Of a stretch of DNA of 64,000 bases, positions 1 to 64,000 are shown one piece after another; within the stretch, counting starts at the first letter, position 1, and each line of letters starts with the position of its first letter. The position numbers were made by a program, and so were the translations under genes. The notes under the pieces were generated by a model. That model worked only from the letters and a program-made list of their open reading frames with translations, did no database searches and was not told the origin of the DNA. Source of the DNA: Macrostomum lignano (taxonomy: Eukaryota); the NCBI GenBank assembly GCA_002269645.1, contig NIVC01001403.1:62001-126000 (forward strand). The letters are read 5' to 3'.

Positions 1-120
1 AGAGAGACGTGGAGTGTCTATGGTAGAGAGACGTGGGGTGTCTATGCTAGAGAGACATGGAGTGTCTATGCTAGAGAGACGTGGGGTGCCTATGCTAGAG
101 AGACGTCGGGTGTCTATGGT
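1..120. repeat. 24-bp tandem repeat (AGAGAGACGTGGRGTGTCTATGST), about 5 copies, truncated by the window edge
   Basis: Unit read directly from the sequence. Confidence 0.9.
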
Positions 121-157
121 TGGTTGCGCGGAAAAGTTTCTTTTTTAAATTTGTATT

Positions 158-687
158 CTGAGGTGTGGGAATCGGGACTGGGGTGTGGGAATCGGGACTG
201 GGGTGTGGGAATCGGGACTGGGGTGTGGGAATCGGGACTGAGGTGTGGGAATCGGGACTGAGGTGTGGGAATCGGGGCTGGGGTGTGGGAATCGGGACTG
301 AGGTTTGGGAATCGGGGCTGGGGTGTGGGAATCGGGACTGAGGTTTGGGAATCGGGACTGAGGTTTGGGAATCGGGACTGAGGTGTGGGAATCGGGACTG
401 GGGTGTGGGAATCGGGACTGAGGTGTGGGAATCGGGACTGAGGTGTGGGAATCGGGGCTGGGGTGTGGGAATCGGGACTGAGGTTTGGGAATCGGGACTG
501 AGGTGTGGGAATCGGGACTGGGGTGTGGGAATCGGGACTGAGGTGTGGGAATCGGGACTGAGGTGTGGGAATCGGGACTGAGGTTTGGGAATCGGGACTG
601 AGGTGTGGGAATCGGGACTGGGGTGTGGGAATCGGGACTGAGGTTTGGGAATCGGGACTGAGGTGTGGGAATCGGGACTGGGGTGTG
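158..687. repeat. 20-bp minisatellite (CTGRGGTKTGGGAATCGGGA), about 26 copies
   Basis: Direct periodicity; it generates the artefactual ORFs 95..751, 114..857 and 345..581. Confidence 0.95.
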
Positions 688-1309
688 AGGTCAGAGAAGT
701 GTGCACATCGATGACTCGCAATCGTGTCGGAGTGTCTGATGCGATTAACAATGGTTAAACAAAAAATTGACAAGTTAATTGCCCTGCGTGAGCACGTCAG
801 AGCAATTAATATTAGTATATTAGTAAAGACAATTAATTTCGGTATAATTAAAACCACATCTGGGCCAGTCGAATGTCCAGATTAATGGGGAAAAACTTTT
901 TCCTCTAAACTAACAATTAAAAAAAAATCTTCCGCAGCACTGGGAACTACGCAATCTAGGAACTACAGACACATACATGTATCTATATCTCGCGGAAATT
1001 AAGCTACAAAAATATTAATATATCATAATTCAGTAAACCTGCCAGTTGAGTAATTTACAACAAGCGAACAGTATAGAGTATAGGTGTTAGCGACATGCTG
1101 AGGATTACGTGATCAAGTGATTAAATAATTAAGCAGGACACCGAGAGGTGCAGTCTCCTTGAGCGTAACACTTTCACTTTGGCAACGGGGGACGTAATTG
1201 ACCTGACACCCATCTAATTTGCAATTAAAATAAATAATGGTATTCATTATATCAGAAAAATAGTGATTTCTTATAACGCATCAAGAAAGAGGTGGCCACT
1301 CTCTAGAAA

Positions 1310-1650
1310 CAATGACGTCATAGTTGAGTTCAAGGTCAGTTTGAAAGCACAGAGTACTTTAAACAATGCTGTTACTTTGATTTTTTAACGACTACGCAAC
1401 CCCTTAAGGTCATTCTACACGATGACGTCATATTTCAAATAGTTTAACCCGATGAAGTCATCTTCGAATATTTTAACCCAATGATGTCATCCTTCAAATA
1501 TTTTAACCCGATGACGTCATCTTTCTTTCAAATATTTTAACACGATGACGTCATCTTTTAAATGTTTCAACTCGATGACGTCATCTTTCAAATATTTTAC
1601 CACGATGGCGTCATATTTCAAATATTTTTTAACCTGATCACGTCACAGGG
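1310..1650. repeat. Degenerate ~30-bp repeat carrying the palindrome ATGACGTCAT
   Basis: Repeated GATGACGTCATC-TTTCAAATATTTTAAC units at about 1421, 1451, 1481, 1510, 1544, 1574 and 1604. Confidence 0.8.
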
Positions 1651-1807
1651 CTGTAGCGACGTTACTAATCGTTATAATCAAGGTCGTTATGCCGTATAAA
1701 ACTGACAAGGATCATTCATGAACGGTCATTGATAATGCCGTCATAATTTCCAGAAGCAGTGAGCACACCCAGACCCTCATCTATAGCTAAAAATTGGCAA
1801 GGAAACC

Positions 1808-4256
1808 TTATTGAGGCGGCACCAGGCGCGATTTCTCGCCGTCGGTTTGTTTCGCGTTGCGACATTTTCGCACCTGTCGATAAATAAGCAAGCTGCATAC
1901 GGGCACCACGCACAGGACGCACACTATAGCCATTACCAAGGCTGTTATGAACAGGATCTCGTAGTTCTGATTGGCCTGAAAGTAGGCGCAATCCCAGGCG
2001 GATGGGGAGTACACCGTGCCGGGGTAGGGCAGCGGCCCGGTCAGATTCGAGGCCGGGACCGCCTTGGTGAAGGTGTTGCAGGTGGACTGCGCAAATCCGA
2101 TTCGGCGCTTGGCACGGTCAAAGATTACGTAATAGCCTTCCATGAGCACCGCGCCTGCGGTATCGATTGGAGGCATATTTTAAGGTCATGTTTTATGACA
2201 TGAAGTTGTATTGGTGACAGGTAGAATTGGTGACAGGTAGAAATGGTGACGGATAGAATTGGTGACAGGTAGAAATGGTGACGGATAGAATTAGTGACAG
2301 GTTGAATTGGTGACGGTTTGAATTGGTGACGGGTGGAACTGGTGACGGGTAGAACTGGTGACAGTTTGAATTGATGCACAAAAGTTCAATTAAGCTTACC
2401 AAGAATGGCACCCTTTTTCGAGCCTTGCAGACCGAACTTGAAGCAGTCCTTGCCGGGTATGTCAAACACTTCGCCAACATAGCGCAGGTACTGCTGCGGA
2501 CTGAGATGGAGATCGATCTGCTGCCGGTCTGAGTACAGCAAGCTAAATGTGAGCATAGGGAAGAGCTTCCATGGCCCGGTCTTCTCCGACAGGCAGAGCA
2601 GGGTTTCGCCCCGGTAAAACCGGTCCCCCACGCCGGTGATTTGGCTTGCTAGCTGACTGATGATTTTGGTAAAAACGCGCATTGGCAACCGGATATCCGT
2701 TGTGCCGGAGTCTACGATTGTCTTATCCATGTTGTACTCTTTGCAGTCCATGCCCAGAGAAGTGCCGTTCATTTTTATGTCAACAATTACCACTTCGTAG
2801 TACCTTTGGGAGTGCGCGTTTATTAATTTTGTGATTCTATTTTATGTTGTTTATTCATGTACATTTATTGATTTTATTGCTATTTCTGTGTACGTACAAT
2901 GTACATCTAATCATTTTCCTACCCCCTCCTCGGGCTAGAGAGGTTTCTGAAATGTACAGGGGTAAATGTACATCTACCCCCTCCTCGGGGCTCGGGCTAG
3001 AGAGATGTCGATGGAATTTACACTCGTCCATCCAACCAATTTTCCTATCCCCTTTCTCGGGCCAGAGAGGTCTGGAATGCACACACACCCATCCAATCAA
3101 TTTTCCTGCCCCTTTCCTCAAACTAGAAGTCTCTGAAATGTACACTCGCTCCTCTACCTGGTATCAGACTTTCCAAACTCCTGAGTTGAGCTAGGGACGC
3201 GTCTGAAACTCACCACTCCTTGCGAATCGGCACGTACAGCAGCGGGCCGCGCATCAGCTTCGGATCCACGCCGCCCAAAGTCAACGAGCCGTCCATGGCG
3301 TTGGAGGCATTGGAAGAAGTTGCAGCTGCACGGGTCGTGCCGCACAGTTGCAATGAGAATACATCTGTCAGGCCCCATTGCTCTACTAGGCTATCGAAGA
3401 AAGTTTTAATTTTGGGATGCGGACTGGCAATGTGGCTGTAAGCCATGCCTAGAATGCCCTGCCAATCGGCTGTGTGTATAAAAAACTTTTTACTCGAATC
3501 GATGACGGCAATGTACGGCCGAATGGTCCTATTAGGATAGAATGACATCCGAACGAGGTCGGTTGCCAGGTGGCCGTTCCAGCGGCCCTGGGTGTAGGGC
3601 ACGTACACGGACTGGCCTTGCCAGACGATGGTGGACGACTGATCCGCGTGGAAGAAGCGTTTGATGTCGCTGTGAGGCTTGCCGGCCACTGCGAAATTGC
3701 TGCTGCCAGTGTCGATGAGAATGTTGAACTGCCGGGGACATTGGTGGGTGCGCATGTTTGGGGGTTCGAGTCAGGTTATTATGGACAAGGTCTAATACCA
3801 ATTGATTGGGATTCTAACGCAAAATATCCCATACCGTCTATACCGATATACCTGTGATCCCATTCCCAATACACAATATCTCATTACAAAATTGCGTACT
3901 AAAAGTCCTAACCTAGAATAATAAAAAAATAAAAAACTAGAATGAGTAGCCAAAGAGCTCACAAACTGAGGTGGCGTGCCGATGCCCATCTCCAGACAAT
4001 AGCCCTGACCAGGCGAACCTTTCAGATTGCGCTCACTAGTCTCGAACGGTACAAAAGAGCGCTTGGAGAGCTCCTGGTAGCCGTGCACCGACTTGCCGCC
4101 GGGAATCAGGTAGCGCAGATGTCTCAGACCGATGGAGAAACCGCTTGTCCTAGCAGAGTCCTCACCAGTAGCCGAGCGTTGCAACGATGCACTAATAATG
4201 ACTATCAGACGAACTAGTGTTGTTACTGACCTCAACAGACCGATTGATGACGTCAT
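1808..4256 (-). CDS. BACE1: Beta-secretase (BACE/memapsin family A1 aspartic protease), about 519 aa, 4 exons: 4256-3963, 3728-3214, 2803-2400, 2154-1808
   Basis: Hydrophobic N-terminal leader; [30 protein letters not shown] (first catalytic DTGS); PIRKEWYYEVVIV; IVDSGTT (second catalytic Asp); GAVLMEGYYVIFDRAKRRIGFAQSTC; C-terminal TM helix. All introns are GT-AG with consistent phases (0,2,1). Confidence 0.93.
2212..2370. repeat. Degenerate 16-17-bp repeat (TGGTGACRGGTAGAAT) filling BACE intron 3
   Basis: Direct periodicity. Confidence 0.85.
2915..3160. repeat. Degenerate repeat (CCCCTCCTCGGGCTAGAGAGGTCTCTGAAATGTACA-like) in BACE intron 2
   Basis: About 4 diverged copies visible. Confidence 0.65.
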
Positions 4257-6010
4257 CCTTCTCTAAAAAGCAACGCGAGCTCTCGTTCTCCCTATCTATT
4301 ACTCGCTCTCTCGTAATTCGTTTTCGCCTAGCAAGCTTCCACTTCTCTGAGGATCTAGTCTTCAAGCAAGTAAAAAAACGTTTTAATCAATCTGAGTCGG
4401 GGCTTGTGTGCTACTACTGGGTTAAAGAAGTCAGGACAACATATTATACTGCTAAAGTGAGTGCGTGCATTGCTATTGCAGTGAAGATTTGGAATGCCAA
4501 TCCACAAGGATAATAGAAAGAAACAGATGGCCGCTGTGCCAGGCGGTGCATGCGAATGCGATCAGGTCCTCCCTTTCTCTCCACTCCCACTCGCGACTTC
4601 AATAATAAAAGACAGCCAGCCAGCCCCCGCACAAATTGGCCACGGACTGATCATGGATAAGCTAAAGCACATTAGGAAAGTTAAAGGCAGTGTTTAACTG
4701 ATCGGCCCGGCGGGGGGCGCTGGTGTACAGTGTGTGGTTCTGGGGTGGCGGGCGCAAAGGGTTTGAGTTTTATGGCGACGGGTCCAATCCCCCACGCCTC
4801 CGCGATCAGGCCGCAGCCGAACAAACTTAATAGATACCCCCACCCAATCCAAAATAGTTTCAGGGTTCAGCATAGAAAAATAGCCGAAACCCCACCAATG
4901 ACTATATTAGTTGAAATCGATTGTTGAAACCCACCACCTCACCACCACCACACTAGGCCAAAAAACAGGCGAGTTCACGCACGGTAGGCGTTCATGCGTG
5001 TCATATGCACTAATAACTCATTGATTGACTTGCAGTTGCAGGCAAAGACAATTTTGCTTCTTTCAGCTTACAGTAGCTATTTGAAAAAAGCTCGAAACTT
5101 AGTTTGAAATTGCAGTCGAAGAGCGCGTTACTCCAAGTCCTAGTCATAGGAGAACTCTCTTCCACACCAGCCATAACGTTCGCGTTTGCGCTCTCTTCTC
5201 CCGGTCGATCTTGCAGCAATTTTAGTCTGTACAAGAGAAGCTCATTTAACAATAAGCAATTGAGTTCTCCTCACAGCTAATGATATTTGCCTACAACAGC
5301 TATAATATTACTAAAAATAATACCCACGTCCCACTGCCATACAGGAGGGCAGTCTAAACTTTCAATTGATTAATCCAGTCATTAGGGGTCATTAAAACTA
5401 AAAATTACTACTTTAAGTAGTATTTCTAATAGCACGAACCGCTTTTACGATCCTTAATTGATTACAAGCTGAGAGTACTGCAAAAATCTGCTATCAACGG
5501 CTGTGAAGTCCTTGTGAATTTTAGGGGATATGATGATGAAGCTTAGGAGAAAAAAATAAAGAGATCAGATAGACGTTTTCTAGGCAAAGTTATTCTTCAT
5601 GACATTATGACAGGTTATAAAATATTAATTTTTATATTTTGCATGCCAGACAGCAAGTAAAAATGCAAAACAGAGAATAGACAATATCTTCAATGTAGTA
5701 AAACTCAGCTAACAGAAGAAATAAATTCAGAAGATACTGGTAGAATCACAGATAATATACTATTAATTATCAACAATTTACAATTGGCAAAATATGAGCA
5801 TTATGAAATTTGTTAACTGGTTCCCAGAGGTCCCGGGTTCGAATATTCAGTAACCCTATGGTTTATCCAAGGAGGAGCACCATATGACCCCACAATCCGT
5901 TGGCATCTAAGCAATACCCAACCCAATAAGCCTTTGCAACAGAGTAGCGGAAAGGTTTAATCAGCCTGCCGATATGTATCGAAAATTAGGTTTCATAGTG
6001 ACTAGAAGAG

Positions 6011-7986
6011 TCAAAGCTCTTCGTGCAGCGCCATGCCGGCATTGACCAGCTTGGACCCGATAAATACGCTATAGTGATCCAGCATCTCGGCCAGGCTCAA
6101 TGCTCCATCTTTGTTGGCGTCGGCGGCTCGCATGAGCACGGCGGCCTCCCTGGCGGCCATGGCCCGGCCCTCCGGCTGCAGGTAGGCGCGCAGTTCTTCT
6201 CGATCGGCCCGGCCGTCCCGGTTGAAATCAACTCGCTGATCGAATTCGTCCGCTCGAAGTTGCTGCTGGGCGGAGCTGTCCGCTTCCCGCTGCTGGGCCT
6301 CGCCGTCGCCGAATGGCAGCTCTTCAACGATACGCGACTCAGGCGGCGACATGAACTCGCTGCGGGTGATGATCTGCGGTGCGGTGGGGGCAACCCGATT
6401 GGGGTTGGCGGTAAAGTCAGTGGTAGAGTGGTTGAGTGAGGTCAGCGGTAGATGGGCGGGGTAGAGTCAGCGGTAGATGGGTGGGGTGGAGTCAGCGGTA
6501 GATGGGTGGGGTGCAGTCAGCGGTAGATGGGCGGGGTGGAGCCCCTACTCACCTGGTCGGCATTCCTATCCAGCGCAGCGAAGGCATCCTCCAAGCGATT
6601 CTCCAGCGTGGCGTTGCACAGTTCCGAGTGCTGGAAGCAGACGAATTCGTCCGCGTCGAGCCAGCCGTCAGCGTCAGCGTCTGCCTGAGCCCAGCGGTGA
6701 TGGTTGAGCGCCAGCTGCCTGCGATGTTCGGTTTGATAGGAAAGAATACTATTGTGTTGGCACAGTTGATTTTGAATGCGAGATGATAGTTGATGGCTGG
6801 GTCATTTAGGCTGGGATTTGGTAGGGATGGGGTATTTTGGAATAGGATTTCGTGGAGATGGGGTATTTTGGAATAGGATTTCATGGAGATGGGGTATTTT
6901 GGAATAGGATTTCGTGGAGATTCGTGGGGTATTTTGGAATAGGATTTCATGGAGATAGGGTATTTTGGAATAGGATTTCGTGGAGATAGGGTATTTTGGA
7001 ATAGGATTTCATGGGGATGGGGTATTTTGGAATAGGATTTCGTGGAGATTCGTGGGGTATTTTGGAATAGGATTTCATGGAGATGGGGTATTTTGGAATA
7101 GGATTTCATGGAGATGGGGTATTTTGGAATAGGATTTCATGGAGATGGGGTATTTTGGAATAGGATTTCGTGGAGATGGGGTATTTTGGAATAGGATTTC
7201 ATGGAGATGGGGTATTTTGGAATAGGATTTCATGGAGATGGGGTATTTTGGAATAGGATTTCGTGGAGATGGGGTATTTTGGAATAGGATTTCATGGAGA
7301 TGGGGTATTTTGGAATAGGATTTCATGGAGATGGGGTATTTTGGAATAGGATTTCATGGAGATGGGGTATTTTGGAATAGGATTTCACGGAGATGGGGTA
7401 TTTTGGAATAGGAATTCACGGGACGGGGGATCGCGCACCTGGCCTGATCGTCCGACAGCCGATAAGAGGTGACATCGTCGGCAAAGGCCAGGGCCACAGT
7501 CCGGTTGCCGGTCAGGGCGGACATCAGCTCCACCGTGTAGTGGCGAAGGCTCAGTCTCGGTGGCTGCTGCTGCTGATCCCGCTGAACCGAGGCGATCAGC
7601 GCGGCGAAGACCAGCTGGCTGGAGTTCCTGGCCGCGGCCTCGTGCTCGGCCACAGAGCCGGCGATTCTGCCGGCCAGCTCGGTCGGGCTCAGCCGGCCGT
7701 CCGAGTTGGTGTCGATGCGCGGGAATAGCGCAGTTAAAATTTTGCGCGCCTCGGCGCCGCTCGAAGGCCGGACGGAGTCGTGCGCTTCGCCGAACAGCAC
7801 TTCGCGGACGAAGTCGCGGTTAATGTGGGTGTCGGACTCCAACCGAACCGCGTCCGCGTGGTCAGCCGGGAGCAGGTGCTGCGGCAGGGTCGACTGGCTG
7901 CCGGCTTGGACGGGAGGCGAGCAGGATTTGCGTGGCAAAAGCAACAGATGCAGAAGCAGAAATTGAGACAAAACTGTCAACGGCAT
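6011..7986 (-). CDS. SDF4: 45-kDa calcium-binding protein Cab45 (CREC family, multi EF-hand), 3 exons: 7986-7439, 6718-6553, 6373-6011
   Basis: Signal peptide; LPADHADAVRLESDTHINRDF matches the Cab45 N-terminal motif; EF-hands DTNSDGRLSPTE, DADADGWLDADE, DRNADQIITRSE, DFNRDGRADREE, DANKDGALSLAE; C-terminus FIGSKLVNAGMALHEEL resembles Cab45 FTGSKLV...HEEF. Splice phases 2 and 0 are consistent. Confidence 0.9.
6420..6545. repeat. 24-bp repeat (GAGTCAGCGGTAGATGGGYGGGGT), about 5 copies, SDF4 intron 2
   Basis: Direct periodicity. Confidence 0.85.
6825..7415. repeat. 31-bp minisatellite (GGAGATGGGGTATTTTGGAATAGGATTTCRT), SDF4 intron 1
   Basis: 31-nt period, for example 7081 and 7112. Confidence 0.95.
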
Positions 7987-8074
7987 TGGCTGCGGGTTTC
8001 CCCGGCATAAGTTTGCGTGAGATAATAAACAATTCTGAAACTTAAGCCACTGTGCATTCTAGAGAATGGGCTGT

Positions 8075-9075
8075 GTGTACTCTAGGGCAGGTTAAAGGGT
8101 ATTTGAGCACTCTAGGGTAGGTTAAGGGGTATTTGAGCACTCTAGGGTAGGTTAAGGGGTATTTGAGCACTCTAGGGTAGGTTAAGGGGTATTTGAGCAC
8201 TCTAGGGTAGGTTAAATGGTATTTGAGCACTCTAGGGCAAGTCAAAGGGTATTTGAGCACTCTAGGGTAGATTAAAAAATATTTGAGCACTCTAGGGTAG
8301 TTTAGGGGTATTTGAGCACTCTAGGGTAGATTAAAGGGTATTTGAGCACTCTAGGGTAGGTTAAGGGGTATTTTAGCACTCTAGGGTGGGTCAAAGGGGA
8401 TTTGAGCACTCTAGGGTGGGTCAAAGGGGATTTGAGTACTCTAGGGTAGATTAAAGGGTATTTGAGCACTCTAGGGTAGGTTAAGGGGTATTTGAGCACT
8501 CTAGGGTGGGTCAAAGGGGATTTGAGCACTCTAGGGTGGGTCAAAGGATATTTGAGCACTCTAGGGCAAGTTAAAGGGTATTTGAGCACTCTAGGGTAGA
8601 TTAAAGGGTATTTGAGCACTCTAGGGTAGGTTAAGGGGTATTTGAGCACTCTAGGGTGGGTCAAAGGGGATTTGAGCACTCTAGGGTGGGTCAAAGGATA
8701 TTTGAGCACTCTAGGGCAAGTTAAAGGGTATTTGAGCACTCTAGGGTAGATTAAAGGGTATTTGAGCACTCTAGGGTGGGTCAAAGGGGATTTGAGCACT
8801 CTAGGGTGGGTCAAAGGATATTTGAGCACTCTAGGGCAAGTTAAAGGGTATTTGAGCACTCTAGGGTAGATTAAAGGGTATTTGAGCACTCTAGGGTAGG
8901 TTAAAGGGTATTTGAGCACTCTAGGGTAGGTTAAGGGGTATTTTAGCACTCTAGGGTGGGTCAAAGAGGATTTGAGCACTCTAGGGTGGGTCAAAGGGTA
9001 TTCGAGCATTCTAGGGTAGATTAAAGGGGATTTGAGCACTCTAGGGTGGGTCAAAGGATATTTGAGCACTATCAA
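8075..9075. repeat. 30-bp minisatellite (TATTTGAGCACTCTAGGGTAGGTTAAGGGG), upstream of SDF4
   Basis: 30-nt period, for example 8101 and 8131; source of the artefactual ORF 8302..9075. Confidence 0.95.
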
Positions 9076-9739
9076 TAGGGTGGGTCAAAGGGTATAACTG
9101 AGCAGGTTAGGTGAAAAATGGTTGCACTATTAGGCTGCCAATATAGATAAAGGGGAACAGCTCGGGCGTTGAAGTAAGCGAAGCAGTGAAAATGAACACT
9201 GCGGTATTGAATTTTATATTGTTATGTCAAAAGTAAATGATACAAGTTTCTTAAAAAAATTATGTATATAAAACAGTTATTGAACCTTTGAAGACGCGAG
9301 AGTAACATGGAAAAAGGACTTCTTGGAATACATTCTAATTAAGATATGTTGAGAATGATTCAAATTCAAACTTGTTCTGCATGCGGTCGCTGATTAATTA
9401 AGCGAGAAAATTGTCTATTGAATTATCTTTAACAGGAATAGACAAGCAATGCTTAAATAAATCATATACAGCGCATTGTACACTGGAATATTTAAATATA
9501 TATTTTACGCTAATTAGCAAATCATGAATATACAGCAAGCCTACTTACTTACAGGCCTATGACGCAGACACGGATACTAGAAAAACTAGATGGGCCAACT
9601 CAGAAACCATTTGCGTGTAAGCTACTTTCAGTTCAGTAGTAAGTTAAAAAGAAGCATTTTAATGTATTTTAAAGCCAAGGCTCAATTATTAGCTCTCACC
9701 CCCCAGCTTGAGCCGTCCGAACACGCCTTTCCACACCAT

Positions 9740-10044
9740 CCCCCCCTCGCCCCAAATTTTATTGCCTTTCTCGGAATTCCGCCCTAAAGCTGCCATGTAC
9801 ATTTCAGTGGACTGGCCAATGTACATTACTGCTGAACCAATTAGCAAGTTGTTTACGCCTGCAAGCTTGGGCTTCTAAACTTATCAAAGTCCCCCCGCCG
9901 CGCCCCAATTTATATTGCCTTTCTCGGAATTCCAGCCTAAAGCTGCCATGTACATTTCAGTGGACTGGCCAATGTACATTACTGCTGAACCAATTAGCAA
10001 GTTGTTTACGCCTGCAAGCTTGGGCTTCTAAACTTATCAAAGTC
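9740..10044. repeat. Near-perfect 153-bp tandem duplication
   Basis: ATTGCCTTTCTCGGAATTCC occurs at 9761 and 9914, and the following ~130 bp are near-identical. Confidence 0.9.
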
Positions 10045-10836
10045 ATTTTAGCTGCCTTTATTTTTATAAAATAGCTTGTATATTCGTCTTTGCTACTGAA
10101 CTGAAAGTAGAAAGCTGTTTTGCTAAGTAGTCGTATATAGGCCCGAGTGACCCATCTAGATATAGTAGTATCTGTGAGCGCAGATCGATCAACCTTAGGC
10201 ATGATTAATCGATAAATTGATTGGCAAAAATCAAATGACAGTCATTATAATAAGCACTGCTATGGGCACAAACAGACACCAAGATTGGAAGCCAGAAATC
10301 ATAATTAAGTGGCAAAAGTTTAACTTATTAAAACTTATTAACGTATTAGCTCACAGCCGAAAACAAGCATAATTAAACGAATGTCAGTATTGAACGTTTA
10401 TGTAAGAGGGAAACTTGCCAATTAGTAAAAAATCTGCTTACAGATAAAAATATCATAAAAGATAGTATTACATAAAAGCAAAGAATTATAAGCTTAATTA
10501 AAATTACTGGAATAGCAGTTTACCCTCATTTATATTGAATTCTAAATACCAAGAAAAACTCGCATATAAACACGACAGTAGTCACCCATCTTATAAAAAA
10601 GTATTCGTTAAAATCTTTAAAAACACAATAATCAATACATAGTTTGTGATGTTCTTTCTTAAAACTGAAGTTTTTTTTCCAGAAAAAACACTAGACTACT
10701 AACAGTAGCGGTATACTCCTGTAATTTATTTCGTCTTCTATTTTACTGTTTTCTACTATTATAAACCTAATAATGATCAAGTAATTTGTCGATTTCTGCT
10801 ACTATCAGTAATACAAACAGTTTTTTAAATTGATTT

Positions 10837-10842
10837 TTTATT
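10837..10842 (-). terminator. Candidate AATAAA poly(A) signal of ARP2
   Basis: AATAAA on the minus strand about 23 nt after the ARP2 stop codon. Confidence 0.55.
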
Positions 10843-10864
10843 CAAAAAGTTGGATCGATAATCC

Positions 10865-13800
10865 TTAGGCGGCAGCTCCGCTCAGCTTTTTCAAGGCTCC
10901 GACGCCCATCTCCTGGTACTCCTGCCGGCTAATCCAGAACTTATCGTCGTGATCCTTCATAATATCGGCCAGGATAGCGCCGCCCAGGAACACCATGTGC
11001 TTGCGCCTGGGCGGATCCTCGATTCGGATTTTAAACTTGCTCAATCGTTCCGTGTCGCCTTTGAGCACCTGCTCCAGGTACAACTGCTTCATTTCCCTCT
11101 CTAGCCGGCTGGGCAGACCCGGGTACATTGTGGTGCCGCCCGATAGCACAATCTTCTTGTAGAACTCGGGCCTGATGTCCATGTCCGCCTGCTGGATGGT
11201 GTTGAACAGCAGTTCCGCCACGCCAACCCCGTCTACATCCACCAGGTGAGGCTGGAATAACGCCTCGGGAGCTTGGAAGCGCTCGCCGCTCACCTGTGGT
11301 GTTTGGGGGGGGGCAACTGGCGGTTAATAAGCTGTTATAGTTTTACCGTCATCCCATCCCATCCCCCTCCTCCCTCTCGTTAACCTCTCCATCTCCCTTC
11401 CCTGTCAACTGCCTTTCCTCCCATCTCCCTTCCCTCTCATATCCCTTCCCTCTCATATCCCTTCCCTCCCATCTCCCTTCCCTCTCATATCCCTTCCCTC
11501 CCATCTGCCTTCCCTCTCATATCCCTTCCCTCCCATCTGCCTTCCCTCCTATCTCCCTTCCCTCTCATATCCCTTCCCTCCCATCTCCCTTCCCTCTCAT
11601 ATCCCTTCCCTCCCATCTCCCTTCCCTCCCATCTCCCTTCCCTCTCATATCCCTTCCCTCCCATCTGCCTTCCCTCCTATCTCCCTTCCCTCTCATATCC
11701 CTTCCCTCCCATCTCCCTTCCCTCTCATATCCCTTCCCTCCTATCTCCCTTCCCTCTCATATCCCTTCCCTCCCATCTCCCTTCCCTCTCATATCCCTTC
11801 CCTCCCATCTCCCTTCCCTCTCATATCCCTTCCCTCTCATATCCCTTCCCTCCCATCTCCCTTCCCTCTCATATCCCTTCCCTCCCATCTGCCTTCCCTC
11901 TCATATCCCTTCCCTCCCATCTGCCTTCCCTCCTATCTCCCTTCCCTCTCATATCCCTTCCCTCCCATCTCCCTTCCCTCTCATATCCCTTCCCTCCCAT
12001 CTCCCTTCCCTCTCATATCCCTTCCCTCCCATCTCCCTTCCCTTTAATCTCAATTCCCTCTGAACTGCCTCCCTCTAATCTCCCTTCCCTCTTATCTCCC
12101 TTCCCTCTTATCTCCCTTCCCTCTTATCTCTTTTCCCTCTTATCTCCCTTCCCTCTTATCTCCCTTCCCTCTTATCTCCCTTCCCTCTTATCTCCCTTCC
12201 CTCTTATCTCCCTTCCCTCTTATCTCCCTTCCCTCTTATCTCCCTTCCCTCTTATCTCCCTTCCCTCTTATCTCCCTTCCCTCTTATCTCTCTTCCCTCT
12301 TATCTCCCTTCCCTCTTATCTCCCTTCCCTCTTATCTCCCTTCCCTCTTATCTCCCTTCCCTCTTATCTCTTTTCCCTCTGAACTGCCTCCCTCTAATCT
12401 CCCTTCCCTTCCATCTCCCTTCTCTCTCATATCCCTTTCCCCTTTTGACCCCTTCCCTTCATCTCCTTTCTCATCCCATTCTTTACACCTCAGAAGAATC
12501 TCCATCCGCTCCTCTCGTGTCACATCTCAATCCATCTTCCCAGCGGCCACCCATCGGCTCACCTTGATGACGCGGCCATCCGGCAAGGTGTACTTCTCCA
12601 CCAGCACGGTGGTCTCCAGCGACAGCCGCTCCTCCTGAGCAATATCGTAAGCCACATAGCACAGGCGCTCCTTCAGCTGACGGATTGTCTCAAAATCGGC
12701 GCTAGCATTAAAAGCGTAGCCTCTGAGCAGCAGGAGCTTGATGAGATAGCGCGTGATGTCCCGGCCGGCAATGTTCAGCCGCTTGGTGAGATGCGGCAGG
12801 GCGAAGCCGTCGTACACCGGGCAGATATGGGTGACGCCGTCGCCTGAGTCAACTACAACTCCAGTGAGCAGGCCTTGAGCATAGAGGGTCAGCACCGCCT
12901 AAAATGTATAGTGCAAGGCCACTGCTCGTATTCTAGTGCTGAGGGTCGCAACTCATACACTGTACATAAGTTTCTACTTTGTACTTTTATTGGAGATGAT
13001 AAATAGGCTGCTAACTCGCTAATTAGCTAACTAACAAACTAACTACCCAACTAACTGGCCAAGTGACTAACTAACTAACTAACTGACTAACTAACTAACT
13101 AACTAACTAACTACAAACAAACAAACAAACTAACTGACTAACAAACAAATAAACAAACAAACAAACTAACTAACTAACAAACTAACTAACTGACTAACAA
13201 ACAAATAAACAAACAAATAAACAAACAAACAAACAAACTAACTAACTGACTAACTGACTAACAAACAAATAAACAAACTAACTAACTGTCTGACTAACTA
13301 ACTAATAAAGTAAATAACTAACTAATTAACTAACGAGTAAGGTCACAATAACACGCCGAGACTTCACCTGAATAGCCACGTAGACTCCGGCAAAGTTGTA
13401 CTTTTCAAACATTGCCTCAATCATGCGCTCCCGGTTCTTAGCCGGGTTCATGGGTGGCTCTGTCAGCAACACCTTGGTGTTCGGACAGTCCAGGTTCATC
13501 TTCTTCGGACCGAAGATGTAGTCGTACAGGTGCAGCATGTCAGTCCAGTTGCTGACTATGCCGTTCTCCATTGGGTAGTTCACCTGCGATGGTAAGTAAG
13601 ACAGGCAAATTAGCTGACGTATATCTTTCCCTGCATTATACACTTCGACCATTGTGCTAATCTCGATTCCTATTGTAGAAGTAGAGAGTAGACTTCAGTC
13701 TTAATGGAGATACAGTTAGAACAACTTCCGGTTGTCAAACCTAATTGGAGATACAGTTAGAACAACTTCCGGTTGTCGAATCTAATTGGAGATACAGTTA

Positions 13801-14830
13801 GACCAACTTCCGGTTGTTGAATCTGATTGGAGATACAGTTAGACCAACTTCCGGTTGTCGAATCTAATTGGAGATACAGTTAGAACAACTTCCGGTTGTC
13901 GAATCTAATTGGAGATACAGTTAGACCAACTTCCGGTTGTTGAATCTGATTGGAGATACAGTTAGACCAACTTCCGGTTGTCGAATCTAATTGGAGATAC
14001 AGTTAGAACAACTTCCGGTTGTCGAATCTAATTGGAGATACAGTTAGACCAACTTCCGGTTGTTGAATCTGATTGGAGATACAGTTAGACCAACTTCCGG
14101 TTGTCGAATCTAATTGGAGATACAGTTAGAACAACTTCCGGTTGTCGAATCTAATTGGAGATACAGTTAGACCAACTTCCGGTTGTTGAATCTGATAGGA
14201 GATACAGTTAGACCAACTTCCGGTTGTCGAATCTAATTGGAGATACAGTTAGAACAACTTCCGGTTGTTGAACCTAATTGGAGATACAGTTAGAACAACT
14301 TCCGGTTGTTGAATCTAATTGGAGATACAGTTAGACCAACTTCCGGTTGTCAAATCTAATTGGAGATACAGTTAGACCAACTTCCGGTTGATAAAGCTGA
14401 ATTCCGAAGATAAATAATCTGATTACTTCCCTACTTCCGGTCTGACAGATCTGACTACAGTTGGACTGCTTCCGTTCATAAAAAAATCGCCATATTCAAT
14501 ACTACTTCCGATTGTCGCAAAAGGCTATTCATTACTAGGTCCAGTCCCTGCTTCCGGAATTTAAACAGAGCTCTCGCCACTGTCACATTAAGAAGCGAGT
14601 GAAACGAAAAAAACAATTTTTACCTGCAGCATCTGTCGAACTTCCGCAGCCTCGTCGCCCACCATCAGGTCGCGAATCTCCACGTCGCCAATGCGCGACG
14701 AGCTGCGCAGAATTGGCCGGCCAACCAGAGACGGGAAAATGTGCTCGGGATAATTCGCGCCAGCCCGGCCGCACTTGACAAATCCCGTGCCATTGTCGCA
14801 TACAACCACGTGTCTGCCTTTGCTATCCAT
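10865..14830 (-). CDS. ACTR2: Actin-related protein 2 (Arp2/3 complex), 395 aa, 4 exons: 14830-14624, 13583-13368, 12898-12563, 11293-10865
   Basis: [21 protein letters not shown]; [10 protein letters not shown]; LLTEPPMNP; [19 protein letters not shown]; [17 protein letters not shown]. All introns are phase 0 GT-AG and the length matches Arp2. Confidence 0.96.
11355..12470. repeat. Pyrimidine-rich 16-19-bp minisatellite (ATCTCCCTTCCCTCTC / TATCTCCCTTCCCTCT), ARP2 intron 3
   Basis: Direct periodicity with two sub-domains. Confidence 0.92.
13020..13330. repeat. (ACTA)n/(ACAA)n microsatellite, ARP2 intron 2
   Basis: Tetranucleotide runs. Confidence 0.92.
13700..14390. repeat. 41-bp minisatellite (GGAGATACAGTTAGAMCAACTTCCGGTTGTYGAATCTAATT), about 17 copies, ARP2 intron 1
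   Basis: 41-nt period (13747 and 13788); no spacers between units. Confidence 0.95.
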
Positions 14831-14969
14831 GCTGGCTTGATTTACAATTTGTATCGCTTCTGAAATTTTTGCATTTAGAAATGGAATCAGATGCGCACGC
14901 CGTTAATAACTTTCTATTTCTACTAATAGTAGCAAAGAGAGAAATTTTATAGAAATATTTCCAATTTTA

Positions 14970-16500
14970 AGGGGAATTACTCAGTTGCTAAAGGCTCAGG
15001 GGGATTTACTCAGATGCTAAAGGCTCAGGGGGATTTACTCAGATGCTAAAGGCTCAGGGGGATTTACTCAGATGCTAAAGGCTCAGGGGGATTTACTCAG
15101 ATGCTAAAGGCTCAGGGGGATTTACTCAGATGCTAAAGGCTCAGGGGGATTTACTCAGTTGCTAAAGGCTCAGGGCCAGGGGGAATTACTCAGATGCTCA
15201 AAACTCAAGGGGAATTGCTTAGATGCTCAAAACTCAGGGGGAATCGCTCAGATGCTAAATGCTCAGGAGAATTGCTCAGATGCAAAAGGCTTTTGGGGAA
15301 TCACTCAGATGCTAAAGGCTCAGGAGGAATTACTCAGATGCTCAAAACTCAGGGGGAATTGCTCAGATGCTCAAAACTCAGGGGGAATTGCTCAGATGCT
15401 CAAAACTCAGGGGAATTGCTCAGATGCTCAAAACTCAGGGGGGGGAATCACTCAGATGCTAAAGGCTCAGGGGAATTGCTCAGATGCTAAATGCTCAGGG
15501 GGAATTGCTCAGATGCAAAAGGCTTTTGGGGAATCACTCAGATGCTAAAGGCTCAGGGGAATTGCTCAGATGCAAAAGGCTTTTGGGGAATCACTCAGAT
15601 GCTAAAGGCTCAGGGGAATCACTCAGATGCTAAAGGCTCAGGAGGAATTACTCAGATGCTCAAAACTCAGGAGGAATTACTCAGATGCTAAAGGCTCAGG
15701 GGGAATTGCTCAGATGCTAAATGCTCAGGGGGAATTGCTCAGATGCAAAAGGCTTTTGGGGAATCACTCAGATGCTAAAGGCTCAGGGGAATCACTCAGA
15801 TGCTAAAGGCTCAGGGGAATCACTCAGATGCTAAAGGCTCAGGAGGAATTACTCAGATGCTCAAAACTCAGGAGGAATTACTCAGATGCTCAAAACTCAG
15901 GAGGAATTACTCAGATGCTCAAAACTCAGGGGGAATTGCTCAGATGCTTAAAACTCAGGGGGAATTGCTCAGATGCTCAAAACTCAGGGGGGAATCACTC
16001 AGATGCTAAAGGCTCGGGAGGAATTACTTAGATGCTAAAGGCTCAGGGGAATTGCTCAGATACTAAATGCTCAGGGGAATTGCTCAGATACTAAAGGCTC
16101 AGGGGGAATTGCTCAGATGCTTAAAACTCAGGGGGAATTGCTCAGATGCTAAAGGCTCAGGGGAATTGCTCAGATACTAAATGCTCAGGGGGAATTGCTC
16201 AGATACTAAATGCTCAGGGGAATTGCTCAGATGCTCAAAACTCAGGGGAATTGCTCAGATGCTTAAAACTCAGGGGGAATTGCTCAGATGCTAAATGCTC
16301 AGGGGAATTGCTCAGATGCTTAAAACTCAGGGGGAATTGCTCAGATACTAAATGCTCAGGGGGAATTGCTCAGATACTAAATGCTCAGGGGAATTGCTCA
16401 GATGCTTAAAACTCAGGGGGAATTGCTCAGATACTAAATGCTCAGGGGGAATTGCTCAGATGCTAAATGCTCAGGGGGAATTGCTCAGATGCTAAAGGCG
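14970..16500. repeat. 28-30-bp minisatellite (GGGAATTRCTCAGATGCTAAAGGCTCAG) between Ral and ARP2
   Basis: Direct periodicity with several variant units. Confidence 0.95.
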
Positions 16501-17294
16501 CAGGGGAAATCGATCATGAGCAAAGACCTTGGCTTATATGCCTCTAAGATGATAAATGGATTGATATCTCAACAGTGATGCAACGATGAAGCGTTTATTG
16601 ATAAAAAAGCATTGAAGTCCGCTATGTAAGCATGTGTTTATGCACATATATTTGAATATTTAGCATAAATATAATGGCCTTGAATACCGCCCTCCATTGA
16701 AAACCTCTACTGATCTACTCGGCAGTAAAAAATCACAATTGCTGACAGACTTTGAGAAAAAATAAAGGTTATAAATTACAATCATAATCTATTTATTCAA
16801 CAGGAAATCAGTTTAATTAAACATTTTATATAGCCTCACAGATTTGGTCCGGGTTAGCAAGGTAGGAATAAAATAATACGATAATGCAATGCAGAAAGTT
16901 TATCGTAGCAACCGGAGCGCTTCTATCTGAGCCGTCTTCAGTTTTAATCATATTTTCAATTATTTTATTTATATCAATCTAAAGCCAATTAAGTCAATAA
17001 GCCAATAATATATTACTAATAGTAATAACCTTTGATTTTTCAACGGAATCGTTAACTGACTCTCAAGTTTAAGCGCTGACTACAGCAACAGAGACTGGAT
17101 AATAATGGTGGATTTAAACACAGTTGAGCCGGTATAAACAAATAAACAACAGCGTATTGCCAGTGTCAGTAACAAACTAGATTTCATTATGGATGCCTTG
17201 TGCGAAAAAATTAATAGTTAATTAGACAAGCAAAAGCAAATACTTAATTAGCACGAGCGAGTGAACTGCCATTGAAATAACTGGATCCATTTTT

Positions 17295-18840
17295 ATCCCA
17301 ACAAATTCAAAATCCCATTCTCAACAAATTTGAAATCCCATTCTCAACAAATTTGAAATCCCATTCTCAACAAATTTGAAATCCCATTCTCAACAAATTT
17401 GAAATCCCATTCTCAACAAATTTGAAATCCAATTTCTAAACAACTTTAAAATCCCATTCTCAGCAAATTTAAAATCCCATTCTCAGCAAATTTAAAATCC
17501 CATTCTCAACAAATTTGAAATCCCATTCTCAACAAATTTGAAATCCCATTTCTCAAAAAATTTCAAATCCCATTTCTCAACAAATTTCAAATCCCATTCT
17601 CAACAAATTTGAAATCCCATTTCTCAACAAATTTGAAATCCCATTTCTCAACAAATTTAAAATCCCATTTCTCAACAAATTTGAAATCCCATTTCTCAAC
17701 AAATTTGAAATCCCATTTCTCAAAAAATTTCAAATCCCATTTCTCAACAAATTTCAAATCCCATTCTCAACAAATTTGAAATCCCATTTCTCAACAAATT
17801 TGAAATCCCATTTCTCAACAAATTTAAAATCCCATTCTCAGCAAATTTAAAATCCCATTCTCAACAAATTTGAAATCCCATTCTCAACAAATTCAAAATC
17901 CCATTCTCAACAAATTTGAAATCCCATTCTCAACAAATTTGAAATCCCATTCTCAACAAATTTGAAATCCCATTCTTAACAAATTTGAAATCCCATTCTT
18001 AACAAATTTGAAATCCCATTCTCAACAAATTTAAAATCCCATTCTCAACAAATTTGAAATCCCATTCTTAACAAATTTGAAATCCCATTCTCAACAAATT
18101 TGAAATCCCATTCTCAACAAATTTGAAATCCCATTCTTAACAAATTTGAAATCCCATTCTCAACAAATTTAAAATCCCATTCTCAACAAATTTGAAATCC
18201 CATTCTTAACAAATTTGAAATCCCATTCTCAACAAATTTAAAATCCCATTCTCAACAAATTTGAAATCCCATTCTTAACAAATTTGAAATCCCATTCTCA
18301 ACAAATTTGAAATCCCATTCTCAACAAATTTGAAATCCCATTTCTCAACAAATTTGAAATCCCATTTCTCAACAAATTTGAAATCCCATTTCTCAACAAA
18401 TTTGAAATCCCATTCTCAACAAATTTGAAATCCCATTTCTCAACAAATTTGAAATCCCAATTCTCAGCAATTTAAAAATCCCATTCTCAACAAATTTGAA
18501 ATCCCATTCTCAACAAATTTGAAATCCCATTTCTCAACAAATTTGAAATCCCAATTCTCAGCAAATTTAAAATCCCATTCTCAACAAATTTGAAATCCCA
18601 TTTCTCAACAAATTTGAAATCCCATTCTCAACAAGTTTAAAATCCCATTCTCAACAAGTTTAAAATCCCATTCTCAACAAATTTGAAATCCCATTCTCAA
18701 CAAATTTGAAATCCCATTCTCAACAAATTTGAAATCCTATTCTCAACAAATTTGAAATCCCATTCTCAACAAATTTGAAATCCCATTCTCAACAAATTTG
18801 AAATCCCATTCTCAACAAATTTGAAATCCCATTCTCAACG
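17295..18840. repeat. 23/24-bp minisatellite (AAATCCCATTCTCAACAAATTTG), about 65 copies
   Basis: 23-nt period (17341 and 17364). Confidence 0.95.
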
Positions 18841-18995
18841 CGCAGGGACTAAAAATTTTTAATCCTGATCTCAAACTGAGGACAGAGCATTGATCACTTG
18901 GACAAAAATAGCAACACAATGGCGAACAGAAAAAAAAACAGATTTTTAAAAAATCGCACAGAAAGCTGGCCTTCTTTTTAAAGGAAAAAAACGCG

Positions 18996-21900
18996 TCAAA
19001 GAATCTCGCATCTGCGCTTTTTCGGCTTCTTGCTGCGTCCGCCGCCGTTTCCGGTGACGGCCGTTTGCTGCTTCCGGTGATGAATCTCGGTCAGCAGGTC
19101 GTAGAAAGCCTTGGTTACAATTCGATTAATAAAAGAAGGTTGAGAAAATTTATATTGCATTTTCAACAAACCGACAATGCGTGAAAATTTAGATTGCGAA
19201 TCAAAATTGACTGCTAATAGGCTTTCATCGCTACTAACGGTAGTGCTATTTGAAAAGCTATTTAGACTAAATTTTCGGGTTGAATAATTTTTTTCTATAA
19301 TCATGTAATTGAATTTGAAATACGTAATCTCACTGTGCATGCAATTTAAGTTTGCGAAGCTATACAAAAATCAATTCTCTGAAATTTTGATTGCAGAGTT
19401 TCCACCGTGAAGAGGGAAGAGGGAAGGTGTGGAAGGAGATGAAGGGGGCTTGAAGGGGATTTGGGAGAAACGGGCGAGGGAGGGCGTCAGGCGATGAGGG
19501 TGAAAGATGAGGGAAGGTAGGAGGGTATGCGGGATGGGATGATGAGGGGTGAGGGAGAGTAGGAGGGTAGAGGCAGAGGATGAGGGAAGGTAGAGGGAGG
19601 GGATAAGAGAGGGTAGAGGCAAGGGATAAGAGAGGGTAGAGGGAGGGGATAAGAGAGGGTAGAGGCAAGGGATGAGGGAAGGTAGAGGGAGGGGATAAGA
19701 GAGGGTAGAGGCAAGGGATGAGGGAAGGTAGAGGGAGGGGATAAGAGAGGGTAGAGGCAAGGGATGAGGGAAGGTAGAGGGAGGGGATAAGAGAGGGTAG
19801 AGGCAAGGGATGAGGGAAGGTAGAGGGAGGGGATAAGAGAGGGTAGAGGCAAGGGATGAGGGAAGGTAGAGGGAGGGGATAAGAGAGGGTAGAGGCAAGG
19901 GATGAGGGAAGGTAGAGGGAGGGGATAAGAGAGGGTAGAGGCAAGGGATGAGGGAAGGTAGAGGGAGGGGATAAGAGAGGGTAGAGGCAAGGGGTGAGGG
20001 AAGGTAGAGGGAGGGGATAAGAGAGGGTAGAGGCAAGGGATGAGGGAAGGTAGAGGGAGGGGATAAGAGAGGGTAGAGGCAAGGGATGAGGGAAGGTAGA
20101 GGGAGGGGATAAGAGAGGGTAGAGGCAAGGGGTGAGGGAAGGTAGAGGGAGGGGATAAGAGAGGGTAGAGGCAAGGGATGAGGGAAGGTAGAGGGAGGGG
20201 ATAAGAGAGGGTAGAGGAAGTGCAAGAGGGAGAATAAATGAGAGAGAAAGAGATAAACAGGTACAGAAGGAAAATAGATGGGGCGAAAACAATGCATGAC
20301 GGATGGAGAACTAATAAATATCACTATTAAGAGCGATTGCTTCTTAACTACTGATTGATTCTGTAGTCATCAGTCTGGCAGACAATATGATAATAATATG
20401 AATTTATTGCGCCAGCAAACAGCTCTCGAATCAAAATGTATAATACAATAGCTGTTTGCTAAGCTAGCTATAGTACTGTAACAAAATAGACTATTGTCGG
20501 AGTGAGAGAGTGTGCGTAGGCTGCGCTCAAAGCAGGCTGCAGCAGCATTTGGCAGACGAGCCGCCACCCTGCAGAGCAGCCATGCCAGACTGCTGCCTGT
20601 TCAGCTGCGGCCGGCCGCGCTTGTGGTCCAGCACGGAGCGGATCAGGCCGAAGAAGGCCTTCGTTGTATTGCGTGTAATTTATTTTATTGTTTTGCATTG
20701 CGCGTTACATTTTTACAAAATAAAATGCTTGCACTGCCGCTAATGAGTAGGAATATTCGGACATCACCTACCAATGTTGAAAAATAATCATAAATGGACA
20801 AAAATCATTACACTGTCTCGGGGTCATGAGACTGTCGGGGAGTGATGAGACTTATCTGGGAGTGATGAGATTTGTCTGAGAGTGATGAGACTTATCTGGG
20901 AGTGATGAGATTGTCTGAGAGTGATGAGATTGTCTGGGAGTGATGAGATTTGTCCAAGAGTGATAAGACTGTCCGAGAGTGATGAGATTGTCTGAGAGTG
21001 ATGAGATTGTCTGGGAGTGATGGGATTTGTCCAAGAGTGATGAGACTGTCCGAGAGTGATGAGATTTGTCCGGGAGTGATGAGATTTGTCCGGGAGTAAT
21101 GAGATTTTCTGGGAGTTATGGGATTGTCTGGGAGTGATGAGACTGCCTGGGAGTGATGAGATTTGTCTGGGAGTGATGAGATTTGTCTGGGAGTGCGGAG
21201 ACTGTCGGAGTGACGAGACTGTCGGAGTGACGAGACTGTCTGGGAGTGCGGAGACTGTCGGAGTGACGAGACTGTCTGGGAGTGCGGAGACTGTCTGGGA
21301 GTGCGGAGACTGTCTGGGAGTGCGGAGACTGTCTGGGAGTGCGGAGACTGTCTGGGAGTGCGGAGACTGTCTGGGAATGCGGACTGTCGGAGTGACGAGA
21401 CTGTCTCGGAGTGCGGAGACTGTCGAAGTGACGAGAATGACGAGAACAAAGATGAGCGGCCCATCGAAAAGCGCAATCAATGGCTCACCTTGTCGACATT
21501 CTCTCTAGTTTTGGCTGAGGTTTCCAGGTAGGGGATTCGCCAGGCTTCGGCCCGGGCCTCGGCCTCCCTGGATTGCACCTGCCGGCCGTCGGTGAGGTCG
21601 CTCTTGTTGCCAACCAGCAGCATGGGGATGGACTCGTCGCCTTTTACTCGGATGATCTGCTCTCTGCGCGATGGATGCAGTGAGGAGAGAGTAAATTAAA
21701 TAAGCTTTGCCTGGGAGGGCTGGGAGAGTGGCTGGAAGGTAGGGAGTGTCCGGGAGGGTAAGGAGTGTCTGGAAGGGTAAGGAGTGTCCGGGAGGGTAAG
21801 GAGTGTCTGGAAGGGTAAGGAGTGTCCGGGAGGGTAAGGAGTGTCTGGAAGGGTAAGGAGTGTCCGGGAGGGTAAGGAGTGTCTGGAAGGGTAAGGAGTG

Positions 21901-23909
21901 TCCGGGAGGGTAAGGAGTGTCCGGGAGTTAAGGAGAGTCCAGGAGGGTAAAGAGTGTCCGGGAGGGTAAGGAGAGTCCGGGAGGGTAAGAAGAGTGTCCG
22001 GGGGTAAGGAGTGTCCGGGGGGTAAAGAGTGTCCGGGGGGTAAGGAGTGTCCGGCGGGTAAGGAGTGTCAGGGGGGTAAGGAGTGTCCGGGGGGTAAGGA
22101 GTATCCGGGAGGGTAAGGAGAGTGTCCGGGAGGGTAAGGAGAGTGTCCGGGAGGATAAGGAGTGTTGGGGGAAGGTATAAGTAGAGTCTGGGGAGGATAA
22201 ACAGTGTGTCTTATTGAGAGTAGAGTTTATGGTTAGAATACATGATACATGAGAGAGCGGGCACTGCACAGGAATAGAAATCGATGGCCCCAGAGACGCG
22301 AATTGACCTTACCTGAACTCATTAGTGGCGGCAAAGGACTCAGGATCGGTGAGCGAGAACACGCATAGGAAGCCCTCTCCGCCGCGGAAATAATTGTCCC
22401 GAATGCTGGCATAGTCCTCCTGGCCAGCCGTGTCCAGGATGTCAATGTGCACCTCGGTGCCCTCCAGGGTGACCTTCTTTCGATACATATCGGCTTTGGT
22501 TGGCTCGTAGTCTTCAACGAACTGGGCGCGGTTGAGACGGAGTTTGACAGAAATTAGCCTAACTATTCGTACATATAGCAATGCATGATGCTCAAGTAGT
22601 GCCACAAGTGCATGAGTAACTACCCTAAAAGTATCAGATTGTATGACAGCATGCAGATTGATTAGCAGGAGTGATCTTCTAAAGAGTGGGTAGAGTGACT
22701 AGGAGAGTGGGTAGAGTGACTAGGAGAGTGGGTAGAGTGACTAGGAGAGTGGGTAGAGTGACTAGGAGAGTGGGTAGAGTCCCTAGGAGAGTGGGTAGAG
22801 TCTATAGGAGAGTGAGTAGAGTGACTATGAGAGTGGGTAGAGTGACTAGGAGAGTGGGTAGAGTGACTAGGAGAGTGGGTAGAGTGACTAGGAGAGTGGG
22901 TAGAGTCTATAGGAGAGTGAGTAGAGTGACTATGAGAGTGGGTAGAGTGACTAGGAGAGTGGGTAGAGTGACTAGGAGAGTGGGTAGAGTGACTAGGAGA
23001 GTGGGTAGAGTGACTAGGAGAGTGGGTAGCTTCTAGAGCGTGGGTAGAGTGACTAGGAGAGTGGGTAGCTTCTAGAGAGTATAGAGTGACTAGGAGAGTG
23101 GGTAGCTTTTAGAGAGTGGGTAGAGTGACTAGGAGAGTGGGTAGAGTGACTAGGAGAGTGGGTAGCTTCTAGAGCGTGGGTAGAGTGACTAGGAGAGTGG
23201 GTAGCTTCTAGGAGAGTGGGTAGAGTGACTAGGAGAGTGGGTAGCTTCTAGAGCGTGGGTAGAGTGACTAGGAGAGTGGGTAGCTTCTAGAGAGTGGGTA
23301 GAGTGACTAGGAGAGTGGGTAGCTTCTAGAGCGTGGGTAGAGTGACTAGGAGAGTGGGTAGCTTCTAGAGAGTATAGAGTGACTAGGAGAGTGGGTAGCT
23401 TTTAGAGAGTGGGTAGAGTGACTAGGAGAGTGGGTAGAGTGACTAGGAGAGTGGGTAGCTTCTAGAGCGTGGGTAGAGTGACTAGGAGAGTGGGTAGCTT
23501 CTAGAGAGTGGGTAGAGTGACTTGGGGAGTGGGTCGAGTACTCGGGAGAGTGGGCAGAATTCCCGGGGGGATTGGGTAGAGTTCCCGGAAGAGTGAGTAG
23601 ATTGCCCGGGAATGGGTAGAGTGACTAGAAGAGTGGGTAGAGTGCCCTAGAAAATAAATATAGTGGCTAGTTATAAATAAGTAATCGACGAGAATTTAGG
23701 ACGAGATTACGGGGAGTCTGGAAGACAGCTAGAGCGGACAGTGATAATGTACATGCACAAAATTGCAACTTCAGCAGGACGACCGTAACGCTCACCTCGT
23801 CGTACATGAACTGCAGCGTAAGGGCGCTTTTACCAACGGCGCCGCTGCCAACCATAATGATTTTATGCACAGGCTGCGATGAGCTGGTCCCACTCTTCTG
23901 CTTGGACAT
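18996..23909 (-). CDS. RAL: Ras-like GTPase Ral, polybasic-tail isoform; exons 23909-23796, 22521-22313, 21663-21489, 19109-18996
   Basis: [35 protein letters not shown]; [17 protein letters not shown]; LVGNKSDL; [14 protein letters not shown]; tail [13 protein letters not shown] (CAAX). Phases 0,2,0 are consistent. Confidence 0.93.
19550..20220. repeat. 46-bp purine-rich minisatellite (GAGGGAAGGTAGAGGGAGGGGATAAGAGAGGGTAGAGGCAAGGGAT)
   Basis: 46-nt period (19681 and 19727). Confidence 0.95.
20403..20408 (-). terminator. Candidate AATAAA poly(A) signal for the alternative Ral terminal exon
   Basis: AATAAA on the minus strand about 119 nt after the TGA at 20527. Confidence 0.6.
20527..20658 (-). 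CDS. RAL: Alternative Ral terminal exon: [43 protein letters not shown]
   Basis: Phase-0 AAG|GCC acceptor in frame with exon 3. Starts AFF-L like helix 5 (paralogous to AFYDL in the distal exon) and ends in CAAX CSLL. It has its own AATAAA. Confidence 0.8.
   Translation of the reverse strand, partial: AFFGLIRSVLDHKRGRPQLNRQQSGMAALQGGGSSAKCCCSLL
20810..21440. repeat. 19-20-bp minisatellite drifting from GAGTGATGAGATTGTCTGG to GAGTGCGGAGACTGTCTGG, Ral intron 3
   Basis: Direct periodicity. Confidence 0.9.
21725..22165. repeat. 19-20-bp minisatellite (GGAGTGTCCGGGAGGGTAA), Ral intron 2
   Basis: Direct periodicity. Confidence 0.92.
22680..23650. repeat. 21-bp minisatellite (GGAGAGTGGGTAGAGTGACTA), Ral intron 1
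   Basis: Direct periodicity; source of the RVGRVTR artefact ORF. Confidence 0.93.
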
Positions 23910-24149
23910 GATTTCTTACTACTTTCAGTACTAGATAACGATTAAGACTATACTTGGCTTGTGATGTAATTAAATTTGCAATTTAGTTCGCAAACTGAGT
24001 GTGGCGTGGCAGCTGAAAAAAAATAAATTTGAGGCGTAAGTTTATAATTACCGATTAAATACATATACAGGTACTACTATGAGTAAAGTAAATTTCAAAC
24101 CTCTAATCTGGAATTCGCGCACATTTTGCGGGTACTTCACAGGTGGAGT

Positions 24150-25050
24150 CCCTATTAGAGTGGGTAGAGTTTCTATGAGTGGTAGAGTCCATGGGAGTGG
24201 GTAGAGTCCATAGGAGAGTGAGTAGAGTCCTTGGGAGCGTGGGTAGAGCCCCTAGGAGGGTGAGTAGAGTCCCTAGGAGAGTGGGTAGAGTCTATAGGAG
24301 GGTGAGTAGTCCCTAGGAGAGTGAGTAAAGTCCCTAGGAGAGTGGGTAGAGTCTATAGGAGAGTGAGTAGAGTCCCTAGGAGAGTGAGTAGAGTCCCTAG
24401 GAGAGTGAGTAGAGTCTATAGGAGAGTGAGTAGAGTCCCTAGGAGAGTGAGTAGAGTCCCTAGGAGAGTGGGTAGAGTCTATAGGAGGGTGAGTAGTCCC
24501 TAAGAGAGTGACTAGAGTCCCTAGGAGAGTGGGTAGAGTCTATAGGAGAGTGAGTAGAGTCCCTAGGAGAGTGAGTAGAGTCCCTAGGAGAGTGAGTAGA
24601 GTCCCTAGGAGAGTGAGTAGAGTCCCCAGGAGAGTGAGTAGAGTCCCTGGGAGAGTGAGTAGAGTCCCTAGGAGAGTGAGTAGAGTCCCTAGGAGAGTGA
24701 GTAGAGTCCCTAGGAGAGTGAGTAGAGTCCCTGGGAGAGTGAGTAGAGTCCCTGGGAGAGTGAGTAGAGTCCCTGGGAGAGTGAGTAGAGTCCCTAGGAG
24801 AGTGGGTAGAGTCCCTAGGAAGGTGAGTAGAGTCCCTAGGAGAGTGGGTAGAGTCCCTAGGAGAGTGAGTAGAGTCCCTAGGAGAGTGAGTAGAGTCCCT
24901 GGGAGAGTGAGTAGAGTCTCTGGGAGAGTGAGTAGAGTCCCTAGGAGGGTGAGTAGAGTCCCTAGGAGGGTGAGTAGAGTCCCTAGGAGGGTGAGTAGAG
25001 TCCCTAGGAGGGTGAGTAGAGTCCCTAGGAGTGTTTAGTCCCTAAGAGAG
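24150..25050. repeat. 21-bp minisatellite (GGAGAGTGAGTAGAGTCCCTA) upstream of Ral, related to the intron 1 array
   Basis: Direct periodicity; shares the GGAGAGTGRGTAGAGT core. Confidence 0.93.
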
Positions 25051-25323
25051 TGGGGTTAGAGAGTGGGCGCCAAAGTACTAGGGCTGGATTCCTGGGCGTC
25101 AGCTGTACACTACTCTTTTATAGACGTTAATCAAACAAATAAAAGACAGGCAGCCCAAGAATTCAATCCAAGAAAAAGGCGAGAACAGCAACAGCCAATT
25201 CGGATGCACACGGAGAGACGGCACAATTAAGCGATGAAGTTAATCTCGCGAATTGCGCTCTCTGTGTGCGCGCTTGAATCATCATCACTTGGCCAGCAGT
25301 TCTGCATCAATGAGCATCATTGC

Positions 25324-25329
25324 TTTATT
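25324..25329 (-). terminator. Candidate AATAAA poly(A) signal of OLA1
   Basis: AATAAA on the minus strand about 190 nt after the stop codon. Confidence 0.55.
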
Positions 25330-25519
25330 AAATTTATATATAGTTATTAAACTAATCTGGTTAACAACGTCACAGGGAAGTATAGGCTCGAAATTGGGAT
25401 AAAGTGAGTCATAGAAGCATAGCAGAGAGAAAAAATTCAGGCGTTACATGCAGTTTGAATATTTTTACTATCATCATTTTATCGTGTGTAAGAAACCATG
25501 CTTGCTCATGATTAGAAGT

Positions 25520-26716
25520 TCACTTCTTCTTGGCGGTGAGACCTGCGCCAGCGTTGAACTTGAAGAAGATAATATCCCCGTCCTGCACCACATACTCCCT
25601 GCCCTTCTGCTTGTATTTGCCTTTGGCTTTCACCTCGCTCTCCGAGCCACACTCTTTATAATCTTCGAAGCTCATAACCTCGGCCATGATGAAGCCATTC
25701 TCCATGTCGGAGTGAATCTTGCCGGCAGCCTGAGGTGCTTTAGTATTTAGCGGAATTGTCCAAGCTTTCACTTCGTCTTTGCCGGCGGTGAAAAAGTACT
25801 GCAGCTGCAGAGCCTTGTAGCCGGTTGAGATGATTTTGCCCAGAGCCGAGCTCACCCCGTGCTCCTTAGAGAACTCAGCCCTCTGCTCATCGGTCATGTC
25901 CGCCCATTTAAACTCCAGCTCAGCGGACAGCGGGATCACTGCGGCTCCCGGATCGTGCTGGTCAATCCACTCCTTGATCTTTGGCAACCATTTGTTCTTC
26001 TTCCGAATGAAGTCCTTCTCGCTCAGGTTAACCAGGTACACGATTGGCTTAGCGGTGATGAACAGGTGCTCGTTGAGCAAATCGATTTCTTTGTCATTCC
26101 ACTGCTCGAACCGAAGCGACCGTTTCTCTTCGACAACGATCCGGTGCACCTTCTGGAAGGCTTCGAAAAGCGCCGTTTTGGACTTGTCGCCGCCGCGGGT
26201 GACCACCTTCTCCAGCTTCTCAAACTCCTTCACAATGTAGGCCTCATCTTTCAGCCGGAGCTCCTCGGAGATGATTTCTAGATCGCGGATGGGATCTACT
26301 TCGCCTTCAATGTGGGTGACCTCCTGGCAGTCGAATGCGCGCACCATGTGGAACAGCGCGTCAACGCCGCGGATATTGCTAAGGAAAGCGTTGCCAAGAC
26401 CCTGGCCTTCGCTGGCGCCTTTAACTAGGCCTGCAATGTCCCAGACATTGAGATAGGCGGGCACCCTGCTGGCAGGCTTCCAGTGCTCGCACAGCCATTC
26501 CCACCTGTCGTCTGGCACAGCCACCCGGCTCTCGTGCGGATCAATAGTGCAAAATGGGAAATTCTCGGCCGGAGCCGAGCTCTTCGTCAGCACGTTGAAG
26601 AATGTACTTTTGCCAACGTTGGGCAGGCCGACAATGCCGATCTTGAGGTTGCTGCCCATCCGGCCAATGATTGGCGGGTTTTTCGGCTCATCTGCTCCCT
26701 TCTTCTTTGGCGGCAT
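25520..26716 (-). CDS. OLA1: Obg-like ATPase 1 (YchF family), 398 aa, single coding exon
   Basis: [15 protein letters not shown]; [11 protein letters not shown]; [24 protein letters not shown]; NLSE G4 motif; TGS domain [12 protein letters not shown]...[12 protein letters not shown]. Confidence 0.97.
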
Positions 26717-26929
26717 TCTGCTGTATCAGGCAGATTTACTCTCGAGTTCTGGCTGGCTGTCTAGTCTGTCTCACTCGCTAACTCTGAACTGGACCTGCTG
26801 CTGCCTGACCTGCTTAGGCGCTGAAAAAGTTCAATCCGTACTTTTATTTTGTTGAATTCAATTTTAATGCTCTTAAGACTAAAATAGCAACGCAAAGCCA
26901 GTCGGAGAATATGGAAAGGTGGCAAAGAA

Positions 26930-27480
26930 CCAGCAACTGAGGATCTGGGAGGCTGGCCCAGCAACTGAGAATCTGAGAGGCTGGCACAGCAACTGAGAAT
27001 CTGGGAGGCTGGCACAGCAACTGACACTCTAGGAGGCTGGCCCAACAACTGGGGATCTGGGAGGCTGGCCCAGCATGTAAAGATCTGGGAGGCTGGCCCA
27101 GCATGTAAAGATCTGGGAGGCTGGCCCAGCATGTAAAGATCTGGGAGGCTGGCCCAGCATGTAAAGATCTGGGAGGCTGGCCCAGCATGTAAAGATCTGG
27201 GAGGCTGGCCCAGCATGTAAAGATCTGGGAGGCTGGCCCAGCATGTAAAGATCTGGGAGGCTGGTCCAGCAACTGAGGATCTGGGAGGCTGGCCCAGAAA
27301 CTGAGGATCTGGGAGGCTGGCCTAGCAACTGACACTCTGGGAGGCTGGCCCAGCAACTGGGGATCTGGGAGGCTGGCCCAGCAACTAAGAATCTGGCCCA
27401 GCAACTGACACTCTGGGAGGCTGGCCCAGCAACTGGGAATCTGGCCCAGCAACTGAGGGGATCTGGGAGGCTGGCGGATT
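26930..27480. repeat. 28-bp minisatellite family A (CTGAGGATCTGGGAGGCTGGCCCAGCAA, with a central CATGTAAAG variant block)
   Basis: Direct periodicity. Confidence 0.92.
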
Positions 27481-28096
27481 CTAATACTGTCACTCTGTCA
27501 TGTCTATTCCTTTCAATCGTTAGATACAAAGCAGAAACTACGAGCAGAAATATTTGATTACAAACAGCAATTTTAATCAGACAGTTTATTATCCATTACA
27601 CCAATTACTTGGATGATTCTTAGTTACAAAGATTATGAAAGCTATGATAAGGTACCGGGTATATTAATGAAAGGAAGAGTAAGTATGTGATTACATCTAG
27701 CGACGCCTGCTGATAGGTGGACAGAGACAAAACAGGCGAATACAGCAAAACTATACTCAAAGAAACTAATTGTCTCAGAGCACCAAAGTGTCTCGGACGT
27801 CACCAATGTTTAAATTAATTTTGGCAACAATTTGATTGGGAGTGAACAAATATAAAGCACACCCAAACATGGCTACTAATCTAGTAGTAAGCAGCGAGTT
27901 TAAAACACACATTAGAGAAAAAACTTGAATATTACAAAGAAATGCCTTACAGAAGCAGTTTTGTGAATTTTGAATTTTTATAATTGAACGCATATGAATT
28001 GGGCTTCAACACACGAAAAACTTTGAGCAACAATTTATCGAATAGAAACTGAACAGCAACAAGAGGAACGAGAACGCGCAGGCATCCGTATCGGGA

Positions 28097-31000
28097 TCAG
28101 GACCAATCTTCATCCGACAGCCAGTTCAATTGGATGGCGTCCTGGCACAGGCTTGGCGGGTAGGTTTGGTATTGCAGCTCGCTTGATGGGTCCGCGTCTG
28201 CCAACGATCAATACTAATGAGCTAATAGCATGTCGCCTGGATGACACCATCCTGTTTCCTGTCTGCACCTGCTGCTTCCTGTCTGACACCATCCTGTTTC
28301 TTGTCTGCACCTTCTGCTTCCTGTCTGACACCATCCTGTTTCCTGTCTGCACCTTCTGCTTCCTGTCTGTCACCTGCTGTTTCCTGTCTGTCACCTGCTG
28401 TTTCCTGTCTGCCACCTGCTGTATCCTGTCTGCCTCCTGCTGTATCCTGTCTGCCTCCTGCTGTATCCTGTCTGTCACCTGCTGTTTCCCGTCTGCCACC
28501 TGCTGCTTCCTGTCTGTCACCTGCTGTTTCCTGTCTGTCACCTGCTGTTTCCTGTCTGTCACCTGCTGTTTCCTGTCTGTCACCTGCTGTTTCCTGTCTG
28601 TCACCTGCTGTTTCCTGTCTGTCACCTGCTGTTTCCTGTCTGTCACCTGCTGTTTCCTGTCTGCCAGCTGCTGTTTCCTGTCTGCCTCCTGCTGTTCTGT
28701 CTTCCACTTGCTGTTTCCTGTCTACCATTATGCTTTTTCCTGTCTGCCACCTGCTGTTTCCTGTCTGTCACCTGCTATTTCCTGTCTACCATTATGCTGT
28801 TTCCTGTCTGCCAGCTGCTGTTTCCTGTCTGCCTCCTGCTGTTCTGTCTTCCACTTGCTGTTTCCTGTCTACCATTATGCTTTTTCCTGTCTGCCACCTG
28901 CTGTTTCCTGTCTGTCACCTGCTGTTTCCTGTCTACCATTATGCTGTTTCCTGTCTGCCAGCTGCTGTTTCCTGTCTGCCATTATGCTGTTTCCTGTCTG
29001 TCACCTGCTGTTTCCTGTCTACCATTATGCTGTTCCCTGTCTGCCACCTGCTGTTCCCTGTCTGCCACCTGCTGTTTCCTGTCTGCCTCCTGTAGTTTCC
29101 AATACATTCTAATTTTACGACTATCCTGATCCAACTGTTTCCACAGTGTAAATATACTTCAGGCAAATCATTACCGTCAGAGTAGAACGGCACCGAGGTC
29201 GACTTGAAATTGCCGCCGCCGCCGCCGCCGTCGTCGTACCTGGCCAGCAGCTGGCCGACTGTCGCCGTCTCGCAGCCGAACTCCGCCAGCCGGTGCCGCA
29301 GCTCGCCGCCAGCCTCAGCCTCGCCGCTGCAATCGTCCGGCACAAGCAGAAGAAATTCGCGGTGCCGACAGCGCAGGCGGGTCTGCAATTCGGCGAGGCC
29401 GTCAACGCAGCCGAGCAGCCCGGCGCCGCCGGAGCCGCCTTCGCCAGGCAGCAGCGAGTCGACGGCCCAGCGGCTGGCCTCCAGCATCTCCAGACAGGCG
29501 GCCAGGCGCTGCCGCTCCGATTTGGCTTTCAACGAAGCGGCCGCGGATGCCCCGGCGGCTTCAGTCGCGGCATCTCGCAAACGGCGAAGGTCGCGAGCTC
29601 GAATCCCGATTGGCCAGCGGCTGTCGCGGCGGCCTGCGGCGGCTAACAGGCGGGTCAGGGTGTCCGGCTGGTAGCGCAGCGGGTCGCCAAGCAGCAGGCA
29701 GGGACCGCCGGTGACGGGGAAAATTGGTTGGAGAGATGAGGCCAGCGATGAGGCTGAGCTGGAGGCTGGGGAAGTGGGAATAAACAATATGGATGTGGCA
29801 ATCATAAATGTGTTCATTATAGCTTAGTCTGAACTGGGAAGCTGGGAGGCTGGCCCAGCAACTGGGGATCTGGGAGGCTGGCCCAGCTACTGAGGATCTG
29901 GGAGGCTGGCCCAGCAACTGAGGATCTGGGAGGCTGGCCCAGCAACTGAGGATCTGGGAGGCTGGCCCAGCAACTGAGGATCTGGGAGGCTGGCCCAGCA
30001 ACTGAGGGGAGCTGAGAGGCTGGCCCAGCAACTGAGGATCTGGGAGGCTGGCCCAGCAACTGAGGGGAGCTGAGAGGCTGGCCCAGCAACTGAGGATCTG
30101 GGAGGCTGGCACAGCAACTGACACTCTGGGAGGCTGGCCTAGCAACTGACACTCTGGGAGGCTGGCCCAGCAACTGAGGGGAGCTGAGAGGCTGGCCCAG
30201 CAACTGAGGATCTGGGAGGCAGGCCCAGCAACTGACGCTTTGGGAGGCTGACCCTGAAATCGAAGATCTGGGAGGCTGGCCCAGCAACTGAGGATCTGGG
30301 AGGCTGGCCCAGCAACTGACACGCTGGGAGGCTGGCCCAGCAACTGAGGATCTGGGAGGCTGACCCTGAAACTGAGGATCTGGGAGGCTGGCCTAGCAAC
30401 TAAGGATCAGGGAGGCTGGCCCAGCAACTGAGGATCAGGGAGGCTGGCCTAGCAACTAAGGATCAGGGAGGCTGGCCCAGCAACTGAGGATCTGGGAGGC
30501 TGGCCCAGCAACTGAGGATCAGGGAGGCTGGCCTAGCTACTGAGGATCCCTATGAGCAGTCTCACCCGTAGCAGCGCAGGCAGCCGCCGCAGCCGCCCTG
30601 GCCTGCTCAAAAGCCAGAAATCGAACGTCGCGCCGTTTCCGAAGCTCCAGCAGGCCGGGCAGCTGCCAGGGCAACCTGTCCAGAGCGGAGGCGTGGGCGT
30701 ACACCACGAGCTGCTGCTGCTGCTGCTGCTGCAGTTGCTGAATGCCATCCCGTCGGGGTCCACGGCACTGCAGCAGCAGGGAGGCGTGCAGCGGATCGCA
30801 CTGCCGATGTCCGAGGCTGGTCAGGCGGCTGGCCAGATCTGCGCACTCCGCACTGTCCGAGATGCCGACCACGTGGAAGAATGGCGGCGGTGGAGGAGGA
30901 GGCGGAGGCGGCGGCGGCACAATGGACTGCTGCTGTGGCTGCAGTAGCGCAGATAGCAGAGGAGTAGGATAGTACTAATTAGATGACGAGACATTTAGCC

Positions 31001-34000
31001 TTAATAATACAGTCATAGTTACTCCTGCTGTTTACCACAAAACTGCGTTAATTTTTGCTGAGGTTTCTTTTATAGGTAGGTCGCATTTTTGGTAAAAAAA
31101 AGTAAGTTTAAGTTCCATAGTTTCTGTAATCCATATCTCATTAGTAGTATTAAATAATTTTATAATTTTTGGGATTCTCGTGAGTTCACTTGAAAGGTCA
31201 AGGGTTCGATTCCTGATTCTACTCGAGAGTTCACCCAGCTGTAAAATGGGTAACCAGCATTAGCTGGGGTAACTGAGGGTGTGAGTGGCGAACCCCCCAG
31301 TCCTTGGACTGAACAGCCGTACGCAGCCTTCAGATGCGACGATGCGCCACGCAATAGCTGCGGCTGAGCTGTAGGTTGCACATATGGCCCAATTGGGGCA
31401 GGTTTATCAATTATTAATATTATTATTTTGGACAGTCTTGGCCCAGCGGCTAGCAACTGACACTCTTCGAGGCTGGCCCAGCAACTGAGGATCTGGGAGG
31501 CTGACCCTGAAACTGAGGATCTGGGAGGCTGACCCTGAAACTGAGGATCTGGGAGGCTGACCCTGAAACTGAGGATCTGGGAGGCTGACCCTGAAACTGA
31601 GGATCTGGGAGGCTGGCTTAGCAACTAAGGATCAGGGAGGCTGGCTCAGCAACTGAGGATCAGGGAGGCTGGCCTAGCAACTAAGGATCAGGGAGGCTGG
31701 CCCAGCAATTGAGGATCAGGGAGGCTGGCCTAGTAACTAAGGATCAGGGAGGCTTAAATTTAAAATTCAAGACTGCTTATTAATTGTCAAACTTGAATAA
31801 TCCGGATTCTGCATTCTGCAACTATTGTGGTTCAGAAAAAGACTCAGCAGTGTTAAGGGTAGGGCAGAGAATTTATTGACTAGAAAAAAGGGTCAGACAT
31901 ACCGCATGGCTGTAATAGGCGGCAAGGAAGCTGTGATCGATCGAGCCGGCTTGCCTAGCAACGGTTGCTAGGGCGGCGGACGCCCGCTGCTGCTGCTGCT
32001 GCTTAGCGACGGCCAGAGCGGCCAGCAGTCTGGTTTGCATCTGAGCGGACAGAGGCGGCGGCTGCTGCGGCTGAGACGGTGGCGCCTCATCGTCAAGGAA
32101 AGCATCGGCCAGGCCAATCTTGTAGCTGCGGATCATCGCGTCCTGGCGTTCCCGATAGGTCAGCGCGGAGCCGCCCGCGGCCGGCTCAGCAGCGGCAGGC
32201 GGCGGCGGTGGCTGCTGCCGGGGCATTGCGAGCTGGGAATTATTGTGATGGAGATGAGGCGGTTCAGGCGACGGCCGGAGCCTGGGCGGCAAGCAGCCTG
32301 CGGCAGGGGGGTAAGGAGATTGAAGCAGCTGGGAGCGTTGCGTGGGCACTGAAGGGCTTGCTAATCTAAGGGATAGAAATGAACTAACATGGATACATGT
32401 GGGCAGGTTATTAGGAAGACGCTGCTTATAGTAGTATTCGGGATTTCAGAACGCAAGTCTTCGTATAGGGGGTATTAAGAGATTTTTACTTAAAGTACCT
32501 TTACGACTTTCGGTATTTACGTTGGGAGATTTTCGGAATCAGCTGTATTGCGGGGTTTTATGAATCAGCTGAATTGGGAGATTTTGGGAATTAGCTGAAT
32601 TGGGAGATTTTGGGAATCAGCTGAATTGGGAAATTTTGGGAATTAGCTGAATTCGGACTTTAGGAATTAGCTGAATTGGGGGACTTTGGGAATTAGCTGA
32701 ATTGGGGGATTTTAGGTATGAGCTGAATTGGGAAATTTTTGGAAGCAGCTAAAGTGGGAGATTTTGGGAAATTGTGTGAATTTGGGATATTTCGGGAATT
32801 AGCTTAATTGGGGGATTTTGGGAATTAGGTGAATTGCACGAGAGGGGGGGGTTCGGAATCAGCTGAATTATGAGATTTAGGAACAGTTGAGTTGGGAGAT
32901 TTTGAGAATCAGCTAAATAAGGTTTTTCCTTTCAAAATGAGTTAGTTTTTTAAATCAGAGCTGTGCCAACTCAGAACTCACACTTCTGCTGAGCAATGCT
33001 TCCAGCAGCGGCAGATTCGAAAAGAATATCGCTGGGCCACTGCAAACTGGGCGCCGGCGACAAAGGTCGACGCAGAACTTGCCGTTGACAGGCGGTCATC
33101 GTCCAGTCGGACAGACCCTTCGACAGACACCGGCTGGCCGAGAACCGCCTCGGTGGCAGTGGCGGCAGGGCTCCAATCGACGCCGCTGTCAAATTCGGCA
33201 AACAGCCGTCAGCGGCTCTTAGAAACCGGCGTGCAGTCGAGCGCAGTCGATGCCACAGTCGACGAATTCGCCGACGAACAATCGAGCCAGACTTGGCGGC
33301 GCCGTCAATCCCAGCGTCAACATCGTCGACTACATCGAACTTGTCAAAGCCGATGCTCACAGGACTGCCGACATTGCCGCCACCGCTGCCGCTGTTATCA
33401 TCGCCGTCAAAATCGTCGTCGTCGCTTGTCAAAGACGCGGCCGCCGTCAGAGAGTCTGGATAGAGTTGGTTGATCGCCAACTGCTCGTTGCTAAGGACGC
33501 CACCGCCGCCCGCGTAGAAACCGTCCAGGTAGCGCAGTAGAGCGAAGCCGACGTTGCGAACGCTTCTTGAGCGACGCTTGGGGTCTGCGGTAAGGTCCGG
33601 AAATGTGAACTGCCAGACTAGTGAAACATGGACTGCCAGACTAGTGAAACATGGATTGCAAGACTAGTGAAACATGGATTGCCAGACTAGTGAAACATGG
33701 ATTGCTAGACTAGGGAAATATGGATTATCAGACTAGTGAAATATGGATTGCTAGACTAGTGAAATATGGATTGCTAGACTAGGGAAATATGGATTGCTAG
33801 ACTAGGGAAATATGGATTGCTAGACTAGGGAAATATGGATTGCTAGACTAGGGAAATATGGATTGCTAGACTAGGGAAATATGGATTGCTAGACTAGGGA
33901 AATATGGATTGCTAGACTAGGGAAATATGGATTGCTAGACTAGGGAAATATGGATTGCTAGACTAGGGAAATATGGATTGCTAGACTAGGGAAATATGGA

Positions 34001-37000
34001 TTGCTAGACTAGGGAAATATGGATTGCTAGACTAGGGAAATATGGATTGCTAGACTAGGGAAATATGGATTGCTAGACTAGGGAAATATGGATTGCTAGA
34101 CTAAGGAAACATGGATTGCTAGACTAAGGAAACATGGATTGCTAGACTAGGGAAATATGGATTGCTAGACTAGGGAAATATGGATTGCTAGACTAGGGAA
34201 ATATGGATTGCTAGACTAGGGAAATATGGATTGCTAGACTAGGGAAATATGGATTGCTAGACTAGGGAAATATGGATTGCTAGACTAGGGAAATATGGAT
34301 TGCTAGACTAGGGAAATATGGATTGCTAGACTAGGGAAATATGGATTGCTAGACTAGGGAAATATGGATTGCTAGACTAGGGAAATATGGATTGCTAGAC
34401 TAGGGAAATATGGATTGCTAGACTAGGGAAATATGGATTGCTAGACTAAGGAAACATGGATTGCTAGACTAGGGAAATATGGATTGCTAGACTAGGGAAA
34501 TATGGATTGCTAGACTAGGGAAATATGGATTGCTAGACTAGGGAAATATGGATTGCTAGACTAGGGAAATATGGATTGCTAGACTAGGGAAATATGGATT
34601 GCTAGACTAGGGAAATATGGATTGCTAGACTAGGGAAATATGGATTGCTAGACTAGGGAAATATGGATTGCTAGACTAGGGAAATATGGATTGCTAGACT
34701 AGGGAAATATGGATTGCTAGACTAGGGAAATATGGATTGCTAGACTAGGGAAATATGGATTGCTAGACTAGGGAAATATGGATTGCTAGACTAGGGAAAT
34801 ATGGATTGCTAGACTAGGGAAATATGGATTGCTAGACTAGGGAAATATGGATTGCTAGACTAGGGAAATATGGATTGCTAGACTAGGGAAATATGGATTG
34901 CTAGACTAAGGAAACATGGATTGCTAGACTAAGGAAACATGGATTGCTAGACTAGGGAAATATGGATTGCTAGACTAGGGAAATATGGATTGCTAGACTA
35001 GGGAAATATGGATTGCTAGACTAGGGAAATATGGATTGCTAGACTAGGGAAATATGGATTGCTAGACTAGGGAAATATGGATTGCTAGACTAGGGAAATA
35101 TGGATTGCTAGACTAGGGAAATATGGATTGCTAGACTAGGGAAATATGGATTGCTAGACTAGGGAAATATGGATTGCTAGACTAGGGAAATATGGATTGC
35201 TAGACTAGGGAAATATGGATTGCTAGACTAGGGAAATATGGATTGCTAGACTAGGGAAATATGGATTGCTAGACTAGGGAAATATGGATTGCTAGACTAG
35301 GGAAATATGGATTGCTAGACTAGGGAAATATGGATTGCTAGACTAGGGAAATATGGATTGCTAGACTAGGGAAATATGGATTGCTAGACTAGGGAAATAT
35401 GGATTGCTAGACTAGGGAAATATGGATTGCTAGACTAGGGAAATATGGATTGCTAGACTAGGGAAATATGGATTGCTAGACTAAGGAAACATGGATTGCT
35501 AGACTAGGGAAATATGGATTGCTAGACTAGGGAAATATGGATTGCTAGACTAGGGAAATATGGATTGCTAGACTAGGGAAATATGGATTGCTAGACTAGG
35601 GAAATATGGATTGCTAGACTAGGGAAATATGGATTGCTAGACTAAGGAAACATGGATTGCTAGACTAGGGAAATATGGATTGCTAGACTAGGGAAATATG
35701 GATTGCTAGACTAGGGAAATATGGATTGCTAGACTAGGGAAATATGGATTGCTAGACTAAGGAAACATGGATTGCTAGACTAGGGAAATATGGATTGCTA
35801 GACTAGGGAAATATGGATTGCTAGACTAGGGAAATATGGATTGCTAGACTAGGGAAATATGGATTGCTAGACTAAGGAAACATGGATTGCTAGACTAGGG
35901 AAATATGAATTGCTAGACTAGGGAAATATGGATTGCTAGACTAGGGAAATATGGATTGCTAGACTAGGGAAATATGGATTGCTAGACTAGGGAAATATGG
36001 ATTGCTAGACTAGGGAAATATGGATTGCTAGACTAGGGAAATATGGATTGCTAGACTAGGGAAATATGGATTGCTAGACTAGGGAAATATGGATTGCTAG
36101 ACTAGGGAAATATGGATTGCTAGACTAAGGAAACATGGATTGCTAGACTAGGGAAATATGGATTCCTAGACTAGGGAAATATGGATTGCTAGACTAGGGA
36201 AATATGGATTGCTAGACTAGGGAAATATGGATTGCTAGACTAGGGAAATATGGATTGCTAGACTAGGGAAATATGGATTGCTAGACTAGGGAAATATGGA
36301 TTGCTAGACTATTCAAACGACTATCAAAAGCTCGCCATACCGCTGCTATCCAACGTGCCCCGCTCCATCAGCCACTCGGTCAGGGCTGCCTGAGCGGTGC
36401 GGCCGAGTTGACGCCGCAGGTGTAGCGGCAGCGACTCCTCCAACAGGGCGGCGTTGGCCCGTCGTGTTAGTCGAGACGCCGCATCCACTGGCAGACGGCG
36501 AAGACGTCGACGTGGGGGAAAATGGCGAGACTGCTGAGAAGGCTGCGACTGGGATTCAGCTGGAATGGTGAGGTCAGCGTGGGTGAAAATTAAAGTGCAG
36601 ATGCAGCAGCCGATTGACAATCCAACTATCAGAGTAGAGTGACAATCTGACTACAGAGTGACAATCTGACTATCAGAGTGACAATTTGACTATCAGAGTG
36701 ACAATTCGACTATGAGAGTGACAATCTGACTATCAGAGTGACAATTTGACTATGAGAGTGACAATTTGACTATCAGAGTGACAATTTGACTATCAGTGAC
36801 AATCTGACTATCAGAGTGACAATTCGACTATGAGAGTGACAATCTGACTATCAGAGTGACAATCTGACTATGAGAGTGACAATTCGACTATGAGAGTGAC
36901 ATCTGACTATCAGAGTGACAATTTGACTGTCAGAGTGACAATCTGACTATCAGAGTGACAATCTGACTATGAGAGTGACAATTTGACTATCAGAGTGACA

Positions 37001-38576
37001 ATCTGACTATCAGAGTGACAATTCGACTATCAGAGTGACAATCTGACTATCAGAGTGACAATCTGACTATCAGGACTAAAATCTGGTGAGTTTTAACTTC
37101 AATAGTATACACCTGGCGCATACCTGAGCAGTCGGCAGTGGACTGAGTATTATCCCGCAAAATGACGGCCAGATTCTGTTTAAAATCTGCCAGCGCCAAT
37201 TCAGCCTGGGATCTGTCACCGGAATCGGAAGCGATAGCAGCGCGACCCGAGCCGGCGGATTGGGCCAGGCCACGGCCAAGACGGCGAACTTCTGACACCA
37301 GACTGGGCGACTTGGCGAGGCAGGTGGACAGCAGGTTGTCTGAAGAGGGTTAGGGTGATGCTGCAGATAAGCTTTCATGTGAGCAGTGAGGATCTGGGAG
37401 TGCGGCAGGTGCTCAGCAACTGAGGATCTGGGAGTGCGGCAGGTGGCCCAGCAACTGAGGATCTGGGAGTGCGGCAGGTGGCCCAGCAACTGAGGATCTG
37501 GGAGTGCGGCAGGTGGCCCAGCAACTGAGGATCTGGGAGTGCGGCAGGTGGCCCAGCAACTGAGGATCTGGGAGGAATAAAAGTACTCAAAGTAGGCCAC
37601 TCACCAACAGACGCAGGTAAGTCGATGCTGTCATCATCGGAGCCGCTGCTCACTTGAGCCTCCAAGTTGCACGCAGCGGTGAAGCGGGCGTCAATGAAGC
37701 TCTGCAGTTGGCTCACCGCTGTAGTTGGCGAAATTTCTGCATTGTTGAAAAAATGAAAATAAAGCAGTTGCAGCACCATTGTGTAGGAGAATCCATCTTA
37801 GATAAGTAGGGACCTGAGCGGAGTGAACTATTGCTCACTCGGTAAATATAGGGACCTGAGCGGAGTGAACTATTGCTCACTCGGTAAATATAGGGACCTG
37901 AGCGGAGTGAACTATTGCTCACTCGGTAAATATAGGGACCTGAGCGGAGTGAACTATAGCTCATTCGGTAAATATAGGGACCTGAGCGGAGTGAACTATT
38001 GCTCACTCGGTAAAAATAGGGACCTGAGCGGAGTACTGGCATAAATAGAACAATGCATTAAAACTACATATATTGCACACCTGCATCTGTTCCATTGACT
38101 TCAGAAGCTTTATCAGCCGGTTTGCTGCTAGCAGATGCATTGGCAACAACAACAGCAGAAGCAGTATCAGAAGAGGCTGGCAAGCACCGCGTCAGAGCCA
38201 CCTGAGTCTCCGATAGCAGACAATCTGCCAAATCGTCAAGCGATGAATCTCCATTTCCAGCATCCTCATTGCTGGCATTGTTATTAAACTCCTCGGCGGC
38301 CTTGCAAACTTCATCAAGCTGCTTAGCTAGGCTAGCCAGATTCAGCTTAGCAATCTTGTCCACCGAGGCGCAAATGGCAGCTTCACTGGGCTGCCCATCG
38401 CTAGATGACGGTGCCAGTTTCCGCTTCCGGTTGCCATTTCCCGTCTGGCTGGAACTGCCATCCAGGCCAGATTGGGTCAGCCGGTTCAAAAAGTTGGACA
38501 CTTCATCGGCTGCTGTGGCCGAGGCTGCATCAACCTCGGGCATGTCCGGGCCATTGCCCAGCTTGGAGGTGAGCAT
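28097..38576 (-). CDS. About 1058-aa protein with a C-terminal region resembling the TASOR/FAM208 (HUSH) alpha-beta and PIN-like domains; exons 38576-38081, 37736-37605, 37339-37124, 36559-36341, 33584-32982, 32348-31903, 30938-30566, 29765-29175, 28197-28097
   Basis: Nine exons join through GT-AG junctions with fully consistent phases (1,1,1,1,1,0,1,1), totalling 3177 nt. C-terminal motifs: CADLASRLTSLGHRQCDP, LPGLLELRKRRDVRF, IFPVTGG, RWPIGIRARDLRRLRD, LLGCVDGLAELQ, LAEFGCETATVGQLL. The gene model is well supported; the family call is from recalled motifs and the start codon is uncertain. Confidence 0.65.
28240..29100. repeat. 21-bp minisatellite (CACCTGCTGTTTCCTGTCTGT), last intron of the TASOR-like gene
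   Basis: Direct periodicity; source of several artefactual ORFs. Confidence 0.93.
29840..30545. repeat. 28-bp minisatellite family A, second array
   Basis: Same unit and orientation as 26930-27480. Confidence 0.92.
31175..31430 (+). mobile_element. 5'-truncated tRNA-derived SINE with a CORE-like domain
   Basis: B-box GGTTCGATTCC at 31203-31213; CACCCAGCTGTAAAATGGGTA at 31232-31252 resembles the conserved CORE-SINE motif; (TAT)n-like tail at 31411-31429; no A-box seen. Confidence 0.55.
31440..31755. repeat. 28-bp minisatellite family A, third array (GACCCTGAAA variant)
   Basis: Same GAGGATCWGGGAGGCTG core. Confidence 0.9.
32530..32930. repeat. Degenerate ~25-bp repeat (GGGAATTAGCTGAATTGGGAGATTT)
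   Basis: Diverged copies visible. Confidence 0.8.
33612..36310. repeat. 23-bp minisatellite (TAGACTAGGGAAATATGGATTGC), about 117 near-identical copies
   Basis: Direct periodicity; it fills nearly the whole intron 33585-36340. Confidence 0.97.
36625..37075. repeat. 20-bp minisatellite (GAGTGACAATYTGACTATCA)
   Basis: Direct periodicity. Confidence 0.93.
37385..37575. repeat. 35-bp derivative of family A (CTGAGGATCTGGGAGTGCGGCAGGTGGCCCAGCAA), about 5 copies
   Basis: Family A unit with a 7-bp internal expansion. Confidence 0.88.
37805..38035. repeat. 42-bp minisatellite (GGGACCTGAGCGGAGTGAACTATTGCTCACTCGGTAAATATA), about 5.5 copies
   Basis: Direct periodicity; internal GAGTGA...TCACTC stem. 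Confidence 0.92.
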
Positions 38577-39529
38577 GTGACAGCTGCTGCTGTTTGACTC
38601 TCGAGTTGCAGGTGAAAGTTTTAATAAATTGATTGACTTGGCACTGGGAGAGCAAAAGTTGCAGCATAAATGCAGCAGCAAGTAATTCAATACAATTGTG
38701 AAAATATACAACCCTTTAGATTCAATTTAGCAGCTATAAGGAGGAAACTGTCAGAGTCAGATGCAGATAAACATTGATTTTAAGTATTTCTTTATTGCAG
38801 AATTTTCTACAGCTTCTATAATACTTTATGAAGATAGGAAATTTTAAAAAGCAATTTAGTGCTAAGTGATACCTGATTTTGAAGAGGCTTAGTGTGTATA
38901 GATTTCTATTAAATATACCTAGACTATTGTGATAATATCTTTAAGATTTGTGCCATTTAAATAAATGCCAATTCATCAAATTAACACTATCAAAATTTTG
39001 GCTTTCTAAAAAATTAGGCTGCAACAAAAGTTTTGAGCATTTTTGAGCATTTTGAGCACCCTATCCATAGCCCATAGTCCAGATCATGGCAGGCGTAGGC
39101 TGGAATGAAAATTCATGTTTTTTAAATTTTATGCTGACATAAAATAAAAAATTTTTCACACCAAGACTAAAATTGTTTATATGCCATTTTTTCAAAGCAT
39201 ATATATTTTTAGGAATTCAAAACTTTTATTTAACTTTAAAATGGCTGTTTTTTTTGCTAAAAACTGAATATTGTTTGTTTTAATTTGGCCTTTCTTATAA
39301 TTTTACATTATTATTTTCAATTTTAGTTTCCAATTATTTTTAAAGAGCTTTCAATGTTGGTTGATATTTAACTACACAATTACACTAGCCTTGAACTTGG
39401 CTATTTTTGTATGCCGACTGTGTACACTTCATGTCAAACCTGAAAATTCTATATGCCAAGTGTATGCCAAGATTGTCAGCGAGACCAAAAATATGCCGGA
39501 AAATTCTGGCGAAAAGGCCACCTTCGAAT

Positions 39530-40640
39530 GAGTATAACTTTGGCTGTCAACTTTTCTATCAACTATTCCATTAACTTTCTGTCAACTATTCCATTAACTT
39601 TTCCATCAACTATTCCATTAACTTTCTATCAACTATTCCATTAACTTTTTCATCAACTATTCCATTAACTTTTCTATTAACTATTCCATTAACTTTCTGT
39701 CAACTATTCCATTAAATTTTCCATCAACTTTTATGTCAACTGTTTCATGAACAATTATGCAAGTCTGTTAACTAGATTCCATCAAATTTTCTGTGTACTC
39801 TGAATGGAAAGTGATATTTTTCTGTATAAATGCAGACTTTTCCTTTGCAATTTTTTATGCATGCTTAAATTGGTTGAGTATTTATGTATATGTATAAATT
39901 ATAAATAAATAACACACATGCAATTTTTTTTGTGTGAATTTAAATGGTATTGCTGCACTATTTGCACTATATCTGCACTTGTTTTATCGATTCATCTTTG
40001 GTAACTAGGGTAAATGGAAAAGATGCACGTTTTTACTAATGTAGGCTTGTTTTTTCATTGATATATAAGCATACAAACAGTCAATAAATGAGCAAAGAGC
40101 TACTTGCATGATGATCCTATTTGACAAAGTCACATGTTTCTCCAAACATTAAATTGCACTTTAATGAATGCATTTAAAGTGCAACACTATACTTTTTTTA
40201 ATTAAATACATAGGTCGCTAGAATTTTGCCTATCCCCTAAAAAATATTGAAAGAGTTCTAATCAAATTATTTTTGATTAATTAAAGTACAATAAACATGT
40301 CCTGCTAACAGTTAACTACATATGCTCACACAAGGACTTCTAGATTTACTAGACCAACTAGTTAGTCTAGAAGTCCTTGTGCTCACAATTTACAAATAAA
40401 AATAACATTAATGTATGAGCTTGGATGTCATACAGAATTATTTCATAAAAGTTGATGGATAAAGTTGAAGGAAAAGTTGACAGAAAAGTTAATAGAGAAG
40501 TTTATAGAAAAGTTGATGGAAGAGCTAACAGAAAAGTTGACAGATAAAGTTGTGTACCCAACTTATAGGAAAAGTTGATGGAAAAGTTAACAGAAAAGTT
40601 AATGGAAAAGCTGAAAGAAAAGTTGATGGCCAAAGTTATA
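39530..40640. mobile_element. Foldback/MITE-like element with repetitive inverted arms (39530-39760 and 40440-40640)
   Basis: GAGTATAACTTTGGCTGTCAACTTTT versus AAAAGTTGATGGCCAAAGTTATA; the TCAACTATTCCATTAACTTT repeats are mirrored by AAAAGTTGATGGAAAAGTT repeats. Confidence 0.6.
40330..40380. mobile_element. 51-bp hairpin insertion with perfect 15-bp TIRs (ACAAGGACTTCTAGA) and a GCTCAC flanking duplication
   Basis: GCTCAC at 40324-40329 and 40381-40386 flanks an exact inverted repeat. Confidence 0.6.
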
Positions 40641-42432
40641 TTTGTACCTTCCTGACTATGTCCCATACCACAGGGCCTAGTCCAGATCATGCTGGGTGCA
40701 TGCCTGAACAAAAATTGAATAATTACAAATGCACACCAGAAAAAATGTAGTGCATGCCCATTCTAAAAAATATGCCAGTGTTGCAACAATAAATGACCTT
40801 TTTTACGTTGTGACAATAAAATACTTTTTTTTAAATTAGGCCTACATAATAAACCCCTATTACCAAATAATTTGGTTGCTTTTTATGCTTTTTTGGCAAT
40901 ACTATTTATAGCAGAAAATTTAAACACTCAAAGATTTGTTTAAATACCCTTTTAAGAGCTTGAAAAAACTAGAAAGCTTGAAATTTGCACTTAAAAATGA
41001 ACTTTTTCATCTTTTTTCTACTTCACAATAACTTTTACACATGATTCTATAAAGTTCACACTAGGTGTGCACGCACACTATCTTCTCAGGAGTGATGCAC
41101 ATTGCACGCCAACTGTGCACGCCTAATTTTGGCATGCAAGGCCAATGCACACCCAAATTTTTGGGCATAGGCCTATACTATATGATCCAGTCCAGAGTGT
41201 GGGTCCCATCCCATAGCCATAGGCATAGGGTCTTACTTTAAGGGATATAGACTAGAAAAAACTTTTTAAAATATATTTAGATATTAGTATTTAATAAAAT
41301 CTTGTCTTAAAAGTTTTTAAAACTACAAAAACTTTTAGGCCTATGTTTATACCAACAAAAAACCCAATGTAGGCTTTATATTTGACAAGTCATACCTCAT
41401 AGGACCCCCACCCCACTAAAGTCCCTATGCCAGGTAACAAAAATCATGACATGATGCCAATTGATGGTCATGCTGATGCCTATGAGGACTAAAAAGTGGT
41501 TTGGCAAAAAATTAAAGATTCAGACCTAAAGATTTTAAAGACCTAGACCTAGGCCTAGTCAAAGCAAAGAAACTAGTATAGGTCTAGTTCAATTTAATGC
41601 ACTGGATATTTATGTAATTAAAAGGAAGTTGTTTGATTGGCGATTACACTAGGCCTACTGACTAGGTTAGCCTAACATGTTAGACGAAGTGTTTAACTTC
41701 GTTGAAAAATGAAACTCTCCATAACCATAACTAGAGGGAGATACGTGCTATAAAGTTTTTATTATTGAATGACAATCGCCAAGAAGAAAGTGAAAAATTG
41801 TGCTAAGTTAGGTTGTTAAGGCAGTCAAATATTAACAGAGTTTAATATTTATACTGCTGTTTTTCTTGGAATTCCGAACCGATTCTGGTTCTGGAATTGG
41901 TAATGTGAAAAGGCCCATTGAGAGATTCCGCGCGCTCTTTATTAAGTAGTAAGAGAATTTGGCTCAGGCAATTAGCCTGTTTGGCCAATATATTATAGAG
42001 CTATGTATTTGGAATTTTCGAATATAGAAGTTTATAAAGACGATTTGACGACGATTTGCTGAGTTATTGTAAAAGATAAAGTATTTGAAAGCGCGCCAGA
42101 ATTTTTACGGTATTTTTAGACGAAAAGTGACGACTAACAACTAACGAGTATAAATATTAATACAAAAATGAGTACAAATTACGAGGTATAGCTTTAATTG
42201 CGAGATTACTTTGGTAAGCGAGTTTGTAAAAAAAAAAGATGTAGTATTTTTGAAAGCGCGTGATATTTCAAAGCGTGAAAAACGAACATAAACAATACTT
42301 CGAAAGAATTTTACTTTTAACGAATAACGACGATTTAAATATAGGAAATTAAAAAAGACAGTAAATGAATAAACAACTGAAAAGCGGATTTGTTACACTG
42401 CTGATGTATCTGATTCAGTTTGTTTAACTGTT

Positions 42433-42867
42433 TTAGCTATTCATGACTTCATATATTTTAGCTACACCAGTGAGCTCTTTTCTGACTCTTTTTTCATTTG
42501 TAGCATATCCTATCTTGTGTATTTGATTGCTATTTAAGAGGTATTGACAGAAGTATTTTTTCCTGATCTCTTCAGTTTGTGGACATTCGGTCAAGTAGTG
42601 TAGAATGTCAGAACCATTTCGCGCTCCACACATTTTACATGGTTCTTGAGAAAAAAAGTTGGGTGTAATCTCGCATTTCAGTTTTAGGAGGGTTGTTAAG
42701 AATTTTTTGTTTCTAAATGTACATGGAAAGAAATCTGAAAGGTCGGGCCTGCAGATTTTTTTGTAGAGATAGGCGTTTTTGTAGAGTTTAATATGTTGCT
42801 GATTCTCTAGCTTTTGGCTAAGTTCTCTTTCTCTGTGTATCTTGAGGTGCTTTTTCCAAAGCATCAT
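42433..42867 (-). mobile_element. 3' fragment of a non-LTR retrotransposon ORF2 (post-RT CCHC domain)
   Basis: IKLYKN...LTTLLKLK...CKMC-x9-H-x4-C-PQTEEIRKKYF matches the LINE C-terminal zinc-knuckle pattern; no RT is visible upstream. Confidence 0.6.
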
Positions 42868-44499
42868 TTTCCCAAAGCTTTAATAACGAGAAATACCTAG
42901 TGAAAAAGACCTGGCGAAAATGATGTTTTTAAATTGCTTCATGATGACTCACTCGTTATTTCACGATGTTTTTTATAATATATTATAAATGCACTTTTCA
43001 TTACAATTTTGCACTTCAAAAGTCTATGCTCTTACCTTTTAGTATTGCAATGGCCGCCCTAACTTTATAACTTAAGAGGAATCAATCTTCATTCGTCCAA
43101 ATAAACTGCATACCAGTTTAATATAGTATTCGTTTCTTCTTGAAGCCAAAATCTTATTTAGAGCCTACATTATATTTTAATTGCAGATACGTAAAGACTA
43201 AAGATTATGTATATTTATGTTATTTTCTAGTAATCGTGCATACATGTTTATCGGCCAATCGTCCTAAAGAGCCTAAAAATAACTATAAAAATTAGGTTAC
43301 TTACTTTCTTATGTATTTATAATTTATCATTTTGCAAGAGCTGCACCTGATATTAAAAAACGTATTCATTCACGCATTTACATGTAGCTACTCCAAAAAA
43401 GCACATTCTGACAATTGCATTCGGAAAGATTCGCGTATACCGAAACCTATACATTTAAATTTTTAATTAAGATCACAGTTTAGTTGACTTAATTAGTTAT
43501 ATAATAAAGCAGGGGATATATACATGTACGTAACAACTGAGGCAGGTTCGCATTATCGCTACACCTTGCATGTACAAGCGTACATGTACGAGTAGCAGCG
43601 TAAGTCATAAAAAAGATTTATAGATCGAGTTTGTCCCAACAACCACCGTGTGAGACAGCAGAATTGTACATTGGTTGCCCAATAATTGCATAAATTTTCT
43701 CCCGGTGAAATGCTGGCACTTGATTATTGCATACGTATGCATACATCTTTGCTAAGTTATTTTAATGTGCGTTCATCAAAAATTAAATTTATTCATCACC
43801 CATATTGACCCAATAAAGATTTTCTAGTGGTAGTGATAAAATCGAAACTTTGCTAGCTGAAGCCTATAGTGTCGTATACAACCAAAGTATAAGTTCTAGT
43901 TAAACACATAGGTTGTAATAAAAATTTCAAGGTAGAACAGTTGAAAAATACTGAAAAATTTTTGAGATAAAACGATTAATTTTTTAAGAAGTTATATTAG
44001 TTTGTTTAAACTGAATAAGAAAGTTTAAAATACCAACTGATTTCCTGGAACAGCCCGCGCTGGGAACGGTCGAACGAAGTGTCAGTGTCAGCAAATGCTG
44101 AAAATGCTGATTGCATCGGCAGCACTTTTGCACTTTAGCTACCTAAGGATTATTGATACTTGAAAATGAATTGATAAAAGAATTTACTAATTTAAGAAAT
44201 GTATATTGTTTTATACATTTTTTAGTTTAAAATGTATTAAATTGCTTCTTACAATTTTATTTCTAATAGAAATTTTCTATGCTATGTCACGTATCTGACT
44301 GATGTTCCGATGGAATGGTATCAATAAAACATTGTCATTAATTGGCCTGGTTGGCTCTCTTATATTACCTCATCTTAGATCCTATCTTATTTCACTTAAA
44401 ACTAAAAGCGCTATACTTGTCAAACTATTTCCAATTGCCAATTAGATTGATTTAAAAATGCAATATAATAGAAATCAGGTAAAGTAGCTTGCTTGGCAA

Positions 44500-45620
44500 A
44501 TAAAATAAAAAGAAATCCAAAAATCAACATGTGGTTTTTTTCACACACCAAGGTGCATTGTCAGGTATATTGTTTGAGACAAAAGGTGTGAGTAAGCAAA
44601 TTTATAAATTATTTGTCAATGAAACGTATGTTAGTATGTAGCTGGTGAGTAAGTATTTTGTTTATTATATAGCTTTGTATTTTGTTTCATAGCTGGTGAG
44701 TCACCCACCCTTAATACGCAACTCCAACACAATGGTTCAGGCCATGTTTTTTGATTCCAGGTATTCTGAGTGAGAGAGCATTGACCTTGTTGTAACCACT
44801 GCTAACTCAATTATATTTTGTTTTCTACCTATTGGACATAGTCAGGAAGGTGTCCAGTGTATGCAGGAACTAATTCTGGGCAAAATTTAGCCTGTACACC
44901 AATGTACGCCAATTTTTTTAGCTTCATTTCGAACATTACGCTGTACACTGAGTCTGAAGTCCTTTTTCCATATTTGAAATTGGATTTTACGAAAGAATGG
45001 ACTACTTTATTGCATGCAACAATTTAAAAAAAGTTGAAAACAGAAACAAATAAAACAATTCTTTTTTCACAAAAGTGCAAAATAACAATCTTTAGAAATA
45101 GTTTTCCATTATCTGCTTATTTTTTATTATTCTTTAATTTTTTCAATGGCCATAAATCAACAAAGACATATGATACAATGCAAATAAGATTGAATATTAT
45201 TTGTAAAAAAGGTCACTGTGCAATTGCTTATGTATACAGACAGTGATTATGATGCTGCCAGTAAAATTGGTACACCGATTTTGTCGTTCTGTTGTGTGTG
45301 TACACAGATACGCAAGTTTTCTAAAGATCTGTATGCTGAAACTGATTCTAACGGCCAAGTGTACGCGGGATTATTCCTGCGTACGGACACCTTCCTGACT
45401 ATGGCCTATTGGTCTTTGCCTTGCCTTGCCATATGGACTATTAACCTCCTACTACTCTGTACATACAAAATACTTACTCACTAGCTACATACATTTCATT
45501 GACAAATAATTTATAAATTCGCTTACTCACACCTTCTGTTTCAAACAATATAACTAACAATGCACCTTGCTATGCAAAGAAAAAAACTACATGTTGATTT
45601 TGGGATTTATTTTCATTTTA
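44500..45620. mobile_element. About 1.1-kb foldback element with long imperfect inverted arms
   Basis: 44500-44665 is the reverse complement of 45466-45620; the inner arms 44831-44880 and 45371-45410 also pair. Confidence 0.75.
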
Positions 45621-45628
45621 ATAGAAGT

Positions 45629-46032
45629 TTTGGCAATTGTCAAGTTCCATTCGTTAAATTATTTTAACTCTAGAAAAGTATTATACAAACTGTTTTAAGT
45701 ACAAATAACTACTTTTAAGAGACTTCAGTTTAATTAGGCACTAATTCTATGCTTTAAGTTCAAAACTTGTTGTAAATATAATGTATCTGACATAGAAAAG
45801 CTGCAATAGTCTATGGCTAAAATGTTAACAAGTGAAAAAGTCTTAATAGAAACAAATAAAAAGTATTATTATTGATGGTCAAATTGCCAATAAATAGCAA
45901 AAGCTTTAAAATATAGAATTAGTGCTTAATCAGGCTTGTCTCTTAAAAGTATTTATTTTTACTTGAAACAATTGGTATAATACTTTTCTGGAGTCAAAAT
46001 AATTTATTGAACAAAACTTGACAATTGCCAAA
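45629..46032. mobile_element. MITE-like element with perfect 18-bp TIRs (TTTGGCAATTGTCAAGTT)
   Basis: 45629-45646 is the reverse complement of 46015-46032; no TSD discerned. Confidence 0.5.
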
Positions 46033-46238
46033 GTTTTTTATATTTGACTTTTATAAAAGTCATATATTGTAAGGCCTAATTATATATAGTAGTTGTTATA
46101 TTATTATAGTTACCATATAAATAGCAAAATTTACTTTTAGGGTCAACGCATAAGATACATCTGGGCCTAGGGTCTTTATTTAATATAACTAGGTGTTAAA
46201 CAATATTGAATTTATCAAGATTTTTTACTTCAAGATTT

Positions 46239-47024
46239 GGCTCATTCCATATAAGATAGACATATTTGGAAAATAGAAAAAAGTCAATATTTTTGCTTGC
46301 CATTGCCTAATTAGCCTATTTTTTTACCAAATGTTTATATTGTGCAATATATACAATCTAAGAATAAAGGAATGGTAAAATGTTGGATTAGTATGTTATC
46401 AATTGGCAAAAAGTCATTTTTGTAAAAATTTGGACATTTTTCGAAGCAAAAGACATCATTAAGATTTTGTACCTTTTAAAAACAAATAGAAAGCTTTTGA
46501 AGGTTGAAACAAACTATAGATAAAAGTATAGTACTTGCATCATCAGATAAAAGCATTGGTGACCAAATAATCTATTATATTTTTAATGTATTAGTACCTC
46601 AAAGTTACTGAATTGACAGAAAAAAATATGTTACGACCATAATGTTACGACCATAAGGCTGCCTTTTCTTTTGTATCTTTGTTGACTTTTGAGTTTATAT
46701 ATTCTAATAAAAGAGTATGATTTCTAAAGATGTTCTTAGTCAAATTTTAAAAATGTATTGCAAAATATCAAAAATGAAAAATGTTATAAGACTTTTACCT
46801 TTTAGTTTCTATATGTCAAAAATCCTGTCGTTACGACCATAAGTGTCATTTAAGGTTTAATAGCATCTATACTAATGATGATATCTATATGAAACTCTAT
46901 AAATATATTCTAGACAAAATAATCTTTCATTTAAAATATTGGTTTAGTATATTCTATTATTAGATTTCATTTTATAAGTAAAAATAACCTGTCATGTTAC
47001 GACCATGCTTATATGGAATGAGCC
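46239..47024. mobile_element. MITE with perfect 17-bp TIRs (GGCTCATTCCATATAAG) and subterminal GTTACGACCAT repeats
   Basis: TIRs at 46239-46255 and 47008-47024; GTTACGACCAT occurs 4 times (about 46630, 46645, 46830 and 46996). Confidence 0.65.
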
Positions 47025-47269
47025 ATTTTATATTTTTTCAACAATACAATATGAGATTTGATCAAGATTTTAAGATATATAATTCAAAGGCCTAATTCAA
47101 ATTAGACAAAGCTAAAAAACTGAAACTAGGCCTACCCGTATAACTTTAGTTAAAATCATAACCTTTAGTTCATAAAAAACATAGATTTTTTAGTTCATCA
47201 TTTTTCTTAATATGGCTTAATCCATTAATATGGATGACACTATAATAGGTTGATTTTTGGTATTAATTT

Positions 47270-48010
47270 GATCGAATTTGAATACAATCTACTTTGGTAT
47301 AGCCACTTTGGTAACTGCTACTTCAGTAATAAAAAATGACCACTTTGGTAATAGCCACTTTAGTAACTAAGTAGATTTATGACTACCAATACTATATTTT
47401 TATGGTAATTAAGTTTAGGAACTATTAGTTTAATAATTAACATTTAAACTATTTCATTGCCTAGTGTAGTTTAATTTTCTATTTAAACTAAATTATAATT
47501 TGTTTAAATTTGTGCATTACTTTATAACAAAAATTTAAAGGTGACAGAGAACAACATGCCAATTTCCAGTTTAAAGTTGAAATATTAAAGTGAATAAATT
47601 TAAAATTATAAATGAAAAAAGTAGATTTGGTCAACAAAGTTGCTAACTCAAAGATTCTAATATATATTATATTTGGTCAACAAGATGTCTTAGTTTGTAC
47701 ATATATCTAGTGCACCTAGAAATTAAAATGAAATTTTTTTGTAGATTAAAATATACATTGTTTTTAGCTTTAATCCAAATCTTCAAGTTTTCAAGAACCT
47801 ATTAATCAATTGTTTTTTGTTGTTCTTTCTTTAAACTTTGTTTGTAAAATATTTTTTGAGCATATCAATCAATATATACTGCTATTTCCACTTGTTATTG
47901 AAGTGGCTATTATCAAAATGGCTGTTACAAAATTGGACACATAATTTGTTACCAAAGTGGTTGTTACCAAATTGGACTATTACCATTTAATTCATGTTGA
48001 ATTCAATCTC
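47270..48010. mobile_element. MITE-like element with inverted CCACTTTGGTAA(T)AG / TTACCAAAGTGG subterminal repeats
   Basis: The repeat cluster at 47290-47370 is mirrored at 47895-47990. Confidence 0.55.
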
Positions 48011-51000
48011 TATTTTGTAATTGATATCTAGGTAATCTTTGCTATATTTAGAATAGAAGATTAATATTCAACCTAGGGCTTTGCCTCTTTATTTTACTTT
48101 ATTTTTAACTCAGATTCTTAGCACTTTCTTAAATTGAGATTTGATCAAGAAAAAAGTCAAAATCTTAAATATTGATTACAAGATTAAGATTTCATCCAAC
48201 CTCTTATCTAAATATAACTGTATAAATAGCAAAATTATTATTTTTATGGTCATCGTACATAGAAATCACAATGGCTATTTTTACAGTCATGAGGAAAAAT
48301 ATCATTTAAATCAAAATGTAATAGTTAATATTTATCCATTGTATCAATTTGTTGATTTAACACATTTTTTAAATTTATTCACCTTATTGTTCTTATTTGC
48401 ATTGCAAGCTTGTTATTTTATTTAGATGGTATTTATTTTTTAAGTGTTGACTATAAAATAACTATCTCACTTTTATATAGTCACCATAATAATAACAACT
48501 GCTATTATATAAATAGGCAATCTACAACTACAAAATCATATGTTTGTTTAATATTAATTTAGTATGAATTTTCTTAATGAAAGTAATAAAAGTTACATTT
48601 TGGCTAGCTACTTTCAAGCTGACTATGGTCTATAGAGAAATTTCAGCTGTGACTAAGCTACCAAGCTTTTATTTATAGAGTAATATAGCTTATAGAATTA
48701 TATAAAATGTATTTTGGCTAGTTCATATAGTCCCTTTTGGAAAAAAGTTGTTAAATAGTAGATAGCTATCTAGCATATTTTCAGTATGACCCTGCAATGC
48801 AGTGCATTTTCTATTAGGCACAGTGTGGTGTAGCACAGTAGGATACTTTGTGTGTAGTGCTTAGAATCTATATCAAAATGGTCATATACAAAATTGACAA
48901 AATGTCAAAACATCAAAAGTTGGCAACATTTTTGGTATGCTCTGCATAGTAGTGCTGTTTTATTAGTGTGTTACCATTGCCAAAGCAATGGAGAATGTTA
49001 AAAACCTTTATTGTTACACCTTACTCCCAAATCTTATATATATGCTAGAAAATTCTGGCATGTAATGGGCATGAAAAAAATTGGTATAAAGTATCTGGCG
49101 TAGGAAATAATCTGCCAGAATATTGTACTGCAGAGCTGGTATATAGCATAGCTGTTTGCATACAAAAGACCAAAATGTCATAATGCAAGACAGGGTTCTA
49201 TAGTCCTGACTCCTATCTTGTTGCAAAGCAGAAAAGTCCTTTATTGTTCCAATGACTTTTTGATAATGTCTGGCATATGTATCATGAGTAAATTTGTTTT
49301 CTGGCATAAACCTAAATTTATAGTTTAGGGGATATGAAGTCTAGCTCCAAATGACTAAGAATAAGATTATTCAAGTGTGTGTATGAGCCTCGCAGGCTAG
49401 CTCAATCTTGGTTTGTAGCTTGTTGCTGGGGCACCAGGCCCCAGGGTTCTTTATTTATTTCTCTGCTTCCCAGCTTGGGGGAATACAACCAGTAGGCCTA
49501 TGCTTGTTGGGGGAAAAGGGTACAGATAGACCGACTTGTGCATAGGACTTGGACATGCATTGGCTATACAGTGATGACTGTAATGGCTAGACAGAGACCG
49601 GTGCTTGGTGGGACTGAGGAGTGTGAGTAACAGATAGATAGACACTACAGAGGGGTCACACTTTCTAGTATACCATGTAACAGATTTGAGAATATAGTTA
49701 TTGCAATGCTTCTTGGGCCTAGTGCACACACATAGTGACCTTGACCTTAAATACAGCACATGTACCTTAGAGAATAACCCCATTGGTGCATTTTTGCAGG
49801 ATCTTTGATGCATGTATATGCATTTTAAAATTTATTCCAATATAAATAGTAGTAGGTATATAGTATATAGTAGGAGTAAAGCCCAAGTTTGGGCCAAGCC
49901 TACATTTGAAAAGTGAAACATTGCAACCTTGGATTACATACTATCAAGGTACCTGTTATATTAGAATTGTGTCTAGTGGCTAAAGTTTGGACTGCTAATT
50001 GCCTGCTAGTTTCTTTGAGACCCAAGTCTTTATATTCTAGTTGTATCAATGCCTATGTATATTGCCAATAGCTAGGAAATAAAAATCAAAAAGAGTATAA
50101 AGGAAAGGAAAAGCTAAAAAGTATCATATAAAATCTTAAAAATGAAAATAAAGTTTGCAAAAAATATACAACTTGTAAAAGTTTGTTCAAAAGACATCTA
50201 AGCAGATTAGGAAAAAGCTAAAAACTAAGCAAATAGATGAAGCAAAGCAACTTTTTAGAGATGAAAAAAGCCAAGAAGGCTAAAGATCATGATCTATAAA
50301 AGCTAAGACAAGAACTTGCTAGGAAAAGACCTAGGAAGCCCAATTGCAGCGCATAAGCATTTTGGTAGATGGCATCCAATGTGGATCAGCCTGGCTTAGT
50401 GCGGCGTGGCATGGCAGCATGGTATAGAGCAGTGGGAGGCTAAAAAACATGAGGCACTTTTTCCTCCCCTATGCATTGTGCCACTGCCGCGTAATTAGGG
50501 TGTGGGTGTCTAGAGCACCTAAGCTATGCGCTGCTAGGAAGACAAGAAAATTGTAGAGGCTATGTATACATATTAGGTTTGCTTAATTCATTACTTTTAG
50601 GTAGAAATGCACTTTTGTTTGCAGAAGTAAAACTACAAAACATTTAAATTTGTATTGAAATTTTTAGTAAATATCTATGCTAGTAGTTGTTTAGTACTTA
50701 TAAATGTCAAAACAAGTATGGCCCAAAAAGACTATGCCTTACTCCCATCAATGGGGGTTATGATCATGGCTGAAATTTGGCAATCAAAACTGAATTATCT
50801 TCAAGGCAATAAAACCTAAAAAACCTTAGTAAAACAAATAAAAATAAAAATAAAAATAGTAATAATAATAAAATAATTACTTTTAAATACTTTTTCTTTT
50901 TAGTTATGACTAGGATCATGATTAAACAAGTTACAGTTTATTTAACAACAAAACAAAACAACAAAACAGTTTCATTTTGTCTAAATAAACTGTACATATA

Positions 51001-53132
51001 ATAACTTTTTTTCTATATGTTTTTTCTAGTATATGTTGTCTTTCGATATTTTATAATTAATATTAGTTTGAATGTTTTATGTTTTGACCCCAATTGTAGC
51101 TAATGGCCATTATTGCAAATAATATCTGATATAGATTGGCCCCTTACAGTGGCACAATGTGCAATGATTGGCATTGCATATGGTAATAGCATATCATGCA
51201 GGGTAGTGGCATAATGCATAGTTCGAGCACTAGGAAGGGGTGTCCTATACACCAAATTGCTAATCCGTGGGACTTGCACTAGTATAAGAAAGGGAAGGAA
51301 GGCATCTAGTATAGTTCAGACCTTAACTGCAATAGGGGTCACAATTATCCTTAACAGAATTACCCTATTGCTATTCATGGTTATTGTATCAACAATATTT
51401 CAAAAAATATGATTCAAGCCTCTAATAGAAGAAGGTTTTCATTTTATTTATCTTCTAAATTGGCCAACAGTATGTTTTAATAGATTAATATATTATTTGT
51501 CAACTGTTGACATGATAATGTATTGCAGTTCTTATTGTAAGATTTATTAAATATAAATAAAACATGAGTGAAAATACATGAGAGAAAAAAGGAAAGTATT
51601 ATTTTTAGTTATGCTTGCACTTTTATAATATTCAGTTGTAGGTATCACTAATATTAGGAAATAACTTTGTTACATTATGTGAAATACCCAGCAGAACTAG
51701 CCAATCTAGCCATATAGCAAGGGGCCTAGCCAATTTGTTCAGTTGATATTTTGCATTTTTGGTCAAAAAGTAAGTTGCATGGCCAATATCAATTGGGAGG
51801 TTGCGCATACATGTATTTTAATGCAATAGTTTACTAGACATTTTTTTAGATTTGAACCTTACTAAAAAAGAGTATTGGTATTAGCTAGGGGTCAGATAGA
51901 TCTCAACCTCAAATGCATCTTTAATATCAAATCCCTATGTTTAATCTCAACAATCTTATCTCATTTTCCTATTTTGGTCTCAATATTGTCTTAAACATAA
52001 ATAAAGTTGAGGTTTAAGATTTTATATCTATAGCTTTCCCTTGCTCTATTAGCTGCATTCACCAACAGATACCACACCCATATATAGGCCTATAGTACAC
52101 ATTAGCAATCTAGTGCCCCCCTTTGGGTCACCCAAAAAGCAAGAGGCAAATTATTTATGTGAATCCTACTTTCCTTGACACCTAAGCAATCCCCCCCTAT
52201 AAACCTTGGCATCTCAACAAATATAAATATTCTATACAATATTTGAGTCAGTATACAATTCACTTAAAAAAATTTATGTATAACAATGTTAGCATCTAAT
52301 ATTATTTATTATTTTGCATACAAAGACTAAGTATATTATTGTAAATGGCAATAATATTATAGGTTAAATTAAAATAAAGACAACAAAAATTAGGCTTATG
52401 TTTTATGATTGAAGACATTAGAGAAAAGGTAATTGTTGTGTCTAGTAACTGATGTATTTGTCTTGTTGCAGATTATCTCTTATGGCTGATATTGCTTTTT
52501 AATAAATGCATTTCATGTCCCCCTCCAAATGGGAACATCAGACAAGTATAGCAAAACAGTTAAATTATGTCAGTAAACAGTAAACGCACGCCAACTAGTG
52601 TCAATCTTAGCTAGTTCATGCCATAGCGAGTTTATGGTGCAAATCTGTTAGGTTGCTGCCTAATGTGTGAGCTTTGTCTCAGCGTAGACATTGGATGCTG
52701 TCCATCATCATCCGGGGTCGTTGCCGGTGTAGCAGTAATCTTAAAGAGAAGTTAATGGTTTTTTAGCTAATAAAATAACAAACCAATGTACAAGGTTTTT
52801 TATGATAAAATTTTTTTTATAATATTAAAGTTCTAAAGTACAGCATTGATTAAATGTTCAAAAATTAGTCTTTTAGTTAGGAAATCATTTTTAATTTTTT
52901 AAAGAAAATGCTTATCTACTTTTGTGGCTAAAGTTGCAGTATAAGAAACCTCAATAGGTTTATTAATAAAATCTCTATGACTCCTGACTGGTCCATGTTA
53001 AGCGAAACTTTAATGTACTTTTATTTATGCATGACTAAAACCGTCTTGCCAATCAGACAATCCGTCCAGTGAAAGCCCTTTAGCCAACATTCGCTATCGA
53101 TAGCAGCAGAACAATAAAGCCATTGTAAGGCC

Positions 53133-56100
53133 ATGCCAGACACTGCACAGCAACAGCAGAAGGCCGCCAACGGTGCCAGCGGCAGCGGCGGCAAGTTCAT
53201 CGACAGCGTCAACCCTGAAGATCCAGAATATCAACGCCAGATGATACGGCCAGCCGAGATCAAGGAGGACCTGACCCTCATGGATCAGCGGAAGCGAGTG
53301 TCTCTGATACTCAACTCCGAAGCCTTCAAGCAGGAGCTGGAAGAGATTATCCAATCCCAGTTGAAGTCTGGCGCCCATCCGGCTTCGCTAATTGCGCTGC
53401 AGCAGATCTCCGACCTGCTGGTGCCGCACTCTGGCGGCGGAGGCCGCAGCGGCGCGCCGGCACCGGCTGGCCAAGTGGTGACGCCCGTCAACGATATCCG
53501 ATCCGTTGACGTGGCCGACTATGACAAAGGCGAGCGACTGCTTCGCTGCAAGCTGGCCGCCGTCTATAGGCTGCTGGACATCAACGCCTGGTCCGCTGGC
53601 GGCCTGTCTAGCTTGGTTACTGTGAGTGACTGCGTGCTCTATACCCAAGAGTTGTCACTTTTTATTTGTCATTTTTTAAGCTAAAACAGCCCCATTCTGA
53701 AGAATTGACCGTCAGGCCTTCTAAAGAATCGTCCCTCAGCCATAAAAAATCGGTCCCCAGCCATGAAAAATCGCCCCTCAGCCATAAAGATCGTCCCTCA
53801 GCCATAAAGATCGTCCCTCAGCCATAAAGAATCGCCCCTCAGCCATAAAGAATCGCCCCTCAGCCATAAAGAATCGCCCCTCGGCCACAAAGAATCACCC
53901 CTCATTCAAAGAGAGTCGCCACTCAGTCATCAAGAATCGCCACTCAGTCATCAAGAATCGCCCCTCAGTCATCAAGAATCGCCCCTCAGTCATCAAGAAT
54001 CGCCCCTCGGCCATAAAGTTCTTCCCTCGGCCACAAGGAATCACCCCTCAGTCAAAGAGAATCGCCCCTCAGCCATAAATAATCGCCCTCAATCATAAAG
54101 AATTGCCCCTTAGTCATAAAGAATCGCCCCTCAGTCATAAAGAATTGCCCCTCAGTCATTAAGAATCGCCCCTCAGCCATACAGAATCATCCTCAGTCAT
54201 CGTTCTCCTAAATAATTGCGCTAAAATCCTCAATCCCGCCCCTGCCTCCCGCCCTCCGAAACGCGCAGGCCCGCGTCAACAAGGAGACGCAGCACTTCCT
54301 GGTGGCCCCGCACGGCCTCCGCCACAGCGAAGTGACGGCCAGCAGCCTGGCTAAAGTCGGTCTGAATGGCGAGGTCGCCAACTCTGGCAGCTCGGTGTTT
54401 GGCGTCAACCAAACCGCCTGGTTGGCCGCGGCCGCGATTCACTCGGCCAGGCCGGATGTCCGGTCGGTTGTCCAGCTGGCCACGCCGCGAGTTGTCGCCC
54501 TGTCCAACAGCCGGCGCGGCCTGCTGCCGCTGTGCATCGAGGCCTGCGTGCTGGGCGAGGCCGCCCTGGCCGAATCGGCCGATTCTGGCGCCATTAGCGC
54601 CGTATTGGCGCCAAACCATCGCATTCTAATAGTGCGCAATCGGGGCGCCTTTGCCCTGGGCGAAACCCTGGAAGAGGCCTGGATGTACGCCAGCCTGCTG
54701 GCCAGAGCCGCTGACACTCAGCTGGTCTGTCTGCAGGCCGCAGGCGGCAACGTGGACCAGCTGTTGCTGCCCAGCCCGGAGTCCGCCGCCCGCGCCTTCG
54801 AAGTCGGCAACCAAGCCGCCGGCGGGGTGAACCTGAAGACCGCCAGCGGGCACAAGTGGCACCGAGGCGAGCTGGAGTTCGAAGCGGCGATGCGCCGTCT
54901 GGACTCCGAGGGCTACCGCACCGGCTACGCCTATCACGAGCCCAACGTGCGCACCGAGCGTCGGGTGAAACGACACGAGGACGTGGAAATTCCGCCATCC
55001 TCGTCCTCGTTTACCTACGTGTTCGACGGCGACGTGGAGCATTCGAAACTGGTGACGGCCAAACAGGTGCTGGCGGCCGGGCAGCGTGGCCCGCACGGCG
55101 AATGGCTGACCACGCCCAACAGCTACCACCGCGAGGAGATCGAAGAGATCAACACGGACAATCCGAAGAAGTTCACCAAATGGGTTCGCGACGGCCCCGA
55201 TGCCAAGACGGCTGGCGGTACGCCGATAAAAATCAGCAACCCGAATCAGTTCGCGCCGCAGGGCGCCGATCCTAAGGAGTTCCGCAACCAGCAGCGCAAG
55301 GTAAACAATGTCTAAATATTTTTTAGTTTTTTTGAATCTAGGTTGCTGTAGGATTTTGGAGTTTTCACTGCGTTGTCAATTTTTCATAGAAAAGTAAAAG
55401 AAAAACGACGTTTCCTTTTATATCAGCTTTCCCAAGCTTTGATCATCAAGTGTTCTATCCAGCCATTGGAAACAATGACTAGCTCATATGAATAAAACAA
55501 TAAACAAATGCAGGTCAAGGACCACTACTACAAGGACTCCAAGGATGCCGGGCCTCAGAGCCGACTGTTCAAAGACCAGCTGACCACTGACGAGGTCAGC
55601 CGCATGATGGAGGAAGGCCGCGCCAAGGCCGCCTCGGACGGCTCAGTAGTGGTCGGCGCCGCTAGCAAGGGCATCATCGCCAGGCAGCATCAGCACAATG
55701 CTCTGGTCTATCAAAATTATTATTCGCCTAATCCATTCTCCGACGTCACGGATGAACAGTTGAACAACTACGAGGAGAGCGTGCTGGGCAAGAAGAAAGG
55801 CGGCGGTGGCACCACGGAGACTGAGACCGACAGCGAGGCCGAAGGCCGCGCCAAGTCTCAAACTGGCGCTAGCGAAGCGCCGCTGCCCAGCATACCGGAG
55901 GATCGGGCTAGCGCGCCCGGCGGCGCCAAACAGCCGACCGCCGCTGGCGCTGTCACGTCCGACTCTGAGACCGGTTTGTGCTCACCTGGGGGCTGCGGGA
56001 TTTTCCACAATCATTTTTATTATGAATATTTGTTTTTAGCCCTTAAAGTTATTATCTTTTTTAACACTTTAATATCCAGGTAAGTAGAGATTTTTTAATT

Positions 56101-58341
56101 AACAGAATCTCTTAAAAGATTTGCTGCCAATTGATATTTTTATATATTAGCATTGAGTTGAGTTAATCTATCAGTTGTTGTGTACTTATTTCTACTAACA
56201 GATATGCATGTTTGCTTAATATTGTCTATTTAGTGCTTTTGTGTGTTACCTGACTCCAATCTCACTTGTTTGTTGTGATTAACATTGTTTTCGATAAGAT
56301 TTTTTAAAAAACTCTCCACTAACAGACAGCTCAGTGCGGCAGCAGCCGCAGAAGCAGCAGCAACCGCAGGAGCAGCAGAAGGCGAAGTCGCTTCAGCGGC
56401 ACGAGTCTGACCGCCTCGCCGAGGCCCAGAGGCAGCTAGGTTAGTAGCGCTTAGACTGGCTTGGGCTAGGGCTAACACCGCAGTACTCTTACTTTAGCTG
56501 TTGGAAGCTCGTGTAGATATTTAGGCTCAGAATCCTGGAATCATTAACCCGTATAAAACGAAACGGTCACAAAAAGGAGGCTGTTACCGTGTTTTTTACC
56601 GTCACGGTCACCAGTTACCATTGAACAGTAACATGGTTACCCTAAACAAAACGGTCACAAATTACGGTAACATTGATCGGTAACATGTGACCCTGAACAA
56701 ACGGTCACAAAATACGGTAACATTGATCGGTAACATGTGACCCTGAACAAACGGTAACAAATTTCGGTAACATTGATCGGTAACATGTGACCCTGAACAA
56801 ACGGTCACAAATTACGATAACATTAATCGGTAACATGTGACCCTGAACAAACGGTAACAAATTACGGTAACATTGATCGGTAACATGTGACCCTGAACAA
56901 ACGGTCACAAATTACGGTAACATTGATCGGTAACATGTGACCCTGAACAAACGGTCACAAAATACGGTAACATTGATCGGTAACATGTGGCCTGAACAAA
57001 CGGTCACAAATTACGGTAACATTGATCGGTAACATGTGACCCTGAACAAACGGTCACAAATTACGGTAACATTGATCGGTAACATGTGACCCTGAACAAA
57101 CAGTCACAAATTACGGTAACATTGATCGGTAACATGTGACCCTGAACAAACGGTCACAAAATACGGTAACATTGATCGGTAACATGTGACCCTGAACAAA
57201 CGGTAACAAATTACGATAACATTGATCGATAACATGTGACCCTGAACAAACAGTCACAAAATACGGTAACATTGATCGGTAACATGTGACCCTGAACAAA
57301 CGGTAACATTGATCGGTAACATGTGACCCTGAACAAACAGTCACAAATTACGGTAACATTGATCGATAACATGTGACCCTGAACAAACAGTCACAAAATA
57401 CGATAACATTGATCGGTAACATGTGACCCTGAACAAACAGTCACAAATTACGATAACATTAATCGGTAACATGTGACCCTGAACAAACAGTCACAAATTA
57501 CGGTAACATTGATCGGTAACATGTGACCCTGAACAAACGGTCACAAAATACGGTAACATTGATCGGTAACATGTGACCCTGAACAAACGGTAACAAATTA
57601 CGGTAACATTGATCGGTAACATGTGACCCTGAACAAACAGTCACAAAATACGGTAACATTGATCGGTAACATGTGACCCTGAACAAACGGTAACATTGAT
57701 CGGTAACATGTGACCCTGAACAAACAGTCACAAAATACGGTAACATTGATCGGTAACATGTGACCCTGAACAAACGGTAACAAATTACGGTAACATTGAT
57801 CGGTAACATGTGACCCTGAACAAACAGTCACAAAATACGGTAACATTGATCGGTAACATGTGACCCTGAACAAACGGTAACAAATTACGGTAACATTGAT
57901 CGGTAACATGTGACCCTGAACAAACGGTAACAAATTACGGTAACATTGATCGGTAATATGTGACCCTGAACAAACGGTCACAAATTATGGTAACATTGAT
58001 CGGTAACATGTGACCCTGAACAAACGGTCACAAAATATGGTAACATTAATCGGTAACATGTGACCTGAACAAACGGTAACAAATATGGTAACTATGAACG
58101 GTATCATGTTACCTTATTTTCATGAACATGAACGGTCACAATCATTACACACCGAGGTATCAAGTGGAACGGTAACAGTCCCCTTTTTGTGACCGTTTCA
58201 TTTTATACGGGTAATTAGTTAATTAATTGCTAATTAACCAACCAACCCGCGTTGGCGTGAATTCTTCCTAATTTTCAACAGCCACTGGCCCAGCTAAGAG
58301 CGCCACAGTTGACAGGGCCCAGTCTCAGCGTCTGGCAGGAG
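53133..58341 (+). CDS. ADD1: Adducin (hts-like): class II aldolase-like head, neck and start of the tail; exons 53133-53621, 54269-55300, 55514-55973, 56326-56439, 58282-58341; the tail continues downstream
   Basis: DLTLMDQRKRVSLILNSEAFKQELE; ERLLRCKLAAVYRLLD; SEVTASSL; AIHSARPDVR; GETLEEAW; GELEFEAAMRRLDSEGYRTGY; NPNQFAPQGADPKEFR; GPQSRL. Phases 0,0,1,1,1 are consistent. Confidence 0.9.
53740..54200. repeat. Degenerate 20-22-bp minisatellite (AAGAATCGCCCCTCAGYCATA), adducin intron 1
   Basis: Direct periodicity. Confidence 0.88.
56548..58211. mobile_element. Non-autonomous DNA transposon: ~45-bp TIRs (CCCGTATAAAAYGAAACGGTCACAAAAAGG...), TAA target duplication, interior a ~50-bp tandem array
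   Basis: Left CCCGTATAAAACGAAACGGTCACAAAAAGGAGGCTGTTACCGT matches the reverse complement of the right end. TAA lies at 56545-56547 and 58212-58214. The array unit GGTAACATTGATCGGTAACATGTGACCCTGAACAAACGGTCACAAATTAC contains the TIR motif AAACGGTCACAAA. Confidence 0.85.
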
Positions 58342-58804
58342 GTATTTTAATCAGATTTATTATCTAAATTAACGATTGGCACTTAATTGCAATTGACTAC
58401 TATCAAATATTTGTAGCGCACTTAACAACATAATCTATTAGCTAAGCAAAAGATTTATATTAAGATTGTACATGTATTATTTCTTTAATTTAATCTGATG
58501 GGTTGTGTTTGTTTCGAAATCTGGTGACCAAGAACTTATTCAGATTTTTAGCGCTGCTCTGCACAAGTTGTCGCTTTCCTTCCTTTGGTGTCATTGTTTA
58601 CTAATTGTTAATTATTGTAATCCATACGATTACCAAATTTGTGTGTTAGATTAATTCCTGCTACCGGGCGTTTGATTGTCGCCTAGCTTAATTGGTTTGC
58701 CTTTAACATTGAGATGCCCATTTGCTACAGAGCAGTGTACATCGAATTCAGGAGGTCGCTACTACCTATTAAGGCATCTGTGTTTACAAGCACCAACCTC
58801 ATGG

Positions 58805-59205
58805 AACCTTAGATCTTCTCAGTGTCCTTTCCTACAAATGAGATCTCCCATTAGATCTCCTCAGTGTCCTTTCCTACAAATGAGATCTCCCATTAGATCT
58901 TCTCGGTGTCCTTTCCTACAAATGAGATCTCCCATTAGATCTTCTCGGTGTCCTTTCCTACAAATGAGATCTCCCATTAGATCTCCTCAGTGTCCTTTCC
59001 TACAAATGAGATCTCCCATTAGATCTCCTCAGTGTCCTTTCCTACAAATGAGATCTCCCATTAGATCTCCTCAGTGTCCTTTCCTACAAATGAGATCTCT
59101 CATTAGATCTCCCAGTGACGTTTCCTAGAAATGAGATCTCTCATTAGATCTCCCAGTGACGTTTCCTAGAAATGAGATCTCTCATTAGATCTCCCAGTGA
59201 CGTTT
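58805..59205. repeat. 42-bp minisatellite family B (ATGAGATCTCCCATTAGATCTTCTCAGTGTCCTTTCCTACAA), first array
   Basis: Direct periodicity. Confidence 0.92.
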
Positions 59206-59219
59206 CCTTGTCAAGCCCT

Positions 59220-60720
59220 ACACACCCCTTTCCATCCCTACCCCACTGTCCCCCACCTCACACCCTTTCAATTCCTACCCCATTGTCCTCCACCTCACAT
59301 CCTTTCCATTCTTACCCACTGTCCCCCACCTCACACCCTTTTCATTCCTACCCCACTGTCCCCCACCTCACACCCTTTCCATCTCTACCCCACTGTCCCC
59401 CCACCTCACACCCTTTCCATTCCTACCCACTGTCCTCCACCTCACATCCTTTCCATTCCTACCCACTGTCCTCCACCTCACATCCTTTCCATTCTTACCC
59501 ACTGTCCCCCACCTCACACCCTTTCCATCTCTACCCCACTGTCCCCCCACCTCACACCCTTTCCATTCCTACCCACTGTCCTCCACCTCACATCCTTTCC
59601 ATTCTTACCCACTGTCCCCCACCTCACACCCTTTCCATCTCTACCCCACTGTCCCCCCACCTCACACCCTTTCCATTCCTACCCACTGTCCTCCACCTCA
59701 CATCCTTTCCATTCCTACCCACTGTCCTCCACCTCACATCCTTTCCATTCTTACCCACTGTCCCCCACCTCACACCCTTTCCATCTCTACCCCACTGTCC
59801 CCCCACCTCACACCCTTTCCATTCCTACCCACTGTCCCCCACCTCACACCCTTTCCATTCTTACCCACTGTCCCCCACCTCACACCCTTTCCATCTCTAC
59901 CCCACTGTCCCCCCACCTCACACCCTTTCCATTCCTACCCACTGTCCCCCACCTCACACCCTTTCCATCTCTACCCCACTGTCACCCCACCTCACACCCT
60001 TTCCATCTCTACCCTACTGTCACCCCACCTCACACCCTTTCCATCTCTACCCCACTGTCACCCCACCTCACACCCTTTCCATCTCTACCCTACTGTCACC
60101 CCACCTCACACCCTTTCCATCTCTACCCCACTGTCACCCCACCTCACACCCTTTCCATCTCTACCCCACTGTCCCCCCACCTCACACCCTTTCCATTCCT
60201 ACCCACTGTCCTCCACCTCACATCCTTTCCATTCCTACCCACTGTCCTCCACCTCACATCCTTTCCATTCTTACCCACTGTCCCCCACCTCACACCCTTT
60301 CCATCTCTACCCCACTGTCCCCCCACCTCACACCCTTTCCATTCCTACCCACTGTCCCCCACCTCACACCCTTTCCATTCTTACCCACTGTCCCCCACCT
60401 CACACCCTTTCCATCTCTACCCCACTGTCCCCCCACCTCACACCCTTTCCATTCCTACCCACTGTCCCCCACCTCACACCCTTTCTATCTCTACCCCACT
60501 GTCACCCCACCTCACACCCTTTCCATCTCTACCCTACTGTCACCCCACCTCACACCCTTTCCATCTCTACCCCACTGTCCCCCCACCTCACACCCTTTCC
60601 ATCTCTACCCCACTGTCACCCCACCTCACACCCTTTTCATTCCTATCCCACTGTCCCCCACCTCATACTCTTTCCATTCCTACCCCACCCACTTCACACC
60701 CTTTCCATTCCTATCCCACT
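59220..60720. repeat. C-rich ~35-37-bp minisatellite (CCCACTGTCCCCCACCTCACACCCTTTCCATTCCTA) with higher-order structure
   Basis: Direct periodicity; identical 183-bp blocks at 59368, 59624 and 60144. Confidence 0.93.
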
Positions 60721-60832
60721 TGGCTCCACCTCACGCCATGTAGGATATCATATTTAAAAATCGATGCACAAACTAACTCATCTTTCATGTTGTTTACGCA
60801 TGTGTTTGCTATGCGCAATGGACAATTTTCAG

Positions 60833-60865
60833 GCATTAGATTTTTTCGCAAAGCAAAGCATCCGG
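60833..60865 (+). CDS. Candidate 33-nt adducin tail microexon (G-IRFFRKAKHP-G), phase 1-1
   Basis: TTTTCAG| acceptor and |GTAAGT donor; open and frame-preserving after the phase-1 exon 58282-58341. Confidence 0.6.
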
Positions 60866-61079
60866 GTAAGTCAAAACGCAGCAATCATGCAAAGAAACAT
60901 GCGAATCTACGTGAATATTCGGTGACTTTGTTATATAATACAATATACTACATTGCACATTCGCACATAAGCAAATAATTTAATGTATATAAGCTTTCCC
61001 ACTTAAACCAGCTCAATTATTTCCCGCCTAACTATTTAGCCGTGACTTTGAAAGACTTGCTGCTATAAAAACTTGCAAG

Positions 61080-61097
61080 GACCAGTAAAAACTCAGG
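61080..61097 (+). CDS. Candidate 18-nt adducin microexon (GPVKTQ), phase 1-1
   Basis: GCAAG| acceptor and |GTGAAC donor; weak splice sites. Confidence 0.25.
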
Positions 61098-61899
61098 GTG
61101 AACGTTTTCTGGTTTTGTATCTTTATCGCTGCCTACTGCGACTGTCAGCAATAGTTGGGGTATGTAGGTTTTTACTACACTGCAACACAGGCATTACATG
61201 GATCTGTGCCCATTTCCTTTTCTGTTATGCATTTAACGGGCTCTCTGGCCTGTGTCTGCAAAGTCAGTCAGTCCTACACGAATGTGCAGCAAGGGTTCCA
61301 GAGATCTTATTTTGACACTGCGCGTGTATGCTTGTTTATCTCTGTGTTTACAGACTGTTTGAGTTCTGTGTGTTATGAAACAATTTCATTCTGCGTGGAG
61401 GCAGCAGTCTGGACACGCATACTAATTTTCGTCATTGCACATGTGCGCCTGTTCTGTGCTGGTCTGCGCGCACAGAGCCGCAGGGCTGCAAGACCCGCTT
61501 TGCCCGTCTAAGAAGTGTGCGCGTGTGCGACGCTGGTGTTTGCTAATCTTCAATCTCGAACTTAAGAACTGTAGCTATTTGCAATGTGCTGTATTGTTAC
61601 TTGCTTTGTGCAACTTCGCAGTTTTGCGGCGAAGTCCGTCCGTCCATTTCTTGCTGGAGTATCCCCCCTCCCCAGTTCCAGTGCGCCAATTTTGAGGCTA
61701 ATTTTTTTTTTAATTCAGGCCTTCGTATTTATCGGCTTATAAGATGCAAGAATTGATTTGAAATATAGTCAGTTTAATCTCCTAGTCTTCTTGAGCTTTT
61801 CTAGGGCATTTCTTACACTATAGCGGGTTTCATTTCTTAGAAATCGGTTGTCTCGTATCTTCTCAGCGACCTTTTCTACAAAATAGGCCTCTCATTAGA

Positions 61900-63450
61900 T
61901 CTTCTCAGTAACTTTTTCTACAAATTAGATCTTCTCAGTGTCCTTTCCTACAAATGAGATCTCCCATTAGATCTTCTCAGTGTCCTTTCTTACAAATGAG
62001 ATCTCCCATTAGATCTTCTCAGTGTCCTTTCCTACAAATGAGATCTCCCATTAGATCTCCTCAGTGTCCTTTCCTACAAATGAGATCTCTCATTAGATCT
62101 TCTCAGTGTCCTTTCCTACAAATGAGATCTCCCATTAGATCTTCTCAGTGTCCTTTCCTACAAATGAGATCTCTCATTAGATCTTCTCAGTGTCCTTTCC
62201 TACAAATGAGATCTCCCATTAGATCTTCTCAGTGTCCTTTCCTACGAATGAGATCTCCCATTAGATCTTCTCAGTGTCCTTTCCTACAAATGAGATCTCC
62301 CATTAAATCTTCTCAGTGTCCTTTCCTACAAATGAGATCTCCCATTAGATCTTCTCAGTGTCCTTTCCTACGAATGAGATCTCCCATTAGACCTTCTCAG
62401 TGTCCTTTCCTATAAATGAGATCTCTCATTAGATCTCCTCGGTGTCCTTTCCTACAAATGAGATCTCCCATTAGATCTTCTCAGTGTCCTTTCCTACGAA
62501 TGAGATCTCCCATTAGACCTCAGTGTCCTTTCCTATAAATGAGAGATCTCCCATTAGATCTTCTCAGTGTCCTTTCCTACGAATGAGATCTCCCATTAGA
62601 CCTTCTCAGTGTCCTTTCCTATAAATGAGATCTCCCATTAGATCTTCTCAGTGTCCTTTCCTACAAATGAGATCTCTCATTAGATCTCCTCAGTGTCCTT
62701 TCCTACAAATGAGATCTCCCATTAGATCTTCTCAGTGTCCTTTCCTACAAATGAGATCTCTCATTAGATCTTCTCAGTGTCTTTCCTACAAATGAGATCT
62801 CCCATTAGATCTTCTCAGTGTCCTTTCCTACGAATGAGATCTCCCATTAGACCTCAGTGTCCTTTCCTATAAATGAGATCTCCCATTAGATCTTCTCAGT
62901 GTCCTTTCTTACAAATGAGATCTCCCATTAGATCTTCTCAGTGTCCTTTCCTACAAATGAGATCTCCCATTAGATCTCCTCAGTGTCCTTTCCTACAAAT
63001 GAGATCTCTCATTAGATCTTCTCAGTGTCCTTTCCTACAAATGAGATCTCCCATTAGATCTCCTCAGTGTCCTTTCCTACAAATGAGATCTCTCATTAGA
63101 TCTTCTCAGTGTCCTTTCCTACAAATGAGATCTCTCATTAGATCTTCTCAGTGTCCTTTCCTACAAATGAGATCTCCCATTAGATCTCCTCAGTGTCCTT
63201 TCCTACAAATGAGATCTCTCATTAGATCTTCTCAGTGTCCTTTCCTACAAATGAGATCTCCCATTAGATCTTCTCAGTGTCCTTTCCTACAAATGAGATC
63301 TCCCATTAGACCTTCTCAGTGTCCTTTCCTACAAATGAGATCTCCCATTAGATCTCCTCGGTGTCCTTTCCTACAAATGAGATCTCTCATTAGATCTTCT
63401 CAGTGTCCTTTCCTACAAATGAGATCTCTCATTAGATATCCGAGTGACGT
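61900..63450. repeat. 42-bp minisatellite family B, second array (about 36 copies)
   Basis: Same unit and orientation as 58805-59205. Confidence 0.95.
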
Positions 63451-63614
63451 TTCCTAGATACCTAATCTCATGGTGTATCTTCGCTGCTTTCTGTTCTTAG
63501 AAATCACGTCTCATGACTTGCTCTAGTAGTATAGTTTCGAGCTGATTGCTCACCTTCCTTTCTTAGCAGTAGGATCTTAAATTATATTTTTTGGTCTTCT
63601 TTAGTTCCCCACAG

Positions 63615-63655
63615 GCGTTAGCAATACTACATCAGCTGTAGATACTAAAGGCTAG
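63615..63655 (+). CDS. Candidate terminal adducin exon (G-VSNTTSAVDTKG*)
   Basis: Long pyrimidine tract and CCCCACAG| acceptor; phase 1 gives an in-frame TAG at 63653-63655. Confidence 0.45.
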
Positions 63656-64000
63656 AGATTGTTTTTATACGACACGTCAGACTGTCTGGGCAGTGCACTC
63701 GAGCTTAGATATCTGAATGCACAGCTAGAGTTTATCTAATTCTAGGCCTTAGCTGAAGGATTTTACAAGCTATAGAACGGATTACAAGGAAAGAGTTATG
63801 AGCTGAACTCGCGGGCACTAGCTAGTGCAATTGCTCATGCTCACATGCAGCAATTGCCTGTCAGTCAGCCAGCTCATTTCTCCTTTCCCCCGCCCTGCCC
63901 CCATAAGTACACGGCCTCTAATAGCTTTTCTTCCCACTCTCCCCGTTTTTGTGCCTATGAATCCCGACTAGCCTTAGTCAGCTGTCTACGCCTCGCGCAT

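Follow-up and report, generated by a model that had tools for sequence, protein, structure and literature searches.

Does the Ral gene of the flatworm Macrostomum lignano end in a single C-terminal exon, as its annotation has it, or in two that could be exchanged to give one GTPase different membrane anchors? Ral GTPases carry out their functions at specific membranes (exocyst, endosomes, mitochondria), and the difference between vertebrate RalA and RalB resides almost entirely in the C-terminal tail. The locus lies on the minus strand of the stretch analyzed here (the window, 64,000 nucleotides of contig NIVC01001403.1, assembly GCA_002269645.1). The original prediction, made from the letters of this stretch, held that the gene carries two alternative terminal exons past its third coding exon. 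We regard the proximal one of the two as quite probably a genuine and maintained alternative last exon of the M. lignano Ral gene, a view that follows from its sequence, its conservation and its counterparts in other animals.

The Ral locus and its two terminal exons

The minus-strand gene is confidently identified as a Ral orthologue, i.e. a member of the Ral subfamily of Ras GTPases, as had been predicted. Its product matches the Ras family of Pfam (PF00071) with 185 bits over residues 16-176, and the search against known structures reported Drosophila Ral-a as the top PDB match (5cm8, 281 bits) together with human RalA and RalB (256-278 bits), while the structures of HRAS and KRAS score ~190 bits, about 65-90 bits below those of Ral. 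An exact-sequence look-up identified the product of exons 1-3 joined to the distal terminal exon as PAA68321.1 (BOX15_Mlig024478g1). Exons 1-3 sum to 498 nt, and exon 3 therefore closes in phase 0; its donor would serve both terminal exons (Table 1).

Table 1. Features of the Ral locus, in positions of the window (a slash marks an exon border)
Feature	Position	Strand	Remarks
Ral coding exon 1	23796..23909	-	encodes 38 aa; donor GAG/gtgagc
Ral coding exon 2	22313..22521	-	switch I and switch II region
Ral coding exon 3	21489..21663	-	ends ...ENVDK, phase 0; donor AAG/gtgagc
Intron from exon 3 to proximal exon	20659..21488	-	A-rich stretch and AAG acceptor at its end
19-bp minisatellite in this intron	20812-21424		
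Proximal (putative alternative) terminal exon	20527..20658	-	43 aa and TGA, after ...caacgaag/
AATAAA poly(A) signal	20403..20408	-	119 nt past the proximal stop; present in 3/3 genomic copies
Stretch from proximal stop to distal acceptor	19110..20526	-	
46-bp minisatellite in this stretch	19563-20217		
Distal (annotated) terminal exon	18996..19109	-	37 aa and TGA, after ...taaccaag/; CaaX box CEIL
ATTAAA, candidate distal poly(A) signal	18858..18863	-	133 nt past the distal stop

Coordinates and translations were re-read and bear out the prediction that two in-frame terminal exons, each preceded by AG, follow ...ENVDK in phase 0. Besides the phase, they have in common an AAG/GC acceptor, an alpha5 start, an intact ORF, a linker, a CaaX box and a stop, with the box (CSLL in the proximal exon, CEIL in the distal one) immediately 5' of the stop codon in each case. 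The proximal exon completes helix alpha5 and continues with a linker of weakly basic character and two extra cysteines ahead of its CaaX box. The tails differ in the way that had been claimed, a polybasic and a cysteine-type one, both ending in Leu: the distal tail combines the polybasic segment KKPKKRR with a single-Cys CaaX box, while the proximal one is nearly non-basic beside CCC-SLL. The proximal acceptor is the weakest of the gene, with its AAG placed after an A-rich rather than a pyrimidine-rich tract.

The proximal frame lacks an upstream start codon and was therefore missed by the list of open reading frames, an absence already remarked upon in the original prediction; it is missing at the default length and appears only at min_aa 20, as a 35-aa fragment beginning with GTG. 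The AATAAA that had been assigned to the proximal exon at 20403 was found there, reading from 20408 to 20403. A lone AATAAA within 267 AT-rich bases is insignificant by itself. The role of the stretch that separates the proximal stop from the distal acceptor depends on the exon chosen: with the proximal one it would consist of the 3'UTR of this exon and of intergenic-like sequence, with the distal one it would be an intron.

Homology, conservation and age of the proximal exon

The first 14 residues encoded by the proximal exon align to VFFDLMREIRSRKT of Drosophila Ral-a (PDB 5cm8). The HMMER alignment with this protein extends into the exon, up to residue 180, and the Pfam Ras alignment enters it as well. 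In an alignment with 22 Ral proteins, the proximal exon matches the invariant Ral columns F168, L171, K179 and the CaaX Cys, and it retains the hydrophobic alpha5 pattern F-F-x-L-I-x-x-V (with F168, L171 and I175V kept); the sole odd residue is a Gly in place of alpha5 Asp170, which is nearly invariant. The AlphaFold2 model exhibits a single helix encompassing residues 161-181, which spans the junction between exon 3 and the proximal exon (pLDDT 75-83); the tail beyond it is disordered. When ~70 kb of Ral-downstream sequence from six loci was scanned with a relaxed pattern that required an AG, a start resembling alpha5 and either CaaX or CC at the end, Ral tail exons only were returned, with zero spurious matches. 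Judged by these similarities, the proximal exon is homologous to, and a copy of, the Ral terminal exon. An ORF that arose by chance in an intron is ruled out by the alpha5 homology with its invariant columns, by the reach of the HMMER alignment and by the clean scan; nothing speaks for such an ORF beyond the missing annotation, and we assign it a negligible probability. The homology of the two terminal exons, together with their common phase, acceptor and alpha5 start, agrees with the origin by exon duplication that the original prediction had proposed.

M. lignano became polyploid recently (PMC5704211, PMC10733133), and GCA_002269645.1 contains three copies of the Ral locus. With the minisatellites masked, the three copies vary at 89/2399 sites of unique non-coding DNA (3.7%) and at 3.6-4.0% of the sites in the stretch 19110..20526. 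The corresponding counts in coding sequence are 10 of 1197 sites for the OLA1 CDS, 3 of 498 for Ral exons 1-3 and 2 of 114 for the distal exon, and the proximal exon is identical in all three copies (0/132). At the non-coding rate the proximal exon should have accumulated ~5 changes, versus 0 seen (Fisher p=0.008, against all non-coding DNA as well as against the local flanks alone), a comparison that is based on just these ~5 expected changes, the copies differing by only ~4% in non-coding DNA. Gene conversion is another possible source of the identity of the proximal exon among the copies. The base composition of the exon (GC 0.66, GC3 0.82) differs sharply from that of its flanks (GC 0.35-0.38), and its GC gradient over codon positions is the same as in the core CDS (core GC3 0.73).

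An old paralogue, Mlig009726, bears on the age of the duplication. Its exon 3 is 74% identical to that of Ral, and the fourfold sites (11/20 identical) are near saturation. The terminal exon of Mlig009726 shares 10 of 13 helix residues with the distal exon of Ral, including the derived T173 and H176; the proximal exon retains the consensus Ral residues F169 and R173, which are lost from both the distal exon and Mlig009726. No second tail exon was found at the Mlig009726 locus. Since the derived T173 and H176 are common to the distal exon and the paralogue, and the consensus is kept by the proximal exon, the exon duplication is probably older than the duplication that separated Ral from Mlig009726, with a later loss of the exon copy from the paralogue, although the characters on which this dating is based are few. 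Persistence of the AG, the frame, the CaaX box and the stop over such a span would not be expected of an unused exon.

The collections of protein sequences contributed little on this point. An exact look-up in a collection of 15 billion proteins found the distal isoform (as PAA68321.1) but not the proximal one. This collection also lacks an RNA-seq-derived copy of the annotated distal isoform itself; hence, the missing entry for the proximal isoform says little. When exon 3 joined to the proximal tail served as the query for homologues, canonical Ral tails only were returned, plus two contigs with CC tails, and a word-indexed search with the tail alone yielded zero candidates. An exhaustive HMMER search with the tail alone against 1.84 billion representatives reported two matches, an unrelated repeat protein and P0208, a frameshifted chimeric gene model from M. 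lignano that starts exactly with AFFGLIRSV..., takes a donor ~58 nt past the proximal stop and is spliced onto a downstream Arp2-like gene. P0208 indicates that another pipeline picked the same exon start, and is no evidence of expression.

The proximal exon could also be a silent relic of the exon duplication, left unspliced or spliced only as noise, and intact owing to the recent split of the copies or to gene conversion. This would agree with the outcome of the collection searches, with the deposited annotation of the assembly, which leaves the exon out (it is present in no correctly annotated protein), with the weak A-rich acceptor, with the replacement of Asp170 by Gly and with the lack of the exon in the paralogue. 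However, the derived residues discussed above suggest an origin of the exon before the split of the paralogues, and its ORF, AG, CaaX box and stop have nonetheless stayed intact; the deficit of variable sites, the sharply bounded GC3-rich composition of coding type, the retention of the hydrophobic positions of alpha5 and the existence of working equivalents in the bee and the oyster (see below) all argue against a relic as well, and we consider it unlikely. The evidence, indirect as it is, points to a maintained coding exon.

Alternative tail exons in Ral genes of other animals

Many invertebrate entries in RefSeq are titled 'Ral-a isoform X1' or 'X2'. In Apis mellifera, Ral-a possesses two tail exons past the same ...VDK phase-0 intron: 4a (VFFDLMREIRSRK...RKKKKCKIL), in which the stop TAG is the last codon and is directly followed by gt, and 4b (VFFDLMRAIAARK...KKKRNCCILL). 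Logan RNA-seq contigs, which are indexed in 74 collection blocks, contain the junctions of e3-4a-4b, and the product that arises when 4a is skipped is XP_006570355.1 (RefSeq isoform X2), which is also found in Logan assemblies. Splicing of the common upstream exon to either alternative exon is thus on record, in Logan contigs and in a RefSeq/Logan protein, respectively. Apis Ral-a is exactly the cassette mechanism of KRAS4A, including the donor at TAG/gt. One Logan entry (P0100) holds both Apis tails in a single chain; it was considered as a fusion protein and rejected, as the gene caller had read TAG as Gln and the transcript is e3-4a(stop)-4b.

The Ral locus of the oyster Saccostrea cucullata contains three tail exons, each preceded by CAG, with the cysteine-rich exons upstream of the polybasic one. 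The first (...SSSKGCCLII, then stop) has an AATAAA ~25 nt past its stop, the second (...TTKCCVVM, then stop) corresponds to XP_062607691.1 (RefSeq isoform X2) and the third is canonical (...KKSKKRKCTIL, then stop). The Apis and oyster X2 entries are computational RefSeq models. At the loci examined in Tachypleus (horseshoe crab) and Nematostella (sea anemone) a second tail exon was not found, each having a single tail, and the isoforms of C. elegans RAL-1 differ in the N-terminus only (bioRxiv 10.1101/381707).

The Ral genes of Apis and Saccostrea resemble that of M. lignano in the position of the intron (...NVDK, phase 0) and in the presence of tandem homologous tail exons that vary in how basic they are and in how many cysteines they contain. 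The oyster also shares with M. lignano the placement of a CC-type exon upstream of the polybasic exon, but has three tail exons, and CC in place of the CCC of M. lignano. Apis has the opposite order, with the polybasic exon as the stop-carrying cassette, and its CC tail is itself still polybasic (KKKRNCCILL).

The Apis gene suggests a different way in which the proximal exon of M. lignano might be used, namely as a stop-carrying cassette that is spliced on to the distal exon as a 3'UTR, so that the ratio of isoforms would be set by skipping of the exon and not by competition between poly(A) sites. KRAS works likewise (PMC9663995, PMC11636682), and the faulty model P0208 does take a donor past the proximal stop. 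Against this stand the lack of a GTRAG-type donor in the sequence from the proximal stop to the minisatellite, the conserved AATAAA downstream of the stop, and the first alternative exon of the oyster with its own AATAAA; furthermore, an mRNA whose stop lies >50 nt upstream of its last junction would be liable to nonsense-mediated decay. The 5' splice site that lies at or just past the stop of the upstream exon in cassettes of the KRAS4A type was not found in M. lignano. We judge a cassette to be somewhat less probable still than a relic. With moderate confidence we favor a true alternative last exon, because there is no consensus donor past the proximal stop and because the AATAAA is conserved.

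The original prediction had further suggested that this arrangement was undescribed for Ral. The literature searched did not yield an account of alternative C-terminal exons in Ral, and a review devoted to RAL GTPases (PMC9139244) is silent on them; to this extent the suggestion stands. It does not extend to the databases, as RefSeq already models such isoforms for Apis (XP_006570355.1, with RNA-seq contigs) and for Saccostrea (XP_062607691.1). What is new here is the unannotated proximal tail exon of M. lignano, which is probably genuine; the design itself was already known from KRAS and CDC42 and is contained in RefSeq for the bee and the oyster. The finding is useful, but what it does is to extend a known principle rather than to establish a new one. 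We speculate, with some doubt, that alternative CaaX-tail exons could date far back and be common among protostome Ral genes (flatworm, mollusc, insect), having gone unnoticed in the Ral literature, and that splicing of a single gene could supply the diversity of localization for which vertebrates have RalA and RalB. If one flatworm gene does make a polybasic as well as a palmitoyl-type Ral, work on invertebrates in which 'the' Ral is tagged or rescued from one cDNA may overlook half of its biology, and the annotation of M. lignano is short of one Ral isoform.

Predicted membrane anchors and comparison with KRAS and CDC42

Geranylgeranylation is directed by a CaaX box with Leu as its last residue, and stable binding to the plasma membrane needs a second signal, which can be a polybasic stretch or palmitoylated cysteines beside the prenylated one. 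Layouts similar to KCCC, with a Cys beside the prenylated Cys, are palmitoylated in HRAS, KRAS4A, RhoB and brain CDC42. For the two tails of M. lignano Ral we propose the following scheme. The donor at 21489 would have a choice of two acceptors, 20658 and 19109, and with the former the transcript would probably be cleaved past the AATAAA at 20408-20403. Both products would have the G domain in common, to which each exon would add the last turns of alpha5 and a flexible linker, closing with a CaaX box whose final residue is Leu, so that both tails are predicted to be geranylgeranylated by GGTase-I. The second membrane signal would be the polybasic patch KKPKKRR in the distal tail, and in the proximal tail the two cysteines directly ahead of the prenylated Cys (K-C-C-C-S-L-L), a layout of the palmitoylation type. 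The outcome would be two Ral isoforms that differ in membrane residence and trafficking. For M. lignano, we infer from the sequence that the proximal exon is transcribed, spliced in and polyadenylated at a site of its own, that the tails receive these lipids and that the isoforms localize differently. Both kinds of second signal have precedents, in KRAS4B versus KRAS4A and HRAS, and in canonical versus brain CDC42 (PMC9663995, PMC11636682, PMC13236570, PMC4870516, PMC10883850).

As far as exon anatomy can tell, M. lignano Ral displays the features of the tail-switching GTPases of the KRAS4A/4B and CDC42 type, i.e. tandem exons of the same phase that encode a polybasic and a cysteine-type tail. 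In KRAS, too, one gene of the Ras family contains two homologous alternative exons, each with the end of the G domain, a hypervariable linker, a CaaX box and a stop, and the order is the same as in M. lignano, with the upstream exon of the cysteine/palmitoyl type and the downstream one polybasic (PMC9663995, PMC11636682). The differences are that exon 4A of KRAS is a cassette with 4B in its 3'UTR, whereas the proximal exon of M. lignano probably has a poly(A) site of its own; that the tails of KRAS end in Met (farnesyl), unlike the Leu-ending tails of M. lignano (predicted geranylgeranyl); and that the alternative segment of KRAS begins elsewhere in the G domain, the M. lignano case being one known from sequence.

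In CDC42, alternative 3'-terminal exons (E6/E7) with separate 3'UTRs exchange a prenyl-only tail (canonical, CVLL) for a prenyl-plus-palmitoyl one (brain, CCIF), which is similar to the switch proposed here, and the CDC42 isoforms localize differently (PMC4870516, PMC10883850, bioRxiv 10.1101/366369, PMC13236570). CDC42 is, however, a member of the Rho family and is regulated by RhoGDI. In the CCaX box of its brain isoform it is the second Cys of the box that is acylated, whereas in M. lignano a normal CaaX box is preceded by the extra cysteines, and the tails differ over their whole linker. Taken together with the bee and the oyster, the flatworm gene suggests that switching of tails by choice of exon recurs in the Ras superfamily (KRAS, CDC42, Ral). 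The tail exons of Ral could thus be a simple comparative system for the evolution of second membrane signals, and M. lignano, which is open to transgenesis, could serve as a test system for tail switching in Ral.

Vertebrate RalA and RalB offer a parallel of another kind, with near-identical G domains and a hypervariable tail that drives distinct localization and function (PMC9139244). Their tails come from two genes rather than from two exons, and both are polybasic. CCaL is the C-terminal motif of RalA as well as of RalB, and the two are listed as palmitoylated GTPases (PMC13236570).

Artefactual gene models at the Ral locus

Two database models of Macrostomum lignano proteins overlap the Ral gene. 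UniProt A0A1I8IJF2 (P0003, 198 aa) could be taken for a third Ral isoform; its C-terminal end corresponds to the intron following exon 3 (window 21488-21390), from which 5 nt (gtgag) have been skipped. We therefore reject it as an annotation artefact, in which the intron was translated past the gtgag, and recognize no third isoform. P0208, a frameshifted chimeric model that starts at the proximal tail exon, wrongly joins this exon to the Arp2-like gene by way of frameshifts and a weak donor near 20469. The fusion could originate from an older, error-rich assembly, or could be a read-through or trans-splice-acceptor artefact.

Tail exons of Ral and Ral-like genes in other sequences

In Apis mellifera Ral-a the final codon of exon 4a is a TAG stop followed by a gt donor, and exon 4a is spliced onward to 4b. 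The 236-aa "double-tail" Apis protein from Logan (P0100) is false, the TAG having been taken as Gln by the gene caller; it is indexed in 74 blocks of the protein collection (24 contigs read). No isoform containing the first of the Saccostrea cucullata tail exons (…SSSKGCCLII) is present in the protein collection, and this exon may be unannotated. In the Ral-like genes of two Logan contigs (L013 and L014), exon 3 runs straight into the tail without an intron, and the linkers are long and non-basic, with CC or CCC close to the end (…NRICCCGLFRLG, …SGWLSCCRIW).

Coordinates of Ral tail exons, Ral-like genes, minisatellites and neighbouring genes
Feature	Sequence	Positions	Strand	Remarks
Apis mellifera Ral-a tail exons	L004 (Ral-a locus)	11153-11269, 11968-12072		also L008-L011
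Saccostrea cucullata Ral tail exons	L012 (Ral locus)	18976-19143, 22751-22852, 24102-24215		three, tandem
Ral-like gene	L013 (Logan contig)	1263-1523
Ral-like gene	L014 (Logan contig)	1173-1598
Ral minisatellites	window	17299-18839, 19563-20217, 20812-21424, 21734-22165, 22683-23644, 24146-25031
YchF/OLA1-type gene	window	25520-26716	minus	398 aa, intronless; Pfam MMR_HSR1 and YchF-GTPase_C
Arp2-like actin-family gene	window	about 14860-10868	minus	downstream of Ral

Minisatellites and genomic neighborhood

Each Ral intron and both flanks of the gene in the window carry a long minisatellite; the arrays have periods of 19-46 bp and 14-66 copies, and the sense strand of all of them is pyrimidine-rich. 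The gene spans 4914, 3770 and 3285 bp in the three genomic copies, differences that likely reflect unequal minisatellite lengths. The immediate upstream neighbour of Ral, the YchF/OLA1-type gene, is kept in all three copies, with 10 of its 1197 sites variable. Elsewhere, a long AT-rich stretch (window 38000-52000) has a GC content of only 0.25-0.36; where the window carries genes, the value is 0.45-0.59.
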